64,000 bases of DNA from Candidatus Dojkabacteria bacterium (GTDB taxonomy: Bacteria > Patescibacteriota > Dojkabacteria > B142 > OLB20). The stretch lies in the NCBI GenBank assembly GCA_030583785.1, contig CP129475.1:479559-543558 (forward strand), read 5' to 3'. A model generated the notes under the pieces. That model was not told where the DNA came from and searched no databases. It saw only the letters and a list, made by a program, of their open reading frames with translations. This document shows positions 1 through 64,000 of the stretch, piece by piece; positions within the stretch are counted from its first letter, which is position 1; the number at the start of each line of letters is the position of its first letter. The translations under genes and the position numbers were made by a program.

Positions 1-41
1 GTTGCTATTCGCAACTATCTAACTAGTTTAACCATTTAATT

Positions 42-644
42 ATGGCAACTGCAAAAAAAGAAAAACAAACTGTTAAAGAGAAACAAAGCGTTAAAGAAGA
101 ACCTGTTAAGGTGGTCAATGACTCACATAAATGGTATGTGATCAATTCTTACGCCGGACACGAAAAAAAAGTTTCTAACCAAATCATGCAAAGAGTAAAG
201 GCTAATAATCTTGAAGACCAAATTTCCGAGGTTGTAGTGCCTACACAAGAGAAAATCGAAGTTCGCGAAGGAAAAAAACGAACAGTACAAGAAAAATTCC
301 TACCAGGATATGTTCTGGTAAAAATGGAAATGAACGAAAACACCTGGCAAGTAATAAGAAACACAGAAGGTGTAACCGGTTTTGTCGGAACAGGAAAAAA
401 ACCGACGCCTCTAAACCCGGAAGAAGCAAAAAGAATTCTTGCCTACATGGATGTTGAACAGCCTGCATTCCAAACCAGCTTTGCTGTTGGAGATGCTGTA
501 AAAGTAGTAGATGGGCCGTTTACGGACTTTGTAGGAAGTATTTCAGAAATAAATACCGACAAAGGCCAAGTAAAAGTTCTTTTGTCTGTGTTTGGCAGAG
601 AAACACCTGTGATTCTTGATTTTCTTCAAATAACCAGACTTTAA
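42..644 (+). CDS. nusG: Transcription termination/antitermination factor NusG (NGN + KOW domains)
   Basis: The translation has the NusG N-terminal domain ('[15 protein letters not shown]') and a C-terminal KOW motif ('[19 protein letters not shown]'). It sits immediately upstream of rplK-rplA, the conserved gene order. Confidence 0.9.
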
Positions 645-664
645 TCAATCAAAATATACGAGCT

Positions 665-1099
665 ATGGCAAAAAAAGCAAAACCAATTAAAGTAACAATG
701 AAACTCGAAATTGAGGCCGGTAAGGCTACCCCTGCTCCACCAATCGGACCAGCCCTTGGTCAACATGGAGTAAATATCGGAGAGTTTGTTACAAAGTACA
801 ACGACATGACCCGCGAAATGATGGGAGATGTTATTCCCTGTATTTTGACAGTTTATGAGGACAGATCGTTCGACATTACCTTAAAAACACCACCTGTTGC
901 CAGTTTAATTAAGAAAGCAGCAGGTATTCCAAAAGGTTCAGCAACACCAAATACAAATAAGAAAGGGAAAATTACTCCCAAACAGGTTAGAGAAATTGCC
1001 GAAAGAAAACTCAACGATTTAAATACAAACAATATTGAATCAGCAATCAAGATAGTCATGGGAACAGCTAAATCTTTAGGTGTAGAAATTAGTAGTTAA
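665..1099 (+). CDS. rplK: 50S ribosomal protein L11
   Basis: The N-terminus ('[38 protein letters not shown]...') is the L11 signature. Position in the nusG-rplKAJL cluster agrees. Confidence 0.95.
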
Positions 1100-1122
1100 T
1101 AAATAATTAGTAATTATCAGAA

Positions 1123-1806
1123 ATGAAAAGATCAAAAAAATATACTGCAGTCGCCAAGCTCATTAAAAAAAATACAAACTATAAAACCCTAGAAGCAGCA
1201 GATCTTGTTGGAAAGCTTTCAACAACAAAGTTTGCTGGGGCTGTAGAGCTTGCAATTCAATTAAAACTAACAGAGAAACAGAAGAAAGAAACAATCAGAG
1301 GCACCTATTCTCTTCCAAATAAATTCGGTAAAGAGGTAAAAGTATTACTATTTGCAGACTCTGGCTTCAGCGCAAGCAATACAAATGCAGACATCGTCGG
1401 AGGAGAAGAACTTATTGCTGACATAGAATCAGGGAAACTAGAGTTTGACGCAGTAGTCGCTACTCCAGCAATGATGCCTAAAATTGCCAAACTTGGTAGA
1501 ACACTTGGAAGCAAAGGCTTAATGCCTAATCCTAAGAACGGAACAGTCACAGAAGATCCTAAAGCGGCTATAGAAAAATTAAAGTCCGGACAACGAAACT
1601 TTAAACTAACAGATGCTGGTAGAATAACAGTGGTGGTTGCAAAATCTGACATGAAGGCTGAACAGATAGCAGAAAACATCAAGGCTTTTGCACAAATTAT
1701 TTCGCCAGAGATTGCTAAATTCGGCAATCATTCAATAAAAAAAATAACACTCTGCCCTACAATGGGACCTGCAATATCATTAGATACAGCAGACTTTCTG
1801 AATTGA
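1123..1806 (+). CDS. rplA: 50S ribosomal protein L1
   Basis: 227-aa L1-like protein ('...GLMPNPKNGTVTEDP...') in the conserved position after rplK. Confidence 0.93.
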   Translation: MKRSKKYTAVAKLIKKNTNYKTLEAADLVGKLSTTKFAGAVELAIQLKLTEKQKKETIRGTYSLPNKFGKEVKVLLFADSGFSASNTNADIVGGEELIADIESGKLEFDAVVATPAMMPKIAKLGRTLGSKGLMPNPKNGTVTEDPKAAIEKLKSGQRNFKLTDAGRITVVVAKSDMKAEQIAENIKAFAQIISPEIAKFGNHSIKKITLCPTMGPAISLDTADFLN

Positions 1807-1831
1807 CAAAAACTGCCAATTGAGATAGTAT
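1803..1831 (+). promoter_or_regulatory. Candidate sigma70-type promoter for rplJ-rplL
   Basis: TTGACA (1803-1808), an exact 17-nt spacer, then TAGTAT (1826-1831). It lies in the 115-nt rplA-rplJ spacer, which in model bacteria carries the L10 promoter and leader. Confidence 0.4.
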
Positions 1832-1954
1832 TACCATGTAAATCAGAGTTTCTGTCAAAGACAGTAGGCAAATAAATAAGTCCTACCGAGACGGGGATAA
1901 TTATATTAACTAAAATATAATATGCCGTCAGGCATATTTTTGTTTTATAAACAG

Positions 1955-2482
1955 ATGGCAAAAACAAAAACACAAAAAAAAGAACTTGTTGCTGACTATG
2001 TTGCCAAACTAGATAAGGTAAACACAATATACTTTGTGAAGCCTTTAGGTTTGGGCGTAAATCAAACAACCCTGCTCAAAAAGGCTCTGTACGGACACAA
2101 TACAGACTATCATATTGTAAAAAACACATTATTCAAAATTGCTTTAGAGCAAAAAGGACTTCCTGTTCCCTCCTCTTTAGATAACGGCGAAAATGCTGTT
2201 GTATTCTGTTCCGACGAAGTTAGCGAGATTGCAAAATTAATCAAAGAACACGCCAAAGAAACAGAGAAACTCTCAATTCTAGGCGGTATCTTAAATGGTG
2301 AACTAATCTCAGGTGATCAAGTAGAAGCACTTGCAAGTCTTCCATCCAAGGATCAACTACTTGGTCAGTTGCTTAGCGTATTTAACGGACCTATGCGTGG
2401 ACTCGTTACTGTATTATCGGGCAATATGCGCGAATTTGTGCAAGTATTGTCTGCAATTCAGGATAAAAAGTCCGAAGCATAA
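1955..2482 (+). CDS. rplJ: 50S ribosomal protein L10
   Basis: The ORF track starts at 1922 (MPSGIFLFYKQ-). The internal Met at 1955 ('MAKTKTQKKELVADYVAKL...') matches typical L10 N-termini, so the true start is probably 1955. Followed by rplL. Confidence 0.88.
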   Translation: MAKTKTQKKELVADYVAKLDKVNTIYFVKPLGLGVNQTTLLKKALYGHNTDYHIVKNTLFKIALEQKGLPVPSSLDNGENAVVFCSDEVSEIAKLIKEHAKETEKLSILGGILNGELISGDQVEALASLPSKDQLLGQLLSVFNGPMRGLVTVLSGNMREFVQVLSAIQDKKSEA

Positions 2483-2515
2483 TTTTAATTAAATTATTTA
2501 TTTATCAATATCAAA

Positions 2516-2923
2516 ATGGCAGACGAAACAAAATCAGTAGAACTTACTGGTGATGCAAAGAAAATTGCAGATATGCTCGAAAAAATGACTGTTCTTGAGG
2601 TATCAGAACTTGTCAAAGCTCTAGAAGAGAAATTCGGCGTATCAGCAGCATCTCCAGCTGCAGTAATGGCAGTAGCTCCTGCAGGAGATGCTGGCGCAGC
2701 AGCAGAAGAGAAAGATTCTTTTGATGTCGAGCTTGCAGAAGCTGGCGGAAATAAGATCTCAGTCATTAAAGTTGTAAAGAATGCAACTGGACTTGGACTT
2801 AAAGAAGCTAAAGATCTTGTAGAAAGCGCACCAAAAATGGTAAAAGAAGGTCTTAAAAAAGAAGAAGCAGAAGCTCTTAAGAAAGAACTAGAAGAAGCTG
2901 GCGCAAAAGTAAATCTTAAATAA
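2516..2923 (+). CDS. rplL: 50S ribosomal protein L7/L12
   Basis: Ala-rich flexible hinge ('[23 protein letters not shown]') and the C-terminal '[19 protein letters not shown]...[18 protein letters not shown]' domain are both L7/L12 hallmarks. Confidence 0.95.
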
Positions 2924-2943
2924 GATTTGTTATAGTTAGCTAT

Positions 2944-2981
2944 GAGCGGGTTCGGATAAATCCGAACCCGCTTTATTATTT
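2944..2981 (+). terminator. Rho-independent terminator after rplL
   Basis: Perfect 12-bp stem AGCGGGTTCGGA / TCCGAACCCGCT with a TAAA loop, followed by TTATTATTT. Confidence 0.8.
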
Positions 2982-3045
2982 GGACTTTTCGCTAGTCAGC
3001 AAGTATAATTCAGGTGCATTTTGATTTTAAGTTAGGGAACAATTT

Positions 3046-3720
3046 ATGCAGGATTTTCTTCTTTCAGCTTCCGTCGAACCGTTGGTAATTATCCTGCTCT
3101 TCACCTTACCAATAGCAGTTACCATCATTGGTATCACAAAACACATTATTGGACTAAAGTCCTTAAGCGTATTCATTAGTCTGGCGATGATTTTTGTCTT
3201 CTTTGAATTTGCAACAGATACAACAACAAACACCATTGATATCCAGGCTGGGCTTAGATATGGATTGGTACTATTCTTTTTGACTTTTATATTGGCAACT
3301 GTCGCTTATGGAATAATCAAATCTCTTGCCCTACACTATTATCCAAAACTCGCTCTAGTAATATCTTTTGTTTCTTTTGGTTACTTGGCAATCTTATTCC
3401 TTGCAGATTATTTCAATGTAATGTCTCTGATCAATTTCAATTTGTTTGCTTTACTTCTTTCTGCCCTAATTTCTGAAAGAATTATGAACCTGCTTGCCAG
3501 AAAGCCTTTTAAAACTGCGGTTATGGCAATGCTTGAAAGTACAGTTACAGCATCGCTTTGTTTTATTGTAATTGCTCTTCCTTCTGTTCAAAGCTTCATC
3601 ATCAATTATCCTTTATCTCTAATCCTGCTCTTCCCTATCAACTATTTTGTTGGAAGATTCACAGGTCTTAGAATCAGAGAATATATTCGTTTTCGCGATA
3701 TATTAAATGAAGACCAATAG
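3046..3720 (+). CDS. Polytopic membrane protein (~7 predicted TM helices), 7TM module associated with ATP-grasp amidoligases
   Basis: About seven hydrophobic segments read directly from the translation. The stop lies 5 nt before the start of the ATP-grasp gene. Among described RimK-type amide-ligase systems, this arrangement resembles the '7TM + ATP-grasp' arrangement. Confidence 0.55.
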   Translation: MQDFLLSASVEPLVIILLFTLPIAVTIIGITKHIIGLKSLSVFISLAMIFVFFEFATDTTTNTIDIQAGLRYGLVLFFLTFILATVAYGIIKSLALHYYPKLALVISFVSFGYLAILFLADYFNVMSLINFNLFALLLSALISERIMNLLARKPFKTAVMAMLESTVTASLCFIVIALPSVQSFIINYPLSLILLFPINYFVGRFTGLRIREYIRFRDILNEDQ

Positions 3721-3725
3721 ATTCA

Positions 3726-5147
3726 ATGGGAATCTTAACCATTTACAAAAATCGAAAGAAAGTCCTCGGATTAAATGAAAGATCTTTAAACTATATCCGC
3801 AGATATAACAAGAAGAAGGCCGTCGAAATTGCTGATGATAAACTCCTAACAAAAAAAGTACTTAACAAAGCAGACATACCTACTCCTGCACTAATAGCAA
3901 CTATAGAAAACTCAGCTGATCTTGAATCTTTCAACTGGGATAGTCTTCCTCCAAGTTTTGTAATGAAACCAGTACAAGGTTTAGAAGGTGGAGGAATTGA
4001 GATACTCTACAATCGCGACAAAAACGGAGAATGGATAAAGGCCGACAGAGAAAGAGTTAGTATCGCAAAGTTGAGAATGAAAGCTAAAAGCATCCTTGAC
4101 GGCAGATTTTCATTGCATAATGCACCAGACAGAATCATGTTTGAAGAAAGAATCAAACCGCATAAATCTTTTAAGTACTATACATACAAAGGAACCCCAG
4201 ATGTTCGTGTGATTGTTTTCAATAATGTTCCTATTATGGCCATGTTAAGGCTACCTACCAGAGAATCAGAGGGTAAGGCTAATCTGGATAAGGGCGCCCT
4301 CGGTTTAGGCATAGATATGGCAAAAGGAGCTACAACTTATGCAATTTCTGGAAAAAGTGGCAATATCGAAATGATCCCCGGCACAAAACTTCGAGTCGGA
4401 GGTTTGAAAATCCCCTTCTGGAATCAAATACTTGAGAATGCAATTAAAGCTCAAAAGGCAACCAACCTAAATTTTGCCGGTATTGATTTTCTAATAGACA
4501 GAGAAAATGGTCCTGTCATTGTTGAAATGAATGCTAGACCAGGGTTATCAATACAGCTCGCCAATGAAGACGGTATGCGCTGGAGACTTAAAAAGGCCGC
4601 TTTTCTTAAAGTGAAAACTGCAGAAAAAGGTATTAGACTTGCCAAAGACCTATTTGGAGGAGAGATCGACGAAGAGATTGCCTCAATTTCTGGTAAGCAG
4701 GTTATCGGCATTTACGAAAACATTAAGCTTATTGGCAAAGACATGAAAGAAGTTCTAGCCAAAGCCAAAATTGATACGGGAGCAGACAGTTCGTCAATCG
4801 ATATAGCAGTTGCAACAAAGCTTGGTTTTGGAGACCTGATTAATGAATGGGCTGCAATTAAAATCGACCAGAATATTTCTAGGGATGATTGGTTGAAGAT
4901 GGAGGCAGAATTAAAGGCAAAATACCTAAACAAGTTTGAAGACCTGGTTAACTTAGACTATGTTAGATCATCCCACGGTGCAAGTATTCGTATATATGTA
5001 CGCATAACTATGCAAATACAAGAAACAAAGTTTGAAACAATAGCCTCGATATACGATAGAAGTAAGCTCACCTATCCCGTTATAGTGGGGAGGAAATCTC
5101 TAACTAGGTTCTTAGTTGATCCAAGCCAAAGAAAGTCACAAAAATAA
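3726..5147 (+). CDS. RimK-like ATP-grasp ligase fused to a C-terminal retropepsin-like (DTGA) aspartic protease domain
   Basis: ATP-grasp core ('FVMKPVQGLEGGGIEIL', 'VIVEMNARPGLSIQ'). The C-terminal ~125 aa carry 'IDTGADSSSIDIA' at nt 4773-4784, the retropepsin-like signature of RimK-associated protease domains. Confidence 0.75.
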   Translation: MGILTIYKNRKKVLGLNERSLNYIRRYNKKKAVEIADDKLLTKKVLNKADIPTPALIATIENSADLESFNWDSLPPSFVMKPVQGLEGGGIEILYNRDKNGEWIKADRERVSIAKLRMKAKSILDGRFSLHNAPDRIMFEERIKPHKSFKYYTYKGTPDVRVIVFNNVPIMAMLRLPTRESEGKANLDKGALGLGIDMAKGATTYAISGKSGNIEMIPGTKLRVGGLKIPFWNQILENAIKAQKATNLNFAGIDFLIDRENGPVIVEMNARPGLSIQLANEDGMRWRLKKAAFLKVKTAEKGIRLAKDLFGGEIDEEIASISGKQVIGIYENIKLIGKDMKEVLAKAKIDTGADSSSIDIAVATKLGFGDLINEWAAIKIDQNISRDDWLKMEAELKAKYLNKFEDLVNLDYVRSSHGASIRIYVRITMQIQETKFETIASIYDRSKLTYPVIVGRKSLTRFLVDPSQRKSQK

Positions 5148-6422
5148 ATGCTTTCCAAAGATACATTTCCAAAAGTCTTAGTTACAGGAACCAAAGGTAA
5201 AACCAGCATTGTCCATCTGATTTCGACGATTCTTAGATCCACAAGAAATAATATTCTTAGAGTTGATACGGGTGGTTCTTATCTTAATGAAAAGCAAATA
5301 ACAAGCTACGATGACTCTGTCAGGAATTTTGGAAAATCTCCTAATGTCAGACCAGGCAGATACCTTTACTGGCACTTAAAAAATCTACCCTCAAACGAAA
5401 TCAATACTTTTATGACTGTTCTCGAAGGGGCTTTGAGCTGTTCACATGAAGGTACTGGGCTTGAAGAATATGGAGGCCATGATATAGGAATCCTATCAAA
5501 TATCTTTCGCGATCATATAAATTTTGAAACTATAAAAAACGAAGATGATATTTATGACAGGAAATCATTTGTGTTCAAACAGATTTGTAGTAATGGATTA
5601 TTCATCACTACACTCGACAACAAATACAATCTCCGCGCTTTAAACGAAAGCACTCTACAAGAAAAATCAATTCGTAAAATTGCAATCAGTATTGACATAA
5701 AACCTGAACAAGTCCATGAAACTATGCATAAATATAACCTTGAAGACATACTATATTTAGATAATGGCGAAGCAAAGAGTGAAAGAAAAGGCAAGATATT
5801 TAAATTAACTGATTATCCTTACTATCTTGACGGTTTTGGAACGGCTATGCTTACAAACGCCTTGATCGCTTCAGCTGCCTGTCTAGAATACCTCAATCCT
5901 AAAACAATAGAGGAGGTGCTTACTTCTTATAGAATCCCCAAGGAATATGGCAGAATGCTTGTCTATAAGAGAGGAGAACAACACATAGTTCTTGATTATG
6001 CACATGAGATTGAATCACTAAAGATCGTTACTGAGACATTCAGAAAATATTACAAAAAAGATCCATACATCATTACGAGAGTGGCTTCAGATAGAAAAGA
6101 TGGATTTCTGAAAGAGTTTGCAGATAAGCTCAGCTTATTGGAAAACATAAAGGGACTTACAATCTACGATAGAATTGATGGTATCAATTCCAAGATGTAT
6201 CGTGTTGGAAAACTTAAACGCGAGATTGGAGAGAGCTCAGGACTAATTTACAAAAGACTGAAGAATAATAATCCTCTCTATCCCATAAAATGGATACTGA
6301 ATGAACAAGATGCTCTATCTGATGCTTGTGCAAACGATCAGAAACTAATCATTCTAATACATTCGAATCTGGACAAGTCAATCAAACTACTCGAACAAAA
6401 TGGTTTTGTACGAGATAAATAA
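5148..6422 (+). CDS. Mur-ligase-family amide ligase (PgsB/CapB- or CphA-C-terminal-like)
   Basis: N-terminal P-loop 'VLVTGTKGKTSIV' (nt 5187-5207) and a 'LDYAHEIESLK' motif corresponding to the Mur-ligase DxAHN region. Its start codon directly abuts the stop of the preceding gene (TAA-ATG). Confidence 0.7.
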   Translation: MLSKDTFPKVLVTGTKGKTSIVHLISTILRSTRNNILRVDTGGSYLNEKQITSYDDSVRNFGKSPNVRPGRYLYWHLKNLPSNEINTFMTVLEGALSCSHEGTGLEEYGGHDIGILSNIFRDHINFETIKNEDDIYDRKSFVFKQICSNGLFITTLDNKYNLRALNESTLQEKSIRKIAISIDIKPEQVHETMHKYNLEDILYLDNGEAKSERKGKIFKLTDYPYYLDGFGTAMLTNALIASAACLEYLNPKTIEEVLTSYRIPKEYGRMLVYKRGEQHIVLDYAHEIESLKIVTETFRKYYKKDPYIITRVASDRKDGFLKEFADKLSLLENIKGLTIYDRIDGINSKMYRVGKLKREIGESSGLIYKRLKNNNPLYPIKWILNEQDALSDACANDQKLIILIHSNLDKSIKLLEQNGFVRDK

Positions 6423-7419
6423 GAGTTTAAATAATATTATGCATACAAAGAAACTATTCGATGCAAAAGAGGTATTATTTTTGCAGGATCCGAAATATCA
6501 GGACACAGAGAATATTTTAAACAGACTTGTCCCAGGATACAATAAAATATCGTTAACAGAATTATTCATTTCTCCAGATAAGCTATATAAACCCAATGGT
6601 GAGTCGTTAAGCCTCGAAGAAATCAAACTTATCATATTTGCTCCCGGGCTCAATTATACTTATAAGCATTCATTAATAAAAGTTCTTAAACATCATTACC
6701 CAGAAATTCTATTACGGAATATTGATACTGTACCTTATTCAAACTGGCACTGGGAGAACAAATTTGAGCTTTTTTCGGCGCTCATTCACAAATCCGTAGA
6801 AACAGTAAAGCTTCCTCAAACTTATGTCATAAATCCTCAAGCAAGTAAAGAAATAACCCAGCAATTTAGAGAAAGTGTGATGCCTAACTTTCCATTTGTA
6901 CTGAAAGCAGCACTTGGAAGCCAAGGGAAGAGTGTAAAAAAGATAAACAATGCTCCAGAGTTTAATATTTTTCTCGATTCAATCCTCAATATTGAGGGTT
7001 TTGATTCTAAGAGAAATTATTATCTGATGCAGGAAATGATCTATTCTCCTATGAGATCGGATTATCGAATAATTGCAATACAAGGGAAGATAATTGGGGG
7101 AATGGAAAGAATCTCAAATAAAAAAGACGAATTTAGAACTAACTTCTCGTTAGGAGGAGATATAAGAAAGATGGAATCAATTCCAGAAGATATAGAAGAT
7201 GCAGTGAAGGAAATCTATGAAAAAACACGGCTAACAACAATAGGATTCGACTTTATTCGAGACAATAATAGCGATCTTTATTTACTCGAAATAACAACGG
7301 CCCCTCAGAGAGATGGTTTTAACAGCTTACATGGGTTTGATGCTCTAGAAATAAAGTTGCTCAAGCTTCTAGAAAGAGACCAACTTAGAACAATCAACTA
7401 CCCCGTAAACTTCTCTTGA
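6400..7419 (+). CDS. Second RimK-like ATP-grasp ligase
   Basis: 'FPFVLKAALGSQGKSVKK', 'IIGGMERISNKKDEFRTNFSLGG' and 'IGFDFIRDNNSDLYLLEITTAPQ' follow the ATP-grasp pattern. Overlaps the Mur-ligase gene by 23 nt. Confidence 0.7.
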   Translation: MVLYEINKSLNNIMHTKKLFDAKEVLFLQDPKYQDTENILNRLVPGYNKISLTELFISPDKLYKPNGESLSLEEIKLIIFAPGLNYTYKHSLIKVLKHHYPEILLRNIDTVPYSNWHWENKFELFSALIHKSVETVKLPQTYVINPQASKEITQQFRESVMPNFPFVLKAALGSQGKSVKKINNAPEFNIFLDSILNIEGFDSKRNYYLMQEMIYSPMRSDYRIIAIQGKIIGGMERISNKKDEFRTNFSLGGDIRKMESIPEDIEDAVKEIYEKTRLTTIGFDFIRDNNSDLYLLEITTAPQRDGFNSLHGFDALEIKLLKLLERDQLRTINYPVNFS

Positions 7420-8398
7420 TAACATCAAGATGTTCTAATGATTCACTTACACCATTAACGACTGTATGCAGAGGGTTATCAACTACATGTGCTGGTACAC
7501 CTGTAGCCTTAGTGAATAGCTCATCAATGTTTCTGATCAAAGCAGTACCTCCGGATAACACCATTCCCCTATCTATTATGTCTGAAGATAATTCTGGTGG
7601 AGTCTTTTCGAGGACATTCTTAATTGAACCTACGATTTGATTAAGTACAACTTTAATCGAATCAACAATATCGTTGGAATTCACAACAACCGAAATAGGC
7701 ATACCCGATGTTGCATCACGACCTCTGACTTCCATCTCTAAAGGCGTATCAAGTAAAGTTGCACTTCCAATTTCAATTTTGATTTTTTCAGCCATTTGCT
7801 CTCCAACTAGAATATTGTGCCTTCTGCGCATATGGTTTGCGATTGCATCATTTACTGCATCTCCAGCGATTCTTTTAGACTCAAAAGTGACAATTCCGTT
7901 CATAGATATAACAGCGATTTCCGAAGTGCCCCCGCCCATATTAACAATCATGTTTCCTGCCGAAGTGCTGATAGGGAGTTTTGCACCTATTGCAGCCGCA
8001 ATCGGCTCAGGGATCAAATAGATTTTTCCTGCACCTGCCGATGCCGCAGCTTCGATGACAGCTCTTTCTTCAACTGATGTAACACCAGCTGGAACACTAA
8101 TCATAACTTCTGGTTTGAAGAATCGCGTTCTGCCAAGTGCCTTATTCAAGAGATTGCTAATTAATGCTTCTGTGAGTTTATAACTTGCGATAACACCCTG
8201 TCTGATTGGTCTTCTAGCGACGATATTTCCGGGAACCTTTCCCAACATTTCTTTAGCTTCTTCACCAATAGCAAGAACCTGTTTATCATCTAATGAAATT
8301 GCCACTACTGTTGGCTCTGAAACAACAACACCCCTACCCTGCACTGCTACAAGCGAATTGGCCGTCCCCAAATCAATAGCTACTTTTTTACCTGCCAT
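7394..8398 (-). CDS. mreB: Rod-shape-determining actin-like protein MreB
   Basis: 'VAIDLGTANSLVAV...' at the N-terminus and actin-fold phosphate/adenosine motifs throughout. Confidence 0.9.
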   Translation of the reverse strand: MAGKKVAIDLGTANSLVAVQGRGVVVSEPTVVAISLDDKQVLAIGEEAKEMLGKVPGNIVARRPIRQGVIASYKLTEALISNLLNKALGRTRFFKPEVMISVPAGVTSVEERAVIEAAASAGAGKIYLIPEPIAAAIGAKLPISTSAGNMIVNMGGGTSEIAVISMNGIVTFESKRIAGDAVNDAIANHMRRRHNILVGEQMAEKIKIEIGSATLLDTPLEMEVRGRDATSGMPISVVVNSNDIVDSIKVVLNQIVGSIKNVLEKTPPELSSDIIDRGMVLSGGTALIRNIDELFTKATGVPAHVVDNPLHTVVNGVSESLEHLDVIKRSLRGS

Positions 8399-8458
8399 AG
8401 TTTACTTGGAAGCTTGTCTAATAATTGATATACTCAGTCCCAGAATCATAGTACATGC

Positions 8459-9919
8459 ATGCTAAAAAGTAAATTTCTAACAATCATGGTTGTGCTTGCC
8501 GTATTCCTACTGTTTGCAGGAATAGCGGCTATTGCGATTATTATATCACGCGGAGGAACTCTTACTGACTCTGGGCTGGTTCTCGAATCAGGGGTTGTTC
8601 GAATACAAACAGATCCTGCTGATTTAATTGCAAATTTCTATCTTAATGATAAAGAAATTAAACTACAAGACAAGCGCATAAACGGTCTACTAGCTGGGGA
8701 ATACACAATCCGTATTGAGGCAGAAGGTTATTCGTCTTGGGAAAAAACCATTAAAGTTGACTCGGGAATAGTTTTAGACATCAGCGCAAAACTCTATCCC
8801 GTTGAACTTGCTCTTTCACAGCTTACAAATACCAATATTGATCGAGCATTCTTCTCTGAATCGGGAGAATATGTATATTATACGGTTACAAATTCCCAGT
8901 TTGGTTCAGATATTGGTATCTGGCGCATGAGACTTGCACAGAGCCAATTTATTTTTAGCCCCAATCAAAACCAGCCTGAAAAAATCTCTAATCTAACTCC
9001 GGAACTTAAAGATTTATTCTCTGCAGGCTCTTATGAGCTTATTCCAAGCCCAGATAACAATCGTCTAATGATCAAGGACGATAATAACACCATATTTGTA
9101 TTAAGCATCGCCTCTAATCCATCTGTAAGTCCGACCAACCTAGAAACAACTCTAGGGTTTCGAATTGATCATGCAGCTTGGTTTAACAATTCTGGCTCTA
9201 TTGTCGTTCGCAGTGGAAAGCTATTAGTTGAATACAATCTTAATAACTCAATTACCACTTTAGTAAACTTTGCAAACGAAGATGATCTTATTTACGCCGC
9301 AAACAATTTTGTAGTCTATGTCATAAGAGATAATGCAATTTGGCAGTATCAAAATTCGGTTCTTACACCTCTTAAGCTAGAAAATATTCAGTTACCCGAG
9401 CAAATAGATTCTATCTACACACCAACCAATAATAGGCGCTTTCTAGCGCTAAAATCGGGTGAGAATTATTACTATCTTGACTCAGAAAAAAGTCTGCTCT
9501 ATAAAATCGAAGAGCCTGATTTGGAATACTACGCCTTTTCTCAAGACGGCAGAGCCCTATTGTTTAAGAACAATGATTTACTGCTTGCTTTCAGTGTAAG
9601 AGAAATTATTGCTCTAAATACAATTGAAACCAAACTTATCAATACAGAACTTGCTATTGTTAAAGACAAAGATATTGCGAAATTTGTTCCTCAGTCATCA
9701 CATTTTCTACACTATAAAAATGGTGACGATCATGTGATTACAGTTACAGAAAAAGACGGATCGAATCAGATCACATTGCTAAATAATGCAGGAATAAAAA
9801 ATTCAGACTTCGGATTTGACTCAACTGGAAACAGATTCATTGTTTTACTTCAAGATGAATCTGCAGATATTGAGAATGCAAGTTCCAACTTGTATACGAT
9901 TAACCTTGAGAAGCCTTAA
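8459..9919 (+). CDS. Membrane-anchored hypothetical protein with PEGA-like domain and probable beta-propeller region
   Basis: N-terminal TM helix. A PEGA-like segment ('GEYTIRIEAEGYSSWEKTIKVDSGIVLDISAKLYP'). The remainder is rich in beta-strand-type repeats. Confidence 0.45.
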   Translation: MLKSKFLTIMVVLAVFLLFAGIAAIAIIISRGGTLTDSGLVLESGVVRIQTDPADLIANFYLNDKEIKLQDKRINGLLAGEYTIRIEAEGYSSWEKTIKVDSGIVLDISAKLYPVELALSQLTNTNIDRAFFSESGEYVYYTVTNSQFGSDIGIWRMRLAQSQFIFSPNQNQPEKISNLTPELKDLFSAGSYELIPSPDNNRLMIKDDNNTIFVLSIASNPSVSPTNLETTLGFRIDHAAWFNNSGSIVVRSGKLLVEYNLNNSITTLVNFANEDDLIYAANNFVVYVIRDNAIWQYQNSVLTPLKLENIQLPEQIDSIYTPTNNRRFLALKSGENYYYLDSEKSLLYKIEEPDLEYYAFSQDGRALLFKNNDLLLAFSVREIIALNTIETKLINTELAIVKDKDIAKFVPQSSHFLHYKNGDDHVITVTEKDGSNQITLLNNAGIKNSDFGFDSTGNRFIVLLQDESADIENASSNLYTINLEKP

Positions 9920-9930
9920 GGAAACATTTT

Positions 9931-10007
9931 GCACCAGTAGCTCAGACGGATAGAGCAAGGCACTCCTAACGCCTAGGCCGCAGGTTCGACTCCTGCCTGG
10001 TGCACCA
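9931..10007 (+). tRNA. tRNA-Arg (anticodon CCT)
   Basis: Cloverleaf read by hand: acceptor GCACCAG/CTGGTGC, D-arm GCTC...GAGC, anticodon loop CTCCTAA, T-arm GCAGG-TTCGACT-CCTGC, encoded CCA. Confidence 0.85.
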
Positions 10008-10032
10008 ATAGCATTTCACACTGACGAGATAG

Positions 10033-10632
10033 TTATTTCTTGCCAAGCCTGCCTTCAACACCTGTGAGTTTTGCGCTATATGTTGAATAATCCATAACCT
10101 CAATGTTCTCAAACCATAAGGCCATTTCTTCGTCTGCCTCAGCAACTTCACCGGATGCATGAACTAGGTTATAGAATGGGCGTTTGTGGGCATTTGCAAG
10201 TTCTGCGTTATCGATCGAAAAATCTCCTCTTATAGTCCCTGGCAGTGCGTTCGCAGGATTAGTCTCTCCAACAAGTTTTCGACCTATCTTAACTGCTCCA
10301 GGACCTTCCCAGACCATAGCTAAAACGGGGCCAAAAGTTAAATATTCTACATTCCACTGTTTTATCAGCTTCCCAATCTCTATCGGATCTTCTGATCCAA
10401 GCTCCTTGATTGGATCGATTCCTTTTTCTTTATACTCACTGAGTGTCCTTTCCCCTACTTTTCGATACCACTTTTCTGAGTCTGGATAGTGTGACTTGCC
10501 CATGTCTTCTGTTCCTTGAATAAATTCAAGTGCGACAAGCTTCAGACCTATTCGCTCGAACCTCTTAATTATTTCTCCCATAAGCCCCCTGGCAACTCCA
10601 TCGTGTTTAATAATAATTACTGTCTTTTCCAT
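10033..10632 (-). CDS. ndk: Nucleoside diphosphate kinase (long form with internal insertion/C-terminal extension)
   Basis: 'TVIIIKHDGVARGLMGEIIKRFERIGLKLVA' and the catalytic-His region 'NLVHASGEV'. At 199 aa it is longer than the canonical ~140 aa. Confidence 0.85.
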   Translation of the reverse strand: MEKTVIIIKHDGVARGLMGEIIKRFERIGLKLVALEFIQGTEDMGKSHYPDSEKWYRKVGERTLSEYKEKGIDPIKELGSEDPIEIGKLIKQWNVEYLTFGPVLAMVWEGPGAVKIGRKLVGETNPANALPGTIRGDFSIDNAELANAHKRPFYNLVHASGEVAEADEEMALWFENIEVMDYSTYSAKLTGVEGRLGKK

Positions 10633-10651
10633 AATGTCAGTTGATAATAAA

Positions 10652-11275
10652 TTAGGTAAGAGCTTCGTATGAACCGGTGTAATCTAAGCGCTCATAATCG
10701 CTTAGATCTTTGTATTTGTCTCCGAACCAATGCTTGATTTCTCTCTTTGCCTCTTCTGCAGAATCTGAACGATGCACCAAGGTTGAGAATACTATTCTTC
10801 CTGATTTAACCGCAAATTGAGGAGTATCAAATCCGAAGTCACCTCGAATCGATCCCACATCTGCAACTGTTGGATCTGTCCTACCTACAAGTTTCTCGAT
10901 CACCTTTACTGCTTGATTGCCTTCCCAGACAGAAATAACGACTGGGCCACTTACAAGATATCGTACTAACGAATCATAGATTTTGTTTCCAATTTCGAGT
11001 TTATCGACTGTGCCTAGATCAGTGAGTATTTGTTTGGCATCATTGTTGTAATTATTGTAGGTTTTCTCTCCCATCGTGGTAAGCCATTCTGTAGTTCCGG
11101 GATAATTACCTCTGGCTTGTGCTTCTGTCGCCTGAATCATTCTTGCCGCTACAAGTTTGAGACCAATTCTTTCCAGTCGAGAGAATATCTCTCCGACGAG
11201 TCCTCTTTTTACGCCATCTGGTTTTATCATTAAAAAAGTTTTCTCAATATTACTGAACTGTTTCTGCGGCATCAC
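10652..11275 (-). CDS. ndk: Nucleoside diphosphate kinase paralog (second tandem copy)
   Basis: 'TFLMIKPDGVKRGLVGEIFSRLERIGLKLVA' and 'LVHRSDSAEEA'. 207 aa, immediately upstream of the first copy. Confidence 0.85.
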   Translation of the reverse strand: MMPQKQFSNIEKTFLMIKPDGVKRGLVGEIFSRLERIGLKLVAARMIQATEAQARGNYPGTTEWLTTMGEKTYNNYNNDAKQILTDLGTVDKLEIGNKIYDSLVRYLVSGPVVISVWEGNQAVKVIEKLVGRTDPTVADVGSIRGDFGFDTPQFAVKSGRIVFSTLVHRSDSAEEAKREIKHWFGDKYKDLSDYERLDYTGSYEALT

Positions 11276-11282
11276 AAAAAGG

Positions 11283-11906
11283 TTAAGATTTAATATAGGG
11301 ATTAGCTATCGAGATAATACTATCTCTAACTTCTTCTATAGATTTGTCTCCATTTATAACAACCCATTTTCCGAAAATATTGTCGCTGGCCATGTTTTTG
11401 AATGCTTTTCGCAGTAACTCCTGTTTTTTTATACTTCCTTCGTATTTATCAAGTCCTTCTGTATGTCCCTCTTCATTAAGCTTTCGCTGCATAGCAATCT
11501 TAGGATCAACATCAAGAAAAATTACAAGATCTGGAACAGGAATGCTAAGCAACTTTGCATAATCAAGGGCATCTTCTACTTGTAGAGCCTTCTCCAAAAT
11601 ACATTGATAAGCTATATTTGTGGTGAAGTAGCCATCGGCAATGAAATGCTCAGTTTTGCTTTTAACAGTTTTCTTAATCTTCTCCTTCCATAGAAGCTGA
11701 TCTAAAGCAAAGGCACTAAATAGCGTCTTAGAGTCGATACTAATTTCGTCATGAATTGCAGGATGAATAACATGGTGATAAATAACACTATCGTGATCTG
11801 GGAAACCAACCGTATCGATGATTTGATCAGAGGATAACGCTGCAACAAGTTCTTCTCTTTGCCTTCCCTTGCCTGCACCATCGATGCCTTCGATTACGAT
11901 AAACAT
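11283..11906 (-). CDS. tmk: Thymidylate kinase
   Basis: 'MFIVIEGIDGAGKGRQ' P-loop and the overall dTMP-kinase pattern. Confidence 0.85.
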   Translation of the reverse strand: MFIVIEGIDGAGKGRQREELVAALSSDQIIDTVGFPDHDSVIYHHVIHPAIHDEISIDSKTLFSAFALDQLLWKEKIKKTVKSKTEHFIADGYFTTNIAYQCILEKALQVEDALDYAKLLSIPVPDLVIFLDVDPKIAMQRKLNEEGHTEGLDKYEGSIKKQELLRKAFKNMASDNIFGKWVVINGDKSIEEVRDSIISIANPYIKS

Positions 11907-11954
11907 ATTGGATTATGAATGATTTAGGCTATTTTAGCAGATAGGAATTCAAGT

Positions 11955-12770
11955 TCAATGCTTAAACCAGTATTTTTTCCCATCAGAATAAATATGAACG
12001 GTGTTATTCTGATCAGTTCTATAAACATCTATGCCTGAGTCTTGCAATCGTTGAAGCACTTCTGGATGCGGATGATTAAATTTATTATTCTTACCTGCGG
12101 ATATTATTGCAACCTCAGGATTAGTTGACTCGAGGAGCTTATTTGAAGTACTTGTTTTACTACCATGATGAGCAATTTTCAGCACATCAATGTCAGATAC
12201 CAGTATTTCTGCTTCTATTTTCTCTTCAATATCTCCAGTAAAAAGCATATCGAAATCGTTATAGCGCAATTGAAAAACCAACGAATTATCGTTTGCTGAC
12301 AATGTGCTTCTATCTAAGCTTTTATCAGGCCAGAGAAAATCAAGAACCGTACAGCATCCAAGAACAATTGATTCTCCTGCAAATTTAGTTGTTGATTTTA
12401 CATTTGACATGAGCTTTTCAAGAAAAGCGTAAGCTTGAGAAGAAGATTTGTGATCAGAGATTATTAAATTCTTAATCTTGTATCGAGCTAAAACTTCAAC
12501 AGCTCCGCCAAGATGATCAAGGTCTGGATGAGTTATTACTAGATAATCTATCTCTCTTATCCAAACCGGAAGGATTTGTCCAAGCCTGGATAATACTGAT
12601 GCGTCGGGACCTCCATCAACAAGAAGATATTTTCCGTCTGCAGACCTGATAAGTATCGAATCTCCTTGTCCAACTTCTAGAACACTAATTTGTAGGATAT
12701 TTTGCTGTTCGTACTTTAGATAAGGAAAGTTAGTGATTACTAATAACAGAACCATTAGGAGTTTTATCAT
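11955..12770 (-). CDS. comEC: ComEC/Rec2 C-terminal metallo-beta-lactamase domain (separate ORF)
   Basis: 'LVITHPDLDHLGG' MBL motif, preceded by one TM helix. Overlaps the upstream ComEC membrane ORF by 41 nt in a different frame. Confidence 0.8.
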   Translation of the reverse strand: MIKLLMVLLLVITNFPYLKYEQQNILQISVLEVGQGDSILIRSADGKYLLVDGGPDASVLSRLGQILPVWIREIDYLVITHPDLDHLGGAVEVLARYKIKNLIISDHKSSSQAYAFLEKLMSNVKSTTKFAGESIVLGCCTVLDFLWPDKSLDRSTLSANDNSLVFQLRYNDFDMLFTGDIEEKIEAEILVSDIDVLKIAHHGSKTSTSNKLLESTNPEVAIISAGKNNKFNHPHPEVLQRLQDSGIDVYRTDQNNTVHIYSDGKKYWFKH

Positions 12771-14289
12771 CGGAAAATTTGTGAAATAAATAAAGAATTA
12801 CCAAAAACAAGATAAACATCATAGATAAAGTGTCCCTGTTGTCGTTTATTGTAATAACTCCATTCTCAATTGCAGAAAGAGCTTTGACAACTTGTACAAA
12901 ATATTCCAACACGCTCCATAAGGGGATGTAAATTAATACTACAAATGTTGGTAGAACGAAACTAACTGCTATTGCTGCAATTCCTAACAACATAATTATG
13001 GGGATACACCAAGCGATTAATACATTTGCAATCGGACTAAGAAGCGGTATTGAGCCGAATGAATTAAACGATATTGGAAGAGTTGCGAGCGTTGCCGCAA
13101 CAGTTACAGCAAATTCTGACCTTATATTCTCTCCAAGTAATTTAGGAAGGAAGCGTTTTACAACAGGTTCAAGCAAGATGAGACCAAGCGTTGCCGCAAA
13201 GGACAGTTGGAGGCTTAAAGAATAAAGCATTAAGGGATTAATTATTAGCATTGTTATCATTGCTAAAGAAAGCGATGCACTAACCGCCCCTCTTCTGCCG
13301 GATAGTTTTCCAAGTAACATTGCATAACCCATGATAGTTGCTCGAAGTGCAGGAAGATTGTCTACACCAACTAATACTAAAAATGTGCTTACCAGAATGA
13401 TTGATGCATATAATAAATGCTTTCTATTAAACACACCAGCTAAAGCACAGACAGATGTTATTAACATTGTGACATTAAATCCGGATACAGCAATAACATG
13501 AGTTGTTCCAGTTCTTGAGAGGTCGTTTCCGAAACCAAGCATGAATTCTTCTCTTGTACCAATCAGCATACCTATGGCGAGTGCGGCATGAGGTTCGGGT
13601 AAATTCGTTTGCATCTGATTTCTAATGTAGTTTCGGAGATCGCGAATCATAACTCGAATATCTGCAGATTCTTGAGGAAAAAGTTTATAATCATGAACAT
13701 CTGCCAAGGCGAAAACACCCTTGGTCTTAAGGAATAATGGATAGTCAAACTCTTCAAGCTTTTCGGGAGTTTCTAATAACGACCTAAACTCTATTTCTTG
13801 ATATTGATCAATCTCTGAATATCGACTAAGTCGAATCTGAACTAATCCTCCATTAATGCTAGTTTCTGCTTCATTTAAAGTTTTTACCGAGGTTGGACTT
13901 ATTAGGGCATACTTAAACCTGCCCTGCTGATAAGGGATTGAGGACACGAAGCCTCTGACAGTCACCTCATTTTCTAAATAATTTGCTATATGCCCTTCTC
14001 GGGAATGAATCTGGATAGATTCAGTCAAAGAAATTGAAGTAAGGAAACACAGAAATATAAATATAAAAGAGAATCGAAAATTATTGAATACAAACATACC
14101 CATTGAAACCATTGTTATTGCATTAGCCCAATAAACTAAACCCGAAACATGGAGATATATAGTTACAACAATTAAAAGATAGCTGATCGGAAGCGGATAC
14201 GCTTTTAAATAGCCTCCTAATATAGACAAGCTATAAACTGATTTGGGATTTGAGTTTCTCGAAAGTTGCATTGCCAATACCTGATACAT
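12730..14289 (-). CDS. comEC: ComEC/Rec2 N-terminal polytopic membrane (competence channel) part
   Basis: Many TM helices and a periplasmic OB-like region ('GQGDS...' is in the next ORF). Typical ComEC DUF4131 + competence-domain layout, located directly downstream of comEA. Confidence 0.78.
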   Translation of the reverse strand: MYQVLAMQLSRNSNPKSVYSLSILGGYLKAYPLPISYLLIVVTIYLHVSGLVYWANAITMVSMGMFVFNNFRFSFIFIFLCFLTSISLTESIQIHSREGHIANYLENEVTVRGFVSSIPYQQGRFKYALISPTSVKTLNEAETSINGGLVQIRLSRYSEIDQYQEIEFRSLLETPEKLEEFDYPLFLKTKGVFALADVHDYKLFPQESADIRVMIRDLRNYIRNQMQTNLPEPHAALAIGMLIGTREEFMLGFGNDLSRTGTTHVIAVSGFNVTMLITSVCALAGVFNRKHLLYASIILVSTFLVLVGVDNLPALRATIMGYAMLLGKLSGRRGAVSASLSLAMITMLIINPLMLYSLSLQLSFAATLGLILLEPVVKRFLPKLLGENIRSEFAVTVAATLATLPISFNSFGSIPLLSPIANVLIAWCIPIIMLLGIAAIAVSFVLPTFVVLIYIPLWSVLEYFVQVVKALSAIENGVITINDNRDTLSMMFILFLVILYLFHKFSDDKTPNGSVISNH

Positions 14290-14827
14290 TTAACAAGTCT
14301 TCAAGAGTTTTGTATGGTCTGGAATCGATTATTTTTTGAGCTGTGGAAGGCCCTACCCCGCTTAATGTTTGCAATTCTTGCATTGACGCTGTATTAATCG
14401 AAACAGCAGTAGCGGAAGTTGTGCTATTGGTTGAGCTGGTTTGAGTTTTTGCAGGAACGAATAATTTATAACCAGGTTCAGAAACTGCTGAGAGTTTTAC
14501 ATCTTTGTGAACAAACTTCATATCTGCTTCTGGATGAAGCCCTCCTGCTAATTGGATAAGCTCAATAACTAAGAGGTCTTTAGATAGTTCGTATACACCA
14601 GGATTATTAACATAACCTGTTATTTCGACAAAATAGGAGCTATTGATAACATTATCGCTAACGGCTTCTTCTGCAATCTGCTGCTGTTCGATAGCAACAG
14701 AACCCTGAAAATCTGAATTTTGATGGATTACAAAGACAGCAATAACTACTATAACTGACAATATTGCTATCTGACTTTTGTATTTGTTGGCGAAGATTTT
14801 TATCTGTTCAAGTATTTCCATAGGCAA
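14231..14827 (-). CDS. comEA: Competence protein ComEA (SLBB + helix-hairpin-helix DNA-binding)
   Basis: C-terminal tandem HhH ('LQTLSGVGPSTAQKIIDSRPYKTLEDLLNVSGIGNATFEKLK') and an N-terminal TM helix. Confidence 0.8.
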   Translation of the reverse strand: MPMEILEQIKIFANKYKSQIAILSVIVVIAVFVIHQNSDFQGSVAIEQQQIAEEAVSDNVINSSYFVEITGYVNNPGVYELSKDLLVIELIQLAGGLHPEADMKFVHKDVKLSAVSEPGYKLFVPAKTQTSSTNSTTSATAVSINTASMQELQTLSGVGPSTAQKIIDSRPYKTLEDLLNVSGIGNATFEKLKSQISL

Positions 14828-14855
14828 ATACTAAAACAGATTTATGAATTGATTA

Positions 14856-15635
14856 TTAACGATCTCGTATTTCTAACTCAATCTCATTAATTACTATTGT
14901 CTGGACTGGTCTTGAGAAAGTACTTAGTGGATTGTCAATTTCAATTTTTGACATATCGTTGATTAAGGATGAGTTCTGCACAACTTCGCCAAATACTGTA
15001 TGACGGCCTTCAAGATATGCAACTCTTGGATCTGTCGACTCACCAAGCACAATAAAAAATTGACTGCCGATCTTGTTCGGTCCAGCAGCCGCCATTGCTA
15101 CACGATACTTGGCTATTCTCTTAGAAACTAACCCCTCGGTACTTGAATACCCTTCTACAGTAAGCTCTTGCCTTAGATCGCTCGCATAATTAAGACTATC
15201 CCAGTTTATTTCATGGTTGATCGTATAACCAGGACCTCCGAACTGATCGTCTTCGTTATTATTATTCAGCGTATTAGGGCTTCCTCCTTGGATAAGCACA
15301 TTCGGGATGAGTCGATGAAAGGTAAGTCCATTATAGAAATCATTTGATGTCAGATAGAGGAAATTTTTGACAGTGTTTGGAGCAGAATCTTCGAATAGGT
15401 CGATTGTAAAATCGCCTAAGTTCGTTTTAATAATTACTCGATAATCTTTTGTCGGATCAAGGTCTGAGTTGACAATAAGTTCAGTAGGAGTTGGGGTTAC
15501 AATCGCTTGTCTACCAAATCCGAAATCACTTAAGTTAACCGCTGTAAAATAGTTACTCATGATATAAAACAGCACAAACATCAACACTATTGTGCCAAGA
15601 ATGCTCAACCAGAAGGCTCGATTATCTTTAAACAT
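14856..15635 (-). CDS. Cyclophilin-type peptidyl-prolyl cis-trans isomerase, membrane anchored
   Basis: 'FHRLIPNVLIQGG' and 'HTVFGEVV' cyclophilin motifs. N-terminal TM helix. Confidence 0.8.
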   Translation of the reverse strand: MFKDNRAFWLSILGTIVLMFVLFYIMSNYFTAVNLSDFGFGRQAIVTPTPTELIVNSDLDPTKDYRVIIKTNLGDFTIDLFEDSAPNTVKNFLYLTSNDFYNGLTFHRLIPNVLIQGGSPNTLNNNNEDDQFGGPGYTINHEINWDSLNYASDLRQELTVEGYSSTEGLVSKRIAKYRVAMAAAGPNKIGSQFFIVLGESTDPRVAYLEGRHTVFGEVVQNSSLINDMSKIEIDNPLSTFSRPVQTIVINEIELEIRDR

Positions 15636-15647
15636 ATAAAATATTTT

Positions 15648-18059
15648 CTAAGTAACAATATTCAAAATTTTATCTTGGACATAAATAACTTTTCTAATAG
15701 GTTTTTCGGCTATATGTTTCTGAATTGATTTAAGTGCGAGAGCCTTTGCCTCGACATCCGCTTGACCAGTTCCAGAACTTAAATTAAGTGTGTCTCTAAG
15801 TTTACCATTGACCTGAATGGCAATTGTAACTTCTTCTTCGAATAATAATTTTGAATCAAAACTTGGCCATCTCTGAAGATGGATCGATCCATTTGAATCG
15901 ATATTGCTCCAGATTTCTTCGGTTAAAAATGGCGCATATGGAGCCAGCAACAGTAGGTAAGCCTTCCAATCCTCAAGAGAAACAGACTCTTTATTGTCTT
16001 CGAATATGTTTAGCTGCTTCATGAAGTCTGCGATGGCAACATTAAATCTCATTTCTTCGGTAGACTTAGTGATTCTGGAAATTAGTTTATGCATATTGTT
16101 GCTAAGTCCTTTATCCGAGAATTTAACTTTTGAGAAATCGTTAACTCTTTGCAAGAACCTTCTAACACCCTGAACCGCATTGTCATTCCAGGACTTATCT
16201 TGCTCTAGTGGTCCCATAAACATTTCGTACATTCGAGTCGTATCTGCGCCATATTTTTCAATAACATCAAGAGGATTGATTACATTACCCCAGCGTTTGC
16301 TCATCTTTCTGCCGTCTTCTCCATGGATTAAACCCTGATGACGGTGGAAAATGAAAGGTTCGTCAAACTTAATATATCCGGCATCAAATAGTACCTTAGT
16401 AAAGAACCTTGAATACAACAAATGCCCATTTACATGTTCTGGGCCTCCGATATAGAAGTCTACCGGCATCCAGGTATTTAGCGCTTCTTTAGAAGCAAAT
16501 TCGTTTTCGTTGTGAGGATCGATGTACCTAAGGTAGTACCAACTCGAACACATGAATGTATCAAGGGTATCGACTTCCCTTTTCCAACCTTTTCCGTATT
16601 TCCTTTCAACGCCTTTCTGGAATTCCGCAGAATATGTCAGAGGTGACTGTCCTGTTGGCACGAATTCAACATCGTCTGGTAATAATACAGGTAGATCTTC
16701 AAGCTTTAATGGGTGAATTTCACCTTGCGGATCATAAACAACTGGAATTGGAGCGCCCCAGAATCTTTGTCTTGATACAGACCAATCTCGCAATTTATAT
16801 GCAGTTTTTGCATAACCAGTACCAGACTTTGTAAGCTTTTCAAGGATTGCAGGCCTTGCTTCAGCAAAACTAAGCCCATCAAATTCGTCTGAATTTGCAA
16901 TGCTATATTTTTCGAGATTCGATTTTATCTCTTGTGAATAGCTAACATACTCTTGTTCCTTTGTCAGATACTTAATTTCAAGATCATGCTTGTTCGCAAA
17001 TTCGTAATCTCGATCATCATGCCCTGGGACAGCCATAATCGCTCCCGATCCGTACTCAACCAGCACATAATCTGCAACAAATACAGGAATCTTTGATCCA
17101 TTGATTGGATTAATGGCATTAATTCCTTCAAGTTTTAATCCTGACTTATCTTTATTCTGCTGTCTTTCGAGTTCTGTTTTATTGCGTGCTTTCTTTATGA
17201 AAGATTCGACATCCTTACTATTTTCTAATTGCTTCAGAACCTGATCTATGAGCTTATGTTCCGGTGCAATCGCCATAAATGTTACTCCATAGATTGTGTC
17301 GTGAGCTGTAGTGAAAACTTCGAGTTCTTTAATCTCTCCAAGATTACCCTCCAAAGGGAATTTAACCACTGCCCCTTCTGATTTCCCAATCCAATCTCTT
17401 TGTCTTTTTATTGTTTCTTCTGGCCAATCTACCTTATCTAAATCTGTGTGCAACCTTTCGGCATAGTCGGTGATCTTCAGATACCACTGTTCCATCTCTC
17501 TAAGTTCTACTTCAGAACCACATCTTTCGCATAATCCATCTTCTACCTGTTCATTGGCAAGAACCGTTTTATCTTGATCACACCAATTAACAATTTGCTT
17601 CTTTCTGTATGCCAACCCTCTTTCTAGCATCAATAAAAAGAACCACTGCGTGAACTTATAATAGTCTGGATTATGGCTTCCAACTTCTCTATCCCAATCT
17701 AAACTTAGTCCGAGTGATTTAATTTGTTCACGAAAATTATTGATTGCCTGATCGGTGCTTTGGCGTGGGTGAATATTGGTTTTAATTGCATAATTTTCTG
17801 CCGGCAAACCAAACGAGTCCCAGCCAATAACCTGAAGCACATCGAATCCTGACATTCTTTTGTATCGTGCGAATATATCGCAAGCTGTATAACCTTCTGC
17901 ATGACCGACATGCAACCCTGACCCAGAAGGGTATGGTAATTGTGGAAGAATATAGTATTTCTTGCTGGGATCAGGTTTCTCTTTTGCCTTATAGATCTTG
18001 CTTTCCTCCCAGTCATTTCGCCACTTTTTCTCGATCTTTTTATGATCAAATTTTTGCAT
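15648..18059 (-). CDS. leuS: Leucyl-tRNA synthetase
   Basis: Class I 'HVGHAEGY' (HIGH) motif and a 'KMSKRWGN' (KMSKS) motif. 803-aa LeuS-type architecture. Confidence 0.95.
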   Translation of the reverse strand: MQKFDHKKIEKKWRNDWEESKIYKAKEKPDPSKKYYILPQLPYPSGSGLHVGHAEGYTACDIFARYKRMSGFDVLQVIGWDSFGLPAENYAIKTNIHPRQSTDQAINNFREQIKSLGLSLDWDREVGSHNPDYYKFTQWFFLLMLERGLAYRKKQIVNWCDQDKTVLANEQVEDGLCERCGSEVELREMEQWYLKITDYAERLHTDLDKVDWPEETIKRQRDWIGKSEGAVVKFPLEGNLGEIKELEVFTTAHDTIYGVTFMAIAPEHKLIDQVLKQLENSKDVESFIKKARNKTELERQQNKDKSGLKLEGINAINPINGSKIPVFVADYVLVEYGSGAIMAVPGHDDRDYEFANKHDLEIKYLTKEQEYVSYSQEIKSNLEKYSIANSDEFDGLSFAEARPAILEKLTKSGTGYAKTAYKLRDWSVSRQRFWGAPIPVVYDPQGEIHPLKLEDLPVLLPDDVEFVPTGQSPLTYSAEFQKGVERKYGKGWKREVDTLDTFMCSSWYYLRYIDPHNENEFASKEALNTWMPVDFYIGGPEHVNGHLLYSRFFTKVLFDAGYIKFDEPFIFHRHQGLIHGEDGRKMSKRWGNVINPLDVIEKYGADTTRMYEMFMGPLEQDKSWNDNAVQGVRRFLQRVNDFSKVKFSDKGLSNNMHKLISRITKSTEEMRFNVAIADFMKQLNIFEDNKESVSLEDWKAYLLLLAPYAPFLTEEIWSNIDSNGSIHLQRWPSFDSKLLFEEEVTIAIQVNGKLRDTLNLSSGTGQADVEAKALALKSIQKHIAEKPIRKVIYVQDKILNIVT

Positions 18060-18333
18060 ATTAAAGTTACTTGAAAACTACTCACAATTATACTTGATTT
18101 GTTATGCAATTACAGTTTCACAGAGAAAATAATTGTCGACACGAAAAGAATAAATATCCTTCTCAATGATCGTAATATCTTATAGTATTTCAGTACCGAA
18201 CATCTAACGAACCTATATTTACAATAGAGTTTGCTTATTTAGCTCCTGAGCTCTTTTTTCTACTATTCTTGAGTAATCAGTCATTATTATTGCTAAACTG
18301 TATTAAAGAGTGTTTTAGAACGATTTTTTAGAA

Positions 18334-18912
18334 ATGCCAACGAAAAGTAAAGCGACAGAATCGATTACTAGACAGAAGTCTCTCACCAAGAGATATCTAG
18401 ATAAACGCAGAATCGGAACTGCAATAGAAACCAAAGAACCTATTCTTGTTGAAACCGAAAGAGAAGAAATCAGCTATAGCATTCCTGAAGAAATAGAATC
18501 TATCACCGAAGATACTTACGAGATAAATGGCAAGGATCGAAACCTTGAAAGCACAGTAGTTACCGAACCTAAGACTCCCCTATCTCAATTTAGGATTATA
18601 ACGATGGTAATCAGTTTTCATGTAGCGTTATTCATATTAATTCTGGGCGCCCAAAGAATGCAGCTAATGGGAGATTTATCGGCACAAACCCTTTCTAATA
18701 GTAATAACTTTTATTTCGAACCCGATAGCACCTTAGCCAATCTATCTCGAATTTATAATCTGCCTAAAGAAGAACCAAGAATTTCTATTCCGGAATCACC
18801 TATAAACGAGATAACTCCAGAACATGGGGACTATCTGATCGAATTTACACATAGCGGAATAATTCTCTTATATCGATCTTCAAAAGATCAGCTAATTGAG
18901 ATCGAGAACTAG
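18334..18912 (+). CDS. Hypothetical protein with one central TM helix
   Basis: ORF only. No recognisable motif. Confidence 0.35.
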   Translation: MPTKSKATESITRQKSLTKRYLDKRRIGTAIETKEPILVETEREEISYSIPEEIESITEDTYEINGKDRNLESTVVTEPKTPLSQFRIITMVISFHVALFILILGAQRMQLMGDLSAQTLSNSNNFYFEPDSTLANLSRIYNLPKEEPRISIPESPINEITPEHGDYLIEFTHSGIILLYRSSKDQLIEIEN

Positions 18913-18920
18913 AAGAAATA

Positions 18921-18993
18921 TGGAGTTGGGGGGAATCGAACCCCCGACCTTCGCAATGCGAATGCGATGTTCTACCAGTTGAACTACAACCCC
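18921..18993 (-). tRNA. tRNA-Ala (anticodon CGC)
   Basis: The reverse complement folds as a cloverleaf with a G3:U70 pair (Ala identity) and anticodon loop TTCGCAT. No encoded CCA. Confidence 0.8.
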
Positions 18994-19237
18994 TTTGCTT
19001 TAATAGCTAGATTATACAATTTTTACTAGGGAATAATTAAGCTCGCCCATCCTGAATGGTCACGCCAAAACACTATTTATGTGCATAACCTACACAGGAA
19101 ACAATTGCATATTGAGTATATTTACTGAACAAGACGACTAAACAACTTGTTATACATAGACAAATTTATTTGTACATTTTAAAGATAGGTTATATAGACA
19201 AATTGCTCATACGAGTTACACAAGATATCATAGAGAA

Positions 19238-19621
19238 TCAATAAACAATCCCTCTTTCTGACTCTGCTTTTCTGACCTCTTCTTCAGTGTACCCAAAATA
19301 GTGTGCAATTTCGTGCCATATAACATTGGCTACAAGTTGCCTGAGATGTTCTTCATCTCTAGCATAGTTGACTAATGGTTGTCGAAATAGGGTGATTTTA
19401 TCTGGAAGCACCATAGAATAAGAGCTTGTTCTTTTTGGTAATGGAACTCCTTCGTATAAGCCAAATAACTGCCACTTATGCTTTAGACGCATCTTATTGA
19501 ATTGATGAGCTGTGGGAAAATCTTCAATTACTAAACTGACATTTTCTAGTTGCTCTCGAAAGTCTGCAGGGATTCTGGTAATTCCTTCTTGAACATATTG
19601 TTCAAATTGATCTAGTTGCAT
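19238..19621 (-). CDS. Small zinc metallopeptidase-like protein (HExxH)
   Basis: 'WHEIAHYFG' HExxH motif in a ~127-aa protein. Resembles minimal metalloprotease-like proteins. Confidence 0.55.
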   Translation of the reverse strand: MQLDQFEQYVQEGITRIPADFREQLENVSLVIEDFPTAHQFNKMRLKHKWQLFGLYEGVPLPKRTSSYSMVLPDKITLFRQPLVNYARDEEHLRQLVANVIWHEIAHYFGYTEEEVRKAESERGIVY

Positions 19622-19636
19622 ATTTTTTTGAGGAAA

Positions 19637-19713
19637 TGGTGGACCTGACGAGATTCGAACTCGTGACCTCTGCTATGCCATAGCAGCGCTCTACCAACTA
19701 AGCTACAGGCCCA
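19637..19713 (-). tRNA. tRNA-Ala (anticodon GGC)
   Basis: The reverse complement folds as a cloverleaf with G3:U70, anticodon loop ATGGCAT and encoded CCA. Confidence 0.8.
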
Positions 19714-19779
19714 ATTATCTCGGTAATTTTACAATAAATTACTTAAATTAGACAACGAAACAGACCACTTTATTTATGA

Positions 19780-20976
19780 TTACCTTACGCGAACATAGGA
19801 CTCGGGATTAACCCTTACGCCATTGACGACTACCTCGAAATGCAGATGCGTACCTGTGCAGTAACCTGTGCATCCCATATACAAGATTGACTGACCTGCA
19901 GTGACTGTATCCCCTGTGCTGACACCGAATTGTCTTGTACCGTGATAATACCTTGTCCAAACTCCTCCACCGTGATCAATTACAACATGAAAACCCTCTC
20001 CGGCATAACCCCAGCCAGCTCGCAACACTCTACCGTTACCTGCGGCATTGATCCAGCATCCACCGGCCTTGGCAAGGTCGACTCCACCATGCCACGGCGA
20101 GAAACCACGAATATATACATAACCTGGACAATTACTTAAAGGGTTAATGAATGTTCCAGAAGGAACGACTACAGCTCCACCCGTAGCAGGTCTAGGAGCA
20201 GCTGCATATGTTCTTGCAACAGGAGCTGCAGTTGGCAAAGGAATTTCTCCGCCAGGGATGAATAACTCCATACCTTCTGTTAATACTGGATTCTGAGGAT
20301 CAATAATGTTGCTATTTAAGTCAATAATATCTGCAACATTACCTTTGTTTCTTTGGGCAATTCTTTCAAGTGTATCGCCCTTTTTCACCTGCACAAAGGC
20401 TCCATCAATACCAGGGATCCTAAGGATTTGTCCTACGCGGATTGTATCTGTGGACATACTGTTCGCCCATCGTATTGTAGAAGATTTGATTCCGTATTTT
20501 TCTGCTATTTCGGATAATGTCTCACCCTGCTCAACCTTGTGTTTATAAACCGGGTAATCTGGTTGATTAGCGCTGGCTATAAATATGGTTTCTGCAGTTC
20601 CGGATTGAAAAATCACATCTTGTCTACCAATTATTCCGGAATTGGATTCAAGAGAACTTGATGCCGATATTATATTGAGTCGGGTTGATATTCCGGAAAG
20701 GACTGCAATTATTGTGACCAGAGAAACGACAAAATGAAATGAGCTTCTATATAGAGAACTTCTGCCCCAAAACATTCTTTGCACTGCCCAGGCCTTAACA
20801 CCTGCACCAGCAGAAATAACGACCTCGAGAAATGCACTGGAAAAAACAACAGTTTGTCTAAAGCGTAGAACTAAATACTTACTGAATACTTCAGAAAATT
20901 CACGCACTACCATTTTATCTTTCTGGTCTCTTTGCTTTGGCGAAACATAGAATCGCTGATTTGTTCCTAAAGCCAT
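19780..20976 (-). CDS. LysM-domain M23 family peptidoglycan endopeptidase
   Basis: Two LysM-like repeats ('ETLSEIAEKYGIKSSTIRWAN', 'DTLERIAQRNKG') and the M23 motif 'GYCTGTHLHFEV'. N-terminal TM helix. Confidence 0.8.
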   Translation of the reverse strand: MALGTNQRFYVSPKQRDQKDKMVVREFSEVFSKYLVLRFRQTVVFSSAFLEVVISAGAGVKAWAVQRMFWGRSSLYRSSFHFVVSLVTIIAVLSGISTRLNIISASSSLESNSGIIGRQDVIFQSGTAETIFIASANQPDYPVYKHKVEQGETLSEIAEKYGIKSSTIRWANSMSTDTIRVGQILRIPGIDGAFVQVKKGDTLERIAQRNKGNVADIIDLNSNIIDPQNPVLTEGMELFIPGGEIPLPTAAPVARTYAAAPRPATGGAVVVPSGTFINPLSNCPGYVYIRGFSPWHGGVDLAKAGGCWINAAGNGRVLRAGWGYAGEGFHVVIDHGGGVWTRYYHGTRQFGVSTGDTVTAGQSILYMGCTGYCTGTHLHFEVVVNGVRVNPESYVRVR

Positions 20977-21044
20977 ATCGAATTGTTTTGGAAACTAAGA
21001 GTTTAAATCAGACAGTATAATATTTTACCATAACTAGCAGAGGT

Positions 21045-21082
21045 TGGTAGAAAACGAATATGCGAGGCCTTTAGGCCTCGCA
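21045..21082 (-). terminator. Terminator-like hairpin downstream of rho
   Basis: GCGAGGCC-TTTA-GGCCTCGC stem-loop. On the minus strand it is followed by ATATTCGTTTTC. Confidence 0.5.
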
Positions 21083-21100
21083 CATAATAGTTCACAAATT

Positions 21101-22525
21101 CTACATATCTTCGTGTAAAGTTGCCAAGAACTCTTTGTTGTTCTTTGTCTTCTTAATCCTTTCTAGGAGTAAGGCCGTTGCATCTTCATCTTTTAACGCA
21201 TCTAACATTCTTCTTACTCTCCATGAGCTGTTTAAGACATCTGGAGCAAGAAGTCTATCGTCATTTCTGGTGCTTGAAGCCTTTACATCGATTGCTGGAT
21301 AATAGCGTTTTTGTGCAAGCTTTCTGTCGAGTTTAAGTTCCATGTTTCCAGTTCCTTTAAACTCTTCAAAAATAACTTCATCCATTCTGCTTCCAGTTTC
21401 TACTAGTGCTGTTGCAATAATTGTAAGGCTTCCGCCGTCTTCAAAGTTTCTGGCAGCTCCAAAAAACTTTTTGGGAGGATAAATTGCAACTGGATCGAAT
21501 CCTCCAGACAGGGTTCTGCCAGATGGAGGTGCAGTTATATTGTAAGCTCTGGCAAGTCTGGTAATACTATCCATAAGAATAACAACATCTCTACCCGACT
21601 CAACCAGTCTTTTAGCTCGTTCTATAGCCATTTCTGCCAATCTAGTATGAATCTCGGGAGGTTCATCAAAGTTAGCAGCCACAACTTCTCCGTCGACTGA
21701 ACGCTCCATATCTGTAACCTCTTCTGGTCTTTCACCAATCAAGACAACCATAAGATGAACATCGGGATGGTTAACACTGATTCCATGAGCAATCTCTTTA
21801 AGCAACCATGTTTTACCAACTTTTGGTGGAGCAACAATCATACCTCTTTGGCCTTTACCGATTGGAGATAAGATATCAATCACCCTATTAGATAAATATT
21901 GAGGTTCAGTTTCTAGTTTTAATTGTTCGTTTGGAAATATTGGTGTGAGCTTATTAAATGTTGGTCTTGAAAGAGCAGCATCTGGACTTGCGTTGTTAAT
22001 TGCTTCGATACGCAACATACTTAGATAACGCTCACCTTCTTTTGGTGCTCTGGCCTGTCCAGAAATAAAGTCTCCAGGTCGCAGATTAAACCTTTTTATT
22101 TGTGAACCGGACACATACACATCGTTTGCCCCAGGTAATAGTTTTAGGGAACGAAGAACTCCGTGACTTCCATCGTTAATAATTTCTAGGACTCCTTCGG
22201 CAAAGATATTTCCACCTCTTCTGGTTTGCTCTTCAAGAATCTTTATAATAAGTTCTGACTTTCCATAATCTGACATTCCTTTAATCTCTAGGTTATTTGC
22301 CAGTTTTCGCAAGTCTGCAAGCGACTTTTCGTCTAGCTCTTTTAGCGTCATTGCTTTAGCTATTGAATCTGGTTTTGTTCTGGTGTTTGTGCTTGAGGGT
22401 GGTTGTTGAATCTGTGTAACTATTGGTTTTTTTGGATTTGCCACAACTTGTGCTTCGTCTGTTTTAACAACAGCAAGCTCTTTCTTTTTTAACGGCCTAA
22501 TTGCCTTGGCTACTTTTTCTGCCAT
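21101..22525 (-). CDS. rho: Transcription termination factor Rho
   Basis: Rho RNA-binding and RecA-like ATPase motifs ('[17 protein letters not shown]', 'RLAR'), with an N-terminal extension. Confidence 0.9.
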
Positions 22526-22967
22526 GTGATTTGGATATTAATTAAATAGTGAAATAACGACATTACTAAAAAACGATTTTATTGTATGCGGGAATCGTTA
22601 CTAATACCTTGAGGTAAGATTTTCTTGTCAGAACAAGTATAAAATCAGATAAGTCAGCTTGTCAAGATACCAGTGAAAACGAATCGCTGCGGCCTTTAAT
22701 AAGGAAGGGATCGGTACTGCCCCAACCGACCCCTATGACAACCCCCGATAACGGATGCATACATAGAATTCTGTTGGTACAGGTGTGTCCAAGAGCCCAG
22801 TTGTAAAACCTCTATCGAGGTATGTACGCGAACCAGACCCTGGGACACACCTGCAATTTAGTATCAGACACTAAATTACAGATATTGTACCCTATAATAA
22901 CTATGGTGTCAAGCCTATAGTCGAAATCTTACGGTCAAAAAAAATGATGAACCAGGCTAGTGAGGCA

Positions 22968-24272
22968 CTAAATACTGCTAAACAATGCAGAAATATGATT
23001 AGACCCATTTGTTTCTTTAAGGAAATTTGTATAACCTAGTCTTTTCAGTTCTGATTGACGCAATTCGTGCCTTATCGTTTTGCGCACCTCTCCTGTTAGA
23101 GAGACTTCTCCGAATGCTACCACTCTTTTTTTGATGGGTTTATTCTTTAAAGACGATACTATAGCCAGAACAACTGCTAGATCTATAGCTGTGTCTTTTA
23201 TGCGCATTCCTCCGGCGATATTAACATAAATATCTTTTGTACCAAGATCGACCTTACCATATTTAGTAATAATTGCCGCAAGCAATTCTAGCTTTGACTT
23301 AGAGATACCTTCTGCAACCCTTTTTGGCAGACTGAAAGGAGTATTGACTATTAAAGCCTGGACTTCGATTACAATCGCTCTATTCCCTTCTAGAATTACA
23401 GCAGGACAAACTCCGATTCTTGGGGCCGTATCAGAATCCAGAAAGAATTTTGATGGGTCGGCAACATCGTGCATACCGTTTTCTGTCATCTCAAAAATAC
23501 CGATCTCGTTAGTGGAACCGAATCTGTTTTTTAGTGATCGCAAAATTCGGAATCCGTGCTTTTCGTCTCCTTCGAACTGAAGTACTGCATCGACAAGATG
23601 CTCTAAAAGTTTGGGGCCAGCGACTGTACCTTGCTTAGTAATATGCCCGACAATCACAACAGCAACACCTGTTTCTTTAGCATAAGTAACGAGTTTTGAG
23701 GCAACAGTTCTGATCTGAGCAATACTACCAGGCAAACTTGAATTATCTTGGGAATATAGTGTTTGTATGGAATCCATAATCAACAAGTCTGGCTTGTCGG
23801 CTGAAACCTTGTTTAATATTGAATCCACCTCGAATGCAGATACTATACTAAGCTTGCTGTTTTGTGACTTTACAACCCGTGAGGCCCTAAGCCCAATTTG
23901 ACCTACCGACTCTTCTGCAGATACATAGACTGCCTTTTTACCCATAGAATCAAGATTAGCGGCCAACTGAAGAAGTAAGGTAGATTTACCTATACCTGGG
24001 TCACCCGAAACAAGAACGACCTCAGCTTCGACAAGACCACCTCCAAGCACTCGATCAAGTTCACTTAGCCCCGTTGGAATTCGTTGAATTTGCGAATTGT
24101 TAATATCTGCAAGCGAATGAACAACAACATTTTGGTTATATTCCATCACTTTAGGAAGCGAAATTGTCTCTGAGAATACCCCGTACTCCTTGCAATTAGG
24201 GCATTGCCCCATCCATTTACCAGATTCGTAAGCACAATTATTGCAAATATAAATTGAAGTTTTTTTCGCCAT
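22968..24272 (-). CDS. radA: DNA repair protein RadA/Sms
   Basis: N-terminal C4 zinc ribbon ('YICNNCAYESGKWMGQCPNCKE'), RecA-like P-loop 'GDPGIGKST', and a Lon-like C-terminal domain. Confidence 0.9.
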   Translation of the reverse strand: MAKKTSIYICNNCAYESGKWMGQCPNCKEYGVFSETISLPKVMEYNQNVVVHSLADINNSQIQRIPTGLSELDRVLGGGLVEAEVVLVSGDPGIGKSTLLLQLAANLDSMGKKAVYVSAEESVGQIGLRASRVVKSQNSKLSIVSAFEVDSILNKVSADKPDLLIMDSIQTLYSQDNSSLPGSIAQIRTVASKLVTYAKETGVAVVIVGHITKQGTVAGPKLLEHLVDAVLQFEGDEKHGFRILRSLKNRFGSTNEIGIFEMTENGMHDVADPSKFFLDSDTAPRIGVCPAVILEGNRAIVIEVQALIVNTPFSLPKRVAEGISKSKLELLAAIITKYGKVDLGTKDIYVNIAGGMRIKDTAIDLAVVLAIVSSLKNKPIKKRVVAFGEVSLTGEVRKTIRHELRQSELKRLGYTNFLKETNGSNHISALFSSI

Positions 24273-24306
24273 GAAGCTATATTAGCATAATACTCTTATC
24301 GTTTTC

Positions 24307-26814
24307 TTAATCTTCGAAGCGAACGATTTCTCCGTCTTTAACGATTCGAACCAACTTAGGTTGCTGATGCCTATCTTTTTTTGTGAACCCATTGGCAATA
24401 ATCCAATCAGCTAAGGGGTTTTCGATCAATTCTTGCAACTTTCTGCGTAAGTTTCTGGCTCCGTAATCTTTGCTGAAACCTTTTTGAGCGATTAAGGCAA
24501 CAACACCGGGAGTCGGAACAAGTTGCACTCCTCGTTCGACAAGTCTTTTGTTGGTTTCTTCAAATAGAATTTTTGTTATTTTTTTGCTGTCAGTTTCATC
24601 AAGCCCACGAAAGACAATTACATCATCGATTCTATTTAAGAATTCAGGAGGCAGTGTGTCTTTAAGCTCTTCAAGTACCGTTTCTTCTAACCTTTGATAG
24701 GCACTATCCATCTCTTTTAAATCTTGGGTTTCGTCTTCGATTCCAAAGCCAAGTAGTGAATCTTTGCCGATTTCGTCGGCACCGATATTGCTTGTTAGAA
24801 TTATAATTGTATTTTTAAAATTTACCCTTCGACCTTTTCCATCTTGCAGATGGCCTTCTTCAAGAATCTGAAGCAGAATATTTACCATGTCCGGATGAGC
24901 CTTTTCAATTTCGTCGAATAAAACAACACTATATGGTCTGCGCTTCACTTTTTCTGTAAGCTGCCCACCTTCTTGGAACCCTACATAACCTGGAGGAGAA
25001 CCAATTAGTTTACTGATACTGTGTTGCTCCATAAACTCACTCATATCGACCTGTATGAGAGCATCTTCATCACCAAACATAGTCCTGGCAATTTCTTTTG
25101 CTGATTCGGTTTTTCCGACACCGGTAGGCCCCAGAAAGAGGAAAGAAGCCATCGGTCTATTGGCATCAGAAATCCCGACCCTTGCCCTTTTAAGAGCTGC
25201 TGCCACTTGAGATATTGCCTTATTTTGTCCAATGATCCTTTTGCCAAGATTTTTTTCAAGATCCTGTAGAGATCGAATATCGGTGCTGGTCATAGTTGTA
25301 ACAGGAACTTTGCTCCACGAGGCAATAACTTTTCTAATATCTTCGGCATTCACAAGTTTTTTTGAGCCGGCTGAAGCGCTTTGTTTGCTATTTCGCTCAT
25401 TCATCATTTTAATTCTGCGCATAAGCCGTTTTTCTTCTTTGCGGAACTGCGCAGCCTGTTCTAAATCGTTTTCGTCTAAAGCCTTGTTCTTTTTTTCTGT
25501 TGTTTCTGCCAGTTGCTGTTTATAGTCAGAAACGCTTGGTCCAAATTTTTCTAGTGCGATTTTTTTTGCAGAAGCTGCCTCGTCGATTACATCTATTGCT
25601 TTATCGGGTAAATATTTATTGGTAATGTATCGATCAGATAATATGACAGCCTCTTCAATAGCTTCGTCTGTAATCTTAACCTTATGAAATCTTTCAAATT
25701 CAGGTCTTAGCATTTCTAAAACTTTAAGTGCATCGTCCAAGCCAATTTCGTTTACGGGCACTGGTTGGAACCGTCTGGCAAGAGCATCATCTTCTTCAAA
25801 GTATTTTTGGTATTCGTCCCAGGTTGTAGCTCCAACGACTCTTAAGTCTCCGTTCGTAAGATAGGGCTTAAGAATATTGGCAATATCCATAGAATTGCCC
25901 GAACCGGCAGCTCCGGCGCCAACAATCATGTGAATTTCGTCAATGAACATAATAAGATCTTTATCCTGAGCCATTTCGCCGACAATACCAAGAAGCCTTT
26001 CTTCAACATCTCCACGGATCTTGCTTCCGGCAATGATAGCTGAAAGGTCGAGTTGAACTACTTTTTTGTTTTTGAATGATCTGGGTACATCTCCCTTGAT
26101 TATTCTTTGCACCAAACCTTCAACAATTGCTGTTTTGCCAACTCCTGCCTCTCCTACGAGAATTGGGTTATTTTTGGTCCTTCGAGATAGTATATGAATC
26201 AATCGTTCAATTTCTTGATCGCGCCCCCATACTTTTAAAAATCTACCTTCGTTGGCTAAATCGTTCATATTGCGGGCGAAGAAACTTAGAGACGATTGCT
26301 GTTGATCGTCGTCTTCTGGTTGTTCGATTGCTCTGCTGAATATTCCCGGTTGGTAGATTCCGAAATTAAGAATAGATTGTTTTACAAAATCGAAATTGAA
26401 TCCCATCTCTGCTAGATCTCTAACAAACTCAAGATCATCTTGTCGCAGAATTGCAAGCAACATATGTTCTGTGCCTACATAAACATGATTAAGTTCGCTT
26501 GATAAAAGGAAACTGCTTGTTAACAATTGTTTTGCTTCTTCGCCGAAGGCAACTTCGAGATCTGCATTTTGCTGATTATATTGGCCAAGCATTGATTCTT
26601 TTGTGGCATCTACATCTACACCTAATTTTTCTAAAAGTCTGGCAGCGATATTGTTGCGATGTTGTAAAATAGAAAGAAAAACATCCATTGCATTTAAATG
26701 AGTTGCATTTCTTTTATTTGCCAGTTCAAATGCACCGATAAGTACCTCTGATAGATTGCGACTTATTCTGCCGAGTCCACGAATATTTTGATCTTGAGTT
26801 TCGTTATTACCCAT
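24307..26814 (-). CDS. clpC: Class I Clp/Hsp100 AAA+ unfoldase (ClpC-like: Clp_N repeats, two AAA+ modules, short UVR-like linker)
   Basis: Two Walker A sites ('GEAGVGKT', 'GPTGVGKT') and N-terminal Clp_N repeats. The short inter-module linker favours ClpC over ClpB. Confidence 0.85.
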
Positions 26815-26923
26815 ATTATTGCTAATTGCTATTTGTTAATTCTAACATGCTAAGACTAGATGCTGAAGAAAAAATTAAAAACGCCCCTAAGATTCTAGGA
26901 GCGTTTTTAGTTATGTGCAGCAA

Positions 26924-28186
26924 TTATTTTTTATCGGCTTCAGTTTCGCCGTCTTCGTCGAGATACTCTGATAGTCTAGCCATCTCTGGAGAGACCTTTT
27001 CAACAGTATCCTTTTTGACTGGCTCATCGGCATCTTTCTCTTTTACCGGAGCTTCATCTTTTGTGCGCTTGAGACTTAAACCAAGATGTCTTTCTTCTCG
27101 GGACATAGAGATTATTTCTAAGTCATAAGTCTGACCAATCTCTACAATCTTTGAAGGATCTTTGACAAGCTTATCTGATAACTCAGAGATGTGGATTAAA
27201 CCATTCAAACCATCTTCTATACGGACAAATGCACCGTAATCAACGATTTTTGTAATTTCTCCTTTTACTCTCTGACCTACCTTGTACTTGGTGATAATTT
27301 CTTCCCAAGGATCTTTTTGAAGGCGTTTTATTGAATAGGCAATTCTTTTACCGCCGTCATCTACCCCAATAAGTTGAACCTTAACTTTATCGCCAACTTT
27401 ATGGAAATCTGCAGGATTTGTTACTTTATCCCAAGAGATTTCGGATAGGTGGACAAGACCTTCGAGACCGTCTGCGCTCACAAACAGACCAAATGGTGCA
27501 ATACCGGTGACTTCACCACTGAGGGTGTCTCCGACATTGACCGCTTCAAGAGTTTTTTCTCGCTTTTCGGGGTCTAGATCAGAAGTTACTTGTTTTTCAG
27601 AGAAGATCACTCTATTTTTTTCGCGATCAATCTCGATAACTTTAACCTCAATATCTGTACCGATAAGTTCGGCAAGTTTGGATTGAAGCTCTTTTCCGGC
27701 TTCTTCTTTACTTGTGTATCCGCCCAGAGGATAAATTCTGGCGTTATCAAGTTGTGAAGTAGGAATAAATCCTCTAAGACCTCCACCGATGTTAACAATA
27801 ACTCCACCGGTATTAGCCTCTATTACCTGAACAGAAAGTGAGGCATCACTTTCTTGAGCTTTTTGCAGATCGAACCACTTACGAGCAGTGCCTGTTCTTC
27901 GAATCGAGAGTTCGATTTGGCCTAAGTCGTTTTCTCCTTTGATAACATACACAAGGATTTCGTCACCGACCTTTTTATCGAACTTTTCTCCTTCGAGTTT
28001 CATTTCCTTTCCGGAAACTACTCCTTCGGCTCGTCCTCCAACATCAACAAGAACTTCGCCTTTTGTGATAGAGACGATGATTCCTTTGATAATTTGACCT
28101 CTTTCGAAAGTTTTTGGAGGTTCTTTAAGACCTTCAAGGTATAACGCTAATTGCTGCTGCAGCTTATTTTGAGCTGTATCTGACAT
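26924..28186 (-). CDS. rpsA: 30S ribosomal protein S1 (four S1 domains)
   Basis: Repeated S1 motifs ('GEVTGIAPFGLFV', 'GEITKIVDYGAFV') and an acidic C-terminal tail. Confidence 0.85.
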   Translation of the reverse strand: MSDTAQNKLQQQLALYLEGLKEPPKTFERGQIIKGIIVSITKGEVLVDVGGRAEGVVSGKEMKLEGEKFDKKVGDEILVYVIKGENDLGQIELSIRRTGTARKWFDLQKAQESDASLSVQVIEANTGGVIVNIGGGLRGFIPTSQLDNARIYPLGGYTSKEEAGKELQSKLAELIGTDIEVKVIEIDREKNRVIFSEKQVTSDLDPEKREKTLEAVNVGDTLSGEVTGIAPFGLFVSADGLEGLVHLSEISWDKVTNPADFHKVGDKVKVQLIGVDDGGKRIAYSIKRLQKDPWEEIITKYKVGQRVKGEITKIVDYGAFVRIEDGLNGLIHISELSDKLVKDPSKIVEIGQTYDLEIISMSREERHLGLSLKRTKDEAPVKEKDADEPVKKDTVEKVSPEMARLSEYLDEDGETEADKK

Positions 28187-28422
28187 GTTGAAATATAACT
28201 ATACTTGTGGATTTTTTGTACTAGACAAAAGAAGCATAGCCCTTTCAATGGAGACAATTATAGCACAATATTGCTTCCGAAATAACAAAAGCAGGTGGGA
28301 TTTTCAAAATTCTCACTAGCCACTTGAATAAAAATATTGAACAGACTGTTTTCGGAGATAGCTACCAAACCCTGCAACTTATCCACAATATTTTGCGTAT
28401 TTAATGATAAGAATCCGGGATC

Positions 28423-28743
28423 TTACTGCACGGAAGATTCAGAATTATCCATCCTTTTTTGGATCTTTTCTTCTAAATAAGCGATAAGGTCTAACATTCC
28501 TTTTTTACTTCGAGGTTGTAAGTTAAGTTTCTCTATTCCTTCTTTGAACTTTTTCAGCGCTTCTTTGGCCAGAAAAAAGTCGGTTCCATAATCTTGGTTT
28601 TCTTCACCATAGGTTTCGTTAAGTGCTTCACCGACAATGGCAAGATTGGCGATTCTTTCTTGAGTTGCCGCATCAGGATCGATAAGATTTGCCTGCATTT
28701 GTTCGGACAAAGGATCAACAAGAGGCTTGTTTGGATCAATCAT
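28423..28743 (-). CDS. Hypothetical protein
   Basis: ORF only. Confidence 0.3.
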   Translation of the reverse strand: MIDPNKPLVDPLSEQMQANLIDPDAATQERIANLAIVGEALNETYGEENQDYGTDFFLAKEALKKFKEGIEKLNLQPRSKKGMLDLIAYLEEKIQKRMDNSESSVQ

Positions 28744-28858
28744 TATTAATCGTTAATTAGCTTATTGTACCTTATCTTTTAGTAATTGCTAAGAAAAGTC
28801 CGTTACACAAACTGAGTTTTTTGCGTATGTACTGATTGTATACTTATGAATTTCTATT

Positions 28859-30214
28859 ATGTTATTGACACAAGCTCCGACAGAAAGAATAAATATTATT
28901 TCTGCCCCATCTCCAGAAACAGGCCTTAATATCCAGTTAGCACTAACGGATAGACTCATTCAAAACAATTTAAGGATTTCTAACTTGGAGCCTGTGGGCG
29001 AAAATCCCGAAACAAATCAACAAATCATTGCAAAAAAAAGATCAATTATTGAAGATTCTTTGACTCAACTGGCCAGAACCTATGGATTAAGTGGAGCAAC
29101 AATACTCGAGCAATCTGTTAACGAATCAGGTCAAATTGTTTACAGAGTAATGGCGAGATCAAGTCGTGAAGAGATCGGTCCAGCTCCCGAAGGTACAGAC
29201 AGAGTTGACTTTCAAGTTCAAGAGCTATTAGATCCGGTTGTTTATCCATATGCAAGCGAGCTTGCAGCTAAAATGCAGGCTGCAGGTTGGGTAGAAATAC
29301 CCAGTAGCATATCAATATCGCGCCTAAGCACAAGAAGAGATACTCTCCTATTATTAGAATCAGACACACTTCTTGAACAAGACGAAGTCGCAGCCGTAAT
29401 CGAGTCCTCTGTCTCAGCAAGAAATACTCTTGCAATAATGGCGTCTGATCTTGAAAACACAACACTAATAGCAGAAGAACGCGCTGAATATTCAGAAATA
29501 CGAACAGGTTATACTAGACTATTACGAGAGAATCAAGAATTACAACTTCTTGCAGCAGACGATCGAGACAGGTGGCATACCCTAAAAAACATTTTAGCAT
29601 CAATGGTTACACACGAATATATTCTTACCCGACTTCTCGGCATGGGCGACATAGATTCCGTAAAAGCTGTGGCCAGCGAAATAGGATGGACAATATCAAA
29701 ACTGACATCTTTTATAAAAGATATTCATCGCACATCTCTAAACGACCCTGAACAACTAGCTTATTCTGAGGTCGAAGTTAACGAATTTCTGACAGACATC
29801 ACTTCTCTTGCTAATAAACGAAGAGACTCGATCACAAACAGACAGAAAATTCGTTTTATGAAAGAAGATGAGAAGCCCTTATCTATAAGGGTAGATCAAG
29901 GCAGATTTACAACAATGGTCGTTAACCTGATAGATAACGCTTCAAGACATGCAGATCCAGATTCGGAGATAATAATAAATATCAGCACCTTTGATAAGAA
30001 TCTTGTTTTAGCAGTAACAAACAAAGGAAAACCTCTACAGCCAGATGTAATCGAAGGCGTATTAAAAGGTGAAAGATTTGGTGGTTCTAAATCAACGGGA
30101 ATGGGTTTATTAAGTGTTCGCAACCATGCCAGGGCTCATGGAGGTGACATACTATTCAGCCATGATTCAGAACGAAATTTAGTTACAATAGGTTTTAGAA
30201 TAAAACTTGGATAG
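28859..30214 (+). CDS. Cytoplasmic sensor histidine kinase (HATPase_c), orphan
   Basis: C-terminal ATPase N/G boxes ('LIDNASRHAD', 'GGSKSTGMGLLSV') and a putative H-box 'MVTHEYIL'. No TM segment and no adjacent response regulator. Confidence 0.7.
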   Translation: MLLTQAPTERINIISAPSPETGLNIQLALTDRLIQNNLRISNLEPVGENPETNQQIIAKKRSIIEDSLTQLARTYGLSGATILEQSVNESGQIVYRVMARSSREEIGPAPEGTDRVDFQVQELLDPVVYPYASELAAKMQAAGWVEIPSSISISRLSTRRDTLLLLESDTLLEQDEVAAVIESSVSARNTLAIMASDLENTTLIAEERAEYSEIRTGYTRLLRENQELQLLAADDRDRWHTLKNILASMVTHEYILTRLLGMGDIDSVKAVASEIGWTISKLTSFIKDIHRTSLNDPEQLAYSEVEVNEFLTDITSLANKRRDSITNRQKIRFMKEDEKPLSIRVDQGRFTTMVVNLIDNASRHADPDSEIIINISTFDKNLVLAVTNKGKPLQPDVIEGVLKGERFGGSKSTGMGLLSVRNHARAHGGDILFSHDSERNLVTIGFRIKLG

Positions 30215-30232
30215 TGTTTTACCAGATTATGG

Positions 30233-30266
30233 ACAAAAAAAATCTACCTTACGGTAGATTTTTTTA
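30233..30266. terminator. Bidirectional rho-independent terminator (ends the histidine kinase transcript on + and the 23S-5S transcript on -)
   Basis: AAAAAAAATCTACC-TTAC-GGTAGATTTTTTT: a perfect stem with an A-run on one side and a T-run on the other. Confidence 0.75.
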
Positions 30267-30268
30267 GT

Positions 30269-30386
30269 TCTGGCAATGACCTATTTTCCCAGCCAGCTTC
30301 CCGGCAAGTATCGTCGGCGCTGCTGCGTTTCACTTCTCTGTTCGGTATGGGAAGAGGTGGTGCCACAGCGCTACTATCACCAGACT
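30269..30386 (-). rRNA. 5S rRNA
   Basis: The reverse complement contains 'CCCATACCGAACAGAGAAGTGAAACGCAGCAGCGCCGA', the conserved 5S loop-B/helix-III region. The ends pair (TCTGGTG / GCCAGA). Confidence 0.8.
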
Positions 30387-30517
30387 TCCGATACTATAAC
30401 TAGCAGCGGATGTCTGTTGACAGACATTTTCTGAATAATTGATCACTGAACTTCATTCATCCGTGGAGGCAAATGTTTTGGGCGTAAATGTATTTTTGTT
30501 AAAACCATTCACACAAT

Positions 30518-33603
<3,086 letters not shown>

Positions 33604-33632
33604 TCTACTCGTTCTTAACGAACATTAATTAC

Positions 33633-33702
33633 CACAAAAAACAAAAAAACCTCCACGAACGAATATCGTTCGTGATCAATTATTCAGTTATTAAAGAGCA
33701 CA
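33633..33702 (-). promoter_or_regulatory. boxA-like antiterminator element plus terminator-like hairpin immediately upstream of 23S
   Basis: Minus strand reads TGCTCTTTAATAACTGAATAATTGATC (33674-33702; compare rrn boxA TGCTCTTTAACAA). Then a 9-bp hairpin CACGAACGA-TAT-TCGTTCGTG (33654-33674), then GGAGGTTTTTTTGTTTTTTG. Confidence 0.4.
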
Positions 33703-33901
33703 CGATACCGCGAATCTGGTCTTAATTCTTGGTCGAGAAAAAAACCGTTCGACTTAATGTAATCGTGCATCAAAATATATTGGAAATAGTAGAGGTTTGC
33801 CAATGTTGCCGTGCGGCAACTAAATCATGGTAAACATACCAATGTAGGAGATAATATCACAAAAAGAAGAAATAACACAAGCTTTTGCGTAAGAAAAACT
33901 A

Positions 33902-34555
33902 TTAATTATTTATCGACTGCTCTCCGATTTGCCCGCCTAAATGTAGCTTGGGCACTATCCTTTGTTCCAGATGATCATCATTCGAACTAGCTTGATCAAC
34001 AAAGTTTCCGGCTTGCGTAACCGGCTGCTGGGTAACGATCGCATTCAACTCTTCTTCATCGAGAAGCTCTTTACCTGCCTTTTGCTTAATTAGCTCGTAT
34101 ATCCTTGGCAGATATGGTTTAAGGGATTCAATTTCTCGCGTAATTATCCGAAGTGAGTATTCTTCGGCCTCATTCTTTCCTTTAACAAGTTCAAGGTATT
34201 CGGCAAGTTCTCTCTTTTGTTCTTCGCTCATAGATTTCTCAAATTCATCGTAAACGCCACTTACAAAATCTGCCCTAATTGAACCTGCGATCTCAACTAG
34301 TTCTGGATTTTTGATCAACTCCTTAAATTTGGCAAAACGAATATCCCCTTTAACACTATCGGTTGCACCTTCGTTAAAAATCTCTTCAACAAAATCACGA
34401 TCGAGACCTTTTTCGATTAGTGATTCTTCAAGAAAGATTTGCTGCGTTTTCGTAATAAACCATTCGATCTCGACATATCTGGATTCCAGCTCTTCGTCGT
34501 GCATGCCGCTTAGTATTTCTAGAACTTTTTTATCAAAATGTTTAATATTTGTCAT
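33902..34555 (-). CDS. Hypothetical acidic protein (217 aa)
   Basis: ORF only. Highly charged and helical. First gene upstream of 23S on the same strand. Confidence 0.45.
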   Translation of the reverse strand: MTNIKHFDKKVLEILSGMHDEELESRYVEIEWFITKTQQIFLEESLIEKGLDRDFVEEIFNEGATDSVKGDIRFAKFKELIKNPELVEIAGSIRADFVSGVYDEFEKSMSEEQKRELAEYLELVKGKNEAEEYSLRIITREIESLKPYLPRIYELIKQKAGKELLDEEELNAIVTQQPVTQAGNFVDQASSNDDHLEQRIVPKLHLGGQIGEQSINN

Positions 34556-34560
34556 TAATT

Positions 34561-36528
34561 TTAAGCCCCTGCTTGGGCAGGAACGGCAATTCCGCTATCG
34601 GTATAACTAAAAATATTAGCCAGATTAGCCATATTACCGAATCTGGCTTGCAAATGTCGCAATAATTGTGTCTTATTATCTGCTGCAAGATCTGGATAAG
34701 CTCCGTCAATAATAATAGTTTGTAACCCTTCAATAATTTGTTTGTAGCGATTCAAAAGATTTTTATCATCATCTGACCTCTCCTTGGCCATAGTCTCGAT
34801 GATTTTTGCTCTTTCCATTATCAAACGCCTGTATTCAAGTTCATGCTTTCTCATATCGTCGGTTATTCTTCCGTAATTCTCAAGATAATATTTTGATCCG
34901 TAGATTGCAGCAGAGAAACCACCGGCAGCGAGAAGTAGGTTAACTTGTGCCAAGCCTGCAACTCCAGAAACGCCAGCAATCCCAGCACCTGCCCCCGCAG
35001 CAATTAGCACTGGAACCATTACTCTTTGTGTCTTTCTAAGCCGTGCATAAAATTCTTGCCTTTTAGCTTCTAATAGAGCCTTTTCTGTCCCATAGGCACT
35101 ATACTCTTCACGAGCAGCTTGAAATTCTTCTCTGAATTTAACCTTTACATCACTGCCACCTTCTCCTTTGATCGTCATGGTACCTAGTTCAAGCTCAAGT
35201 TTTCGAAGTATTGCCTCTCGAATAGTCGTTGGAAGCCTTTTAAAGGCGGCTGACTGCTCTAGATTAGCCTTCATTGTATCGAAATCCATTGCTCCATCCG
35301 AGTCACCGGCAACTTCTTCTACCTGATCTCTGAAATTGACGATTTGTAAGATCTCTGCCCGTAGAGTTGGATTAATAGAAAGTTTGCCAATAAGATTTCT
35401 GACCTGCTCTGCCGTAAGACTGGTTCTACTGTTTTCAAATTCTCGCTTTATTAGACCGGCAATTGCATCAGCGTGCTTGATCTTGTCTGCTTCAGAAAGA
35501 TTATTGATTGCTTGCACCCGACCAATCAATCCGTCAATACTACTTTCTGTGAGTTGTGCCGTATCGACAGCTTGAATAAGACCTGCCGCTTCTCGATCTG
35601 CTTTTATTGTCCTGATTACTGATTTTTGCTCGTCGGAAATATCTGCATCATCTAACAAAGCATCGAGATCTTGGTCGGTAAGATTGCCCGCTTTTAGACT
35701 TTCTCTAATTGTGGTTTCATACTGCTTAATTGCTTTTCTCTTATCAATCAGTTCTTGTGTTTTGTCAGGTGGTGCCGTGACTTGATCAGGGAGTGTCGTT
35801 GTATCAACTGCATCAGCCCTATCTAGAGCAACATCAGGTGTGGGAGCATCAGCAGGTGTGGAATCAATATCAGGTGTGGGATCATCATCTGCGTCTTCGA
35901 GACTACCTGCAGTACTGGTAGCCACATCTATAGTCAGTTCGTACTCTTTTATCTTTTCAACAATTCCCGACTTAAGTTCTCTGAGCTCCACCAAATTATT
36001 ATTAACTGCTAATATGCTACCAAGTAACTCAGTCAGAGCCTTAGCATCTTCGATGTTTGTAGCATCAACATTCCCTTCATCTATCAGTCTAGCCTGTTGT
36101 ATACGCGAACCAATTTCCGTAAGAATTTTTCGTTTTAGTTCACCATCTTCTATTCCTTGAGTATTCATTGCATAATAAGCAAGCGTATCTGGTCTTAGAC
36201 TTGCAGGGTCAAGAAGGTTCTTGTCGAATAGTTTCTTTAATACTTCGAATTTTCTTGCTTTCTTCTTTTCATCTCTTCTATCTTGGGGGATTGATTGATC
36301 GTTATCGATTTGTGCGTCGATTGAACCTAGATTCAGCTGATTGGATATAACAGGTTTTAATGCCTCGACCTGATCATCGGGGACATTTATCTCTCCACCA
36401 GCGTAAATGCCCACAAGCTGGACATTCGCCTCGTTTACTAATTCTTCTTGTTTATCAGCTTCAGTAACCCCTGTTCGTGTTTCTGTTATTGATTCTAGAG
36501 TTGGTCTTGGAGATGAATCTGCACCCAT
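34561..36528 (-). CDS. Hypothetical 655-aa protein with C-terminal glycine-zipper transmembrane hairpin
   Basis: A ~40-residue Gly/Ala-rich hydrophobic segment ('VMVPVLIAAGAGAGIAGVSGVAGLAQVNLLLAAGGFSAAIYG') inside an otherwise charged, coiled-coil-like protein. Its start codon overlaps the upstream gene's stop codon (TAATG). Confidence 0.5.
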   Translation of the reverse strand: MGADSSPRPTLESITETRTGVTEADKQEELVNEANVQLVGIYAGGEINVPDDQVEALKPVISNQLNLGSIDAQIDNDQSIPQDRRDEKKKARKFEVLKKLFDKNLLDPASLRPDTLAYYAMNTQGIEDGELKRKILTEIGSRIQQARLIDEGNVDATNIEDAKALTELLGSILAVNNNLVELRELKSGIVEKIKEYELTIDVATSTAGSLEDADDDPTPDIDSTPADAPTPDVALDRADAVDTTTLPDQVTAPPDKTQELIDKRKAIKQYETTIRESLKAGNLTDQDLDALLDDADISDEQKSVIRTIKADREAAGLIQAVDTAQLTESSIDGLIGRVQAINNLSEADKIKHADAIAGLIKREFENSRTSLTAEQVRNLIGKLSINPTLRAEILQIVNFRDQVEEVAGDSDGAMDFDTMKANLEQSAAFKRLPTTIREAILRKLELELGTMTIKGEGGSDVKVKFREEFQAAREEYSAYGTEKALLEAKRQEFYARLRKTQRVMVPVLIAAGAGAGIAGVSGVAGLAQVNLLLAAGGFSAAIYGSKYYLENYGRITDDMRKHELEYRRLIMERAKIIETMAKERSDDDKNLLNRYKQIIEGLQTIIIDGAYPDLAADNKTQLLRHLQARFGNMANLANIFSYTDSGIAVPAQAGA

Positions 36529-36797
36529 TAATTCTTTTTATAATTTTCTAAATATTCTTGAGTGATACTTCCTCGTTCTACATCTTTATCAAAATTGAGT
36601 ACCATCTCGATAACCTTCTTATCATCATAGCCTTTTTTGCGCAGGTTTTGAACAAATCTTCGCAAGAAAGAATTGCTCATACGAGGTGCAGTGTAGATTG
36701 CTTTTTCTGCAGGCTTATCTAGATTAAGAGACGAAGTAGCTCCTTCTGCCATTGCCTTCAATATTTCTTCGGGTGACTGTGATTGTTGCATATTCAT
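36528..36797 (-). CDS. Hypothetical small protein (89 aa), translationally coupled to downstream gene
   Basis: ORF only. Its stop overlaps the next gene's start by 1 nt. Confidence 0.4.
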   Translation of the reverse strand: MNMQQSQSPEEILKAMAEGATSSLNLDKPAEKAIYTAPRMSNSFLRRFVQNLRKKGYDDKKVIEMVLNFDKDVERGSITQEYLENYKKN

Positions 36798-36826
36798 TTC
36801 TTAAGCTAATTTATTATACAGAAATA

Positions 36827-39800
36827 TTATTGTCTTGGAACATTCCTAAGTCTGGCTATACTAAGCGCAATTTCGTTAGCTTGGTCCGCATTGTACCCTT
36901 TTGTTGCGAGTAGAGCACGAACATTAGCATCGTTGACTGCGCCGGCCTGAGTAAGAGACCGCTCAAGTGCAGTCAGCGAAGCATTGTCACTTATCAGTGT
37001 TTGATACTCAACGCGTTCATAGGTCTTAAATCCAGGGAACCTACTTAATAAATTGCGTTCTTCTTGCAAGCGAAGATATGCAGCCTCAAGAGTATTCATA
37101 TAATCGAAAGTTCTTTTACCTGTCAGCTCAGTCACAATCTGCTGCCAAGTCTGGTTAGTTAAATCTGCCGGCAATGTTTCTGCAAGTTCTCTAATTGAAC
37201 CACTTGTGCTATTTCGTAATATTACAGCAACGGAATATTCTGCCTGAACCTGTTCATAATTGAGAAGTTTTATTAGTTGACCTTTTATACCTAGATCTAA
37301 GCGAGTTAACTGTACTTCTCTCATAAACAATTCAATCGCATTCTCTTTCGACACGACACCTTTAGATACAATTCTATCGATATAATCCCCTAAAAATTCT
37401 GAGTATCTAATCTGCTTGTAAGCATCTCCGTCGATAGTTTGGACAAGTCTTGCAAAGAAAGAAATATCGAAAGGATGATCAGCAGCTGATGGGAACTTAA
37501 GACTATTCGTGAAAATAATATTTAGAATTGGAAGATCTTCATCTTCGACCCCTCGTCTAGCTAGAACTTCTTCTAATACCGCTTCTGGCTTAATTCGACT
37601 TGTTTCAGTATGCCTATCTTCTGCCATCGAAAACGCCTCTTGATGTAAAATCAGAATCTCGGCTGCAACATCCATCAAATCTCCGAAATCAAGCCTATGC
37701 TCAAGTAGCTCGTCCCTGTCTTGAATGCTTTTTTCTGTAATCTTAGCACCTAGCAATGAAGCATATGCTGTTCGGGTTGTATCATTAATGACCTTTGATT
37801 CATAATCTGCTCGTGTATAGTTTTTCGGTCTCTCGGATCTGCCAGTATGTTGCACTTTGATTCCTTTGGATCGCATTAATGCACGGATTTTATCTGGCGA
37901 AGAAAAGTATGAAAGCTGTGAATCATTTCCGACCTCTACAGAAGATTCAATTCTCCTAAGTGCCTCGTTGAATAGCCTCTCTTGGAAACTATCGTAGAGA
38001 GATTCGTAGAAATATTGATTCTCTTCATTCATCAGATTCTGATCCTCCGCTTGTTCGATAGCTTGCAGTATATATCGGTACTCTCTAATTGATTCGACCC
38101 TCTGATCTAGGGCTGGAGCTGCTGTTTCGGGCTGTGCCCAAAAACGGAATGACCTTCTTCTTGTTGGTTGAGTAGTTCCAGCAGTTTGTCTAGCAAACTC
38201 TGCTCTAGCCTTAGCTCTAGCAATCTTTTGCAGGTCAGAGTATATCTGCCGAGTCTCGTTTCTTAGTTTTGCGTTCTGTTCATCTTGAGGAAAGCGAACG
38301 ATTTGCTCTTGCAGAGCCCTCCGTCTAAGTTCAATGTTGTGCGGGCTAATCACCATTAAAATACTTCTATTTGAGTGGACCTCTTGGGTGAGTATTCTAG
38401 CGAGTACACGCATTTCTGAAAAACCCAAGCCATACCTAAACGCATAATCACGGATATAATTACCCAGATCAGGTTTGAGTTTACTTTCTCTTGCTTGAAG
38501 TTTTGCACTTTCAAACTGTTCTGCGATTTCATCGGCAAGGTAAAGGAGCTCGGGGTAACCGATAGTCTGATCGTTACTTCTTAGACCAAGATATGCTTGG
38601 TTTATTCTATAAGCATAAGAATTCTGGTTATTAACTTCTTTTCGATGTTCATCTAGAAAATCATCTACCGTCGCTTTTAGATTTGCATATCTTTTCAGAT
38701 AATGCACAGATCCTACAACCCGCTCATTTAAGAAGCCAGCACCAGCATGCCTAAGCTCTTGTATGCTAAATAAATCGTCCGGATCCTCTGGTCTTAGACC
38801 GAATGTCAACATATCTTGCTTAAGCCTTAAGATTTGTTCTTGATCGGCCCCTTGACTAATCAGATAATTGATCCGATCATTAAAAGCTTCTCTTGTAAAT
38901 TCCTGTAAAAGTGCTACTTCCTCATCTACAAGATCACTTCTCTGGCTTTCTGCTCTAATTTCTCTTACGATTTTCTGAAATATTTTCCCTGCCTTATCTT
39001 CGGCTTCGCTAAAACTTAACGGAGAATTTGTGTCAAACTCTGCGTAATTCTTGCTGGTACCAAGTACAACTTTTGTCGTTTTACTTGTGTACAGATTTTT
39101 AAAGTTGATAATGTTTCCACCTGCAGGTAGTTGAAATGAACACTCTAGAATCAAAGCTTCAAGCTCTCTGTCACTAAGAGGTACGAAATATCTTCCTCCT
39201 GCAATTTCTGCTAGAAAGCTTTCGAAAAATTCTCGGTCAACTGGTTTTCCTAAACTTATTGCCTTCTCTTTAGCCAGCTGAAGCTGTTTAGAAAAAATGT
39301 CGCGATATATTCTTTTCTGAAAATATGATTGCTCAACAAGGGTATTTGTTCGTCGTCTAATATCTACTCTGCCTTCTGCAATTTTGTTCCTAGCACCTCT
39401 AGTTTCTTCGCTCTCGTGAGCACTTTGTCCTCTTCTTATGTTAGCTAAAGCCGCCTGAGCTATATTAAATTCATCTTCTGATAAGACTGCTTCTGTGTCT
39501 GTTTGACTGGTTTCTGCTCTTAGATCAGGTGTTGAAGCTTGATTAGAAGACCAGATATTTTGTATCTCTTGCGCCGTTAGATGGTAACCATGCTTTTCTG
39601 GATCAATCTTTTCTGCAATAAGAAATGCATCTAAAACACCGATAGTACGCTCTAGATCAGGTGGCATTCTTTTGCCTTGCTTTAGATAAGCTGATCCCCT
39701 TTCTTGAAGTTGTTTTAATTTAGCGGTAACAGCCATTGCCTCTGCAACTTCTAATGTGTCTCGATTAGGGTTAAAGCCTTCTGTTCCGTACAAATCTGTG

Positions 39801-40621
39801 ATTTCAATGTTTCTCAACTTTATCTCAACTCCATCGCTAATACCTTCTGTTGCCGCTACTGTTAATTGACTAGCAGAATCTTCTCTGCTAATCTTTTCGT
39901 TCAATACCTGCATGGAAACTATTGCCAGATAATCTTCTTGTGAAAACTGGATACTAGAATTTGACCCTTGTGCCAACAACAAGGGCGAGATTTGTTCGGT
40001 TCTATCTATCGTTTGCGTTATAACCTGTCTGAGCAATGCCTCTCTCACTCGAGGAGTTAATGGTTGTTTCTTTGCAATTTTTTCAATCTCGGAATTTACA
40101 GAATCAAGATATACGGTAATTTCAAGTGGTGCCTGATTTGTTCTTAGCCCAGAAAACAAGGCTTGCTTAAAGTTTTTAAGGCTGCTGATTCCAGACTGCA
40201 CAACCCTCTCCGGTCTAGTTGGATTAATTGTTCGTAAGATTTGTGTTTTTGCCTTTTGACGAATTCGGCTACCTTCGAGAATTAAAAGCTGAGGATCAGG
40301 CAGTTCAGCTGTTTCTTGAGAGGGACCAAGCCAGCTATTGCTTTCTTGCTGCGAAACCTTGAATAACAAATTCGTAAGATCGGTATTCAGTTTAGTGGCA
40401 TCTTGGTCACTTAGGCTTCGTTCTTCAGCATTAAGCAATTGCAATGTTTCTACGAACAGATCGTTTGCATCAGAAATATTTACTTCAGGACTTGTCTGAG
40501 TTGACTCGTCATCTGGCCTTAACAAGCTGTTTATTCGAGCAGATAAACTAGCTGCCGAACTTTCCGGAGTAACACTAAATCCTTCATTTATTCTTCTTTT
40601 TGGCAGATCATTCATAGGCAA
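36827..40621 (-). CDS. Giant hypothetical protein (1264 aa), no recognised domain
   Basis: Long uninterrupted ORF on the same strand as flanking genes and rRNA. Rich in E/R/Q/L, predicted helical. No signal peptide and no TM segment. Confidence 0.55.
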   Translation of the reverse strand: MPMNDLPKRRINEGFSVTPESSAASLSARINSLLRPDDESTQTSPEVNISDANDLFVETLQLLNAEERSLSDQDATKLNTDLTNLLFKVSQQESNSWLGPSQETAELPDPQLLILEGSRIRQKAKTQILRTINPTRPERVVQSGISSLKNFKQALFSGLRTNQAPLEITVYLDSVNSEIEKIAKKQPLTPRVREALLRQVITQTIDRTEQISPLLLAQGSNSSIQFSQEDYLAIVSMQVLNEKISREDSASQLTVAATEGISDGVEIKLRNIEITDLYGTEGFNPNRDTLEVAEAMAVTAKLKQLQERGSAYLKQGKRMPPDLERTIGVLDAFLIAEKIDPEKHGYHLTAQEIQNIWSSNQASTPDLRAETSQTDTEAVLSEDEFNIAQAALANIRRGQSAHESEETRGARNKIAEGRVDIRRRTNTLVEQSYFQKRIYRDIFSKQLQLAKEKAISLGKPVDREFFESFLAEIAGGRYFVPLSDRELEALILECSFQLPAGGNIINFKNLYTSKTTKVVLGTSKNYAEFDTNSPLSFSEAEDKAGKIFQKIVREIRAESQRSDLVDEEVALLQEFTREAFNDRINYLISQGADQEQILRLKQDMLTFGLRPEDPDDLFSIQELRHAGAGFLNERVVGSVHYLKRYANLKATVDDFLDEHRKEVNNQNSYAYRINQAYLGLRSNDQTIGYPELLYLADEIAEQFESAKLQARESKLKPDLGNYIRDYAFRYGLGFSEMRVLARILTQEVHSNRSILMVISPHNIELRRRALQEQIVRFPQDEQNAKLRNETRQIYSDLQKIARAKARAEFARQTAGTTQPTRRRSFRFWAQPETAAPALDQRVESIREYRYILQAIEQAEDQNLMNEENQYFYESLYDSFQERLFNEALRRIESSVEVGNDSQLSYFSSPDKIRALMRSKGIKVQHTGRSERPKNYTRADYESKVINDTTRTAYASLLGAKITEKSIQDRDELLEHRLDFGDLMDVAAEILILHQEAFSMAEDRHTETSRIKPEAVLEEVLARRGVEDEDLPILNIIFTNSLKFPSAADHPFDISFFARLVQTIDGDAYKQIRYSEFLGDYIDRIVSKGVVSKENAIELFMREVQLTRLDLGIKGQLIKLLNYEQVQAEYSVAVILRNSTSGSIRELAETLPADLTNQTWQQIVTELTGKRTFDYMNTLEAAYLRLQEERNLLSRFPGFKTYERVEYQTLISDNASLTALERSLTQAGAVNDANVRALLATKGYNADQANEIALSIARLRNVPRQ

Positions 40622-40675
40622 ATTATTGCAAAAACAACGATGAATAGCTAGATGAATAGGATTTTGACAGATTGA

Positions 40676-42331
40676 TTAAACAGCTCTCGAGAAATCTGAA
40701 TATACCGCCAAGAATGACTTTACTGCAGGATTATCTTGATCGTCTGACTTGCCTAATTTAACTTTAGGAATTTGTGAATTATTAGATACAACTATTTCGG
40801 CAAAAGCTCGATGTAGATCAAGCCAAGCATTAAAATTAACACCTTCATTTTTATCTGCAAGGGCCACCGGTACAGAGAAGATCTCGTTTTCTAATTTTAT
40901 TCGGGCCCACCGTCTAAACTTTTCATACCCAGCCTGCATTTTAATTTTTCTAAGAATCTCTGTATACCTCAACATATGCTCAATACTGATGTACCCTTGT
41001 ATAGCTAGTCCATTAACTGTATCGAACGAAGTGAGCAGTAAATCTGGAGACAGTTCCTCATCTTTATCTAAACCGGATAGAAGATAATCTAAAGCCCTAG
41101 AAAAATAATTATCAATTTTGTCTCGATGCGCTGTTATCGTTCCCAGAATTTCGCCGAGGACTTGCATTTGCTCATCCACTGCAGTAATTACCTGAGCTGA
41201 ATGGTCTGAAAGTTCGGAAATATTTTCATTTGCTATTTTATTGTATGCGTCTCGAACTATCCCCTCTTTTTCCTTTCCCTCATCAATAACCGAAGCGATT
41301 CTCTTTACCTTCACCTCTTGATTTTTCACCAACTGTTCTAAAAACGAAATGTTCGATCTGACCGAAGCTGTAGCGACTGAACTGTTTCTGAATAGGTCGT
41401 CAGTTTGGAAGGCCATCATACCTAAGGCACTAAATAACAAGAGGGCATCCTGGTCGGTTTTGGGATCTAACAACCCCTTTTTCTCTAGCTGTGCAATTGC
41501 CCTTTTGATTACGACTATGTTTTCGGAGCTAATATATTTCCCATCGCTAGAGGAACTAATAATAGCTGAGTATGCGGTTACTAAAGCATCAAGTCCCCTC
41601 ACCCTAGTGAAGTCCAATGCAATAATGTCATCAGTTTGCATCGAACCATTTGTGATTGTCGTATGATATGGATCTATTGTTCCAGTAATTATATCTCCTT
41701 GTTCATTAGCAGATAGGATAGTTATATGGGCATGACTCTGATTCCATCTAGGTAAGAATCCGCCTGAAGCCATATACTCCCTAGATACATCTGGTGCATA
41801 CTTTACACCCGACAATAGAAGACGATGTTGATCCAATAATTGTGGATTTAGTTTCTCGGCTAAAGTTTCAAAAACCATAACATACAACTGGTTAAATGCT
41901 CTACAATTTGTATGCTTTCCCCTCTCTGGATAGCCAATACAATCAGATATACTCCCTCTGGTAAAACTATTCATACCTTCTTTGTGCGACCCTGATGAAG
42001 ACCACAGAATGTTATTTGTTAACGCCAGCAAGTCTTCTAAGGTAATTCCAGCTTGCGATTCAGAATTCTCCCAAGAGTGTAATAAGTGGTGATACTGATT
42101 ATTCTGTTCTAGATACGGAACAATAACATTGCTTTGTAGGTATTCGCTCTCACCTTGAAATACTTCTGGTGTAGCTTCTAATGTTAAATCAAAAGGTTCT
42201 CTTTGCTTGTCAAGAAATTCGCGAATTGGTAATGGAATCTCACCTTTTTGCTTAGAGTGCTCTGTAAGAGGGAGAATCTCAACTTGAGATTCATCATTAA
42301 CAGCAATTTCAGGGTTTGGGTCCGTTAGCAT
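40676..42331 (-). CDS. Hypothetical 551-aa protein
   Basis: ORF only. Contains a 'DCIGYPERG...SHAHITIL...GDIITGTIDPYH' region with a Cys...His...Asp order (speculative papain/transglutaminase-like triad). Confidence 0.45.
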   Translation of the reverse strand: MLTDPNPEIAVNDESQVEILPLTEHSKQKGEIPLPIREFLDKQREPFDLTLEATPEVFQGESEYLQSNVIVPYLEQNNQYHHLLHSWENSESQAGITLEDLLALTNNILWSSSGSHKEGMNSFTRGSISDCIGYPERGKHTNCRAFNQLYVMVFETLAEKLNPQLLDQHRLLLSGVKYAPDVSREYMASGGFLPRWNQSHAHITILSANEQGDIITGTIDPYHTTITNGSMQTDDIIALDFTRVRGLDALVTAYSAIISSSSDGKYISSENIVVIKRAIAQLEKKGLLDPKTDQDALLLFSALGMMAFQTDDLFRNSSVATASVRSNISFLEQLVKNQEVKVKRIASVIDEGKEKEGIVRDAYNKIANENISELSDHSAQVITAVDEQMQVLGEILGTITAHRDKIDNYFSRALDYLLSGLDKDEELSPDLLLTSFDTVNGLAIQGYISIEHMLRYTEILRKIKMQAGYEKFRRWARIKLENEIFSVPVALADKNEGVNFNAWLDLHRAFAEIVVSNNSQIPKVKLGKSDDQDNPAVKSFLAVYSDFSRAV

Positions 42332-42403
42332 TTCAATACTCGAATAATATTCAAGCTAACATAATTCAGTAATTGAATCTACTAGTCAGAAGAAGGAGAA
42401 ATT

Positions 42404-42480
42404 TGGTGGAGCTGGTGGGATTCGAACCCACTACCTTCGCATTGCAAATGCGACGTTCTAGCCAAGTGAACTACAGCCCC
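42404..42480 (-). tRNA. tRNA-Ala (anticodon TGC), canonical 16S-23S spacer tRNA
   Basis: The reverse complement GGGGCTGTAGTTCA...TTTGCAA...CCACCAGCTCCACCA has G3:U70, anticodon UGC and encoded CCA. Confidence 0.85.
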
Positions 42481-42564
42481 GATTTGGTGGAGCCCCAGGA
42501 CTTGCACCTGAAAGGAAGCTTTATTGGAGACCAATATTCTTCCAGCCCCATTATTATTCTCAAA
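42481..42564 (-). other. tRNA-like remnant (degenerate 3' half of a tRNA) between tRNA-Ala and tRNA-Ile
   Basis: Begins TGGTGGAGCCCCAGGACTTGCACCTG, which is the reverse complement of CCA + acceptor + T-arm (CAGG-TGCAAGT-CCTG). No matching 5' half, so a full cloverleaf cannot be drawn. Confidence 0.3.
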
Positions 42565-42641
42565 GTGAGCGATCCTGGGCTCGAACCAGGGACCTCGGTC
42601 TTATCAGGACCGCGCTCTAACCAGCTGAGCTAATCGCTCAC
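42565..42641 (-). tRNA. tRNA-Ile (anticodon GAT), canonical 16S-23S spacer tRNA
   Basis: The reverse complement GTGAGCGATTAGCTCAGCTGGTTAGAGCGCGGTCCTGATAAGACCGAGGTCCCTGGTTCGAGCCCAGGATCGCTCAC is near-identical to typical bacterial tRNA-Ile-GAT. Confidence 0.85.
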
Positions 42642-42716
42642 TCTGACGATAATATTGGCATAATGATTATACTTGCATCAATCAAGTTGCGCAAGCGTTA
42701 GTGATGTTTAAACTAA

Positions 42717-42747
42717 GAGGCGCCGTCCAAAGGACGGCGCCTCACGA
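42717..42747 (-). terminator. Strong GC hairpin downstream of the anti-sigma-like gene (terminator or processing stem)
   Basis: GAGGCGCCGTCC-AAA-GGACGGCGCCTC, a perfect 12-bp stem. The downstream sequence on the minus strand is only weakly T-rich. Confidence 0.4.
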
Positions 42748-42761
42748 TTAACCCAACAATC

Positions 42762-44492
42762 TTACAAGCTAACTGTTATCTTATTTGAGTACTTTTCACA
42801 AACTCCTTCTGAGTTATAAGCACACACTCGGACACAATAGTCACCGGATCCATCAAATGCATAGATCGAGAAAGTACTGGAGAAAGTGTGCGATGCTTCT
42901 GTTGATGCACCTGTTGGATATGTAGGATACTCGTCTACTTTTGACCAAACAACCTTGAATCCGTTAGAAGAGCTTCCATTTACTGTCCAGCCAACTTTGG
43001 CTCCGCCTTTGGCAAACAGATCAATAGACGACACACCTGCAGAAGCCTTATTTGGAGCAGTTATTGTTACATTATTACTGTAGCTGTCACAGCTGTTCGT
43101 ACTTGAATTATATCTGCATACTCTAAAGTGGTATGTCTTTCCATCTGTCAAACCTACTTTTGCAGAACTCTTTCCTCCATCAAAATACTTTGGATTGTCT
43201 GCTGGATAGGTTGGGTTTGGATTCAAGGAACGAACAAGCTTAAACCCTTCTGAGGCATTTAATCCTGATACTGTCCAATTAAGTTGAATACCGTCAGCAA
43301 CAGATGAACCGCTCAGCTTGATCCCGACGAAAGGCTTTTGTGTTGGCGCTACTGTTGGTTGAGCCTTGCGAACAACCGTAATTTTCTTCTCGGCATAATT
43401 ACCGGCAGCGTCTTTAGCACCAATCTTGATTATGTTACTTCCGACAACAAGGTCAACCTTTGCGGAGAAAGATCCTTGATTGTTTTCTACCTCGTTACCA
43501 TTAACAAAAACTCTTGCACCAGCTTCTGTACTACCGCTTAGATCAATTGTTGCTGCTTGTGTTTCAAAATTATCTGCAGGGGAATCAATTGCTAAAGCTG
43601 GAGGAGTTATATCTTTAAGAATTCCTAATTGGTTTTCTGACTTAACGATTTTTATATCTTTTTCTCTGTTCCAAAGAGCAAATTCATTCTTTTTGATTTC
43701 TTCAATGTCTAATGCAAATTTTTCTCCTTCTGCACCTTGTTCACCCTTTTTAAAGCTGTAGCCATTACCCTCTTCGACAACAAGTTCTTTACCTTGTTTT
43801 TTATTCATCTTCACTTTACTTTCGTAAACCAGCAATCCTTCTTCGTCAGTAGACTTAGAAACTTGGTAAGCAGTACCTAACGAGAAGTACTCTGCGTCTT
43901 CTGTAGCTAACGAAAAGTCTCGATCAAGTTTGACCACCCTGGCATAAGCTGATCCAGACAATAATTCGACTTTGATGTCTTGCGGATCAAGCGATGCGAA
44001 TTTTATCTCTGTAAGATGATCGATTCTAACCGCAGAGCCGTCGTCGATATTTACAATAGCTCGTGCATCTTCTTGTGAACGGATTGTGTCACCTTCTTCT
44101 ATCTGTTGACCGTTACTTAAGGCGACCCACTCATCATTGACAAAATATTCAATGGTTCCTTCTGCATAAATGACTTCTGCGCCCAATTTAGCTACTACAG
44201 AATCTTTTTGCTCAACTGTAGCTTGGCGACCTAACAACACAACTGCTCCGACTACTGCTAATACAGTTAGTGAAGCTGTAAGACCAATGACGGCCTTATT
44301 CCTAAAGATGGCGAATACTTTCGACATTCTGTTTTGGGGAGTTTCCCTATTACTAAAATTATTTAAGTACAATGCATTCAGCTCGTGCCTAAGCGATTCA
44401 CGAAAAGCATTGTCAGCAATAGAGTTACTACTCACCTGCGCATGTGAGAAGAAATCTTGCGGAGTTTTACTTTTGCTTTTGTCGCTCTGCAT
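42762..44492 (-). CDS. Putative anti-sigma factor-like membrane protein (N-terminal cytoplasmic segment, single TM, FecR-like and Ig/FN3-like extracytoplasmic repeats)
   Basis: TM helix 'VIGLTASLTVLAVVGAVVLLG' after a ~60-aa N-terminal region. Immediately downstream of, and 17 nt from, an ECF sigma gene. C-terminal repeated beta-rich modules. Confidence 0.5.
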   Translation of the reverse strand: MQSDKSKSKTPQDFFSHAQVSSNSIADNAFRESLRHELNALYLNNFSNRETPQNRMSKVFAIFRNKAVIGLTASLTVLAVVGAVVLLGRQATVEQKDSVVAKLGAEVIYAEGTIEYFVNDEWVALSNGQQIEEGDTIRSQEDARAIVNIDDGSAVRIDHLTEIKFASLDPQDIKVELLSGSAYARVVKLDRDFSLATEDAEYFSLGTAYQVSKSTDEEGLLVYESKVKMNKKQGKELVVEEGNGYSFKKGEQGAEGEKFALDIEEIKKNEFALWNREKDIKIVKSENQLGILKDITPPALAIDSPADNFETQAATIDLSGSTEAGARVFVNGNEVENNQGSFSAKVDLVVGSNIIKIGAKDAAGNYAEKKITVVRKAQPTVAPTQKPFVGIKLSGSSVADGIQLNWTVSGLNASEGFKLVRSLNPNPTYPADNPKYFDGGKSSAKVGLTDGKTYHFRVCRYNSSTNSCDSYSNNVTITAPNKASAGVSSIDLFAKGGAKVGWTVNGSSSNGFKVVWSKVDEYPTYPTGASTEASHTFSSTFSIYAFDGSGDYCVRVCAYNSEGVCEKYSNKITVSL

Positions 44493-44508
44493 CGTACCTA
44501 ATAATTCG

Positions 44509-45075
44509 TTAATCTAATATAAAAGTTTCAGTATCCGGGAAATGCTTCTGAAACTGCACTTTAAACGACTGAAGCGCCCTATGCGCTAGGACTTTAACAT
44601 TATCTGTGCGAATCTTCATAATCTTAGCTATTTCGTCGTTTGATAAATCTGAATAGAACTTATATGTTATGACTTCTTGGTAGCGAGAATTCAACTTAGA
44701 AAGAACAAATGCTACCTGAACCTGCAATTCTTCTTGGATAGCATCTGATTCAACGGAAAGTGATTCATCTGCAACGCTAGAGAAATCGTTCATAGAATCG
44801 TATTTACCTCTGCGGTAGTAGTCAATGACTTTGTTATGTGCAACTCTGTATAACCAAGAACCGAATCTGTAACCTTTTGTTGTATCAAAATCTGCAAGCT
44901 TTTCGACCGCAGACATAAATACCTGACTTGTAATGTCCTCTGCTACTTCTCTTTGTGGGAGTCTGGCCGAGCAATACCTAAAGATTCCGTCGAAATACAT
45001 ATCATACAACTTGTTGAAAGCTTGCAAATTGCTTTTGGCTTCTTCGATTAGTTTTAATTCTTCTGCAAGTTCCAA
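44509..45075 (-). CDS. ECF-type RNA polymerase sigma-70 family factor
   Basis: Region 2 ('FGSWLYRVAHNKVIDYYRR') and region 4 HTH ('LSNDEIAKIMKIRTDNVKVLAHRALQ'). Confidence 0.8.
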   Translation of the reverse strand: MELAEELKLIEEAKSNLQAFNKLYDMYFDGIFRYCSARLPQREVAEDITSQVFMSAVEKLADFDTTKGYRFGSWLYRVAHNKVIDYYRRGKYDSMNDFSSVADESLSVESDAIQEELQVQVAFVLSKLNSRYQEVITYKFYSDLSNDEIAKIMKIRTDNVKVLAHRALQSFKVQFQKHFPDTETFILD

Positions 45076-45149
45076 GTATTTAGTATCAACTAAAAAATTA
45101 TACTAGAGCAGATTTTAGCTAACCAGTATTATATCTGGAATTCTCAATA

Positions 45150-45181
45150 TAAAAAAAATACCACCTAGTTTAGGTGGTATT
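45150..45181 (-). terminator. Rho-independent terminator ~150 nt downstream of the 16S 3' end
   Basis: ATACCACCTA-GTT-TAGGTGGTAT perfect 10-bp stem followed on the minus strand by TTTTTTTT. Confidence 0.6.
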
Positions 45182-45328
45182 AATTGACAACAAAAAAGGT
45201 GACAGGCGTTCAACGCCAAGGTTAAAGGTTTTTGTTTACCTGAAGCATTCCAGCATCAGGAAGGGGTGGTCCAAAACGATAACTTTGCATTTTTACAACC
45301 CCATATGCAAAGTACCTTTTACTCCTTA

Positions 45329-46835
<1,507 letters not shown>

Positions 46836-47110
46836 AACACTTTATGGCCGTGTTTTCAGCCAGCTTTGTATGTAAACACACAAAGACTTTAATCATCGTC
46901 TTAAATGTGCAAGCACATTTAAGCCGGAATTATCTGTAAAGATTGACGTGAACATTTAATATACCCAATAAAGGGTACATTCCTGTCACCTTTTCTGTTG
47001 TCAAGGAGCTTGACTTACTAATTCAATGAGTGAAAAGTAGTATCAAAGCACTCTGATTAGAGTGTATAGCGATTTTACCAGACCAAGCGGTAAATAGTCA
47101 AAGGTTTTTA

Positions 47111-47536
47111 TTAACTTTTCTTTTTCTTTGGCAGGTACTTCTGATATTCGGTTACTCGCTTAATTTGTTCTTTCTTTTTAGGTTCTTTGCTTGCCAGTTG
47201 ATATACCAAGTACACGAAATTGGCTATGAACAATAAACTTGTTAACACAGGCCACAAGCGCATTTCCAAAAATCGTATCCCTTGGTCGCGGGACAAAGCG
47301 AAAATCGCTAGTGCAATACCGATCCAAATATTTCTTTTGAAAAAATCTCTAATTAGTACTCGGTATACGGCATCAATACTTTGGTTTCTGACGATAAATA
47401 TTCGGGCAACCAAAGATATTAATAAGAAGCCTATGGCTACGAAATAAAACAGCTGCTGGAATTCGGTCGGAGCAGGATCGAGCTCCAGCAACCTGTTGAA
47501 ATCTAGAAGAGTTGCCAGACTAAATGATTCTGACAT
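47111..47536 (-). CDS. Hypothetical membrane protein (141 aa)
   Basis: ORF with 3 hydrophobic helices. Confidence 0.4.
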   Translation of the reverse strand: MSESFSLATLLDFNRLLELDPAPTEFQQLFYFVAIGFLLISLVARIFIVRNQSIDAVYRVLIRDFFKRNIWIGIALAIFALSRDQGIRFLEMRLWPVLTSLLFIANFVYLVYQLASKEPKKKEQIKRVTEYQKYLPKKKKS

Positions 47537-47555
47537 TAATCAATAATAACAGATA

Positions 47556-47879
47556 CTATTTCATGTATTTATCTAGATACTCACTAACAACTGGTAATGA
47601 GTATTTTTCGCCAGAAAGTGCCTTGATGACAAGCAGAATCCATCCGATTAACACCACAAGCGACAATACGCAAGAAACTAGCCATCCAACAATAGGGACA
47701 ATTGCAATCACAAATGAAACTATCCAGATTGCAAATAGACCTGTACTTTGCTTAGCATAATGCTTAACAAAATCGCTAGCATCAGACATTGCATAAAACA
47801 TAATCAATCCTACCAATGGGATTGTGGCGACAACTGCAAGTACTTTGTCGTCTTGTGCACTCTTTGCTTTCTCAGACAT
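47556..47879 (-). CDS. Hypothetical small membrane protein (107 aa)
   Basis: ORF with 2-3 hydrophobic helices. Confidence 0.4.
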   Translation of the reverse strand: MSEKAKSAQDDKVLAVVATIPLVGLIMFYAMSDASDFVKHYAKQSTGLFAIWIVSFVIAIVPIVGWLVSCVLSLVVLIGWILLVIKALSGEKYSLPVVSEYLDKYMK

Positions 47880-47935
47880 TGTGTTTTAATAAAAATTAAC
47901 TAATAAAGTATATGAACTGTTAATACGCTTGTCAA

Positions 47936-49690
47936 TTAAAGCCCTGCCAAGGTGCCTAGTTCTAAGGTGGTTGTAACTTCTTTAGAAGATTTATCCTTAC
48001 GGTCAAATACTTTTAAGCGCGGAAATCTTAAAGAATAACCACCTGATTCACCTCCGTGGAGTTTGCTTTTTGATACAGAATCGGCCTCCACGACAGTTAT
48101 TACCTCTGGGCTAACAAGAACATCGGGCATCAAATTTTTATCAATAGCTACATTTACAGGAATAGTTTGAACAACAATTTGATCTAATCGTTTTTTTATC
48201 GCCAGAAAATCTGTATCGGTGAATCCTGTTCCTAGCTTACTGACACTAACAAATTTATCTGAATCTGGATCATAAACCCCTATTAACAAGGCGCCTATTC
48301 CAAACTTCGCTCTGCTCCCTTTGCCAAAATAATACCCTAAGACTACTGTATCAATAGTGTCCGAGATACCTGCCGAAGCTGATGCCTTAAGCTTGATCCA
48401 GTCGAAATTTCTTGTACCGGGATCATAAAGGGAATCTTTATTCTTACAGATAACTCCTTCTAGTTTTTGTTCCACATATTTTGAGTATATTTCTTCGGCT
48501 TGATTCGCAGATTCCACAGAATTTGACTCTGCCATAACAAGAACTTCTTGTGCAGAAGATTGCAGAATCTTTTCGAGCAGAGAAAGCCTTTCCGTCAAAG
48601 GAGTATCAAGCTTACTTTCGCCGTTCAGCATTAAAATATCGAAACAGTGAGCACGAACTGGAATCTCTGAAGCAATTTTTGAGACATCGTGCTTTCTTTT
48701 GCGACGCATTGTTTCTTGAAATGGCAACATTTCTCCACTTGCAGGATCGTATGCAATAGCTTCGCTATCGATAATTATGGATTCTACATTCAGGGCATTT
48801 AAAGCAGCAGTAATGTCTGGAAACATATCGGTTAATGATTCTAGTTTTCTGCTAAATATCCAAGTTTGAGATTGAGTCTTATCTTCAAATAGTGTTTCTT
48901 GTTCTGGTTTAGACTTATTAGAAGCATTTCTGGAGAAATGCAGCTGCGCCCTTAAACCATCAAATTTAGGTTGAATAATATGTGGCCCAAGCCTTGCAAA
49001 AATTTCAGCTGTTCCTTTCTCTCTTTCGACCAGTTTAACTGCAACAGGAATACCTGCAACGGGTTTTAATTCCTGCAGACTTGTAATCCCTTTGGCAAAG
49101 AGAACTTCACCTACATAACCTAGATCTGCAATCACACCGAAAGCTCTTTCTAAAATTGGTCGCAGAGATTTGTCTTGGTTAATGGCGACCGAGAATGAAT
49201 CTAAAATCGACTTGTCGCTAAGTCCAAGTCTCATCTTGCCAATAATAATTCTGGCTACATACTTGGCTTCAAGACTACCTAGTTTTGCAAAAAGATCGAG
49301 CAAAAGGTTTCTCTTTTTTTCTTGAGATCTGTTTCCACTAATCCCTGTTAAGTTGAAAAGGTTCTCGAAAACTTGATTGATTGTTAGATTTGCTGGTTTG
49401 TTATCTGCGCAGACCAAAGCAGCAACCATACCTAAATCACCCATCTGTTTGTAATAGTCTTCTGCATTCGAATTAACTGAAACCATAACCTTAAGAACGG
49501 ACTTAACAGATAATTGGAATTCGCTAGTCGAGAACAGAGGTGCGACCCTGCCCTGCATTAGGTAGATAGTATTAGCAATTTCGTTTGGGCTAAGCAATCT
49601 TAAGAAATCAGCCAGTGAGGAAATCATTTCGTTTCTAGCAGAGGTTTTTTCTAGGCTGTCTAAAGCCTTACAAAGTTCATGAAAATTCAT
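47936..49690 (-). CDS. ATP-dependent DNA ligase
   Basis: Adenylation motif I 'IQPKFDGLRAQ' (KxDGxR). The overall size and OB-fold region match archaeal/eukaryotic-type ATP-dependent ligases. Confidence 0.85.
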   Translation of the reverse strand: MNFHELCKALDSLEKTSARNEMISSLADFLRLLSPNEIANTIYLMQGRVAPLFSTSEFQLSVKSVLKVMVSVNSNAEDYYKQMGDLGMVAALVCADNKPANLTINQVFENLFNLTGISGNRSQEKKRNLLLDLFAKLGSLEAKYVARIIIGKMRLGLSDKSILDSFSVAINQDKSLRPILERAFGVIADLGYVGEVLFAKGITSLQELKPVAGIPVAVKLVEREKGTAEIFARLGPHIIQPKFDGLRAQLHFSRNASNKSKPEQETLFEDKTQSQTWIFSRKLESLTDMFPDITAALNALNVESIIIDSEAIAYDPASGEMLPFQETMRRKRKHDVSKIASEIPVRAHCFDILMLNGESKLDTPLTERLSLLEKILQSSAQEVLVMAESNSVESANQAEEIYSKYVEQKLEGVICKNKDSLYDPGTRNFDWIKLKASASAGISDTIDTVVLGYYFGKGSRAKFGIGALLIGVYDPDSDKFVSVSKLGTGFTDTDFLAIKKRLDQIVVQTIPVNVAIDKNLMPDVLVSPEVITVVEADSVSKSKLHGGESGGYSLRFPRLKVFDRKDKSSKEVTTTLELGTLAGL

Positions 49691-49694
49691 TGAT

Positions 49695-50726
49695 TTATGC
49701 TAATAGATATTTCGCTGCTCTTGTCTTCCCCTTCTTAACCAATATCCTTTTGTCTATTAAGTCTTTTAGATCTCGAAGAATTGTATCATCGCTTATTTTG
49801 GCAAACAACTGTGAGAAGTTCGTATTTCGGAATTCGCCATTATCTTCGATATACCTGATGATCTTTACCTGCCTCTCGTTTAGTGCTACCTGTCCTAATT
49901 TTTGGATCAATTTTTGATCTCTAGATAGTTCCAATACTTGTGTTTTAATTCTACCCAGTTCAACTGCAACACCAGTTGCAAAGTATTCAAGCCACTCAGT
50001 TAAATCGCCATCATGAGCGCTATCTAGAGCCTTGTAGTAATCAAGACTGTTTTGATCGTAATATTCTTCTAAGCTGAAGAACCTTCTTATGTCGTAATTA
50101 TCACGAAACAATGACCAAGTTGCCAAAATCCTAGAGGTTCTGCCATTTAGATCGACGAAAGGATGTATTCTAACTAACTCGAAATGCAAAATGCCAGCTC
50201 TAAGTAGTGGATGAACAGTAGTCCCTTGATTATTGTCCCAGTTAAATAATTCTTGCAACTCGTAGTCAAGATCAACGGCTTTTGGAGGATCAAAAACAAC
50301 CTCACCTGTTTTTGAGCTGATAATCACTGAGTCGGTAGCTCTTACAACCCCGATCTTTTCTTTTGGAAGAACACCTTCTCCCATCACCTTATGAAGTCCG
50401 AGAATAAAATCCAAAGACATTGTCTGATTTCTTTTATCCTCGATATAAGCGATTGCATTGCGATAATTAATTATTTCTCGAATATCTCTCTGCCTGATTG
50501 TAACCGGACTTCCTCCAGCAATGACTTCTTCTGTTTCTGATAAGCTTAATGCGTTTCCTTCGATAGCAATCGAATGATGAATAGTTCTAGCAAGAGCTCT
50601 GTGTCTGAATTGTCTTTCGTAGGAGGGAACAAGCAGTGCGTTAGCAATCACTTCTTTGGCAGCTTCTGCAGAAGCTACTCGATTAAGAAGATAGTTACTA
50701 ATAGTGTATTGTGGCTGATAAGCCAT
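49695..50726 (-). CDS. Fic/Doc family protein (AMPylase-type) with N-terminal auto-inhibitory helix
   Basis: Inhibitory motif 'SIAIEGN' ((S/T)xxxE(G/N)) at nt 50553-50573. Fic motif variant 'HPFVDLNGRTSR' (nt 50130-50165; canonical HPFx(D/E)GNGRxxR). C-terminal wHTH-like tail. Confidence 0.8.
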   Translation of the reverse strand: MAYQPQYTISNYLLNRVASAEAAKEVIANALLVPSYERQFRHRALARTIHHSIAIEGNALSLSETEEVIAGGSPVTIRQRDIREIINYRNAIAYIEDKRNQTMSLDFILGLHKVMGEGVLPKEKIGVVRATDSVIISSKTGEVVFDPPKAVDLDYELQELFNWDNNQGTTVHPLLRAGILHFELVRIHPFVDLNGRTSRILATWSLFRDNYDIRRFFSLEEYYDQNSLDYYKALDSAHDGDLTEWLEYFATGVAVELGRIKTQVLELSRDQKLIQKLGQVALNERQVKIIRYIEDNGEFRNTNFSQLFAKISDDTILRDLKDLIDKRILVKKGKTRAAKYLLA

Positions 50727-50733
50727 CTTCTGA

Positions 50734-51126
50734 TTATTTATCTGTTAGTCTATACTTTGCCGATTTTGTTTTTCCTTCTTTGGAGACAAGCCCAATTTCT
50801 ACAAGCTTACCAAGATCTCTTCTAAGAGTGCGTGATGTAACCCCTTTCACTTTTCTAGCCAACGAAGTCATGTCTGCTTCTTGATTGTCTGCCAAATATT
50901 TATAAATCTGCCTTTGCCTCTGATTCAGAACCACCTTTTCGTCGAGCTGTCCGATATTCTCTACATCTAAAGTTCCAAAGGGACCATCTGAGTTAAACTT
51001 CATAGTAAGTTGACCACTGGCAATTTTTCTGGAGATTTTGAAGCCAGCATATGCAGCGCCAACTAGCAGTAGCAGTCGAAATATTGCCTTGAAGAACTTA
51101 ATCATAATATTTCTGTAATAATACAC
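50734..51126 (-). CDS. Hypothetical small protein with N-terminal TM helix and C-terminal winged-helix-like region
   Basis: 'SRTLRRDLGKLVEIGLVSKEGK' resembles a wHTH recognition helix and wing. 8 nt upstream of the Fic gene. Confidence 0.4.
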   Translation of the reverse strand: MYYYRNIMIKFFKAIFRLLLLVGAAYAGFKISRKIASGQLTMKFNSDGPFGTLDVENIGQLDEKVVLNQRQRQIYKYLADNQEADMTSLARKVKGVTSRTLRRDLGKLVEIGLVSKEGKTKSAKYRLTDK

Positions 51127-51129
51127 CTA

Positions 51130-53817
51130 TTATAGTCCAGATATTTTTTCCATGCCACCTAATGATGGTCCGATTTCCACATCTACATCGACTGGAACAG
51201 AGAGCTTAATAACAGATTGCATTCCCTGATATATTTTTTCAATAAATTTTTCAAGTTCTTTGCTCTTTTTGTCGTCCGTATTAACTTCGAAAACTATTTC
51301 ATCGTGTATTTGCAGAACAAGTTTTGCAAAGTCAGAGAACTCTTCTTGAATTATTCTATCTGCCTTAAGCATGGCAAGCTTCATCATATCTGCCGCACTT
51401 CCCTGAAGAGGAAAATTTATTACTTCTCGCTCTAGAGCCGCTCTTACTTGCCAATTTCCGGAATTCATGGCGTCTGTCCGTTTTTCACGACCAAATAATG
51501 TTGCTACTCTGCCGTTTTTCTTGGCATTTTCCTTAAGTTCGTTAAAGTATAGTTCAACATTTTTGTATCCTGCAAAGAAGGCCTTAATAAAGGTGTCCGC
51601 GCTTTGCCTGTCTATCTGCAACCTGTCAGAAAGTCCAAATGAAGACATGCCGTAAATAATCCCGAAGTTAATTGTTTTTCCTGCTCTGCGCATGTTGGCA
51701 TCAATCTTCTCGAGTGGAATGTTAAAGATTTTCGAAGCAGTTAGTGCATGAATATCAACGCCATGATTAAATGCATCTTTAAGTGTACTTTCATTAGACA
51801 GATGTGCAAGAAGCCTAAGTTCCTGCTGTGAATAATCAAAGGCTACAAGTAATCCGCCTTTCTTGGCAACAAAAGCATCTTTAATTTTTTTGCCCAGTTC
51901 AGTACTTGTCGGAATATTTTGTAGATTGGGATTGCTTGAAGATAATCTTCCGGTGGCAGTGATTGTTTGATTAAAAGTCGAATGGATCCTACCACTATCT
52001 GGATTTATATGCTGAATAAGGGCATCGGTATATGTCGAAATCAGTTTTGTAATCTCTCTGTGTCTCAAAATTTTTTCTACAATCGGAAAGGAACCTACAA
52101 GCTTGGCGAGTGTTCGTTCATTAGTTGAATAGCTTCCAGACTTGCCCTTAGCACCGCCTGGCAGTCCGAGTTTCTCAAATAATATTTCGCCAAGTTGTTT
52201 AGGCGAAGCAATATTAAATTCATTTCCAGCCTCTTCGAAAATCTGTTTCTCAAGATCTTTTATCATTTCTTCAAGCTGTTTTTTAAATCCCGATAAAGTA
52301 TCTTTGTCGAGCGTAATTCCAGCCTTCTCCATATTCACAAGGATTTGCACAAACGGCAGTTCAATCTTTTCAAATAACTGTTTAAGTGACCACTCAGCAC
52401 CAAACGCCAATTTATGATCATCTAACCTACTTAAATATTGGCTTGCCAAGGTATCAACGACATCAACCTGTAGACAAAAGCTGTCTGTCGAGTCATTATC
52501 TGGAATTACGACTCCTGCATCATTAAAAGCTAAAGTTGCTATATCTGTTCCGCCTTCGCCGGCATTAAGTAGATGCGCCGCGATCTTTGTGTCCATAACG
52601 ATTGAGACCTTCTCTTGTCCCAATGCGGACATTGCATGCAACAAGGCTTTGGCATCGTGAGTAATAATTTTCTTAGAGCTTATAGCAGAAAGCAGATCTT
52701 CTACTGTTTGATTTTTTTCTGAAATATCAATAAGAAATAATTCTGATCCCACCTTTAATCCGATCCTCTTAGGTTTAGTAAAGATTGAATCTGCAAAATC
52801 TACAAGGATTGCGACATTCTTTGACTCCTTTAGTTTTGCACGGAGCTGATCACAATTCTTATCGTTGATAATCGTGTAATTTACTTTGCGCTCTTCGGCC
52901 ATTTCGAAGGCGAATTGTTCTTGAATATCAATTTGTGCCTGATTCTGAGGAAGTCTTGATACCAGTGATTTAAATTGTAAATCCTGAAACAACTGCTTTG
53001 CCTGCTCATAGTTATAGTCGACTAGGCGTGCTTGCTCGAGATTGTAATCAAAATGCAAATCGGTGACTATCGTCGCCAGCTTACGACTTAAGAAAGCGAT
53101 TTCTTTGCCTTCAACTAGCTTTGTTAACACAGAACCCTTGATTTTATCTAAAGAAGAATAAATCCCTTCTAAGTTTCCAAAATCTTGAATAAGTTTTGAC
53201 GCCGTTTTTTCTCCAATACCCTTGATACCCGGAATATTATCGGAAGAGTCTCCTCTAAGTCCCTTAAAATCTGCTAGTAACTCGGGGGCAAAACCTAATT
53301 TTGTTTTAACATCTTCATAACTGAGCAATTCGGACTTGTTGATATTGCCACCAGATAGATATATTTGAATATCTTCGTTTGCAAGTTGAAGCAAATCCCT
53401 GTCTCCGGTGACGATGATCCTATTTGTGTTCTTAAGTTCTGGTGAATTGACAAGTGTTCCCAGAATATCATCTGCCTCGTATCCTTCTCTAAGGAACATT
53501 GGAATATTAAGAGCCTCAACAATTTTATGTACAATAGGAAACTGCGTTTTTAAATCTTCGTCTGTTGGTTTTCTGGTTGCTTTGTAATCAACAAAAAGAT
53601 TGTGTCTGAATGTTTTACCCTTTCCGTCAAATACACAGATTAGATATTCGGGCTGGAAATTATTTAATAGCTGTAAGAGAATTGATGTGTATCCGTAAGC
53701 AGCGTTAACCAACTGACCATCTTTTGTCCTTAATGTAGGAGGAAACGCATGATATGCCCTGTGTATAAGCGCATGCGAGTCTATTAATAGAACATTCGGC
53801 TTTTGCGATTCAGCCAT
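51130..53817 (-). CDS. polA: DNA polymerase I
   Basis: 5' nuclease N-terminus and the family A polymerase motifs ('DYSQQELR', 'RRAGKTINFGIIYG', 'QIHDE'). Confidence 0.9.
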   Translation of the reverse strand: MAESQKPNVLLIDSHALIHRAYHAFPPTLRTKDGQLVNAAYGYTSILLQLLNNFQPEYLICVFDGKGKTFRHNLFVDYKATRKPTDEDLKTQFPIVHKIVEALNIPMFLREGYEADDILGTLVNSPELKNTNRIIVTGDRDLLQLANEDIQIYLSGGNINKSELLSYEDVKTKLGFAPELLADFKGLRGDSSDNIPGIKGIGEKTASKLIQDFGNLEGIYSSLDKIKGSVLTKLVEGKEIAFLSRKLATIVTDLHFDYNLEQARLVDYNYEQAKQLFQDLQFKSLVSRLPQNQAQIDIQEQFAFEMAEERKVNYTIINDKNCDQLRAKLKESKNVAILVDFADSIFTKPKRIGLKVGSELFLIDISEKNQTVEDLLSAISSKKIITHDAKALLHAMSALGQEKVSIVMDTKIAAHLLNAGEGGTDIATLAFNDAGVVIPDNDSTDSFCLQVDVVDTLASQYLSRLDDHKLAFGAEWSLKQLFEKIELPFVQILVNMEKAGITLDKDTLSGFKKQLEEMIKDLEKQIFEEAGNEFNIASPKQLGEILFEKLGLPGGAKGKSGSYSTNERTLAKLVGSFPIVEKILRHREITKLISTYTDALIQHINPDSGRIHSTFNQTITATGRLSSSNPNLQNIPTSTELGKKIKDAFVAKKGGLLVAFDYSQQELRLLAHLSNESTLKDAFNHGVDIHALTASKIFNIPLEKIDANMRRAGKTINFGIIYGMSSFGLSDRLQIDRQSADTFIKAFFAGYKNVELYFNELKENAKKNGRVATLFGREKRTDAMNSGNWQVRAALEREVINFPLQGSAADMMKLAMLKADRIIQEEFSDFAKLVLQIHDEIVFEVNTDDKKSKELEKFIEKIYQGMQSVIKLSVPVDVDVEIGPSLGGMEKISGL

Positions 53818-53825
53818 AATTTTTC

Positions 53826-56153
53826 TTAAGCTTTCTTTTTCTTTTCGGACTCAAACAGACTATTAAATTCTTCGGAGTCGATTACTTCTTTTTCGAGAAG
53901 GACTTCAACTAGCTTGTCCAGAACCTTACGATTGTTTTTAAGCAGAGTTTCTGCCTTTTCGTAGCACTTATTGATAATTTCCCGAACTTCTTCGTCGATG
54001 AATCTGGCGGTTTCTTCGGAGTAGTCTCGTTGTTCTCCGTAGCCGTAACCTAGATATTGCAATTCATTTTCTTCTCCGTATTTAACAAGACCAAGTTTTT
54101 TACTCATCCCAAAACTTTTAACCATTCGTCTGGCAATTGATGTGGCCTTTTCGATATCGTTTGATGCTCCGCTGGTAACATCTCCGTATATAAGTGATTC
54201 AGCTGCATAGCCTGCAACAAGAGAAGTAATCTTGGAAAGCATTTTTGTTTTACTCATAGATACCTCATCTGCTTCAGGAAGTGGCATAGTGTAGCCTAGA
54301 GCCATGCCCCGAGATACAATTGTGACTCTGTGTACCGGGTCGTGTTCTGGAGTAAGCTTCATAACCAAAGCGTGACCTGCCTCGTGATAGGCAGTCTTTT
54401 TTAGCTCGTCTTCGCTTCGCTTTCGTTTTTTAGCTGGTCCAACCTGAACCTTGTTTGCTGCTTCTTCGAGATCTTCGAAATTGATAATTTCCCGATTATC
54501 CTTGGCAACAATAATTGCAGCCTCGTTTAGAAGGTTTTCTATGTCAGCTCCCGAAAAACCAACTGTTCTTCTTGCAAGCCTGTCCATGTCTACATCTGGA
54601 TTGATTGGTTTATTTGCAGCATGGATTGCAATTATTTGTTTTCTACCTTCAAGATCAGGTAGATCAAGAACAACCCTTCTGTCAAAGCGCCCTGGCCTAA
54701 GAATTGCAGGATCAAGAACATCTGGTCTATTTGTGGCGGCTATAACAATAAGATTTGTGTTCTTTTCGAAACCGTCCATTTCAACAAGAATCTGATTAAG
54801 AGTCTGCTCTGTAGTGCTGGACTGAACAGTTGTGCCTCTTTTACGAGCTACAGCATCGATTTCGTCGATAAAGATGATTGATGGAGCGGCCTTTTTTGCT
54901 TTTTCAAACAAGTCCCTAACTCTAGATGCTCCTGCTCCTACGAGCATTTCTTCAAATTCTGAACCAGAAGTATGAAAGAACGGAACACCTGCTTCGCCGG
55001 CAATTGCACGAGCTAACATTGTTTTTCCGGTTCCAGGTGCGCCAACCATAAGTAAACCTTTTGGTATTCTGGCTCCAAGCTTTAAGAATCTTTTAGGATC
55101 TTTTAGAAAGAGAACAACTTCTCTAAGCTCCTCTTTTGCCTCATCAACTCCAGCAACATCTTTAAATGAGATATCTGGCTTTCTTCCAAAGATCATGCGT
55201 GCCTTGCTTTGTCCAAATTTCATAAGTGAGTTTCCAGATCCTTGAACGCCTCTAAACATAAAGAAAACAAGACCTCCAAGCCCCAGAAGCATAACCAGAA
55301 GTATTATGTCTCCCCAAGGGATTTTGGTAATAACCGCAGCAGTGTAGCGGACATTTTCTGCATCAAGGTTAACATCTTCTCCCTTTAGGAATTCGCTGAA
55401 ACTCGTTGTATTTGCAACCCTCCAATTAATGAACTCTTGCTTTACGAATTCTGGCTTTAAGACACCAAGCGCATAGTTATTGATTGCCCAAATGCTGTCA
55501 AATGCTTCTTGGTTTTGTAAAGCGACAAAATCAGAATTTGCTCTGTAACCTGCAGCCTCTCTTAAGAAATATGTCGGCACATTTAAATCGGATAGGTTAA
55601 TCTTTTCGCGTTCAAGTAGAGCCATAAATTCTGCTTCTCCGAAGCCTTCAATGACTGCGTCATTTGTATCCGATGCTCCTTGAGCAATAATCTCTTCTGT
55701 TCCAAGATAGATTGCTGAATATCTGGTAATTGAAGATGGATTTGTAATCGCCCTTATGACTTCTGTAATACTAAGTGGTTTTATCTGTTGAAAAAGCTCA
55801 TCTAGAGACAGCTTAGTTACTGATTCTTGTGTTGTTGATTTAAGTTGCGCGAAAAACTCTTCTGCTGCTTGATCTTCTGCTTCTGAGATTGGTGTTCCGA
55901 GTAACAGTTTAGTTTTCGCTATTGCTCTGCCGTCGTCTCGAATTTGAATTTCGTAATACCTGTTTGCCTTAATCCCCTGAACAAAATTACTGACACTAAC
56001 TTCTGACCCAGGCTGTGGAGCAAGAGAATTAAAGACAAAGGAGATACCGAGCAGAACCAACGAAAATATTAATAGCGTATTGAAATTCAATCCTAATAAT
56101 CCTCTTCGAGGTGCCTTGGCTCTGGGCATGCGTTTGATATTTTCTTGAGACAT
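53826..56153 (-). CDS. ftsH: ATP-dependent zinc metalloprotease FtsH
   Basis: Two N-terminal TM helices, AAA Walker A 'GAPGTGKT', the SRH region, and the 'HEAGHALV' zinc-binding motif. Confidence 0.95.
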
Positions 56154-56180
56154 GGTTTTCTAGAAATGCTGATAGTAAAA

Positions 56181-56254
56181 TGACGGGAACTGGGATCGAA
56201 CCAGTGACCTGGGGCTTATGAGTCCCCCGCTCTAACCAACTGAGCTATCCCGCC
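56181..56254 (-). tRNA. tRNA-Met (anticodon CAT; elongator-type, tRNA-Ile2/lysidine not excluded)
   Basis: The reverse complement GGCGGGATAGCTCAGTTGGTTAGAGC...CTCATAA...GGTTCGATCC has a G1-C72 pair, so it is not an initiator. Confidence 0.8.
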
Positions 56255-56371
56255 AAAAAAATTAGATAATTATTTGCGTAAATTGATTGTACCATATGAC
56301 CGCTTTCGCTCAATATATTAAGTGAAAAAACGATAATCTGATATACTATAAGATATATTAGGTATATAGAT

Positions 56372-57571
56372 TTGCCCGAATCTTTAAATACTAACAATCC
56401 AGAAAGTAAACGCGGTCTTCCTAAAAGAGCTCTAATGCTTGTAAGTGGAATTGTACTTTCGGCTTATATTGCCGCAGGAGCATCGGGAATAACTAACGCC
56501 TTGCAAACCAATCCTTCTGCAATAAAACAAGCATTAAATACTGGAAATCCTAGGAATATTGCGGCAGCAATAATCGAGAATAGTGGTAAAGCCCCAATCT
56601 GCCAACAAGGGCTACGTCAGACACTAGAAGAAATGACCGGCAGAGGCGAAGTTCATGATCCCTTTTCGGCAATTACAGGCTACATAATAAACGATCCAAA
56701 TATGTGTTTGTATGGATTAAGCGGTGTAGATGCAGGCATAATTGACTTGGATAGTTCGCTTGAGAGCGGTTTTCCAGACATCAACAACTACGACAGGCAA
56801 ATTTCCAATAACACAGCATTCTATTTTAGGAATGGCCAGTTCATCGGATCCATTGTCAATCTTTCTGAAGTTAAGGCCAAATTAATAACTCCACACGAAC
56901 ACGACAATATTGTAAATTCTAAAGATCCAGATCCCGAAATAATTGCTTCTTTTACTTTTGCCGCAACAGGCATGGAATCTGCATACCACGATCCGAATGC
57001 TCAACATCCCTACCTACCTTGGACTCACGATGGCGAAATAATGCCGTATCTGCATCAGGATCATGATATTGAAAACATTATTGATAATCCTGACTATGTT
57101 GTTTTGGCCTATACTGAAGCTGATGGGTTCTATGTCGGACAGCTTACGCAAGAATTATATTCTAATCTTCAAACAGAGGGTTCTTTCGTGTTCGTTTCAC
57201 CATTCAATTTCTTTAATTCATCAGATGGTGGGAGTTACTCGCTCAGTTATATTTTTGTAGCTGGAGCAGTTTACAAAACAAGTAATAATGTCATCGTCTG
57301 CACTAACGGCCAAGATGATTACTACATGATAACAACAAATGCAGGGCAAGATAGTTTCGAGTTTATTGCTAGCGCTTCTCACGCACTACTTGGCATGGGT
57401 GCAAACATCCCAGAGAACCAAGCAGTTGGCGGAAGTCCAAACTGTGTAGTAGCCGACGACGAAGGCAATGGCTCCTATACTCTTCCCAGACCTGTAGGAA
57501 TTGACTGGCAAATACCCAGAACTAGCGAGAACAGACTTAATCCTTACATTAAGATTACAACCGGAGAATAA
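56372..57571 (+). CDS. Hypothetical secreted/membrane-anchored protein (399 aa)
   Basis: N-terminal hydrophobic signal/anchor ('LMLVSGIVLSAYIAAGASG'). The ORF uses a TTG start per the ORF track. No recognised domain. Confidence 0.45.
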   Translation: MPESLNTNNPESKRGLPKRALMLVSGIVLSAYIAAGASGITNALQTNPSAIKQALNTGNPRNIAAAIIENSGKAPICQQGLRQTLEEMTGRGEVHDPFSAITGYIINDPNMCLYGLSGVDAGIIDLDSSLESGFPDINNYDRQISNNTAFYFRNGQFIGSIVNLSEVKAKLITPHEHDNIVNSKDPDPEIIASFTFAATGMESAYHDPNAQHPYLPWTHDGEIMPYLHQDHDIENIIDNPDYVVLAYTEADGFYVGQLTQELYSNLQTEGSFVFVSPFNFFNSSDGGSYSLSYIFVAGAVYKTSNNVIVCTNGQDDYYMITTNAGQDSFEFIASASHALLGMGANIPENQAVGGSPNCVVADDEGNGSYTLPRPVGIDWQIPRTSENRLNPYIKITTGE

Positions 57572-57573
57572 TT

Positions 57574-57648
57574 TGGTTGCGGGGAGAGGATTCGAACCTC
57601 TGACCTTCAGGTTATGAGCCTGACGAGCTGCCACTGCTCCACCCCGCG
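57574..57648 (-). tRNA. Initiator tRNA-fMet (anticodon CAT)
   Basis: The reverse complement CGCGGGGTGGAGCAG...CTCATAA...GGTTCGAATCC...CCCCGCAACCA has a C1·A72 mismatch and is near-identical to the E. coli tRNA-fMet sequence I recall. Confidence 0.85.
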
Positions 57649-57680
57649 ACTATATGAAGTTGGTTCTTAATAATACATTA

Positions 57681-58115
57681 TCAACTGCCGAAAATCAATC
57701 TCTTCCACCAGTAGAGATTATCTCGCAACAATATTGGGTCTTCGTTTTTTTGCAGAAATTCAATTTCTAATTCTGGAGGTCGTTGAATGTAGTAGAGGGT
57801 TTCACCCTCTTCAGCCAGATTCCAACTATCTCTGGCATAGGTTCTTCGAAACTCAACTGAGCTGAAATATTTTTCTAACTCGCGAAGCCTTTTATTTTCA
57901 GCATAGATATCGTCCAGTCTTTGTTCCTCTTCTTGAATACGGCGGATATTGTCTTGTCCTTTAGTAAAGGCAGTATTGATATTAAATAATAACGCTATTA
58001 CAACTATGACGAAGAATAACTGAATGGCAATATCACTATATGTGATTTCTAATGATGCAAGTTTCTTGGAAATGCTCTTCGAAACTTGTTTGGAATAAAA
58101 AGCCAGCTTCTTCAT
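57681..58115 (-). CDS. FtsB/DivIC-like septum formation initiator family protein
   Basis: Single TM helix ('IAIQLFFVIVVIALLF') followed by a coiled coil ('IRRIQEEEQRLDDIYAENKRLRELE'). Confidence 0.5.
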   Translation of the reverse strand: MKKLAFYSKQVSKSISKKLASLEITYSDIAIQLFFVIVVIALLFNINTAFTKGQDNIRRIQEEEQRLDDIYAENKRLRELEKYFSSVEFRRTYARDSWNLAEEGETLYYIQRPPELEIEFLQKNEDPILLRDNLYWWKRLIFGS

Positions 58116-58218
58116 GTATCCTCTAGTTATTGACTTGGGGGCACCTTCGTGTTATGATTTGTGGCCTGCTCAGTCCAGTTGCCCCAGAATTATTATTAGT
58201 ATAGCATACTAAATAGCC

Positions 58219-59094
58219 ATGACTTTACAAGAAAGCCAACAACAATTTATAGAGTCTCTACGGGCAAAAAAAAGGTCTGAATCCACCATTGTAGCTTATA
58301 GCAAAGACATAGATCAACTGCTTGTGTTCATGAGTAAACAAGGCCTGCCAAAAGAATGTAAAGAGTTAACAACAGAGGTATTAACCAAATATGTAGATGA
58401 ACTCAAGAAGGAAGGTAGCTATACCCTGAAAACTATCTCTCGGAAAATTAACAGTCTCAAAACCTTTTCCAAGTTTTTATTAGGCGAAAACCTTATAGTA
58501 GTAGATGTAGCAGAACCAATAGCGCATCCCGAATATACTAGTCAGCCACAGAGAATCCTCTCGCCGCTTGAATATCGTGCGCTTAGAGATTGCGCCAGAA
58601 CAAACTTGAGGTTATTCACTATGGTAGAACTCTTGCTTCAGACCGGTATTCGCATCGGAGAATTATCTCGACTAAAAAAATCCGATCTAAACCTAGAAAA
58701 AGGTGAGCTTAGAATTGAGGCTTTTTCAAGTAACAGGGAAAGGATAGTAGAACTTAACAGTCTGGCAATTGAGGCCTTACGGACATTTACAGATACAGAC
58801 AACACATTCAAAAACCAAAAGGATGATTACTTATTTAAAACAAAAACCGGCAGACCAGTTTTGATCAGGAACATTCGCACTGCCATTAATCGAGCATTCA
58901 AAAAAGCAGGCATTAAGAATGCAACTGTCAACGACATTCGCAACACATTCATTGTTTATCAACTTGAACAAGGGATTAGAACAGATAGACTTGCTGAACT
59001 TGTCGGCCATCAGAAACCATCAACAACAGAAAAGTATCTTGACTTGGTCGCCCAAAGACCAACAAAGACTCACACAAAAATTGATCCACTCTAG
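58219..59094 (+). CDS. Tyrosine site-specific recombinase (XerC/XerD / phage-integrase family)
   Basis: N-terminal SAM-like core-binding domain ('ESTIVAYSKDIDQLL'). C-terminal catalytic region with 'LVGHQKPSTTEKYLDL' (HxxR...Y). Confidence 0.8.
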   Translation: MTLQESQQQFIESLRAKKRSESTIVAYSKDIDQLLVFMSKQGLPKECKELTTEVLTKYVDELKKEGSYTLKTISRKINSLKTFSKFLLGENLIVVDVAEPIAHPEYTSQPQRILSPLEYRALRDCARTNLRLFTMVELLLQTGIRIGELSRLKKSDLNLEKGELRIEAFSSNRERIVELNSLAIEALRTFTDTDNTFKNQKDDYLFKTKTGRPVLIRNIRTAINRAFKKAGIKNATVNDIRNTFIVYQLEQGIRTDRLAELVGHQKPSTTEKYLDLVAQRPTKTHTKIDPL

Positions 59095-59219
59095 TATTTC
59101 CAATTAACGCTTGCTAGTGATAGAATTGACTCCATAGTGGGCCAGCCCACATGCCATGTTTGTGGCATGATGAGCGGTTAGGTTATAACTAACCAGAGCA
59201 AAACGCCTTTGATAAAGGC

Positions 59220-59293
59220 GGGCTAGTAGCTCAGGAGGTCAGAGCACCGTTCTTATAAAGCGGGGGTCGGTGGTTCGAGTCCACCCTGGCCCA
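59220..59293 (+). tRNA. tRNA-Ile (anticodon TAT/UAU)
   Basis: Hand-folded cloverleaf: acceptor GGGCTAG/CTGGCCC, D-arm GCTC-AGGAGGTCA-GAGC, anticodon stem CCGTT/AGCGG with loop CTTATAA (anticodon nt 59254-59256), T-arm GGTGG-TTCGAGT-CCACC, discriminator A. No CCA. Confidence 0.75.
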
Positions 59294-59331
59294 CTTAAAA
59301 ACCCAAAAGATATTGCTTCTGTCATAGATAA

Positions 59332-61548
59332 TCAGAATAGAATTATCAAGACAACAAAAATTATAACTATGACTGAGCAGGCCTCTATCATTTGCCCGAA
59401 TCTCGGATCGAAGAAGAAGCCGACTGAATCACTCTTTTTTACTTCTGGTTTCTGCATACTACTAACAGGTAGAAGCATCTGCGAGTAGTGTAAATGAAAG
59501 TAATGAAACAACGCTATGAATACGACAAATATCCATCCCACCATCAGAACAAGTAAATTTTGAACAAAACCATTGCGTATATTCAGATATTCGGTTGTAT
59601 CAGTAATAACATTCTGATCGTCACCTCTGTCGAAGATGATTTGCAAGGAATCAATTTCTGAGGGTTTATCTGAATTTGGCGCTAAGAACATTTTGAAAAA
59701 GAATTCTCCAGCGCCTACTTGCTGGTTGAATGAATCAAGATTATCTGAGACTTCGGAGATCGAACTTGAATTTCCCTTGTCTTTTGCTGGCTTCCATTGG
59801 CCGGAATCATAATAGTACCAAACTTTATTATCATTACTTATTTGCATTACAGCATCTCCGTGGGCTTCAATCTCATTTAGCACATTATATTTTATTCCTA
59901 CTTTATTCTGGATTGAGGGGCTGTCGCTTCTGAAGTATTGTGGTTCGATATCAATACTGAGAATACCTGGACTACTGCCCGGTTCAATCGTGTTTAGCTC
60001 TAGACGAAATTGAAAATATCTTCCCTGCTTGTCGGTAGTTACGATGTATCTGTTCGCTTCAGCATAGCTCGGTATATAGTAGCTGTCTTCTCCATCTGGG
60101 CCAGTAAAAGGATTTTCGCAAACAGATTCTTCACAAGCCCGGATCTGAAGTTTTAATCCGTATGCACCTCTTCTGAAACTATCATTGATTTCGATTGCGT
60201 TTAGGACTCTATTAAATACTGCTATCTCGTCTAGATAACCTTCGTAAGTTTGCTCCGGATTAAATGCACCTCCGATCTCGTCTTGCTCTTCACCGATAAC
60301 AAGTGATCCAAAAGATCCAAACTTTCCGCCTTGCGCTAATGTTTTTCTTGATGCAAAATATCCGTCTTTATAAACCGTAACCGTTCCAGTAGATGACTTC
60401 CATGTAACCGCAACATGATGCCATTCTCCATCATTGACAGAAACCCCGGTTCTTATTCCAAATCCATTAACATAGACAAGAATATCCGCTGGATCAAAAA
60501 TTACCCAGTCGTTTCTATTCACTGTTGAGGCATAAGAGACAATTGCCTGATCTCTTTGCTTGGATTTTATCCAGAACATTGTTGTTATCTCTTCTTCTGG
60601 AAAAGACAAAAAAGGATATATTTGCAGGTAATCATTGTTTCCATCAAAATAAAGCGAATTTGAGAATATGCCGTCGGCAATTGTGACACCAATATTTTGA
60701 GCATCGTTGTTTGAACCAGAAGCGTCAAGGACTTTGCTTAAGCCGGACTCTTCACGAATAGTGTCCGAATGAAGTAGTAATACATTACCTAGCATGTTCA
60801 TATTCGCCTGAAAAAAATCCTGGTCGAAGCCTGCATTATCGGGCAAAGGTTTCGCAATCGGAACATCTGTTAGAATATTAACTTGTTGCCATGAAGCACC
60901 CGACTTGGTGCTGTCAATAATTTGCGATGTGTAAAATCCTGACCCATAAAGCATGCCTTTATCAGTTAGTTTTAATACAGAAAGTCCACTGTCGTAGCGA
61001 GTGTCCTCGTATAAGCCCTCTGTAAAATCTCGATTCGAGGATAAGGTCTGTTTTATCGGAAGCGTTATAGCCTTACCTTTTTCAAATCCGATTTCACTCT
61101 GATTAAAAATGTATTCAGCAGGATCAGAAAAATCCCAGAGCTGACGGTTAAGAGGTTCGTACTTAATGGACAACATAGCTACAACGACAAAGATTGCAAT
61201 TAATATTGCTAACAAAGAGTAACCGGTCAATAACAATCTTGCCTTTTTAAGTTTGGGATGATAACTAAATACATACACATCGTTCTTTACGACTTCAATC
61301 CCTTTGCTTGGTCTAGAGAATATCCAATTGAAAAAGTGAAGAAAAATTTGTAGAAAAGATGCATGGCGCAACCTTTTAATGTGCTTGTAATCCTCAGCAG
61401 TCAAATGATGTAAGTACTTGGACAGTTTCTTCATTTTAACTGTTTTTTTAGCCAGACTTTGGTTTAAGAGGTGCATTATATCCCCCGGCGCCCATACCCG
61501 GCGCTCCCATAAAGCCACCCGGTGCAGGTTTCTTTGATTTCTTACCAC
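59332..61548 (-). CDS. Membrane protein with concanavalin-A/LamG-like lectin (laminin-G/pentraxin-like) domain
   Basis: 'LYFDGNNDYLQIY...TMFWIKS...GEWHHVAVTW...TVTVYKDG...GYLDEIAVFNRVL' is a LamG jelly-roll signature. TM helices near both termini. Confidence 0.55.
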   Translation of the reverse strand: MVRNQRNLHRVALWERRVWAPGDIMHLLNQSLAKKTVKMKKLSKYLHHLTAEDYKHIKRLRHASFLQIFLHFFNWIFSRPSKGIEVVKNDVYVFSYHPKLKKARLLLTGYSLLAILIAIFVVVAMLSIKYEPLNRQLWDFSDPAEYIFNQSEIGFEKGKAITLPIKQTLSSNRDFTEGLYEDTRYDSGLSVLKLTDKGMLYGSGFYTSQIIDSTKSGASWQQVNILTDVPIAKPLPDNAGFDQDFFQANMNMLGNVLLLHSDTIREESGLSKVLDASGSNNDAQNIGVTIADGIFSNSLYFDGNNDYLQIYPFLSFPEEEITTMFWIKSKQRDQAIVSYASTVNRNDWVIFDPADILVYVNGFGIRTGVSVNDGEWHHVAVTWKSSTGTVTVYKDGYFASRKTLAQGGKFGSFGSLVIGEEQDEIGGAFNPEQTYEGYLDEIAVFNRVLNAIEINDSFRRGAYGLKLQIRACEESVCENPFTGPDGEDSYYIPSYAEANRYIVTTDKQGRYFQFRLELNTIEPGSSPGILSIDIEPQYFRSDSPSIQNKVGIKYNVLNEIEAHGDAVMQISNDNKVWYYYDSGQWKPAKDKGNSSSISEVSDNLDSFNQQVGAGEFFFKMFLAPNSDKPSEIDSLQIIFDRGDDQNVITDTTEYLNIRNGFVQNLLVLMVGWIFVVFIALFHYFHLHYSQMLLPVSSMQKPEVKKSDSVGFFFDPRFGQMIEACSVIVIIFVVLIILF

Positions 61549-63985
61549 TCATATCTGATCTGTCGTTCATCTCAGCCTCAACTAGACCTTTGTCGCGTCC
61601 ATATCTAAGCCTTGATAAGTTCTTAACGATTTGTGCAACTTTCATGTTTCCCTCTTTAGGAATGGCAAAAGGCGCGTGCTTATAATTTGTATTGATAGAG
61701 AATGCTTCGGGAGATTCACCTTTAGCAATGATTTTTACATATGCGTTTGTGTTTTCGAGATTAGTCAAATCGTTTTGATCAAAAATCGGAGTGAAAATTG
61801 TTTCTAAGAACTGTGCGTCGGTCGTTCCAACCTTCATACTTACAACTGTGCCGACATTTCCGAATACCGCATCTCGAATTTTTTCGTCGATCTGGGCGAT
61901 ATATTGGTTGGCAACAATAAGATTAAGGCGATATTTTCTGGCCTCGGATAAGATTTGTGCAAAATCTTCTGTAGAAAAGTTCTGAAACTCATCGACATAC
62001 AGATAAAAGTCTTTTCTTTGTGATTCGGAAATGTCGGCTCTACTCATAGCAGAAGATAAGATTCTTGGCACTAGAAGCAGTCCAAGAAACTGCGCGTTCT
62101 CTTCTCCGATAATACCTTTTGATAGGTTAACTATCAAAATTTTCTGTTCATCCATTATTTTTCTCATGTTAAAACCAGATACCGATTGTCCGAAAATGTT
62201 TCTGGTCAGTTTATTGGTAACAAAGCGGTCAAACTTGGAGACAATGTAGCCAAGAACCTCTGACTTATGAAAATCTTGAGTCTTAGCAATTTCATCTGTC
62301 CAATATCTTCGAACGAGATCGTCTTTGATTTCTGGAATTATTGTATTGGCATAATCCTCGTCACTAAGGATCCTAAGTACTTCAACCAGAGTACTACCAG
62401 GTCTTTCCATGACTGTAAGCATAGCATTACGGACTGCTCGCTCAAACCTAGGACCTGTTATACCCTGATTATGTGGGTCAAACATTTTTTGCATTAATCC
62501 AACAAACGAGTTTACTGTTCTATGTTTATCTTGCTCGTTATAAAATTCGATGATATTAAATCCAATAGGACGATCGGTGTCTCCCGGATCCCAATAGATT
62601 ACATCTTCTATTCGATGAGGAGGAATTCTTTCTAAGAGCCATTCTGCAGAATCTCCGTGGGGATCCAAGAAAGCTACCCCTCTGCCGTTCAGGATATCTT
62701 GATATGCCATCTGCTGGATAAAATAGGATTTTCCAGCACCAGTTTTACCGATAACATACATATGTCTTCTTCTATCATCGCTGTCTATATATACCTGCTT
62801 CGAAACATCTCGATAAATGTTTGTACCTAACCACAAGTCACCAATTGAAGGAACAGTCGCTGAGGCCGGAGCTCTTTTACTCATCAACCAGTTGATGTGG
62901 GGAGTATTGACCGTTTGATTTGGAAAATGCATGATAGTCGCAAGTTCTCCTGTATTCAGAATCATCTGCTCGCGGGGAATTCTGTAAACGAAATCGTGAA
63001 TAAATCTATGCTTCTGTTTGTCTTTCATCGATAATTTTTCGAATTGATTGCTACCTTCTTTCGTAAATTGGGAGAACGAACTAATCATGCTGTCGAGCGT
63101 TATCTCGGCTTGCTGATCAGTGCTTCCGGTTGCAACCAATCTTATATCTACATTAAATCCACCTTTTTCGCATTTTTTCTCGATTGATGCCAGCAAGTCT
63201 TCAGGAACATCCATCTTCTTTTTTTCTGGATCAGAATTATTTGTTCTCACCTTATCGACGAACTTCTTTCCGGTATTTCGCCAAGAACTTCCGGCTCCTG
63301 TGACAACAACTTGCAAGGCGGCAGACTCTCCCATTCTAAGCTTGCTCATTGTTGTAAGTAGCGATGCAATTGAGTCGGTAGTGAGTTCTTCATAAGTTCG
63401 AATCGGTTTATAACTGTCTTTATCTAGTTTCAAGGCGGCAAACTTCACCTTGCTGTTTTCTGCGAAAATATTATATTCATCTGTAGTTACGATCTCTGCG
63501 GTTGGATAAGCTCCGTTTATCGCTTTTTCAACAGTATTGGCCAGGTTTCTACTAGCTACCACATAGAATCTTATAGATTCAGGTAGACCAACAATCTCAA
63601 AACTGACAAACGATCTTGCTTTAGTCAGCTTTTTAAATCCCTTGTAGTTTTCACTGATGCCTAGAAGCCCTGAAAACATTTGATCTGCAGCCTGAATTTC
63701 GACCTCGTTATTCCTGGGAACTCGCACCTCAAAAATTGTGGCTCCTAATGATTTTTTCTCTAGAGAAGCTTCACGAACTCCTCCTGCGAATCTTTGAAAC
63801 AGAAGTCTTAACAAAATGAGAAACACTATTACTGTAAAGAGGATCACAAAAAACCCAATCCATAGACCTGGGTTAAGAAGCTCGCCAAATACACCAAATT
63901 CGTTTCTAGCTGCAATAGTTGGAGTAGTTCGTAAAACAGATTGCAGCAATGGTGCAGTTATTGTATCTGAAATTGATATCGGCAT
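61448..63985 (-). CDS. TraD/VirD4-like (type IV coupling protein family) membrane-anchored ATPase
   Basis: N-terminal TM helix. Walker A 'YVIGKTGAGKSY', Walker B 'FYLYVDEFQNF', and 'RKYRLNLIVANQ'. Gly-rich C-terminal tail. Overlaps the LamG gene by 101 nt. Confidence 0.5.
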   Translation of the reverse strand: MPISISDTITAPLLQSVLRTTPTIAARNEFGVFGELLNPGLWIGFFVILFTVIVFLILLRLLFQRFAGGVREASLEKKSLGATIFEVRVPRNNEVEIQAADQMFSGLLGISENYKGFKKLTKARSFVSFEIVGLPESIRFYVVASRNLANTVEKAINGAYPTAEIVTTDEYNIFAENSKVKFAALKLDKDSYKPIRTYEELTTDSIASLLTTMSKLRMGESAALQVVVTGAGSSWRNTGKKFVDKVRTNNSDPEKKKMDVPEDLLASIEKKCEKGGFNVDIRLVATGSTDQQAEITLDSMISSFSQFTKEGSNQFEKLSMKDKQKHRFIHDFVYRIPREQMILNTGELATIMHFPNQTVNTPHINWLMSKRAPASATVPSIGDLWLGTNIYRDVSKQVYIDSDDRRRHMYVIGKTGAGKSYFIQQMAYQDILNGRGVAFLDPHGDSAEWLLERIPPHRIEDVIYWDPGDTDRPIGFNIIEFYNEQDKHRTVNSFVGLMQKMFDPHNQGITGPRFERAVRNAMLTVMERPGSTLVEVLRILSDEDYANTIIPEIKDDLVRRYWTDEIAKTQDFHKSEVLGYIVSKFDRFVTNKLTRNIFGQSVSGFNMRKIMDEQKILIVNLSKGIIGEENAQFLGLLLVPRILSSAMSRADISESQRKDFYLYVDEFQNFSTEDFAQILSEARKYRLNLIVANQYIAQIDEKIRDAVFGNVGTVVSMKVGTTDAQFLETIFTPIFDQNDLTNLENTNAYVKIIAKGESPEAFSINTNYKHAPFAIPKEGNMKVAQIVKNLSRLRYGRDKGLVEAEMNDRSDMSGKKSKKPAPGGFMGAPGMGAGGYNAPLKPKSG

Positions 63986-64000
63986 AATAAGCCTATTGCT

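Follow-up and report, generated by a model that had tools for sequence, protein, structure and literature searches.

The locus raises the question of whether four adjacent genes (g1−g4), which encode a membrane protein, two ATP-grasp proteins, one of them carrying a protease domain, and a Mur-ligase-like protein, act together as a peptide-ligase system and what such a system would make. The original prediction described them as resembling a disassembled cyanophycin synthetase or poly-amino-acid ligase system. We analysed them within a window of 64,000 nt, the whole stretch of DNA under study, from a genome of Dojkabacteria (candidate phyla radiation, CPR). All four genes lie on the plus strand and span positions 3046−7419, and both the open reading frames and their junctions were recovered as predicted. 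A 5 nt spacer separates g1 from g2, and the TAA of g2 is directly followed by the ATG of g3 (0 nt). Initiation at the first ATG of g4 would make this gene overlap g3 by 23 nt, whereas the in-frame ATG at 6439 (M14 of g4) would leave a 16 nt gap. The predicted domain calls proved right throughout, as the Pfam matches lie above curated cut-offs and the GTKGKTS, DYAHE and DTGA motifs can be read directly from the translations (Table 1).

In the window, the cluster adjoins rplJ−rplL on one side and the convergent mreB on the other, which overlaps the final 26 nt of g4; related clusters in the loci L001−L004 adjoin an L31 gene, while ribosomal genes are not found near those of L029 and L036. The terminator-like hairpin stands between the ribosomal-protein operon and the cluster, and the promoter-like site is located 37 nt 5′ of g1. 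With both signals just before g1, g1−g4 look like a separate transcription unit. The same four-gene order was found again in unrelated genomic contexts (L029, L036 and L112), and the region is 99.9−100 % identical to public Dojkabacteria contigs, so the clustering far exceeds chance. None of the PADLOC anti-phage defence models matched g1−g4 at an E-value of 0.01 or better.

Table 1. Features of the g1−g4 locus (positions refer to the window).
Feature	Position (nt)	Residues	Strand	Basis or remark
Terminator-like hairpin, 3′ of rplL	2944−2973		+	13-bp stem, 8 G-C pairs, T-rich tail
Promoter-like site TGGACT-17 nt-TATAAT	2981−3009		+	consensus match only, 10/12
g1, 7TM_transglut membrane protein, 224 aa	3046−3720		+	Pfam, hydrophobicity, AlphaFold2
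g2, ATP-grasp + retropepsin fusion, 473 aa	3726−5147		+	Pfam, NCBIfam, motifs
g2 RloC-type ATP-grasp domain	3780−4595	19−290	+	profile matches
g2 E-x-N Mg site, EMNARPG, intact	4524−4544		+	motif
g2 RimB/RloA-type retropepsin domain	4701−5141	326−472	+	profile matches
g2 catalytic DTGA	4773−4784	350−353	+	read from translation
Ligase cassette g3 + g4	5132−7385		.	G+C 0.34−0.35; window 0.40
g3, free-standing Mur-ligase-fold protein, 424 aa	5148−6422		+	Pfam, NCBIfam, fold, tree
g3 P-loop GTKGKTS	5187−5207	14−20	+	read from translation
g3 DYAHE motif	5994−6008	283−287	+	read from translation
g4, RimK-like ATP-grasp, 339 aa	6400−7419 (alternative start 6439)		+	Pfam, motifs
g4 E-x-N Mg motif, reads E-I-T (Thr replaces Mg-binding Asn)	7288−7296		+	

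The first gene product matches the 7TM_transglut family PF14402 with 38.6 bits (Pfam cut-off 25), contains seven hydrophobic segments and gives a confident, all-helical AlphaFold2 model (pLDDT 83.8). Its match to the RloB model NF052267 (40.7 bits, cut-off 900) covers the 7TM part only (positions 316−507 of 508), and a transglutaminase-like or other extracytoplasmic domain is absent from its 224 residues. TM7 is followed by a conserved motif on the cytoplasmic side, G[KR][WF]TGLRxxEYxRFR, and then by the acidic C-terminus NEDQ. Acidic ends past this motif (NEDQ, NEEE, NDEE, EEVE and similar) are common to the Dojkabacteria 7TM proteins, whereas the tail is basic in most clades outside Dojkabacteria. 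The second protein combines an ATPgrasp_ST domain (PF14397, 206.5 bits, threshold 31.4) with a retropepsin-like 'Zn_protease' domain (PF05618, 38.9 bits, cut-off 27). Residues 10−293 match TIGR02291 at 250.5 bits (E 2e-74, cut-off 314.2) with near full-length coverage of the model; as we take RloC to be a member of TIGR02291, we call this ATP-grasp RloC-type. Scores against the RimK family TIGR00768 (66.7 bits) stay under the cut-off of 143.4, the CphA G domain gives only a weak 65-residue match (E 1e-9), and the retropepsin part reaches 23−38 bits, under NCBIfam cut-offs of 200−280. No transmembrane segment, signal peptide or hydrophobic leader was found in g2; together with the fusion of the retropepsin to the C-terminal end of the ATP-grasp, this predicts a protease that is cytoplasmic and not secreted.

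The third protein matches Mur_ligase_M (PF08245) with 46.9 bits (threshold 24), while Mur_ligase_C stays under its threshold of 28.4 with 19.8 bits. Its best NCBIfam match is cyanophycin synthetase, TIGR02068, with 118.7 bits, far under the 850-bit cut-off and aligned only at model positions 562−860 (479−862 with PRK14016). Among solved structures its sequence matches CphA1 M domains only, at residues 488−867 (7TXV/7LG5), and the g3 ATP/Mg ligands K18, T19, T41 and E93 align with CphA1 K499, T500, T522 and E558, as described for the M domain (PMC9427784). The AlphaFold2 model (pLDDT 90.1) retrieves CphA1 as all of its top six Foldseek matches (E 1e-23, TM-score 0.77), ahead of pseudomurein MurE (3e-17) and MurE (1e-16). 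Scores against the models of MurE (45−48 bits, cut-offs 257−373), FolC (30.7, cut-off 162.65), MurC (35.2, cut-off 335), MurD (20.6) and MurF (23.5) are low, and the MurT model does not reach an E-value of 0.1. With its P-loop already at residue 14, g3 has no room for domain 1, the N-terminal UDP-binding domain of MurC−F.

A search of 1.84 billion representatives ranked about 110 free-standing proteins of 400−435 aa at the top, followed by CphA-length proteins (860−900 aa) aligned at about residues 480−865. All of the 32 family members scored highest against cyanophycin synthetase (best E 2e-59; MurE 6e-28). Neighbour joining recovers the free-standing family as monophyletic and groups it with CphA, apart from ordinary Mur ligases, each in 100 of 100 bootstraps. 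HMM scores, fold and tree thus place g3, which retains all family-invariant residues, in a small free-standing family that is sister to the CphA M domain, bearing out the predicted likeness to the C-terminal half of cyanophycin synthetase. Three other identities were rejected. FolC or a cell-wall Mur ligase fails on scores under cut-offs, the missing domain 1 and the bootstrap separation; as the ATP-grasps are not Ddl-like either, ordinary peptidoglycan genes are ruled out, in line with the original prediction. The likeness to PgsB/CapB that it had also suggested is negligible (TIGR04012, 12.7 bits, E 0.039, cut-off 222.7; any match in just 5 of 32 family members), and a full CphA1 is inconsistent with a chain that holds neither N nor G domain and scores 118.7 instead of 850 bits.

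The family is linked to ATP-grasp genes: of 36 family loci, 32 have one no more than 3 kb away, compared with 1 of 44 ordinary Mur-ligase loci. These partners are of several types. In L029, L036 and L112 they exceed the RimK family cut-off of TIGR00768 (153−174 bits vs 143.4), in the Saccharibacteria loci L013 and L020 they exceed the cut-off of the S6-glutamate-ligase (RimK) equivalog and RimB-like genes stand alongside, and others are L-amino-acid-ligase (LAL)-type or CphA-G-domain-like. In L014 the M-like gene is immediately preceded by a separate ATP-grasp that resembles the CphA G domain (249.7 bits, TIGR02068 positions 153−471), and in L114 a fused CphA-like protein (688.5 bits) lies inside the same operon type. 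A class A PBP gene adjoins the L014 cluster. Annotation pipelines label the family proteins 'cyanophycin synthetase'.

The fourth protein matches RimK (PF08443) with 64.2 bits (threshold 21) and reaches 75.7 bits against TIGR00768, under the family cut-off of 143.4. It retains most catalytic residues apart from the substituted Mg ligand (Table 1), no relatives beyond identical copies were found in an indexed search of 5.8 billion proteins, and the cyanophycin synthetase model is not among its matches at E 0.1 or better. Judged by its sequence, g4 is an extreme outlier that may have weak activity or an altered function. Graspetide maturase models match it at E 1e-3 to 1e-2 only, and g1−g4 offer no small ORF or intergenic room (junctions 5, 0 and −23 nt) for a RiPP precursor; a graspetide/microviridin cluster was rejected on both counts.

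The original prediction had treated the four genes as one unit. Their order indeed recurs elsewhere, but comparison of strains divides them, so that g1 and g2 are a conserved core and g3 and g4 a strain-variable cassette. In a strain 98−99 % identical on both flanks, a 4.4 kb segment with two small ORFs and genes for three different ATP-grasps takes the exact place of the cassette, WS6 OLB20 carries a third, different gene set at this position, and other Dojkabacteria lack the cassette and have the two-gene core alone, with no extra ligase. In this strain, g3 and g4 are intact ORFs, tightly coupled to g2 and 99.9−100 % identical across independent assemblies. The core is widespread, mainly in CPR bacteria. 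Of 80 metagenomic loci that encode a g2-type fusion, 70 have a 7TM gene directly 5′ and the other 10 are cut by a contig end, while 63 carry one to three more ATP-grasps 3′. Only 4 of these 80 loci contain the M-like ligase, which marks it as accessory and not central. Where the g2 proteins of two loci are 60−75 % identical, their 7TM proteins share a median identity of 63 %, whereas the best 3′ ligase match reaches only about 21 %. Different ligase genes in near-identical strains suggest a product that differs as well, and the locus points to a strain-variable amino-acid polymer or peptide tag. Loci with a dead retropepsin motif (DTGA changed to KTGR or NTGR) contain a gene for a MATCAP-family metallopeptidase (PF08014); no such gene was found within the 64,000 nt window. 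Since it is present wherever the retropepsin motif is dead, the system appears to require a peptidase.

The original prediction could not match this combination to a known pathway, whereas close relatives do exist in Pseudomonas rloABC and in rimBK. Like g1−g2, rloABC of Pseudomonas aeruginosa comprises a 7TM_transglut protein (RloB), an ATP-grasp (RloC) that is cytoplasmic and presumably TIGR02291-like, and a PF05618 DTG retropepsin (RloA). There, ligase and protease are genetically opposed, as deletion of rloB or rloC suppresses the defects that arise when none of the three RloA proteases is present (Lormand et al., mBio 2025, PMC12239564). However, RloB has a periplasmic inactive transglutaminase domain that g1 lacks, and RloA is a secreted stand-alone protein with a signal peptide, whereas the g2 retropepsin is fused and cytoplasmic. 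All three rloABC-type proteins of our locus score under NCBIfam cut-offs, and rloABC has neither the Mur-like ligase nor the extra ATP-grasp cassette. While RloB is reported to be 96 % proteobacterial (PMC12239564), the version seen here is mainly found in CPR bacteria. The RimK/RimB pair likewise combines a cytoplasmic ATP-grasp with a cytoplasmic poly-Glu-removing retropepsin, although g2 and g4 score under RimK cut-offs and the locus adds the 7TM protein and the Mur-like ligase. RimK makes poly-alpha-L-glutamate, and RimB and RloA cut runs of at least 8 Glu, Arg insertions blocking the cut (PMC12239564).

The comparison with CphA1 (N-G-M; PDB 7LG5, 7WAE) concerns both g3, which has the fold, P-loop, Mg ligands and DYAH motif in common with the M domain, and the operon as a whole, whose predicted peptidase, ATP-grasp and Mur-like ligase activities correspond to N, G and M. 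The M domain of CphA1 joins Arg to the beta-carboxylate of Asp. CphA1 unites its three parts in one protein (PMC9262961, PMC9427784), whereas the operon distributes them over separate chains, with ATP-grasp partners that are RimK-, RloC- or LAL-type and not G-type, an aspartic retropepsin or MATCAP-family peptidase instead of the M16-like N domain, an added membrane protein and a ligase set that differs by strain. The operon product is probably not an Asp-Arg polymer. A disassembled cyanophycin synthetase therefore describes the relatives L014 and L114 and not the window, whose ATP-grasps are RloC- and RimK-type. Two further systems serve as analogies. In PgsBCA(E)/CapBCA, a Mur-ligase-fold amide ligase and small integral membrane proteins make and export an amino-acid polymer, which parallels a possible role of g1; yet g1 is neither PgsC nor PgsA, g3 is not PgsB-like, and Pgs systems have no ATP-grasp or protease. 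In eukaryotes, TTL/TTLL ATP-grasps add residues to the acidic C-terminal tails of tubulin that a MATCAP-family metallopeptidase removes, and one branch of the operon family has bacterial MATCAP genes where an active retropepsin would otherwise be encoded.

With moderate confidence, we explain the locus as a membrane-associated, ribosome-independent peptide-ligase system with a conserved core and a swappable ligase cassette. Domain identities, intact catalytic motifs, phylogeny, gene linkage and cassette polymorphism support this explanation; from them we infer all of the chemistry, the choice of substrates and what the 7TM protein does. In the core, g2, acting beside the 7TM protein, would both write and trim an acidic peptide chain that is probably rich in glutamate, and the cassette would supply extra amide ligases, in this strain the M-like g3 and the divergent RimK-like g4. 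The ATP-grasp ligases would lengthen an alpha-linked Glu/Asp chain at its C-terminal carboxylate via an acyl-phosphate, and the M-like ligase, by analogy with CphA1 M, would couple a second amino acid onto the carboxylates of the side chains, so that a branched peptide resembling cyanophycin would result. Acidic stretches left undecorated would be cut by the retropepsin, whether to trim the chain, to form primers or for turnover, while the 7TM protein would tether these enzymes to the membrane and may be involved in exporting or presenting the product. Cassette content would determine the composition of the product, which would thus vary by strain.

Several genomes have the two-gene core without extra ligases, so that the core, instead of making a free polymer, may have a genome-encoded protein as its target. 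It is unlikely, however, that the locus as a whole is a writer and eraser for the C-terminal tail of such a protein, for example the acidic 7TM tail or a ribosomal protein. RimK and RimB act on ribosomal protein S6, and the homology to RimK/RimB and RloC/RloA, the replacement of the retropepsin by a family of C-terminal tail carboxypeptidases (MATCAP), the acidic 7TM ends in Dojkabacteria and the adjacent rplJ−rplL or L31 genes would all fit. Against this, the tail is basic in most other clades, the terminator and a promoter-like site of its own set the cluster apart from rplL, L029 and L036 lack ribosomal neighbours, and an M-like ligase with up to three more ATP-grasps fits a composite peptide better than a tail extension.

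Quite unlikely is a role in cell-wall modification, in which peptidoglycan precursors (lipid II or the stem peptide) would receive added or branching amino acids from the ligases, with the 7TM protein handling the lipid-linked substrate. The Mur-ligase fold of g3 is compatible with it and MurT is a precedent, being a Mur-like enzyme without UDP-binding domain that acts on lipid II; yet g3 lacks the UDP-binding domain, clusters with CphA in all bootstraps and is not recovered by the MurT model. The convergent mreB and the PBP gene beside L014 also suggest such a role, but mreB adjacency is confined to Dojkabacteria synteny and ordinary Mur-ligase loci almost never show the ATP-grasp linkage. 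Mutants in rlo have cell-shape, beta-lactam and hypo-osmotic phenotypes in P. aeruginosa (PMC12239564), although RloA-type proteases cut poly-Glu and not a peptidoglycan motif.

We consider it very unlikely that the locus is a split genuine cyanophycin synthetase making multi-L-arginyl-poly-L-aspartate as a nitrogen and carbon store. The sister relationship of g3 to the CphA M domain, the split and fused genes of L014 and L114 and the pipeline labels agree with such a store, as does a 2026 preprint reporting cyanophycin synthetase in some Saccharimonadia genome bins, but the preprint also notes that cyanophycinase was not found in those genomes. Moreover, the window holds neither a G-domain-like ATP-grasp nor a CphA N domain, g3 remains far under the family cut-off, and the RloC- and RimK-type ATP-grasps belong to families known for alpha-glutamate ligation. 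A storage polymer would also leave unexplained the 7TM partner, the acid-peptide protease and the swap for three ATP-grasps in a near-identical strain. That g3 and g4 are recently acquired, decaying cargo no longer working with the core is highly improbable: the orphan g4 with its substituted Mg ligand, the low G+C of the cassette and its dispensability in sister strains would allow it, but both ORFs are intact, coupled to g2 and conserved in independent assemblies, g3 keeps each family-invariant residue, and the order g2, M-like, RimK persists in the distant L029, L036 and L112.

Returning to the peptide-ligase system, we tentatively raise the possibility that the locus is a polymer analogue of an O-antigen or capsule locus. 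The 7TM protein and the ATP-grasp/protease would form a constant platform, and interchangeable cassettes, including those with free-standing CphA-M-like enzymes, would each specify a different peptide polymer, branched in the manner of cyanophycin (poly-alpha-Glu carrying side residues in gamma linkage would be one example) and displayed on the surface or secreted as a strain 'barcode'. The ultrasmall CPR cells would carry this polymer, and hosts or phages would impose diversifying selection on it. If true, this would add a new class to the known non-ribosomal biopolymers, and fusion of such modules would suggest itself as the origin of cyanophycin synthetase.

The four co-directional open reading frames of the original prediction, encoding a 7TM protein (g1), an ATP-grasp/retropepsin fusion (g2), a Mur-ligase-fold protein (g3) and a RimK-like ATP-grasp (g4), were recovered at exactly the predicted coordinates. 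Their translations contain the motifs claimed for them, namely GTKGKTS at residues 14-20 and DYAHE at residues 283-287 of g3 as well as DTGA at residues 350-353 of g2. A 5-nt spacer separates g1 from g2, the g3 start codon abuts the g2 stop codon with no nucleotide in between, and g4 overlaps g3 by 23 nt when read from its first ATG, while the internal ATG at 6439 would leave a gap of 16 nt. The proteins g2, g3 and g4 are small and soluble, g1 being the exception.

Coordinates of the operon, of its counterparts in related loci (L numbers, each with its own coordinates) and of further features of the window
Feature	Sequence	Positions	Strand	Size or content
Terminator-like hairpin between rplL and g1	window	2944-2973		13 bp, G+C-rich
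Promoter-like site between rplL and g1	window	2981-3009		TGGACT-17-TATAAT
g1, 7TM protein	window	3046-3720	+	224 aa
g2, ATP-grasp/retropepsin fusion	window	3726-5147	+	473 aa
g3, Mur-ligase-fold protein	window	5148-6422	+	424 aa
g4, RimK-like ATP-grasp	window	6400-7419	+	339 aa
Membrane-anchored PEGA-domain protein	window	8459-9919	+	486 aa
Nucleoside-diphosphate-kinase-like gene	window	10033-10632	-	
Nucleoside-diphosphate-kinase-like gene	window	10652-11275	-	
23S-5S rRNA genes	window	30268-33591	-	
ORF	window	34561-36528	-	655 aa
ORF	window	36827-40621	-	1264 aa
16S rRNA gene	window	45330-46836	-	
Alternative cassette	L161	8087-12479		162-aa ORF without Pfam match, 237-aa ATP-grasp fragment, three RimK-like ATP-grasps
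rplL-mreB interval	L164	8001-11105		7TM and fusion genes only
rplL-mreB interval	L165	864-3964		7TM and fusion genes only
CphA-G-domain-like ATP-grasp	L014	6926-7936		
Fused CphA-like protein	L114	10331-12892		853 aa
ATPgrasp_ST protein with altered DTGA	L006	10393-11670	-	
ATPgrasp_ST protein with altered DTGA	L007	9890-11176	-	
ATPgrasp_ST protein with altered DTGA	L012	9769-11055	-	
7TM_transglut protein with PKD domains	L138	5473-7026		
7TM_transglut protein with PKD domains	L160	5282-6991		
Tandem M-like genes	L025	7953-10495		
Tandem M-like genes	L026	7953-10489		
RimK-like protein with C-terminal extension	L094	8409-10181		~590 aa
RimK-like protein with C-terminal extension	L089	8313-10127		~590 aa
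Separate counterpart of that extension	L005	2341-3270		309 aa

Upstream of the cluster lie nusG and then the genes for L11, L1, L10 and L7/L12, while mreB follows in convergent orientation and overlaps the last 26 nt of g4, the final residues of which are encoded antisense to the mreB 3' end. As a strong terminator-like hairpin and a promoter-like site are located between rplL and g1, the cluster looks like a transcription unit of its own. Coupling to the ribosomal-protein operon is dismissed on the strength of this hairpin and promoter-like site, and is also contradicted by the loci L029 and L036, where the same cluster stands away from ribosomal genes. A RiPP or graspetide cluster was likewise discarded, since the operon leaves no space for a precursor gene and maturase models matched only marginally, and the anti-phage defence models of PADLOC gave no match to g1-g4. 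Public contigs, among them GCA_001567305.1 JYPD01000029.1, are 99.9-100% identical to the window over its first 9.7 kb, g1 is matched at 100% identity by an NCBI protein from 'Candidatus Dojkabacteria bacterium', and the flanks of the cluster are syntenic with WS6 bacterium OLB20 (protein identity 93% for MreB and 90% for NusG), which places the source organism in the Dojkabacteria (WS6) of the candidate phyla radiation.

Several further features of the window were recorded. A PEGA-domain protein divergent from mreB is kept at that position in all Dojkabacteria loci examined, and the tandem nucleoside-diphosphate-kinase-like genes, which adjoin a thymidylate kinase and a ComEC-like competence gene, are arranged in the same way in the Dojkabacteria loci L164 and L165. 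The rRNA genes are unlinked, with about 11.7 kb of protein-coding genes between 23S-5S and 16S, and the 23S match of 3069 nt against a model of 2925 nt suggests an insertion. Pfam gave nothing at E 1e-5 or better for the 655-aa ORF, which neighbours the 1264-aa ORF.

While Pfam identified Mur_ligase_M in g3 (46.9 bits), the best NCBIfam match was cyanophycin synthetase TIGR02068 with 118.7 bits over model positions 562-860, far ahead of MurE (48 bits), MurC (35) and FolC (31). PgsB reached 12.7 bits (E 0.039), so that of the two likenesses originally proposed, the one to PgsB/CapB was not borne out, while the one to the C-terminal half of cyanophycin synthetase is upheld by HMM scores, fold and tree. 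CphA1 enzymes are the only solved structures with a sequence match to g3; the alignment pairs residues 7-416 of g3 with 488-867 of CphA1, the stretch that PMC9427784 delimits as the M domain. Like this domain, g3 begins at the P-loop and lacks a UDP-binding domain. Its K18 and T19 align with the P-loop Lys and Thr of TeCphA1, and T41 and E93 with the Mg-chelating Thr and Glu, all four being invariant or nearly so in 32 members of the g3 family. The AlphaFold2 model of g3 (pLDDT 90.1) retrieved CphA1 as its top six Foldseek matches, with a best E of 1e-23 and a TM-score of 0.77, pseudomurein MurE (3e-17) and MurE (1e-16) ranking next. Cyanophycin synthetase was the best-scoring model for all 32 family members from genomes (best E 2e-59, compared to 6e-28 for MurE), and a profile search of 1.84 billion representative proteins returned about 110 free-standing family proteins of 400-435 aa, ranked directly before proteins of 860-900 aa that were matched at about residues 480-865, as expected of CphA1 in length and position. 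In a simple neighbour-joining distance tree, not a maximum-likelihood one (numpy Kimura distances, 66 sequences, 399 columns, 100 bootstraps), the free-standing M-like family was monophyletic in 100/100 replicates and in 100/100 fell together with fused proteins of the CphA type, apart from ordinary Mur ligases, whereby the phylogeny proposed for the Mur-ligase domain also sides with CphA. Although g3 falls outside the curated cyanophycin synthetase definition, the M domain of that enzyme has no closer relative.

Every NCBIfam score obtained for g1-g4 lies below the curated cut-off of the respective family. In g2, residues 19-290 match Pfam ATPgrasp_ST (206.5 bits) and residues 326-472 the retropepsin-like 'Zn_protease'/RimB-like family (38.9 bits). 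The ATP-grasp part, in which the E-x-N Mg motif is intact (EMNARPG), scores 250.5 bits against the 'alpha-L-glutamate ligase-like' family TIGR02291 (cut-off 314.2), and the C-terminal domain 23-38 bits against the RloA3, RloA2, RloA and RimB retropepsins. This domain aligns with the structures 9G58/9G59 ('putative ATP-dependent zinc protease') at DTGA and across the C-terminal DR-x(5)-P-x(3)-G motif, and as no hydrophobic segment occurs in g2, a cytoplasmic location is predicted for both domains. The 7TM nature of g1 was confirmed by seven hydrophobic segments and a confident helical AlphaFold2 model (pLDDT 83.8); it matches Pfam 7TM_transglut (38.6 bits, threshold 25) and, in NCBIfam, RloB over its C-terminal 7TM part alone (40.7 bits, cut-off 900). 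The 7TM partners vary in their extracytoplasmic module, which g1 of the window lacks altogether. Where RloB has an inactive transglutaminase domain, some 7TM_transglut proteins, such as those of loci L138 and L160, carry N-terminal PKD domains, implying that the N-terminus lies outside and the C-terminus inside. The most divergent member of the operon is g4, which matches the Pfam RimK ATP-grasp (64.2 bits) and the NCBIfam RimK family (75.7 bits, cut-off 143.4) and aligns with the RimK structures 5ZCT and 4IWX (E ~1e-7). It retains the Lys that binds ATP, the Asp and Glu that bind Mg and the R-x-N substrate motif, but the Asn of E-x-N, kept in 9/9 aligned relatives, is replaced by Thr, and g4 may be impaired. 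An indexed search of 5.8 billion proteins returned only identical copies of g4; relatives of 24-28% identity were found only through gene-neighbourhood searches and profile HMMs.

Of the first 600 pattern matches in a scan of metagenomes with an alignment of g2 relatives, at least 434 proved to be relatives. The best 80 of these are all full-length ATP-grasp/retropepsin fusions, 70 of them with a 7TM gene directly upstream, while at the other 10 loci the contig begins at the fusion gene or no more than 260 nt from it. Downstream, 63 of the same 80 loci encode one to three extra RimK-like ATP-grasps, and only 4 an M-like ligase. In pairs of loci with a g2 identity of 60-75%, the median 7TM identity is 63%, compared to only about 21% for the best-matching downstream ligase, and half of these pairs have no ligase match covering 60% of the length. 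Within the species, the most direct comparison is offered by contig L161, whose 7TM protein is identical to g1 and whose version of the locus occurs in 15 public places, against 5 for the window version. It shares 98.05% identity with the window over 1-5131 and 98.98% over 7386-7581, while 5132-7385, comprising g3 and g4, is replaced by 4.4 kb without detectable similarity. The breakpoints are sharp: the first falls 16 nt short of the g2 stop codon, the second at the mreB 3' end. At the same site, L164 and L165 encode the 7TM protein and the fusion alone, and WS6 OLB20 an LAL-type ATP-grasp, an M-like ligase and two RimK-like ORFs. The G+C content of the window cassette is 0.34-0.35, compared to 0.386 for g2 and 0.396 for the whole window. 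From these swaps, the cassette-free loci and the OLB20 set we infer that g1 and g2 form a self-sufficient core, and that g3 and g4 represent one ligase cassette among several that are interchangeable. Conservation of the cluster as a unit consequently holds in part: the four-gene order recurs in L029, L036 and L112, but g3 and g4 are swapped or absent in Dojkabacteria relatives. In the architecture of the operon and its family assignments we place very high confidence.

Members of the M-like family were located at 36 loci through context look-ups and a genome scan, which amount to an effective number of about 30 as duplicates of one genome are included. Nearly all belong to the candidate phyla radiation (CPR), among them WS6, Saccharibacteria, Peregrinibacteria, Pacebacteria and Moranbacteria, and a few lie in bins labelled Gammaproteobacteria or Bdellovibrionales, bin labels being taken as given. 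The M-like ligase appears to work together with ATP-grasp ligases: 32 of the 36 loci have an ATP-grasp gene no more than 3 kb away, contig ends cutting two of the remaining four, compared to 1 of 44 ordinary Mur-ligase loci in the same scan. The partners differ considerably. The order 7TM, g2-type fusion, M-like, RimK-like of the window is shared by L029, L036 and L112, whose RimK-like proteins score above the RimK family cut-off. In L014, 7TM and fusion genes are followed by a free-standing CphA-G-domain-like ATP-grasp and an M-like gene; as this ATP-grasp matches TIGR02068 positions 153-471 (249.7 bits), L014 literally encodes a split G and M. L114 has two RimK-like genes and a fused CphA-like protein (688.5 bits, cut-off 850, model positions 85-860) behind 7TM and fusion genes, L018 and L110 a fusion, three RimK-like genes and an M-like gene, and L001-L004, L016, L021 and L022 an L-amino-acid-ligase (LAL)-type ATP-grasp followed by an M-like gene. 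In the Saccharibacteria loci L013 and L020, the neighbours of the M-like gene are a stand-alone retropepsin of the RimB-like type and a RimK scoring above the S6-glutamate-ligase equivalog cut-off of 331 (346.8 and 333.7 bits, respectively). L006, L007 and L012 combine 7TM, ATPgrasp_ST and MATCAP-family metallopeptidase genes with a convergent M-like gene. Their ATPgrasp_ST protein retains the retropepsin-like C-terminal domain, but DTGA is changed to KTGR or NTGR and an insert of about 45 residues is absent, so that, judged by sequence, this domain looks inactivated and its function taken over. Since DTGA is lost where a MATCAP gene is present, the peptidase appears to be obligatory and replaced non-orthologously. 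Two bins labelled Gammaproteobacteria (L025, L026) contain tandem M-like genes with no ATP-grasp detectable nearby. A recurrent protein of about 590 aa (L094, L089 and others) joins an N-terminal RimK-like ATP-grasp to a C-terminal domain of about 300 aa with a faint DUF3541 match only; in L005 this domain stands alone, as a separate ORF located directly behind the M-like ligase and ahead of a GNAT acetyltransferase.

The core is a variant of the rloABC/rimBK kind known from Pseudomonas, but its 7TM protein lacks the transglutaminase domain and its retropepsin is fused and cytoplasmic, whereas the rlo counterpart is secreted. RimB trims the poly-alpha-L-glutamate tails made by RimK, and RloA cuts Glu runs of at least 8, which Arg insertions prevent (PMC12239564). 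Deletion of rloB or rloC suppresses the defects of triple-RloA-protease mutants (PMC12239564), indicating that ligase and membrane protein make something the protease must remove. In CphA1, the G domain extends the poly-Asp backbone, the M domain puts Arg on side-chain carboxylates, and the N domain is a cryptic peptidase producing primers (PMC9427784, PMC9262961). The operon distributes these three activities over separate proteins and adds a membrane partner. By analogy, the ATP-grasps would build an acidic alpha-linked chain that the M-like ligase would branch at side-chain carboxylates, while the retropepsin would cut undecorated acidic stretches; the 7TM protein would place the machinery at the membrane and may export what is made there, and the cassette would set the composition of this product. 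We give this mechanism as a whole roughly even chances.

Among the alternatives, a writer/eraser system acting on the C-terminal tail of a protein fares best, although we regard it as unlikely. After TM7, every 7TM partner has the cytoplasmic motif G[KR][WF]TGLRxxEYxRFR (3640-3720 of the window, the g1 C-terminus). The tails that follow it in Dojkabacteria, which are among the candidate targets, are acidic (NEDQ, NEEE, NDEE, EEVE) and recall the Glu-Glu acceptor end of ribosomal protein S6. The tail is basic in most other clades, which excludes the acidic terminus as a general acceptor. Somewhat less probable still is a modification of cell-wall precursors; HMM scores, fold ranking and tree rule out that g3 is an ordinary peptidoglycan, folate or PgsB enzyme. 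That the operon is a split enzyme making true Asp-Arg cyanophycin we consider improbable. A decaying cassette, to which the Thr in g4 could point, is very improbable.

All of the folds and the chemistry in general are familiar. What appears to be undescribed is how they are combined, together with the free-standing family and the modularity at strain level. Our literature searches returned no paper joining cyanophycin-like terms with RimK or MATCAP/DUF1704/QEGLA with ATP-grasp, and none on free-standing M-like ligases, their pairing with RimK-, LAL- or RloC-type ATP-grasps, or cassette polymorphism, the 2009 amidoligase survey lying outside this search. That survey, by Iyer et al., was probably the first to note the association of 7TM, ATP-grasp and peptidase. 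Automated annotation labels M-like proteins 'cyanophycin synthetase' and metabolic reconstructions are beginning to adopt the label, a 2026 preprint listing it for some Saccharimonadia genome bins without cyanophycinase; the evidence says that it should not be taken as Asp-Arg cyanophycin storage.

Ligase cassettes that are exchanged while the flanks of the strains stay 98% identical follow the pattern of surface-structure loci, and to our knowledge few variable, possibly surface-related loci are understood in the episymbiotic, uncultured CPR bacteria. In Pseudomonas, rlo and rim systems affect stress tolerance, antibiotic sensitivity and biofilm formation; they are now tied to a much larger and more modular CPR family, whose accessory ligases provide chemical hints for them, namely an acidic backbone and side-chain decoration. 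The free-standing M-like family bears on the assembly history of the three-activity CphA1 and, pairing with at least four kinds of ATP-grasp, offers candidate enzymes for new branched poly-amino-acids.

Follow-up and report, generated by a model that had tools for sequence, protein, structure and literature searches.

An ECF sigma factor gene and a FecR-domain membrane protein gene between the 16S rRNA and spacer tRNA genes of a Dojkabacteria bacterium

In the Bacillus subtilis SigW-RsiW system, and in that of PDB entry 6dxo, which we take to be Streptomyces BldN-RsbN, the gene of a membrane anti-sigma factor is co-transcribed with the sigma gene. An ECF sigma gene likewise lies directly upstream of the gene of a single-pass regulator in the FecI-FecR(-FecA) system of E. 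coli and the FoxI-FoxR system of Pseudomonas. The N-terminus of these regulators is cytoplasmic and their FecR domain (PF04773) extracytoplasmic, and the G181-T182 pair of E. coli FecR is a mapped self-cleavage site (PMC12036975). LIC12757 (ECF sigma factor) and LIC12756 (FecR-like regulator) of Leptospira interrogans form a similar pairing outside the classical enterobacterial iron system, in which anti-sigma activity is reported to depend chiefly on the regulator's N-terminal domain (PMC12155086; PMC13118517).

In Patescibacteria the rRNA genes are often unlinked, a term applied when 16S and 23S are separated by more than 1500 bp (10.1101/705046); among circularised CPR genomes this held for 27 of 34, and tRNAs and protein genes in the spacers are described (PMC8172020). 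Both papers document unlinked rRNA genes together with protein-coding genes in rRNA spacers of the CPR, and neither names a sigma/anti-sigma pair as spacer content (10.1101/705046; PMC8172020).

The window, i.e. the whole 64-kb stretch of DNA analysed, belongs to candidate division WS6 (Dojkabacteria) bacterium OLB21, an uncultured organism with a small genome. Between its 16S rRNA and tRNA-Ile(GAT) genes lie the genes of a sigma factor and of a 576-aa membrane protein. The favoured reading, to which we give a probability of roughly 0.7, is that they form a conventional module, an ECF sigma factor with its co-transcribed single-pass anti-sigma factor, and that the position of this module is a by-product of the break-up of the rRNA locus. 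The 16S gene, the pair and tRNA-Ile/tRNA-Ala would then be apparently separate units, and rRNA and tRNA synthesis would not be under the control of the pair.

Gene order from 16S to 5S

Every gene from 16S to 5S is on the minus strand, and the canonical order 16S-tRNAIle-tRNAAla-23S-5S on a common strand is kept. The 16S rRNA gene (45330..46836; RF00177, 1429 bits) is full length and is followed by the sigma gene (44509..45075; 188 aa, TTG start), the gene of the 576-aa protein (42762..44492), tRNA-Ile(GAT) (42565..42639), tRNA-Ala(UGC; TGC in DNA) (42404..42480), 23S (30523..33591) and 5S (30268..30384). The original prediction of a sigma/anti-sigma pair in the interval from 16S to tRNA-Ile is thus borne out in position for all of its elements, with the correction that the two genes are separated by 16 nt, not 17.

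The 16S and 23S genes are 11,738 bp apart, a distance far from the short spacer (at most 1500 bp) of a canonical rrn operon and one that places OLB21 among Patescibacteria/CPR with unlinked rRNA genes. Sequence predictions of a terminator (45151-45181), a hairpin (42717-42743) and a promoter (42666-42694) also argue against a single rrn transcript. Unlike the unlinked CPR loci described, the spacer tRNAs Ile and Ala are here together yet detached from both rRNA genes. Five minus-strand ORFs of 551, 1264, 89, 655 and 217 aa (33902..42331) separate tRNA-Ala from 23S. They have no match in Pfam, NCBIfam or PHROG, so the block carries no sign of a prophage, and no homologue of it lies within 8 kb downstream of tRNA-Ala in the related bacterium OLB20 (locus L017).

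The same order of 16S, pair, both tRNAs, five ORFs and 23S start is present in an independent OLB21 assembly (L011), where 16S is at 2-1506 and the sigma gene at 1760. It recurs from the sigma gene through the 23S start in an independent Logan contig.

The sigma factor and its putative membrane regulator

The first gene encodes an ECF (group 4) sigma factor with recognisable regions 2 and 4, as had been proposed. Pfam Sigma70_r2 (PF04542) matches residues 23-90 with 56.4 bits (cut-off 24) and Sigma70_r4_2 (PF08281) residues 124-170 with 39.7 bits (cut-off 25.7). Region 4 is also matched by PF04545 (29.6 bits; cut-off 24.1), and the protein by NCBIfam sigma70-ECF TIGR02937 (93.7 bits; cut-off 42.9). 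The Pfam matches cover regions 2 and 4 only, regions 1.1 and 3 being absent, and the alignment of orthologues begins at residue 1. By sequence, the closest solved relatives are 6dxo (E = 3.5e-18) and SigW (5wuq; E = 2.2e-17). Among NCBIfam models that of the BldN family scores best (123 bits, cut-off 206); since its scores fall under the equivalog cut-offs, the protein is not an orthologue of SigW or BldN. Nor is it FecI-like (21% identity, pairwise E = 7e-4). Both genes of the pair were previously annotated in GenBank, the first as 'ECF RNA polymerase sigma factor SigW' (KXK07894.1) and the second as 'FecR protein'.

The 576-aa product has the predicted architecture of a single-pass membrane protein with a beta-rich ectodomain. 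One hydrophobic segment (residues 66-88; 44229..44297), aligned with a hydrophobic block in all homologues, separates an N-terminal module of 65 residues (44298..44492), proposed to be cytoplasmic and sigma-binding, from the ectodomain, for which the AlphaFold model is beta-rich and confident (pLDDT mostly 80-94). The ectodomain begins with a FecR domain (residues 135-228; 43809..44090; PF04773, 39.5 bits, cut-off 24) and continues with one Ig-like (298-376) and two FN3-like domains (about 390-478 and 489-575), which together occupy 42768..43601. The Ig-like domain matches Pfam Glucodextran_B (60 bits); the fn3 match of the FN3-like domains is weak, and each of these has a conserved cysteine pair (C459 and C468; C557 and C565).

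Within the FecR domain, Gly206-Thr207 (codons at 43872-43877) is invariant in 20 diverse homologues and aligns with the G181-T182 self-cleavage site of E. coli FecR (PMC12036975), so that self-cleavage at this position may be expected. The sole solved structure that matches the domain by both sequence and fold is the 'putative anti-sigma factor' BDI_1681 of Parabacteroides distasonis (PDB 4m0h/4m0n; E = 1.2e-5 for 4m0n; TM-score 0.56 on the target). BDI_1681 is an uncharacterised structural-genomics target and has the FecR domain alone in common with the 576-aa protein. The match to LipL45, a FecR-domain lipoprotein of Leptospira, is weak (NCBIfam score 28.6 bits, cut-off 350).

The domain search suggested by the original prediction therefore gave a divided result: the FecR domain was found, and no anti-sigma model matches the N-terminus. 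In Pfam, with E up to 10, the first 95 residues of five orthologues have no match, so that no known anti-sigma N-terminal domain is recognised. In this the protein differs from FecR, whose sigma-binding domain is not recognisable here, and it further differs from E. coli FecR in lacking a twin-arginine motif for Tat insertion before the transmembrane segment (the preceding sequence, ...AIFRNKAVIG..., has no RR) and in the Ig-like and FN3-like domains beyond its FecR domain. It differs also from the anti-sigma factors of the RsiW/RsbN systems, as the zinc-binding (ZAS) HxxxCxxC motif and zf-HC2 are absent, the first cysteine is residue 459 and the ectodomain is entirely different.

The case for an anti-sigma factor comes from the family. 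Among 73 related loci in Patescibacteria, 20 have an adjacent sigma gene and 53 do not. An HMM of the N-terminal module of about 60 aa matches all 20 sigma-linked proteins and two of the 53 unlinked ones, both of these at contig edges; none of the 51 unlinked proteins encoded away from a contig edge has the module. Correspondingly, the segment before the transmembrane helix is 59-100 aa long in each of the 20 linked homologues, whereas the transmembrane segment, where it could be detected in homologues without a sigma gene (n = 50), starts at a median of residue 12. In the linked homologues (n = 20 species-level loci) the sigma gene lies 1-21 nt upstream, with one exception at 118 nt. A predicted cytoplasmic segment is thus present, and the pairing holds at gene level: topology, FecR domain and co-occurrence of the module with an adjacent sigma gene support reading the 576-aa protein as a membrane anti-sigma factor. 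It is the co-occurrence that suggests sigma binding by the N-terminus, because this segment matches no anti-sigma model and AlphaFold predicts its helix (about residues 28-47) with low confidence.

The same two weaknesses would suit a different interpretation, in which the 576-aa protein is a membrane-anchored surface protein, an adhesin or sensor, that is only the operon partner of a sigma factor regulated in another way. The best Foldseek matches of the ectodomain are strings of Ig/FN3 domains, adhesin- or receptor-like, and about 50 of the 73 family loci have neither an adjacent sigma gene nor a cytoplasmic segment. However, the N-terminal module is strictly tied to the adjacent sigma gene, nearly all linked pairs are tightly spaced, and the combination of a FecR domain and a conserved GT site is one typically seen in sigma regulators. 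The role reported for the N-terminal domain of the Leptospira FecR-like regulator (PMC13118517) points the same way. A mere surface protein is therefore considered unlikely.

If the 576-aa protein is an anti-sigma factor, a pathway may be proposed by analogy. The N-terminus of about 60 cytoplasmic residues would keep the sigma factor at the membrane, while the FecR, Ig-like and two disulphide-type FN3-like domains would sense something at the cell surface. The FecR domain would cleave itself at Gly206-Thr207, as in FecR/FoxR-type regulators, and a signal would permit further proteolysis, releasing the sigma factor. No site-2 protease gene was seen within the 64-kb window. Neither is there a TonB-dependent transducer gene in the window or, for the homologue loci L001 and L004, within 10 kb. 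Patescibacteria are not known to possess an outer membrane. It seems possible that the Ig/FN3 ectodomain stands in for the part that contacts a TonB-dependent receptor, and that such an anti-sigma factor lets very small cells, probably attached to a host, perceive their environment in the absence of an outer membrane. The locus would then define a Patescibacteria-restricted type of FecR-domain anti-sigma factor, with a short, previously unmodelled, sigma-linked N-terminal module, a Gly-Thr site and an Ig/FN3 ectodomain. The family would also illustrate how a single N-terminal module separates an anti-sigma factor from a plain membrane-anchored surface protein.

Transcription signals and the question of coupling

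The signals around the pair are consistent with separate transcription units. Upstream of 16S there is a sigma-70-type promoter-like site (TTGACT-18-TAAAAT, with TG before the -10; 47072..47101, minus strand), a candidate on the strength of 10/12 consensus matches. A processing helix of 21 bp with one G-U pair would enclose the 16S rRNA, formed by the 5' leader strand GACAACAGAAAAGGTGACAGG (46982..47002) and the 3' trailer strand CCTGTCACCTTTTTTGTTGTC (45186..45206), both on the minus strand. OLB20 has the same helix, with an identical trailer strand. Only this helix was used, because a long-range fold pairing the entire leader with the entire trailer over-fits. It is followed by a putative intrinsic terminator that would close the 16S unit (45151..45181, minus strand), with an 11-bp stem (45181..45157) and then U8; it folds at -14.1 kcal/mol (z = -4.6), and none of 200 shuffles folds as well. 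This is the terminator originally predicted, at 45150-45181, to separate the pair from 16S, and an analogous one follows the 16S trailer of OLB20. The first terminator-like site after 16S (GGCGTTGAACGCC and then a U-run) was rejected; its fold is weak (z = -1.2) and its U-run is part of the 21-bp helix.

For the sigma gene, a candidate -10 box, TATAAT, lies 21 nt before the TTG start (45097..45102, minus strand), and TATACT occupies the equivalent position in OLB20 and in a third relative, L092. The strong GC hairpin noted after the anti-sigma gene, first delimited as 42717-42747, spans 42717..42743 (minus strand) and comprises a 12-bp stem followed by UUAGUUU; it is terminator-like (-26.4 kcal/mol, z = -6.2), and the orthologues are trailed by hairpins of -21.3 (OLB20) and -27.6 kcal/mol (L092). 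Since this U-tract is weak, some read-through into tRNA-Ile may occur. A probable housekeeping-type promoter of tRNA-Ile, TTGCGC-17-TATAAT, lies at 42666..42694 (minus strand), and both relatives have TTGAGT-17-TATAAT at the same place. As terminator-like and promoter-like sites are no commoner in the region than in shuffled sequence, the functions proposed for these sites rest on position and conservation.

The original prediction went further and suggested that the pair could couple expression of the spacer tRNAs, the inserted block and 23S/5S to an envelope signal. This would require that the pair be transcribed within one rrn operon, or that promoters of the locus be driven by its sigma factor, so that tRNAs, block, 23S and 5S respond to an extracytoplasmic signal. 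The common strand from 16S to 5S is compatible with such an arrangement, and so is the hairpin without a strong U-tract; moreover, from tRNA-Ala to the end of the last (217-aa) ORF there is no terminator-like site except one weak match inside that ORF. The pair has also kept its position in three species although their anti-sigma proteins are only 43-47% identical. However, the strong terminator directly after the 16S processing helix, the spacing of 11,738 bp and the housekeeping-type promoter before tRNA-Ile in all three species argue against it.

ECF-type promoters were looked for with the -35 (AAC) and -10 (CGT) elements named in the original prediction. In all intergenic regions from the 16S leader to 5S, AAC-N15-19-CGT occurs once, at a site within the 16S trailer that precedes the terminator; the inserted block and the 23S leader offer no such motif in the relevant intergenic regions. 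On the minus strand from 47200 to 30200, the sole match to GAAC-N15-18-CGT is inside 23S. Upstream of the sigma gene itself there is no AAC...CGT motif, the -10 boxes there being TATAAT/TATACT-like. A search for a shared bipartite motif upstream of 19 homologous sigma genes, which has low statistical power, gave at best 5/19, with 4-6 in shuffled controls.

Comparative data also weigh against coupling. OLB20 has insertions of unrelated genes between 16S and sigma, and L092 between anti-sigma and tRNA-Ile; in eighteen other species the pair is away from any rRNA gene. Synteny upstream of 16S (ligase, p107, p141) is conserved likewise, so the conserved position may simply reflect shared ancestry. 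Coupling to the expression of rRNA and tRNAs is accordingly very unlikely. The related idea that the pair, if this is the genome's only copy, is kept beside 16S for its function is disfavoured by the same evidence and has a still smaller chance of being correct; the sigma factor, or partial read-through of the hairpin at 42717-42743 with its weak U-tract, would adjust transcription of tRNA-Ile/tRNA-Ala, of the five-ORF block or of 23S/5S to a surface signal such as host contact. Were it true, it would amount to an envelope-to-ribosome regulatory link in an episymbiont of reduced genome.

Distribution of the pair and probable break-up of the rRNA locus

The position of the pair on the rRNA side is common only to the window, OLB20 and L092, three close relatives; the 16S rRNA of OLB20 is 94.3-94.4% identical to that of the window. 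In OLB20 the interval between 16S and the sigma gene contains a gene for an MFS transporter and an ORF of 191 aa, and tRNA-Ile is separated from tRNA-Ala by a gene for an aldo-keto reductase. The insertion in L092 is a different one, between the anti-sigma gene and tRNA-Ile. Eighteen other species have the pair with no rRNA gene within 10 kb. At a larger distance (L096; 16S 84% identical), 16S and tRNA-Ile are 833 nt apart and the pair is absent from between them.

Because the pair has an apparent promoter and terminator of its own and belongs to a group known for split rRNA operons, its placement is most likely an inherited gene order and not a new control of ribosome synthesis. Two other origins of the arrangement, a chimera assembled across the conserved 16S gene or mobile DNA inserted very recently, can practically be dismissed. 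In their favour, rRNA genes are frequent sites of breaks and mis-joins in metagenome assemblies, many pair-bearing Logan contigs begin 70-280 nt upstream of the sigma gene and an IS200-like transposase lies nearby in OLB20. Against them, the independent OLB21 assembly and a 745-kb OLB20 contig have the same junction, the GC content of the pair (0.40) equals that of its surroundings, and orthologues only 43-57% identical have kept their place.

With inherited order, the locus would be a clear example, spanning several species, of an rRNA operon coming apart in steps, sister species having acquired different genes at different points. Current understanding is changed by neither the anti-sigma type nor the operon break-up: the SigW and FecR annotations are already in GenBank, and for this phylum unlinked rRNA genes whose spacers contain protein genes have been published.

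Outside the sigma module, a conserved tRNA-like element lies between tRNA-Ile and tRNA-Ala (42485..42550, minus strand). An Rfam E-value scan of 42380-42780 assigned no family to it or to the hairpins, and a metagenome scan recovered the element on a single contig.

A sigma/anti-sigma pair within a split rRNA locus

The original prediction placed an ECF sigma gene and an anti-sigma-like membrane protein gene between the 16S rRNA and tRNA-Ile, and this arrangement and the positions it gave for the elements of the locus are confirmed. All lie on the minus strand: a promoter-like site (47101-47072) upstream of the 16S rRNA (46836-45330), an intrinsic terminator (45181-45151), the 188-aa sigma ORF (45075-44509), a gap of 16 nt rather than the 17 nt first counted, the 576-aa ORF (44492-42762), a GC hairpin (42743-42717), a promoter-like site (42694-42666), tRNA-Ile GAT (42639-42565), tRNA-Ala UGC (42480-42404), five ORFs of 551, 1264, 89, 655 and 217 aa (42331-33902), the 23S (33591-30523) and the 5S (30384-30268). 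Mis-assembly is excluded because an independent GenBank assembly of OLB21 shows the same order of 16S, pair, both tRNAs, five ORFs and 23S start, as does an independent Logan contig from the sigma gene through the 23S start. GenBank already lists the identical proteins for candidate division WS6 bacterium OLB21 (Candidatus Dojkabacteria): the sigma factor as KXK07894.1, "ECF RNA polymerase sigma factor SigW", and the 576-aa protein as KXK07893.1, "FecR protein". A 1.17-Mb contig encodes the two as well. Outside the locus the window is ordinary chromosomal housekeeping DNA, encoding NusG, L11-L1-L10-L12, MreB, LeuRS, Rho, S1, PolA, FtsH, RadA-like and ClpC-like proteins and an ATP-dependent ligase. 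The GC content is uniform (about 0.39-0.40) outside the rRNA genes.

[quoted passage not shown] With a 16S-23S distance of 11,738 bp, the present locus belongs to this known class. No published paper was found that names a sigma/anti-sigma pair as rRNA spacer content, but such content is a point of detail rather than a new type of system. What is new is the Patescibacteria-specific FecR-domain anti-sigma architecture; the split locus type has already been described.

A FecR-domain protein with a putative sigma-binding module

The identification of the sigma factor from its regions 2 and 4 is borne out: both score above their Pfam cut-offs, and the sigma70-ECF model TIGR02937 gives 93.7 bits where its cut-off is 42.9. 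The closest solved proteins are an ECF sigma (6dxo, the BldN-RsbN complex) and Bacillus subtilis SigW; E. coli FecI is a distant relative (21% identity). Orthologues in six further genomes align with it from the first residue onwards, in support of the TTG start.

The 576-aa protein comprises an N-terminal segment of about 65 residues, a single hydrophobic helix (residues 66-88), a FecR domain (135-228), an Ig-like domain (298-376) and two FN3-like domains that each carry a pair of conserved Cys residues. The AlphaFold model, built with a 20-sequence family alignment as input, has a mean pLDDT of 79.5; the ectodomain lies mostly at 80-94, and the N-terminus is low, with one longer helix at residues 28-47. 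Foldseek matches are strings of Ig/FN3 domains and, for the FecR domain, 4m0h, a Parabacteroides "putative anti-sigma factor" also retrieved by profile search of PDB sequences.

Because the N-terminus matches no known anti-sigma domain model, the proposed role was examined comparatively. Taking one genome per species, the scan for relatives yielded 75 loci, almost all labelled Patescibacteria. In 20 of these an ECF sigma gene lies directly upstream, with a gap of 1-21 nt in nearly all. In all 20 sigma-linked proteins 59-100 residues precede the transmembrane segment. Among the proteins with no neighbouring sigma gene, this segment could be placed in 50, and its median start there is residue 12. 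An HMM of the N-terminal module matches 20/20 linked proteins, as expected by construction, and only 2 of 53 unlinked ones, both of which begin at contig edges where an upstream sigma gene is not visible. This strict co-occurrence with an adjacent sigma gene is the chief reason to regard the module as the probable sigma-binding part, and it backs the original assignment of the 576-aa protein as an anti-sigma factor: a dedicated cytoplasmic segment is present, of no described class. In the family alignment a Met near residue 56 of the 576-aa protein, usually about 10 residues before the transmembrane segment in sigma-linked proteins, coincides with the start of the sigma-less proteins. The two forms thus differ by one N-terminal module, and the anti-sigma form would represent the surface-protein form with this module added.

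Throughout the family residues G206 and T207 do not vary, and a profile alignment places them precisely at Gly181-Thr182 of E. coli FecR. FecR cleaves itself at this site; signal-dependent degradation and RseP cleavage then free its N-terminal fragment for FecI (PMC12036975). A comparable proteolytic cascade may operate on the 576-aa protein. In contrast to FecIRA, however, the sigma factor is not FecI-like, the 576-aa protein lacks a twin-arginine motif and its ectodomain continues past the FecR domain with Ig/FN3 domains. Moreover, no TonB-dependent transducer gene occurs near any homologue examined or in the window. The pair probably works like a FecR-type regulator, yet fails several defining FecIRA features and would be a variant.

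Transcription and inheritance of the pair

It had been suggested that a signal-responsive regulator inside an rrn locus could couple expression of the spacer tRNAs, the inserted block and 23S/5S to an envelope signal. This is not supported; terminators, hairpins and promoters predicted from the sequence argue against it. The 16S leader (47002-46982) pairs with the trailer (45206-45186) over 21 nt with one G-U, a helix also found in OLB20 and presumably the usual pre-16S processing stem for RNase III. The first terminator-like U-run after the 16S was rejected as a terminator since it is part of this helix. Directly after the helix lies an 11-bp hairpin followed by U8 (-14.1 kcal/mol, z = -4.6), with an equivalent terminator at the same place in OLB20. 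Antitermination of rrn transcripts is known mainly to counter Rho-dependent termination, not strong intrinsic terminators. A TATAAT lies 21 nt ahead of the start of the sigma gene (OLB20 and L092, a contig of a third species, have TATACT at a comparable spacing), and in all three species a strong hairpin follows the anti-sigma gene (-26.4, -21.3 and -27.6 kcal/mol; z -4.4 to -6.2). Before tRNA-Ile stands TTGCGC-17-TATAAT, or TTGAGT-17-TATAAT in OLB20 and L092. In a general scan, promoter- and terminator-like sites were not in excess over shuffles, so the case for separate units rests on position and cross-species conservation. These features suggest that the pair is not part of an rrn transcript.

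The ECF-type AAC...CGT motif proposed for the five-ORF block and 23S leader was found at neither; among the intergenic regions of the locus it occurs only in the 16S trailer. The upstream regions of 19 homologous sigma genes share no bipartite motif beyond the shuffled-sequence level. In the 23S leader, the sole good promoter-like site (TTGGCA-18-TATATT, 33774-33803, minus) is followed by a terminator-like hairpin with U7 (33653-33675, minus) before the 23S 5' end.

OLB20 (16S 94.3-94.4% identical to OLB21, anti-sigma 47%, sigma 57%) has the order 16S, MFS transporter, 191-aa ORF, sigma, anti-sigma, tRNA-Ile, aldo-keto reductase, tRNA-Ala and IS200-like transposase. The MFS transporter gene with the 191-aa ORF, the aldo-keto reductase gene and the transposase gene, at 7316-9279, 12508-13590 and 14962-15588 of the OLB20 contig (L017), are acquisitions of this locus, which thus acts as a hot spot for insertions. 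In L092 the order is sigma, anti-sigma (43% identical), 76-aa ORF, tRNA-Ile, about 1 kb, and tRNA-Ala. Upstream of the 16S, OLB21 and OLB20 share the order of a ligase and two small membrane protein genes, but in the 8 kb examined downstream of the OLB20 tRNA-Ala nothing corresponds to the five-ORF block. In L096, a more distant relative (16S 84% identical), 16S and tRNA-Ile lie 833 nt apart and the pair is absent. In 18 other species with a sigma-linked homologue no rRNA gene lies within 10 kb, and the pair is never beside tRNA-Ile or tRNA-Ala. The rRNA placement is thus conserved only within a narrow clade. Gene order points to an rRNA locus pulled apart by successive insertions, in which the pair's position would reflect an inherited gene order that accepts more insertions to either side.

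A tRNA-like element and other neighbours

The interval between tRNA-Ile and tRNA-Ala contains a tRNA-like element of 66 nt (42550-42485, minus), with counterparts at L017 12203-12260, L092 2901-2958 and L096 1033-1100 (minus). Among these four taxa (16S 84-94% identical) the 25 nt at its 3' end differ at a single C/T position, so that it surpasses the adjacent tRNA-Ala in conservation. The acceptor stem, of alanine-type or tmRNA-like character, has 7 bp (GGGGCU(G)/GGCUCC), the third of them G-U, and is accompanied by A73 and an encoded CCA. The element also has a T-like arm (CCAGG-UGCAAGY-CCUGG) and a single central hairpin in which three pairs covary. Neither ARAGORN nor any Rfam family recognises it. 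It adjoins tRNA-Ile in L017 and L092 and tRNA-Ala in L096, and might serve as a 't-element'-type processing signal or as a minihelix that can be charged. A gene for a 105-aa protein with a tRNA-binding domain (PF01588, 73.6 bits), between tRNA-Ile and the element in L096 (1105-1422, minus), is suggestive as to its function.

The tightly packed five-ORF block (33902-42331, minus) starts 72 nt past tRNA-Ala, and its ORFs have no Pfam, NCBIfam or PHROG match. From tRNA-Ala to the end of the block the only terminator-like call is weak (6-bp stem, 34024-34008, inside the last ORF), so the five ORFs may be co-transcribed with the tRNAs.

Elsewhere in the window, a possible integrated mobile element occupies 58219-63985, where the gene for a tyrosine recombinase (58219-59094) adjoins a tRNA-Ile with the rare anticodon UAU (59220-59294), followed by genes for a pentraxin/LamG-domain protein and a HerA/TraG-like ATPase. 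At 10033-11275 (minus) two nucleoside-diphosphate-kinase-like genes, of 199 and 207 aa, stand in tandem; in each, the match to the NDK model is split in two, suggestive of an insertion within the domain.

Follow-up and report, generated by a model that had tools for sequence, protein, structure and literature searches.

No wobble problem of the genetic code is harder than telling AUA (Ile) apart from AUG (Met), and bacteria are generally described as using lysidine for this purpose. The locus described here, from a bacterium of the Candidatus Dojkabacteria (WS6), a class of ultra-small Patescibacteria/CPR, raises the question of whether this lineage reads AUA in a different way, as it appears to carry a tRNA-Ile gene in which the anticodon UAU is directly encoded. 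The original prediction, made from the 64 kb stretch of DNA analysed here (64,000 nucleotides; referred to as the window), also pointed to a tyrosine recombinase gene beside the tRNA gene and proposed that the pair marks an integration site.

A genomically encoded UAU tRNA-Ile was thought to be rare in bacteria, and the literature agrees. UAU tRNA-Ile has been recorded in 17 bacterial genomes (PMC8450103) and in 9 species without tilS (PMC3575796), and UAU tRNAs have been called 'rare cases' (bioRxiv 10.64898/2026.02.03.703510). This tRNA, also named Ile3, is known in Mycoplasma, Bifidobacterium and Neorickettsia, and also in Nanoarchaeum and Korarchaeum (PMC3575796, PMC8450103). In the literature, nothing was found that connects CPR/Patescibacteria with lysidine, tilS or UAU tRNA-Ile, and the lineage-wide occurrence described below therefore looks under-described.

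The clean cloverleaf and the anticodon loop CTTATAA that had been folded by hand were borne out by ARAGORN and by alignment to the Rfam covariance model. ARAGORN detected 8 tRNAs in the window, including a tRNA-Ile(tat) at 59220-59294 on the forward strand, and the match of RF00005 to 59220-59293 (E=5e-12 for the whole window; gathering score 29) falls inside the 64-72 bits of the other tRNAs of the window. The covariance-model alignment spans model positions 1-71 and places UAU in the anticodon loop (CUUAUAA) and not elsewhere. The product is predicted to fold as a standard cloverleaf with stems of 7, 4, 5 and 5 bp, an acceptor stem of GGGCUAG/CUGGCCC and discriminator A73, and has no encoded CCA. 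It is thus a canonical tRNA with a model-placed UAU anticodon, as in known tRNA-Ile(UAU) ('tRNA-Ile3'). The NCBI MAG GCA_019454465.1 and no fewer than 9 independent SRA assemblies contain an identical tRNA gene adjacent to an identical recombinase gene, and the gene is therefore not an assembly artefact. The observation of a real tRNA-Ile(UAU) gene is confirmed. Features of the locus, and of the rRNA operon in the same window, are listed in Table 1.

Table 1. Features of the tRNA-Ile(UAU) locus and of the rRNA operon, with positions numbered from the first base of the window.
Feature	Position	Strand	Remarks	Evidence
23S	30523-33591		rRNA operon, followed by 5S; 3069 nt vs 2925-position model	
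Four large ORFs, 217-1264 aa	33902-42331		within rRNA operon; no Pfam match	
tRNA-Ile(GAU) and tRNA-Ala(UGC)	42404-42639		within rRNA operon	
tRNA-Ile(GAU)	42565..42639	-	AUU/AUC decoder, in rRNA spacer; G3-C70, C4-G69, A73	ARAGORN
ECF sigma factor and FecR-domain protein	42762-45075		within rRNA operon	
16S	45330-46836		rRNA operon	
ftsH	53826..56153	-	anchor of conserved neighbourhood	Pfam AAA and Peptidase_M41, synteny
Elongator tRNA-Met(CAU)	56181..56254	-	directly upstream of ftsH; C3-G70, G4-C69, A31.G39	ARAGORN, Rfam
Initiator tRNA-fMet(CAU)	57574..57648	-		ARAGORN, Rfam, PMC1635315 features
Xer-like tyrosine recombinase	58219..59094	+	291 aa	Pfam Phage_int_SAM_1 and Phage_integrase
Promoter-like site	59097..59126	+	TTTCCA-18-TAGAAT with TG	consensus scan only, weak
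Hairpin CGCCTTTGATAAAGGCG	59204..59220	-	7 bp, overlaps first base of tRNA-Ile(UAU)	sequence
tRNA-Ile(UAU)	59220..59293	+		ARAGORN, Rfam RF00005 65.6 bits, 19-homologue covariation

Two putative signals flank the tRNA gene. The promoter-like site, ~94 nt upstream, is a possible candidate for the tRNA promoter. The hairpin CGCCTTTGATAAAGGCG is followed by a T-run on the minus strand and resembles a terminator serving the convergent LamG and T4SS-type ATPase genes; as it is located at the 5′ end of the tRNA, such a terminator would sit beyond the tRNA antisense.

The gene order around tRNA-Ile(UAU) was compared in loci anchored on ftsH (L011-L090), 34 from Patescibacteria and 46 from other bacteria. 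The nearest FtsH loci in species-representative genomes belong to candidate division WS6 / Candidatus Dojkabacteria MAGs, with 71% to ~48% identity. Sixteen Dojkabacteria-type loci, with FtsH identity down to ~48%, carry tRNA-Ile(UAU) in a common order, namely the T4SS-type ATPase, (LamG protein), tRNA-Ile(UAU), the Xer-like recombinase, (144-aa protein), tRNA-fMet, tRNA-Met, ftsH and polA, with the orientation of tRNA-Ile(UAU) differing between subclades. The tRNA gene already had this chromosomal neighbourhood before the class Dojkabacteria diversified, and has kept it. No UAU tRNA was found at 12 Dojkabacteria-type ftsH loci, most of which are contigs that end early. In L019, L022, L034 and L037, ~10 kb of upstream sequence is present and contains no UAU tRNA, and the position is therefore not universal. 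Four further Patescibacteria, a Paceibacterota MAG, a Wolfebacteria MAG, one 'Patescibacteria group' and one 'bacterium' (L066, L074, L078 and L080), have a UAU tRNA 23-174 nt after ftsH that is of a different sequence type from the Dojkabacteria one. Overall, 20/34 Patescibacteria loci have a UAU tRNA no more than 10 kb from ftsH, compared with 0/46 loci from other bacteria (Fisher p=4e-10).

An alignment of 19 distinct tRNA-Ile(UAU) sequences was used to examine selection. Standard pairing is seen in all 399 stem cells, and both sides have changed (compensatory) in 17 of the 21 pairs, compared with 0/500 shuffles; no slid control comes near the count of 17. Loop positions 32-37 are invariant. 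Metagenomes were scanned with the anticodon arm of the Dojkabacteria type, in which position 34 could be either C or T, and at least 120 matches were obtained, the first 80 of which represent 56 distinct sequences. U34 is present in 120/120 of the matches listed and C34 in none, indicating that U34 is old and fixed and is neither a recent C-to-T change nor an error. Purifying selection on tRNA-Ile(UAU), a canonical tRNA, is strong.

Two details of the anticodon arm (59247-59263) were also seen in this alignment. A U30.G40 wobble is kept in 15/19 sequences, and the core GUUCUUAUAAAGC is invariant while the pairs around it covary.

Charging with isoleucine is predicted from features outside the anticodon wobble position. 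The pairs C4-G69 and U12-A23, together with A73, are said to have been defined by Nureki et al. in 1994 as identity elements for E. coli IleRS. The Ile identity elements other than position 34 (A35, U36, A37, A38, A73, C4-G69 and U12-A23) are all present in the tRNA of the window, and among the 19 homologues C4-G69, U12-A23, A73 and A37 occur in 19/19 and G3-C70 in 18/19. The tRNA-Ile(GAU) sequences have G3-C70 and C4-G69 in 8/8 cases. As this acceptor pattern is common to the UAU and GAU tRNAs, tRNA-Ile(UAU) groups with the Ile acceptor. The two Ile tRNAs of this genome have G29-C41, where E. coli tRNA-Ile has C29-G41. tRNA-Ile(UAU) shares ~74% pairwise identity with tRNA-Ile(GAU) and ~70% with tRNA-Met, values that do not discriminate its origin.

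The same positions separate the CAU tRNAs, which were classed using the discriminator positions published by Silva et al. 2006 (PMC1635315). C3-G70 is usual in Met and fMet tRNAs, while G3, A3, C70 or T70 point to tRNA-Ile(CAU), in which C4-G69 and C5-G68 are frequent, and A11-U24 with G12-C23 mark initiators (PMC1635315). It had been suggested that the G1-C72 CAT tRNA at 56181-56254 could be elongator Met and not tRNA-Ile2, and this is correct, as it has C3-G70 and G4-C69 in place of the G3-C70 and C4-G69 of the Ile tRNAs. The second CAU tRNA has a C1xA72 mismatch, A11-U24, G12-C23 and an encoded CCA. The two CAU tRNAs of the window, which covers 64 kb of a genome of roughly 1.17 Mb, are therefore an initiator and a Met-type tRNA only. 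Elongator tRNA-Met orthologues were collected from L011-L040, L057 and the metagenome loci. Among distinct sequences, C3-G70 is present in 20/24 elongators and C4-G69 in 0/24, and the initiators have C3-G70 in 17/17, G4-C69 in 17/17 and C4-G69 in 0/17. The Ile acceptor signature is thus missing from 24/24 elongator CAU tRNAs, and an Ile-type CAU tRNA was seen in 0/41 distinct sequences (24 elongator, 17 initiator) from related genome loci, all of them ftsH-neighbourhood sequence. Likewise, the 83 CAU tRNAs in the metagenome loci listed include 48 initiators and 35 members of the same elongator family, with C4-G69 in none.

Both Met tRNAs have unusual anticodon stems. That of the initiator is A29 G30 G31 / C39 C40 U41, and 16/17 distinct sequences from this lineage have A29-U41 (the AGG/CCU signature) instead of the three G-C pairs that are usual; a variant of this type also occurs in alpha-proteobacteria and chloroplasts (Silva et al., PMC1635315). 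In the elongator tRNA-Met beside ftsH, positions 31 and 39 are never paired (24/24 distinct sequences; A.G in the window, A.A or A.C in relatives), leaving an anticodon stem of 4 bp. This 31.39 mismatch may be relevant to AUG/AUA discrimination where a UAU tRNA-Ile is used.

The suggestion that AUA use in the window genes be checked gave a clear result. ATA is heavily used, accounting for 368 of 18,031 codons (20.4 per 1000) and 25.5% of the Ile codons, and is found in NusG and ribosomal protein genes. When aligned with orthologues of other species, ATA positions correspond to I in 50%, L in 20%, V in 13% and M in below 1.3% of cases, and against 46 FtsH proteins from outside the Patescibacteria to I in 50% and L in 27%, with M not among the six commonest residues. 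ATG positions correspond to M in about 39-40% of cases in orthologues of other species. The alignment profile of ATA is the same as those of ATT and ATC, showing that AUA codons are used with the meaning isoleucine and need an efficient decoder.

Searches for TilS were made in the window and in related sequence. None of the window ORFs matched PF01171 (TilS) in Pfam scans, and a tblastn search of the window with E. coli TilS returned nothing. With a jackhmmer profile for which E. coli TilS was the seed, tilS was detected upstream of ftsH in 14/46 loci from outside the Patescibacteria and in 0/34 Patescibacteria loci even at E<=1, the search covering the surroundings of each locus. The two sets of ftsH neighbourhoods are therefore reciprocal, tilS having the distribution just given and the UAU tRNA being present in 0/46 and 20/34, respectively. 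In the 120 metagenome loci listed (787 kb), tilS was found in none at E<=0.01. When a protein database was searched with an 8-sequence profile of the TilS N-domain, the 120 matches listed consisted almost entirely of TilS from Escherichia or Citrobacter and of unnamed proteins, with one from Holosporaceae. The absence of TilS from Dojkabacteria is considered moderately probable.

It is quite likely, on good grounds, that tRNA-Ile(UAU) is a functional, vertically inherited Ile tRNA of the core chromosome and the main, probably the only, AUA decoder. IleRS would charge it with isoleucine, its U34 would pair with A to read AUA, and it would replace the usual pair of tRNA-Ile2(CAU) and TilS (lysidine). 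By analogy, misreading of AUG would be limited as in Mycoplasma mobile or in the Bacillus subtilis tilS-deletion suppressor. Recognition of UAU by IleRS would need Arg or Lys at the position of E. coli W905, or a type-2 IleRS; neither the window nor any of the compared locus sequences contains an IleRS gene (ileS). Modification-poor decoding of AUA would be in character for CPR bacteria because the inosine tRNA-Arg(ACG) is also missing from them, with CGN codons decoded in an unmodified style (PMC8629427).

AUA stands for Met in many mitochondria. A UAU anticodon is by itself no proof of the amino acid that is charged, and the Ile identity assigned here is read from the sequence. Nevertheless, it is scarcely credible that the tRNA is not an Ile tRNA, whether because AUA is reassigned, because another amino acid is charged or because the gene is a pseudogene. 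Reassignment of AUA, for example to Met, is ruled out by the alignment of ATA positions with Ile, Leu and Val in the manner of ATT and ATC, while ATG aligns with Met at about 40%. The Ile-type identity elements common to tRNA-Ile(UAU) and tRNA-Ile(GAU) argue against another amino acid, and the normal Rfam score and fully paired, covarying stems of the cloverleaf rule out a pseudogene or chance fold. More weight has to be given to redundancy, in which tilS and tRNA-Ile2(CAU) are located elsewhere in the genome and the UAU tRNA only supplements lysidine-dependent reading of AUA. The two systems are found together in Lactobacillus casei, Cyanothece and Ferrimonas (PMC3575796), about 98% of annotated bacterial genomes are reported to have tilS (PMC12514573), and the sequence examined here amounts to about 6% of the genome. 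However, known coexistence is confined to sporadic single species, whereas here the UAU tRNA is fixed in a class and occurs in other Patescibacteria. Roughly 1.5 Mb of related sequence, which is locus-biased, being all clustered round the same locus, yielded neither TilS nor an Ile-type CAU tRNA. Genomes of ~1 Mb would not be expected to keep two complete systems for long, and given a UAU decoder fixed class-wide and heavy use of AUA (2% of codons), two parallel systems are judged unlikely, with a chance that is appreciable but well below that of tRNA-Ile(UAU) serving as the principal decoder.

The proposed integration site fared less well. The distance of 125 nt between the recombinase gene and the tRNA gene is right, the recombinase ORF ending at 59094, and a tyrosine recombinase gene adjoining a tRNA gene is a feature shared with the tRNA sites of islands, ICEs and prophages. 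In addition, a T4SS-type ATPase with DUF87 and TraG-D_C domains is located on the other side of the tRNA. It is nonetheless very improbable that a genomic island or ICE is marked by, or includes, the tRNA and has the recombinase as its integrase. The recombinase is located 5′ of the tRNA and not within an element that adjoins the 3′ end. The 21-nt 3′ end of the tRNA is single-copy in the 64 kb at <=3 mismatches, so that no attL/attR repeat derived from it is present, and within the window there are no flanking direct repeats and no repeat family that involves the tRNA. There is no compositional break, as GC is flat at 0.395-0.413 throughout 54-64 kb, and variable presence in relatives was not observed, the order ATPase, tRNA, recombinase, ..., ftsH, polA being kept across Dojkabacteria. 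No relative with an empty site, having the tRNA and tRNA-derived att repeats but lacking the recombinase and ATPase block, was seen among the loci compared. The T4SS genes of Patescibacteria are reported to be chromosomal, vertically inherited and without relaxases (bioRxiv 10.1101/2025.01.22.634366).

The recombinase itself is a conserved chromosomal neighbour with no sign of a role as an island integrase. Orthologues are syntenic across Dojkabacteria, and among the first 80 of the at least 120 metagenome loci the recombinase is found in 42 and the ATPase in 48. The protein matches the NCBIfam XerA, XerC and XerD models over their full length with 129-138 bits, against cut-offs of 220-335. 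The catalytic R, R, H and Y are kept, but box II is NDxRNTF and not HxxRHxF, with Asn for both His in the protein of the window and in every orthologue aligned there. In three distant orthologues, the first catalytic Arg is replaced by Lys or Gln.

Pfam scans of 46 ORFs show that the window is an ordinary chromosomal region. It includes nusG-L11-L1-L10-L7/L12, mreB, leuS, rho, radA, clpC, rpsA, polA and ftsH, as well as a split rRNA operon and an ATP-dependent DNA ligase gene. The rRNA operon (30268-46836) is interrupted by protein genes, and the ligase (47936-49690) is of the archaeal/eukaryotic type. Two tandem nucleoside-diphosphate kinase genes are located at 10033-11275, each of which is matched by the NDK model as two separate pieces, and 3046-7419 contains a cluster of 7TM-transglutaminase-associated, ATP-grasp, Mur-ligase-like and RimK-like genes.

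A wider picture, which is plausible but on balance somewhat doubtful, is that Dojkabacteria, and possibly much of the Patescibacteria/CPR, have no TilS or lysidine and read AUA via an ancient tRNA-Ile(UAU) as the ancestral state. Under it, the U30.G40 wobble and the 31.39 mismatch of tRNA-Met may be co-adapted devices for AUA/AUG fidelity, and the linkage to ftsH may be a trace of the replacement of tilS. If this is true, lysidine-independent decoding of AUA would be ancestral in a major bacterial radiation and not limited to a few sporadic exceptions. If tilS is truly absent, lysidine would play no part in reading AUA across a large share of bacterial diversity, which would fit a CPR pattern of dispensing with wobble modifications, and these lineages would provide natural material on how the ribosome and IleRS cope with U34. 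Marker sets based on TilS, for example the TIGR02432 model, could under-score these genomes, and annotation pipelines should expect tRNA-Ile(UAU) here and not flag it.

Among known AUA decoders, the system of M. mobile is similar in several respects. Both have an encoded tRNA-Ile with UAU, a small AT-leaning genome and AUA as a common Ile codon (PMC3575796, PMC1635315), and the CAU tRNAs seen are initiator and elongator Met only. In M. mobile, loss of tilS and tRNA-Ile2(CAU), an unmodified U34, Arg865 in IleRS and ribosome-dependent AUA/AUG discrimination have been shown experimentally (PMC3575796), whereas the Dojkabacteria system is known from sequence alone. M. mobile is also a single species in a TilS-bearing clade, whereas here the tRNA is class-wide and found in other Patescibacteria. 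Lineages of genus level or wider in which a UAU tRNA replaces the CAU tRNA-Ile2 are known in Bifidobacterium and Neorickettsia (PMC3575796, PMC8450103). Those are documented as having no tilS and a type-2 (eukaryote-type) IleRS, and the likeness to Dojkabacteria seen here concerns the UAU tRNA.

The B. subtilis tilS-deletion suppressor tRNA1-Ile(G34U) is likewise a UAU tRNA with a tRNA-Ile1-like body (Kohrer et al. 2014, PMC3919564), and on the cognate ribosome this tRNA, with U34 unmodified, has strong binding to AUA and weak binding to AUG (PMC3919564). However, the suppressor arose by laboratory mutation of a GAU tRNA, whereas the Dojkabacteria tRNA is the product of a separate, ancient gene beside tRNA-Ile(GAU), to which it is ~74% identical. 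Canonical tRNA-Ile2(CAU) with TilS performs the same AUA-to-Ile task and has C4-G69, often with C5-G68, and G3-C70. In that tRNA C34 needs lysidine, whereas here no modification of C34 would be needed because the anticodon is encoded as UAU, C34 occurring in none of the 120 metagenome copies listed; tilS, upstream of ftsH in 14 of the 46 loci from other bacteria, is missing there in 34/34 Patescibacteria loci. This kind of tRNA is already known, and what looks under-described is a UAU solution that is class-wide in CPR bacteria with high AUA use and that is also found in other Patescibacteria.
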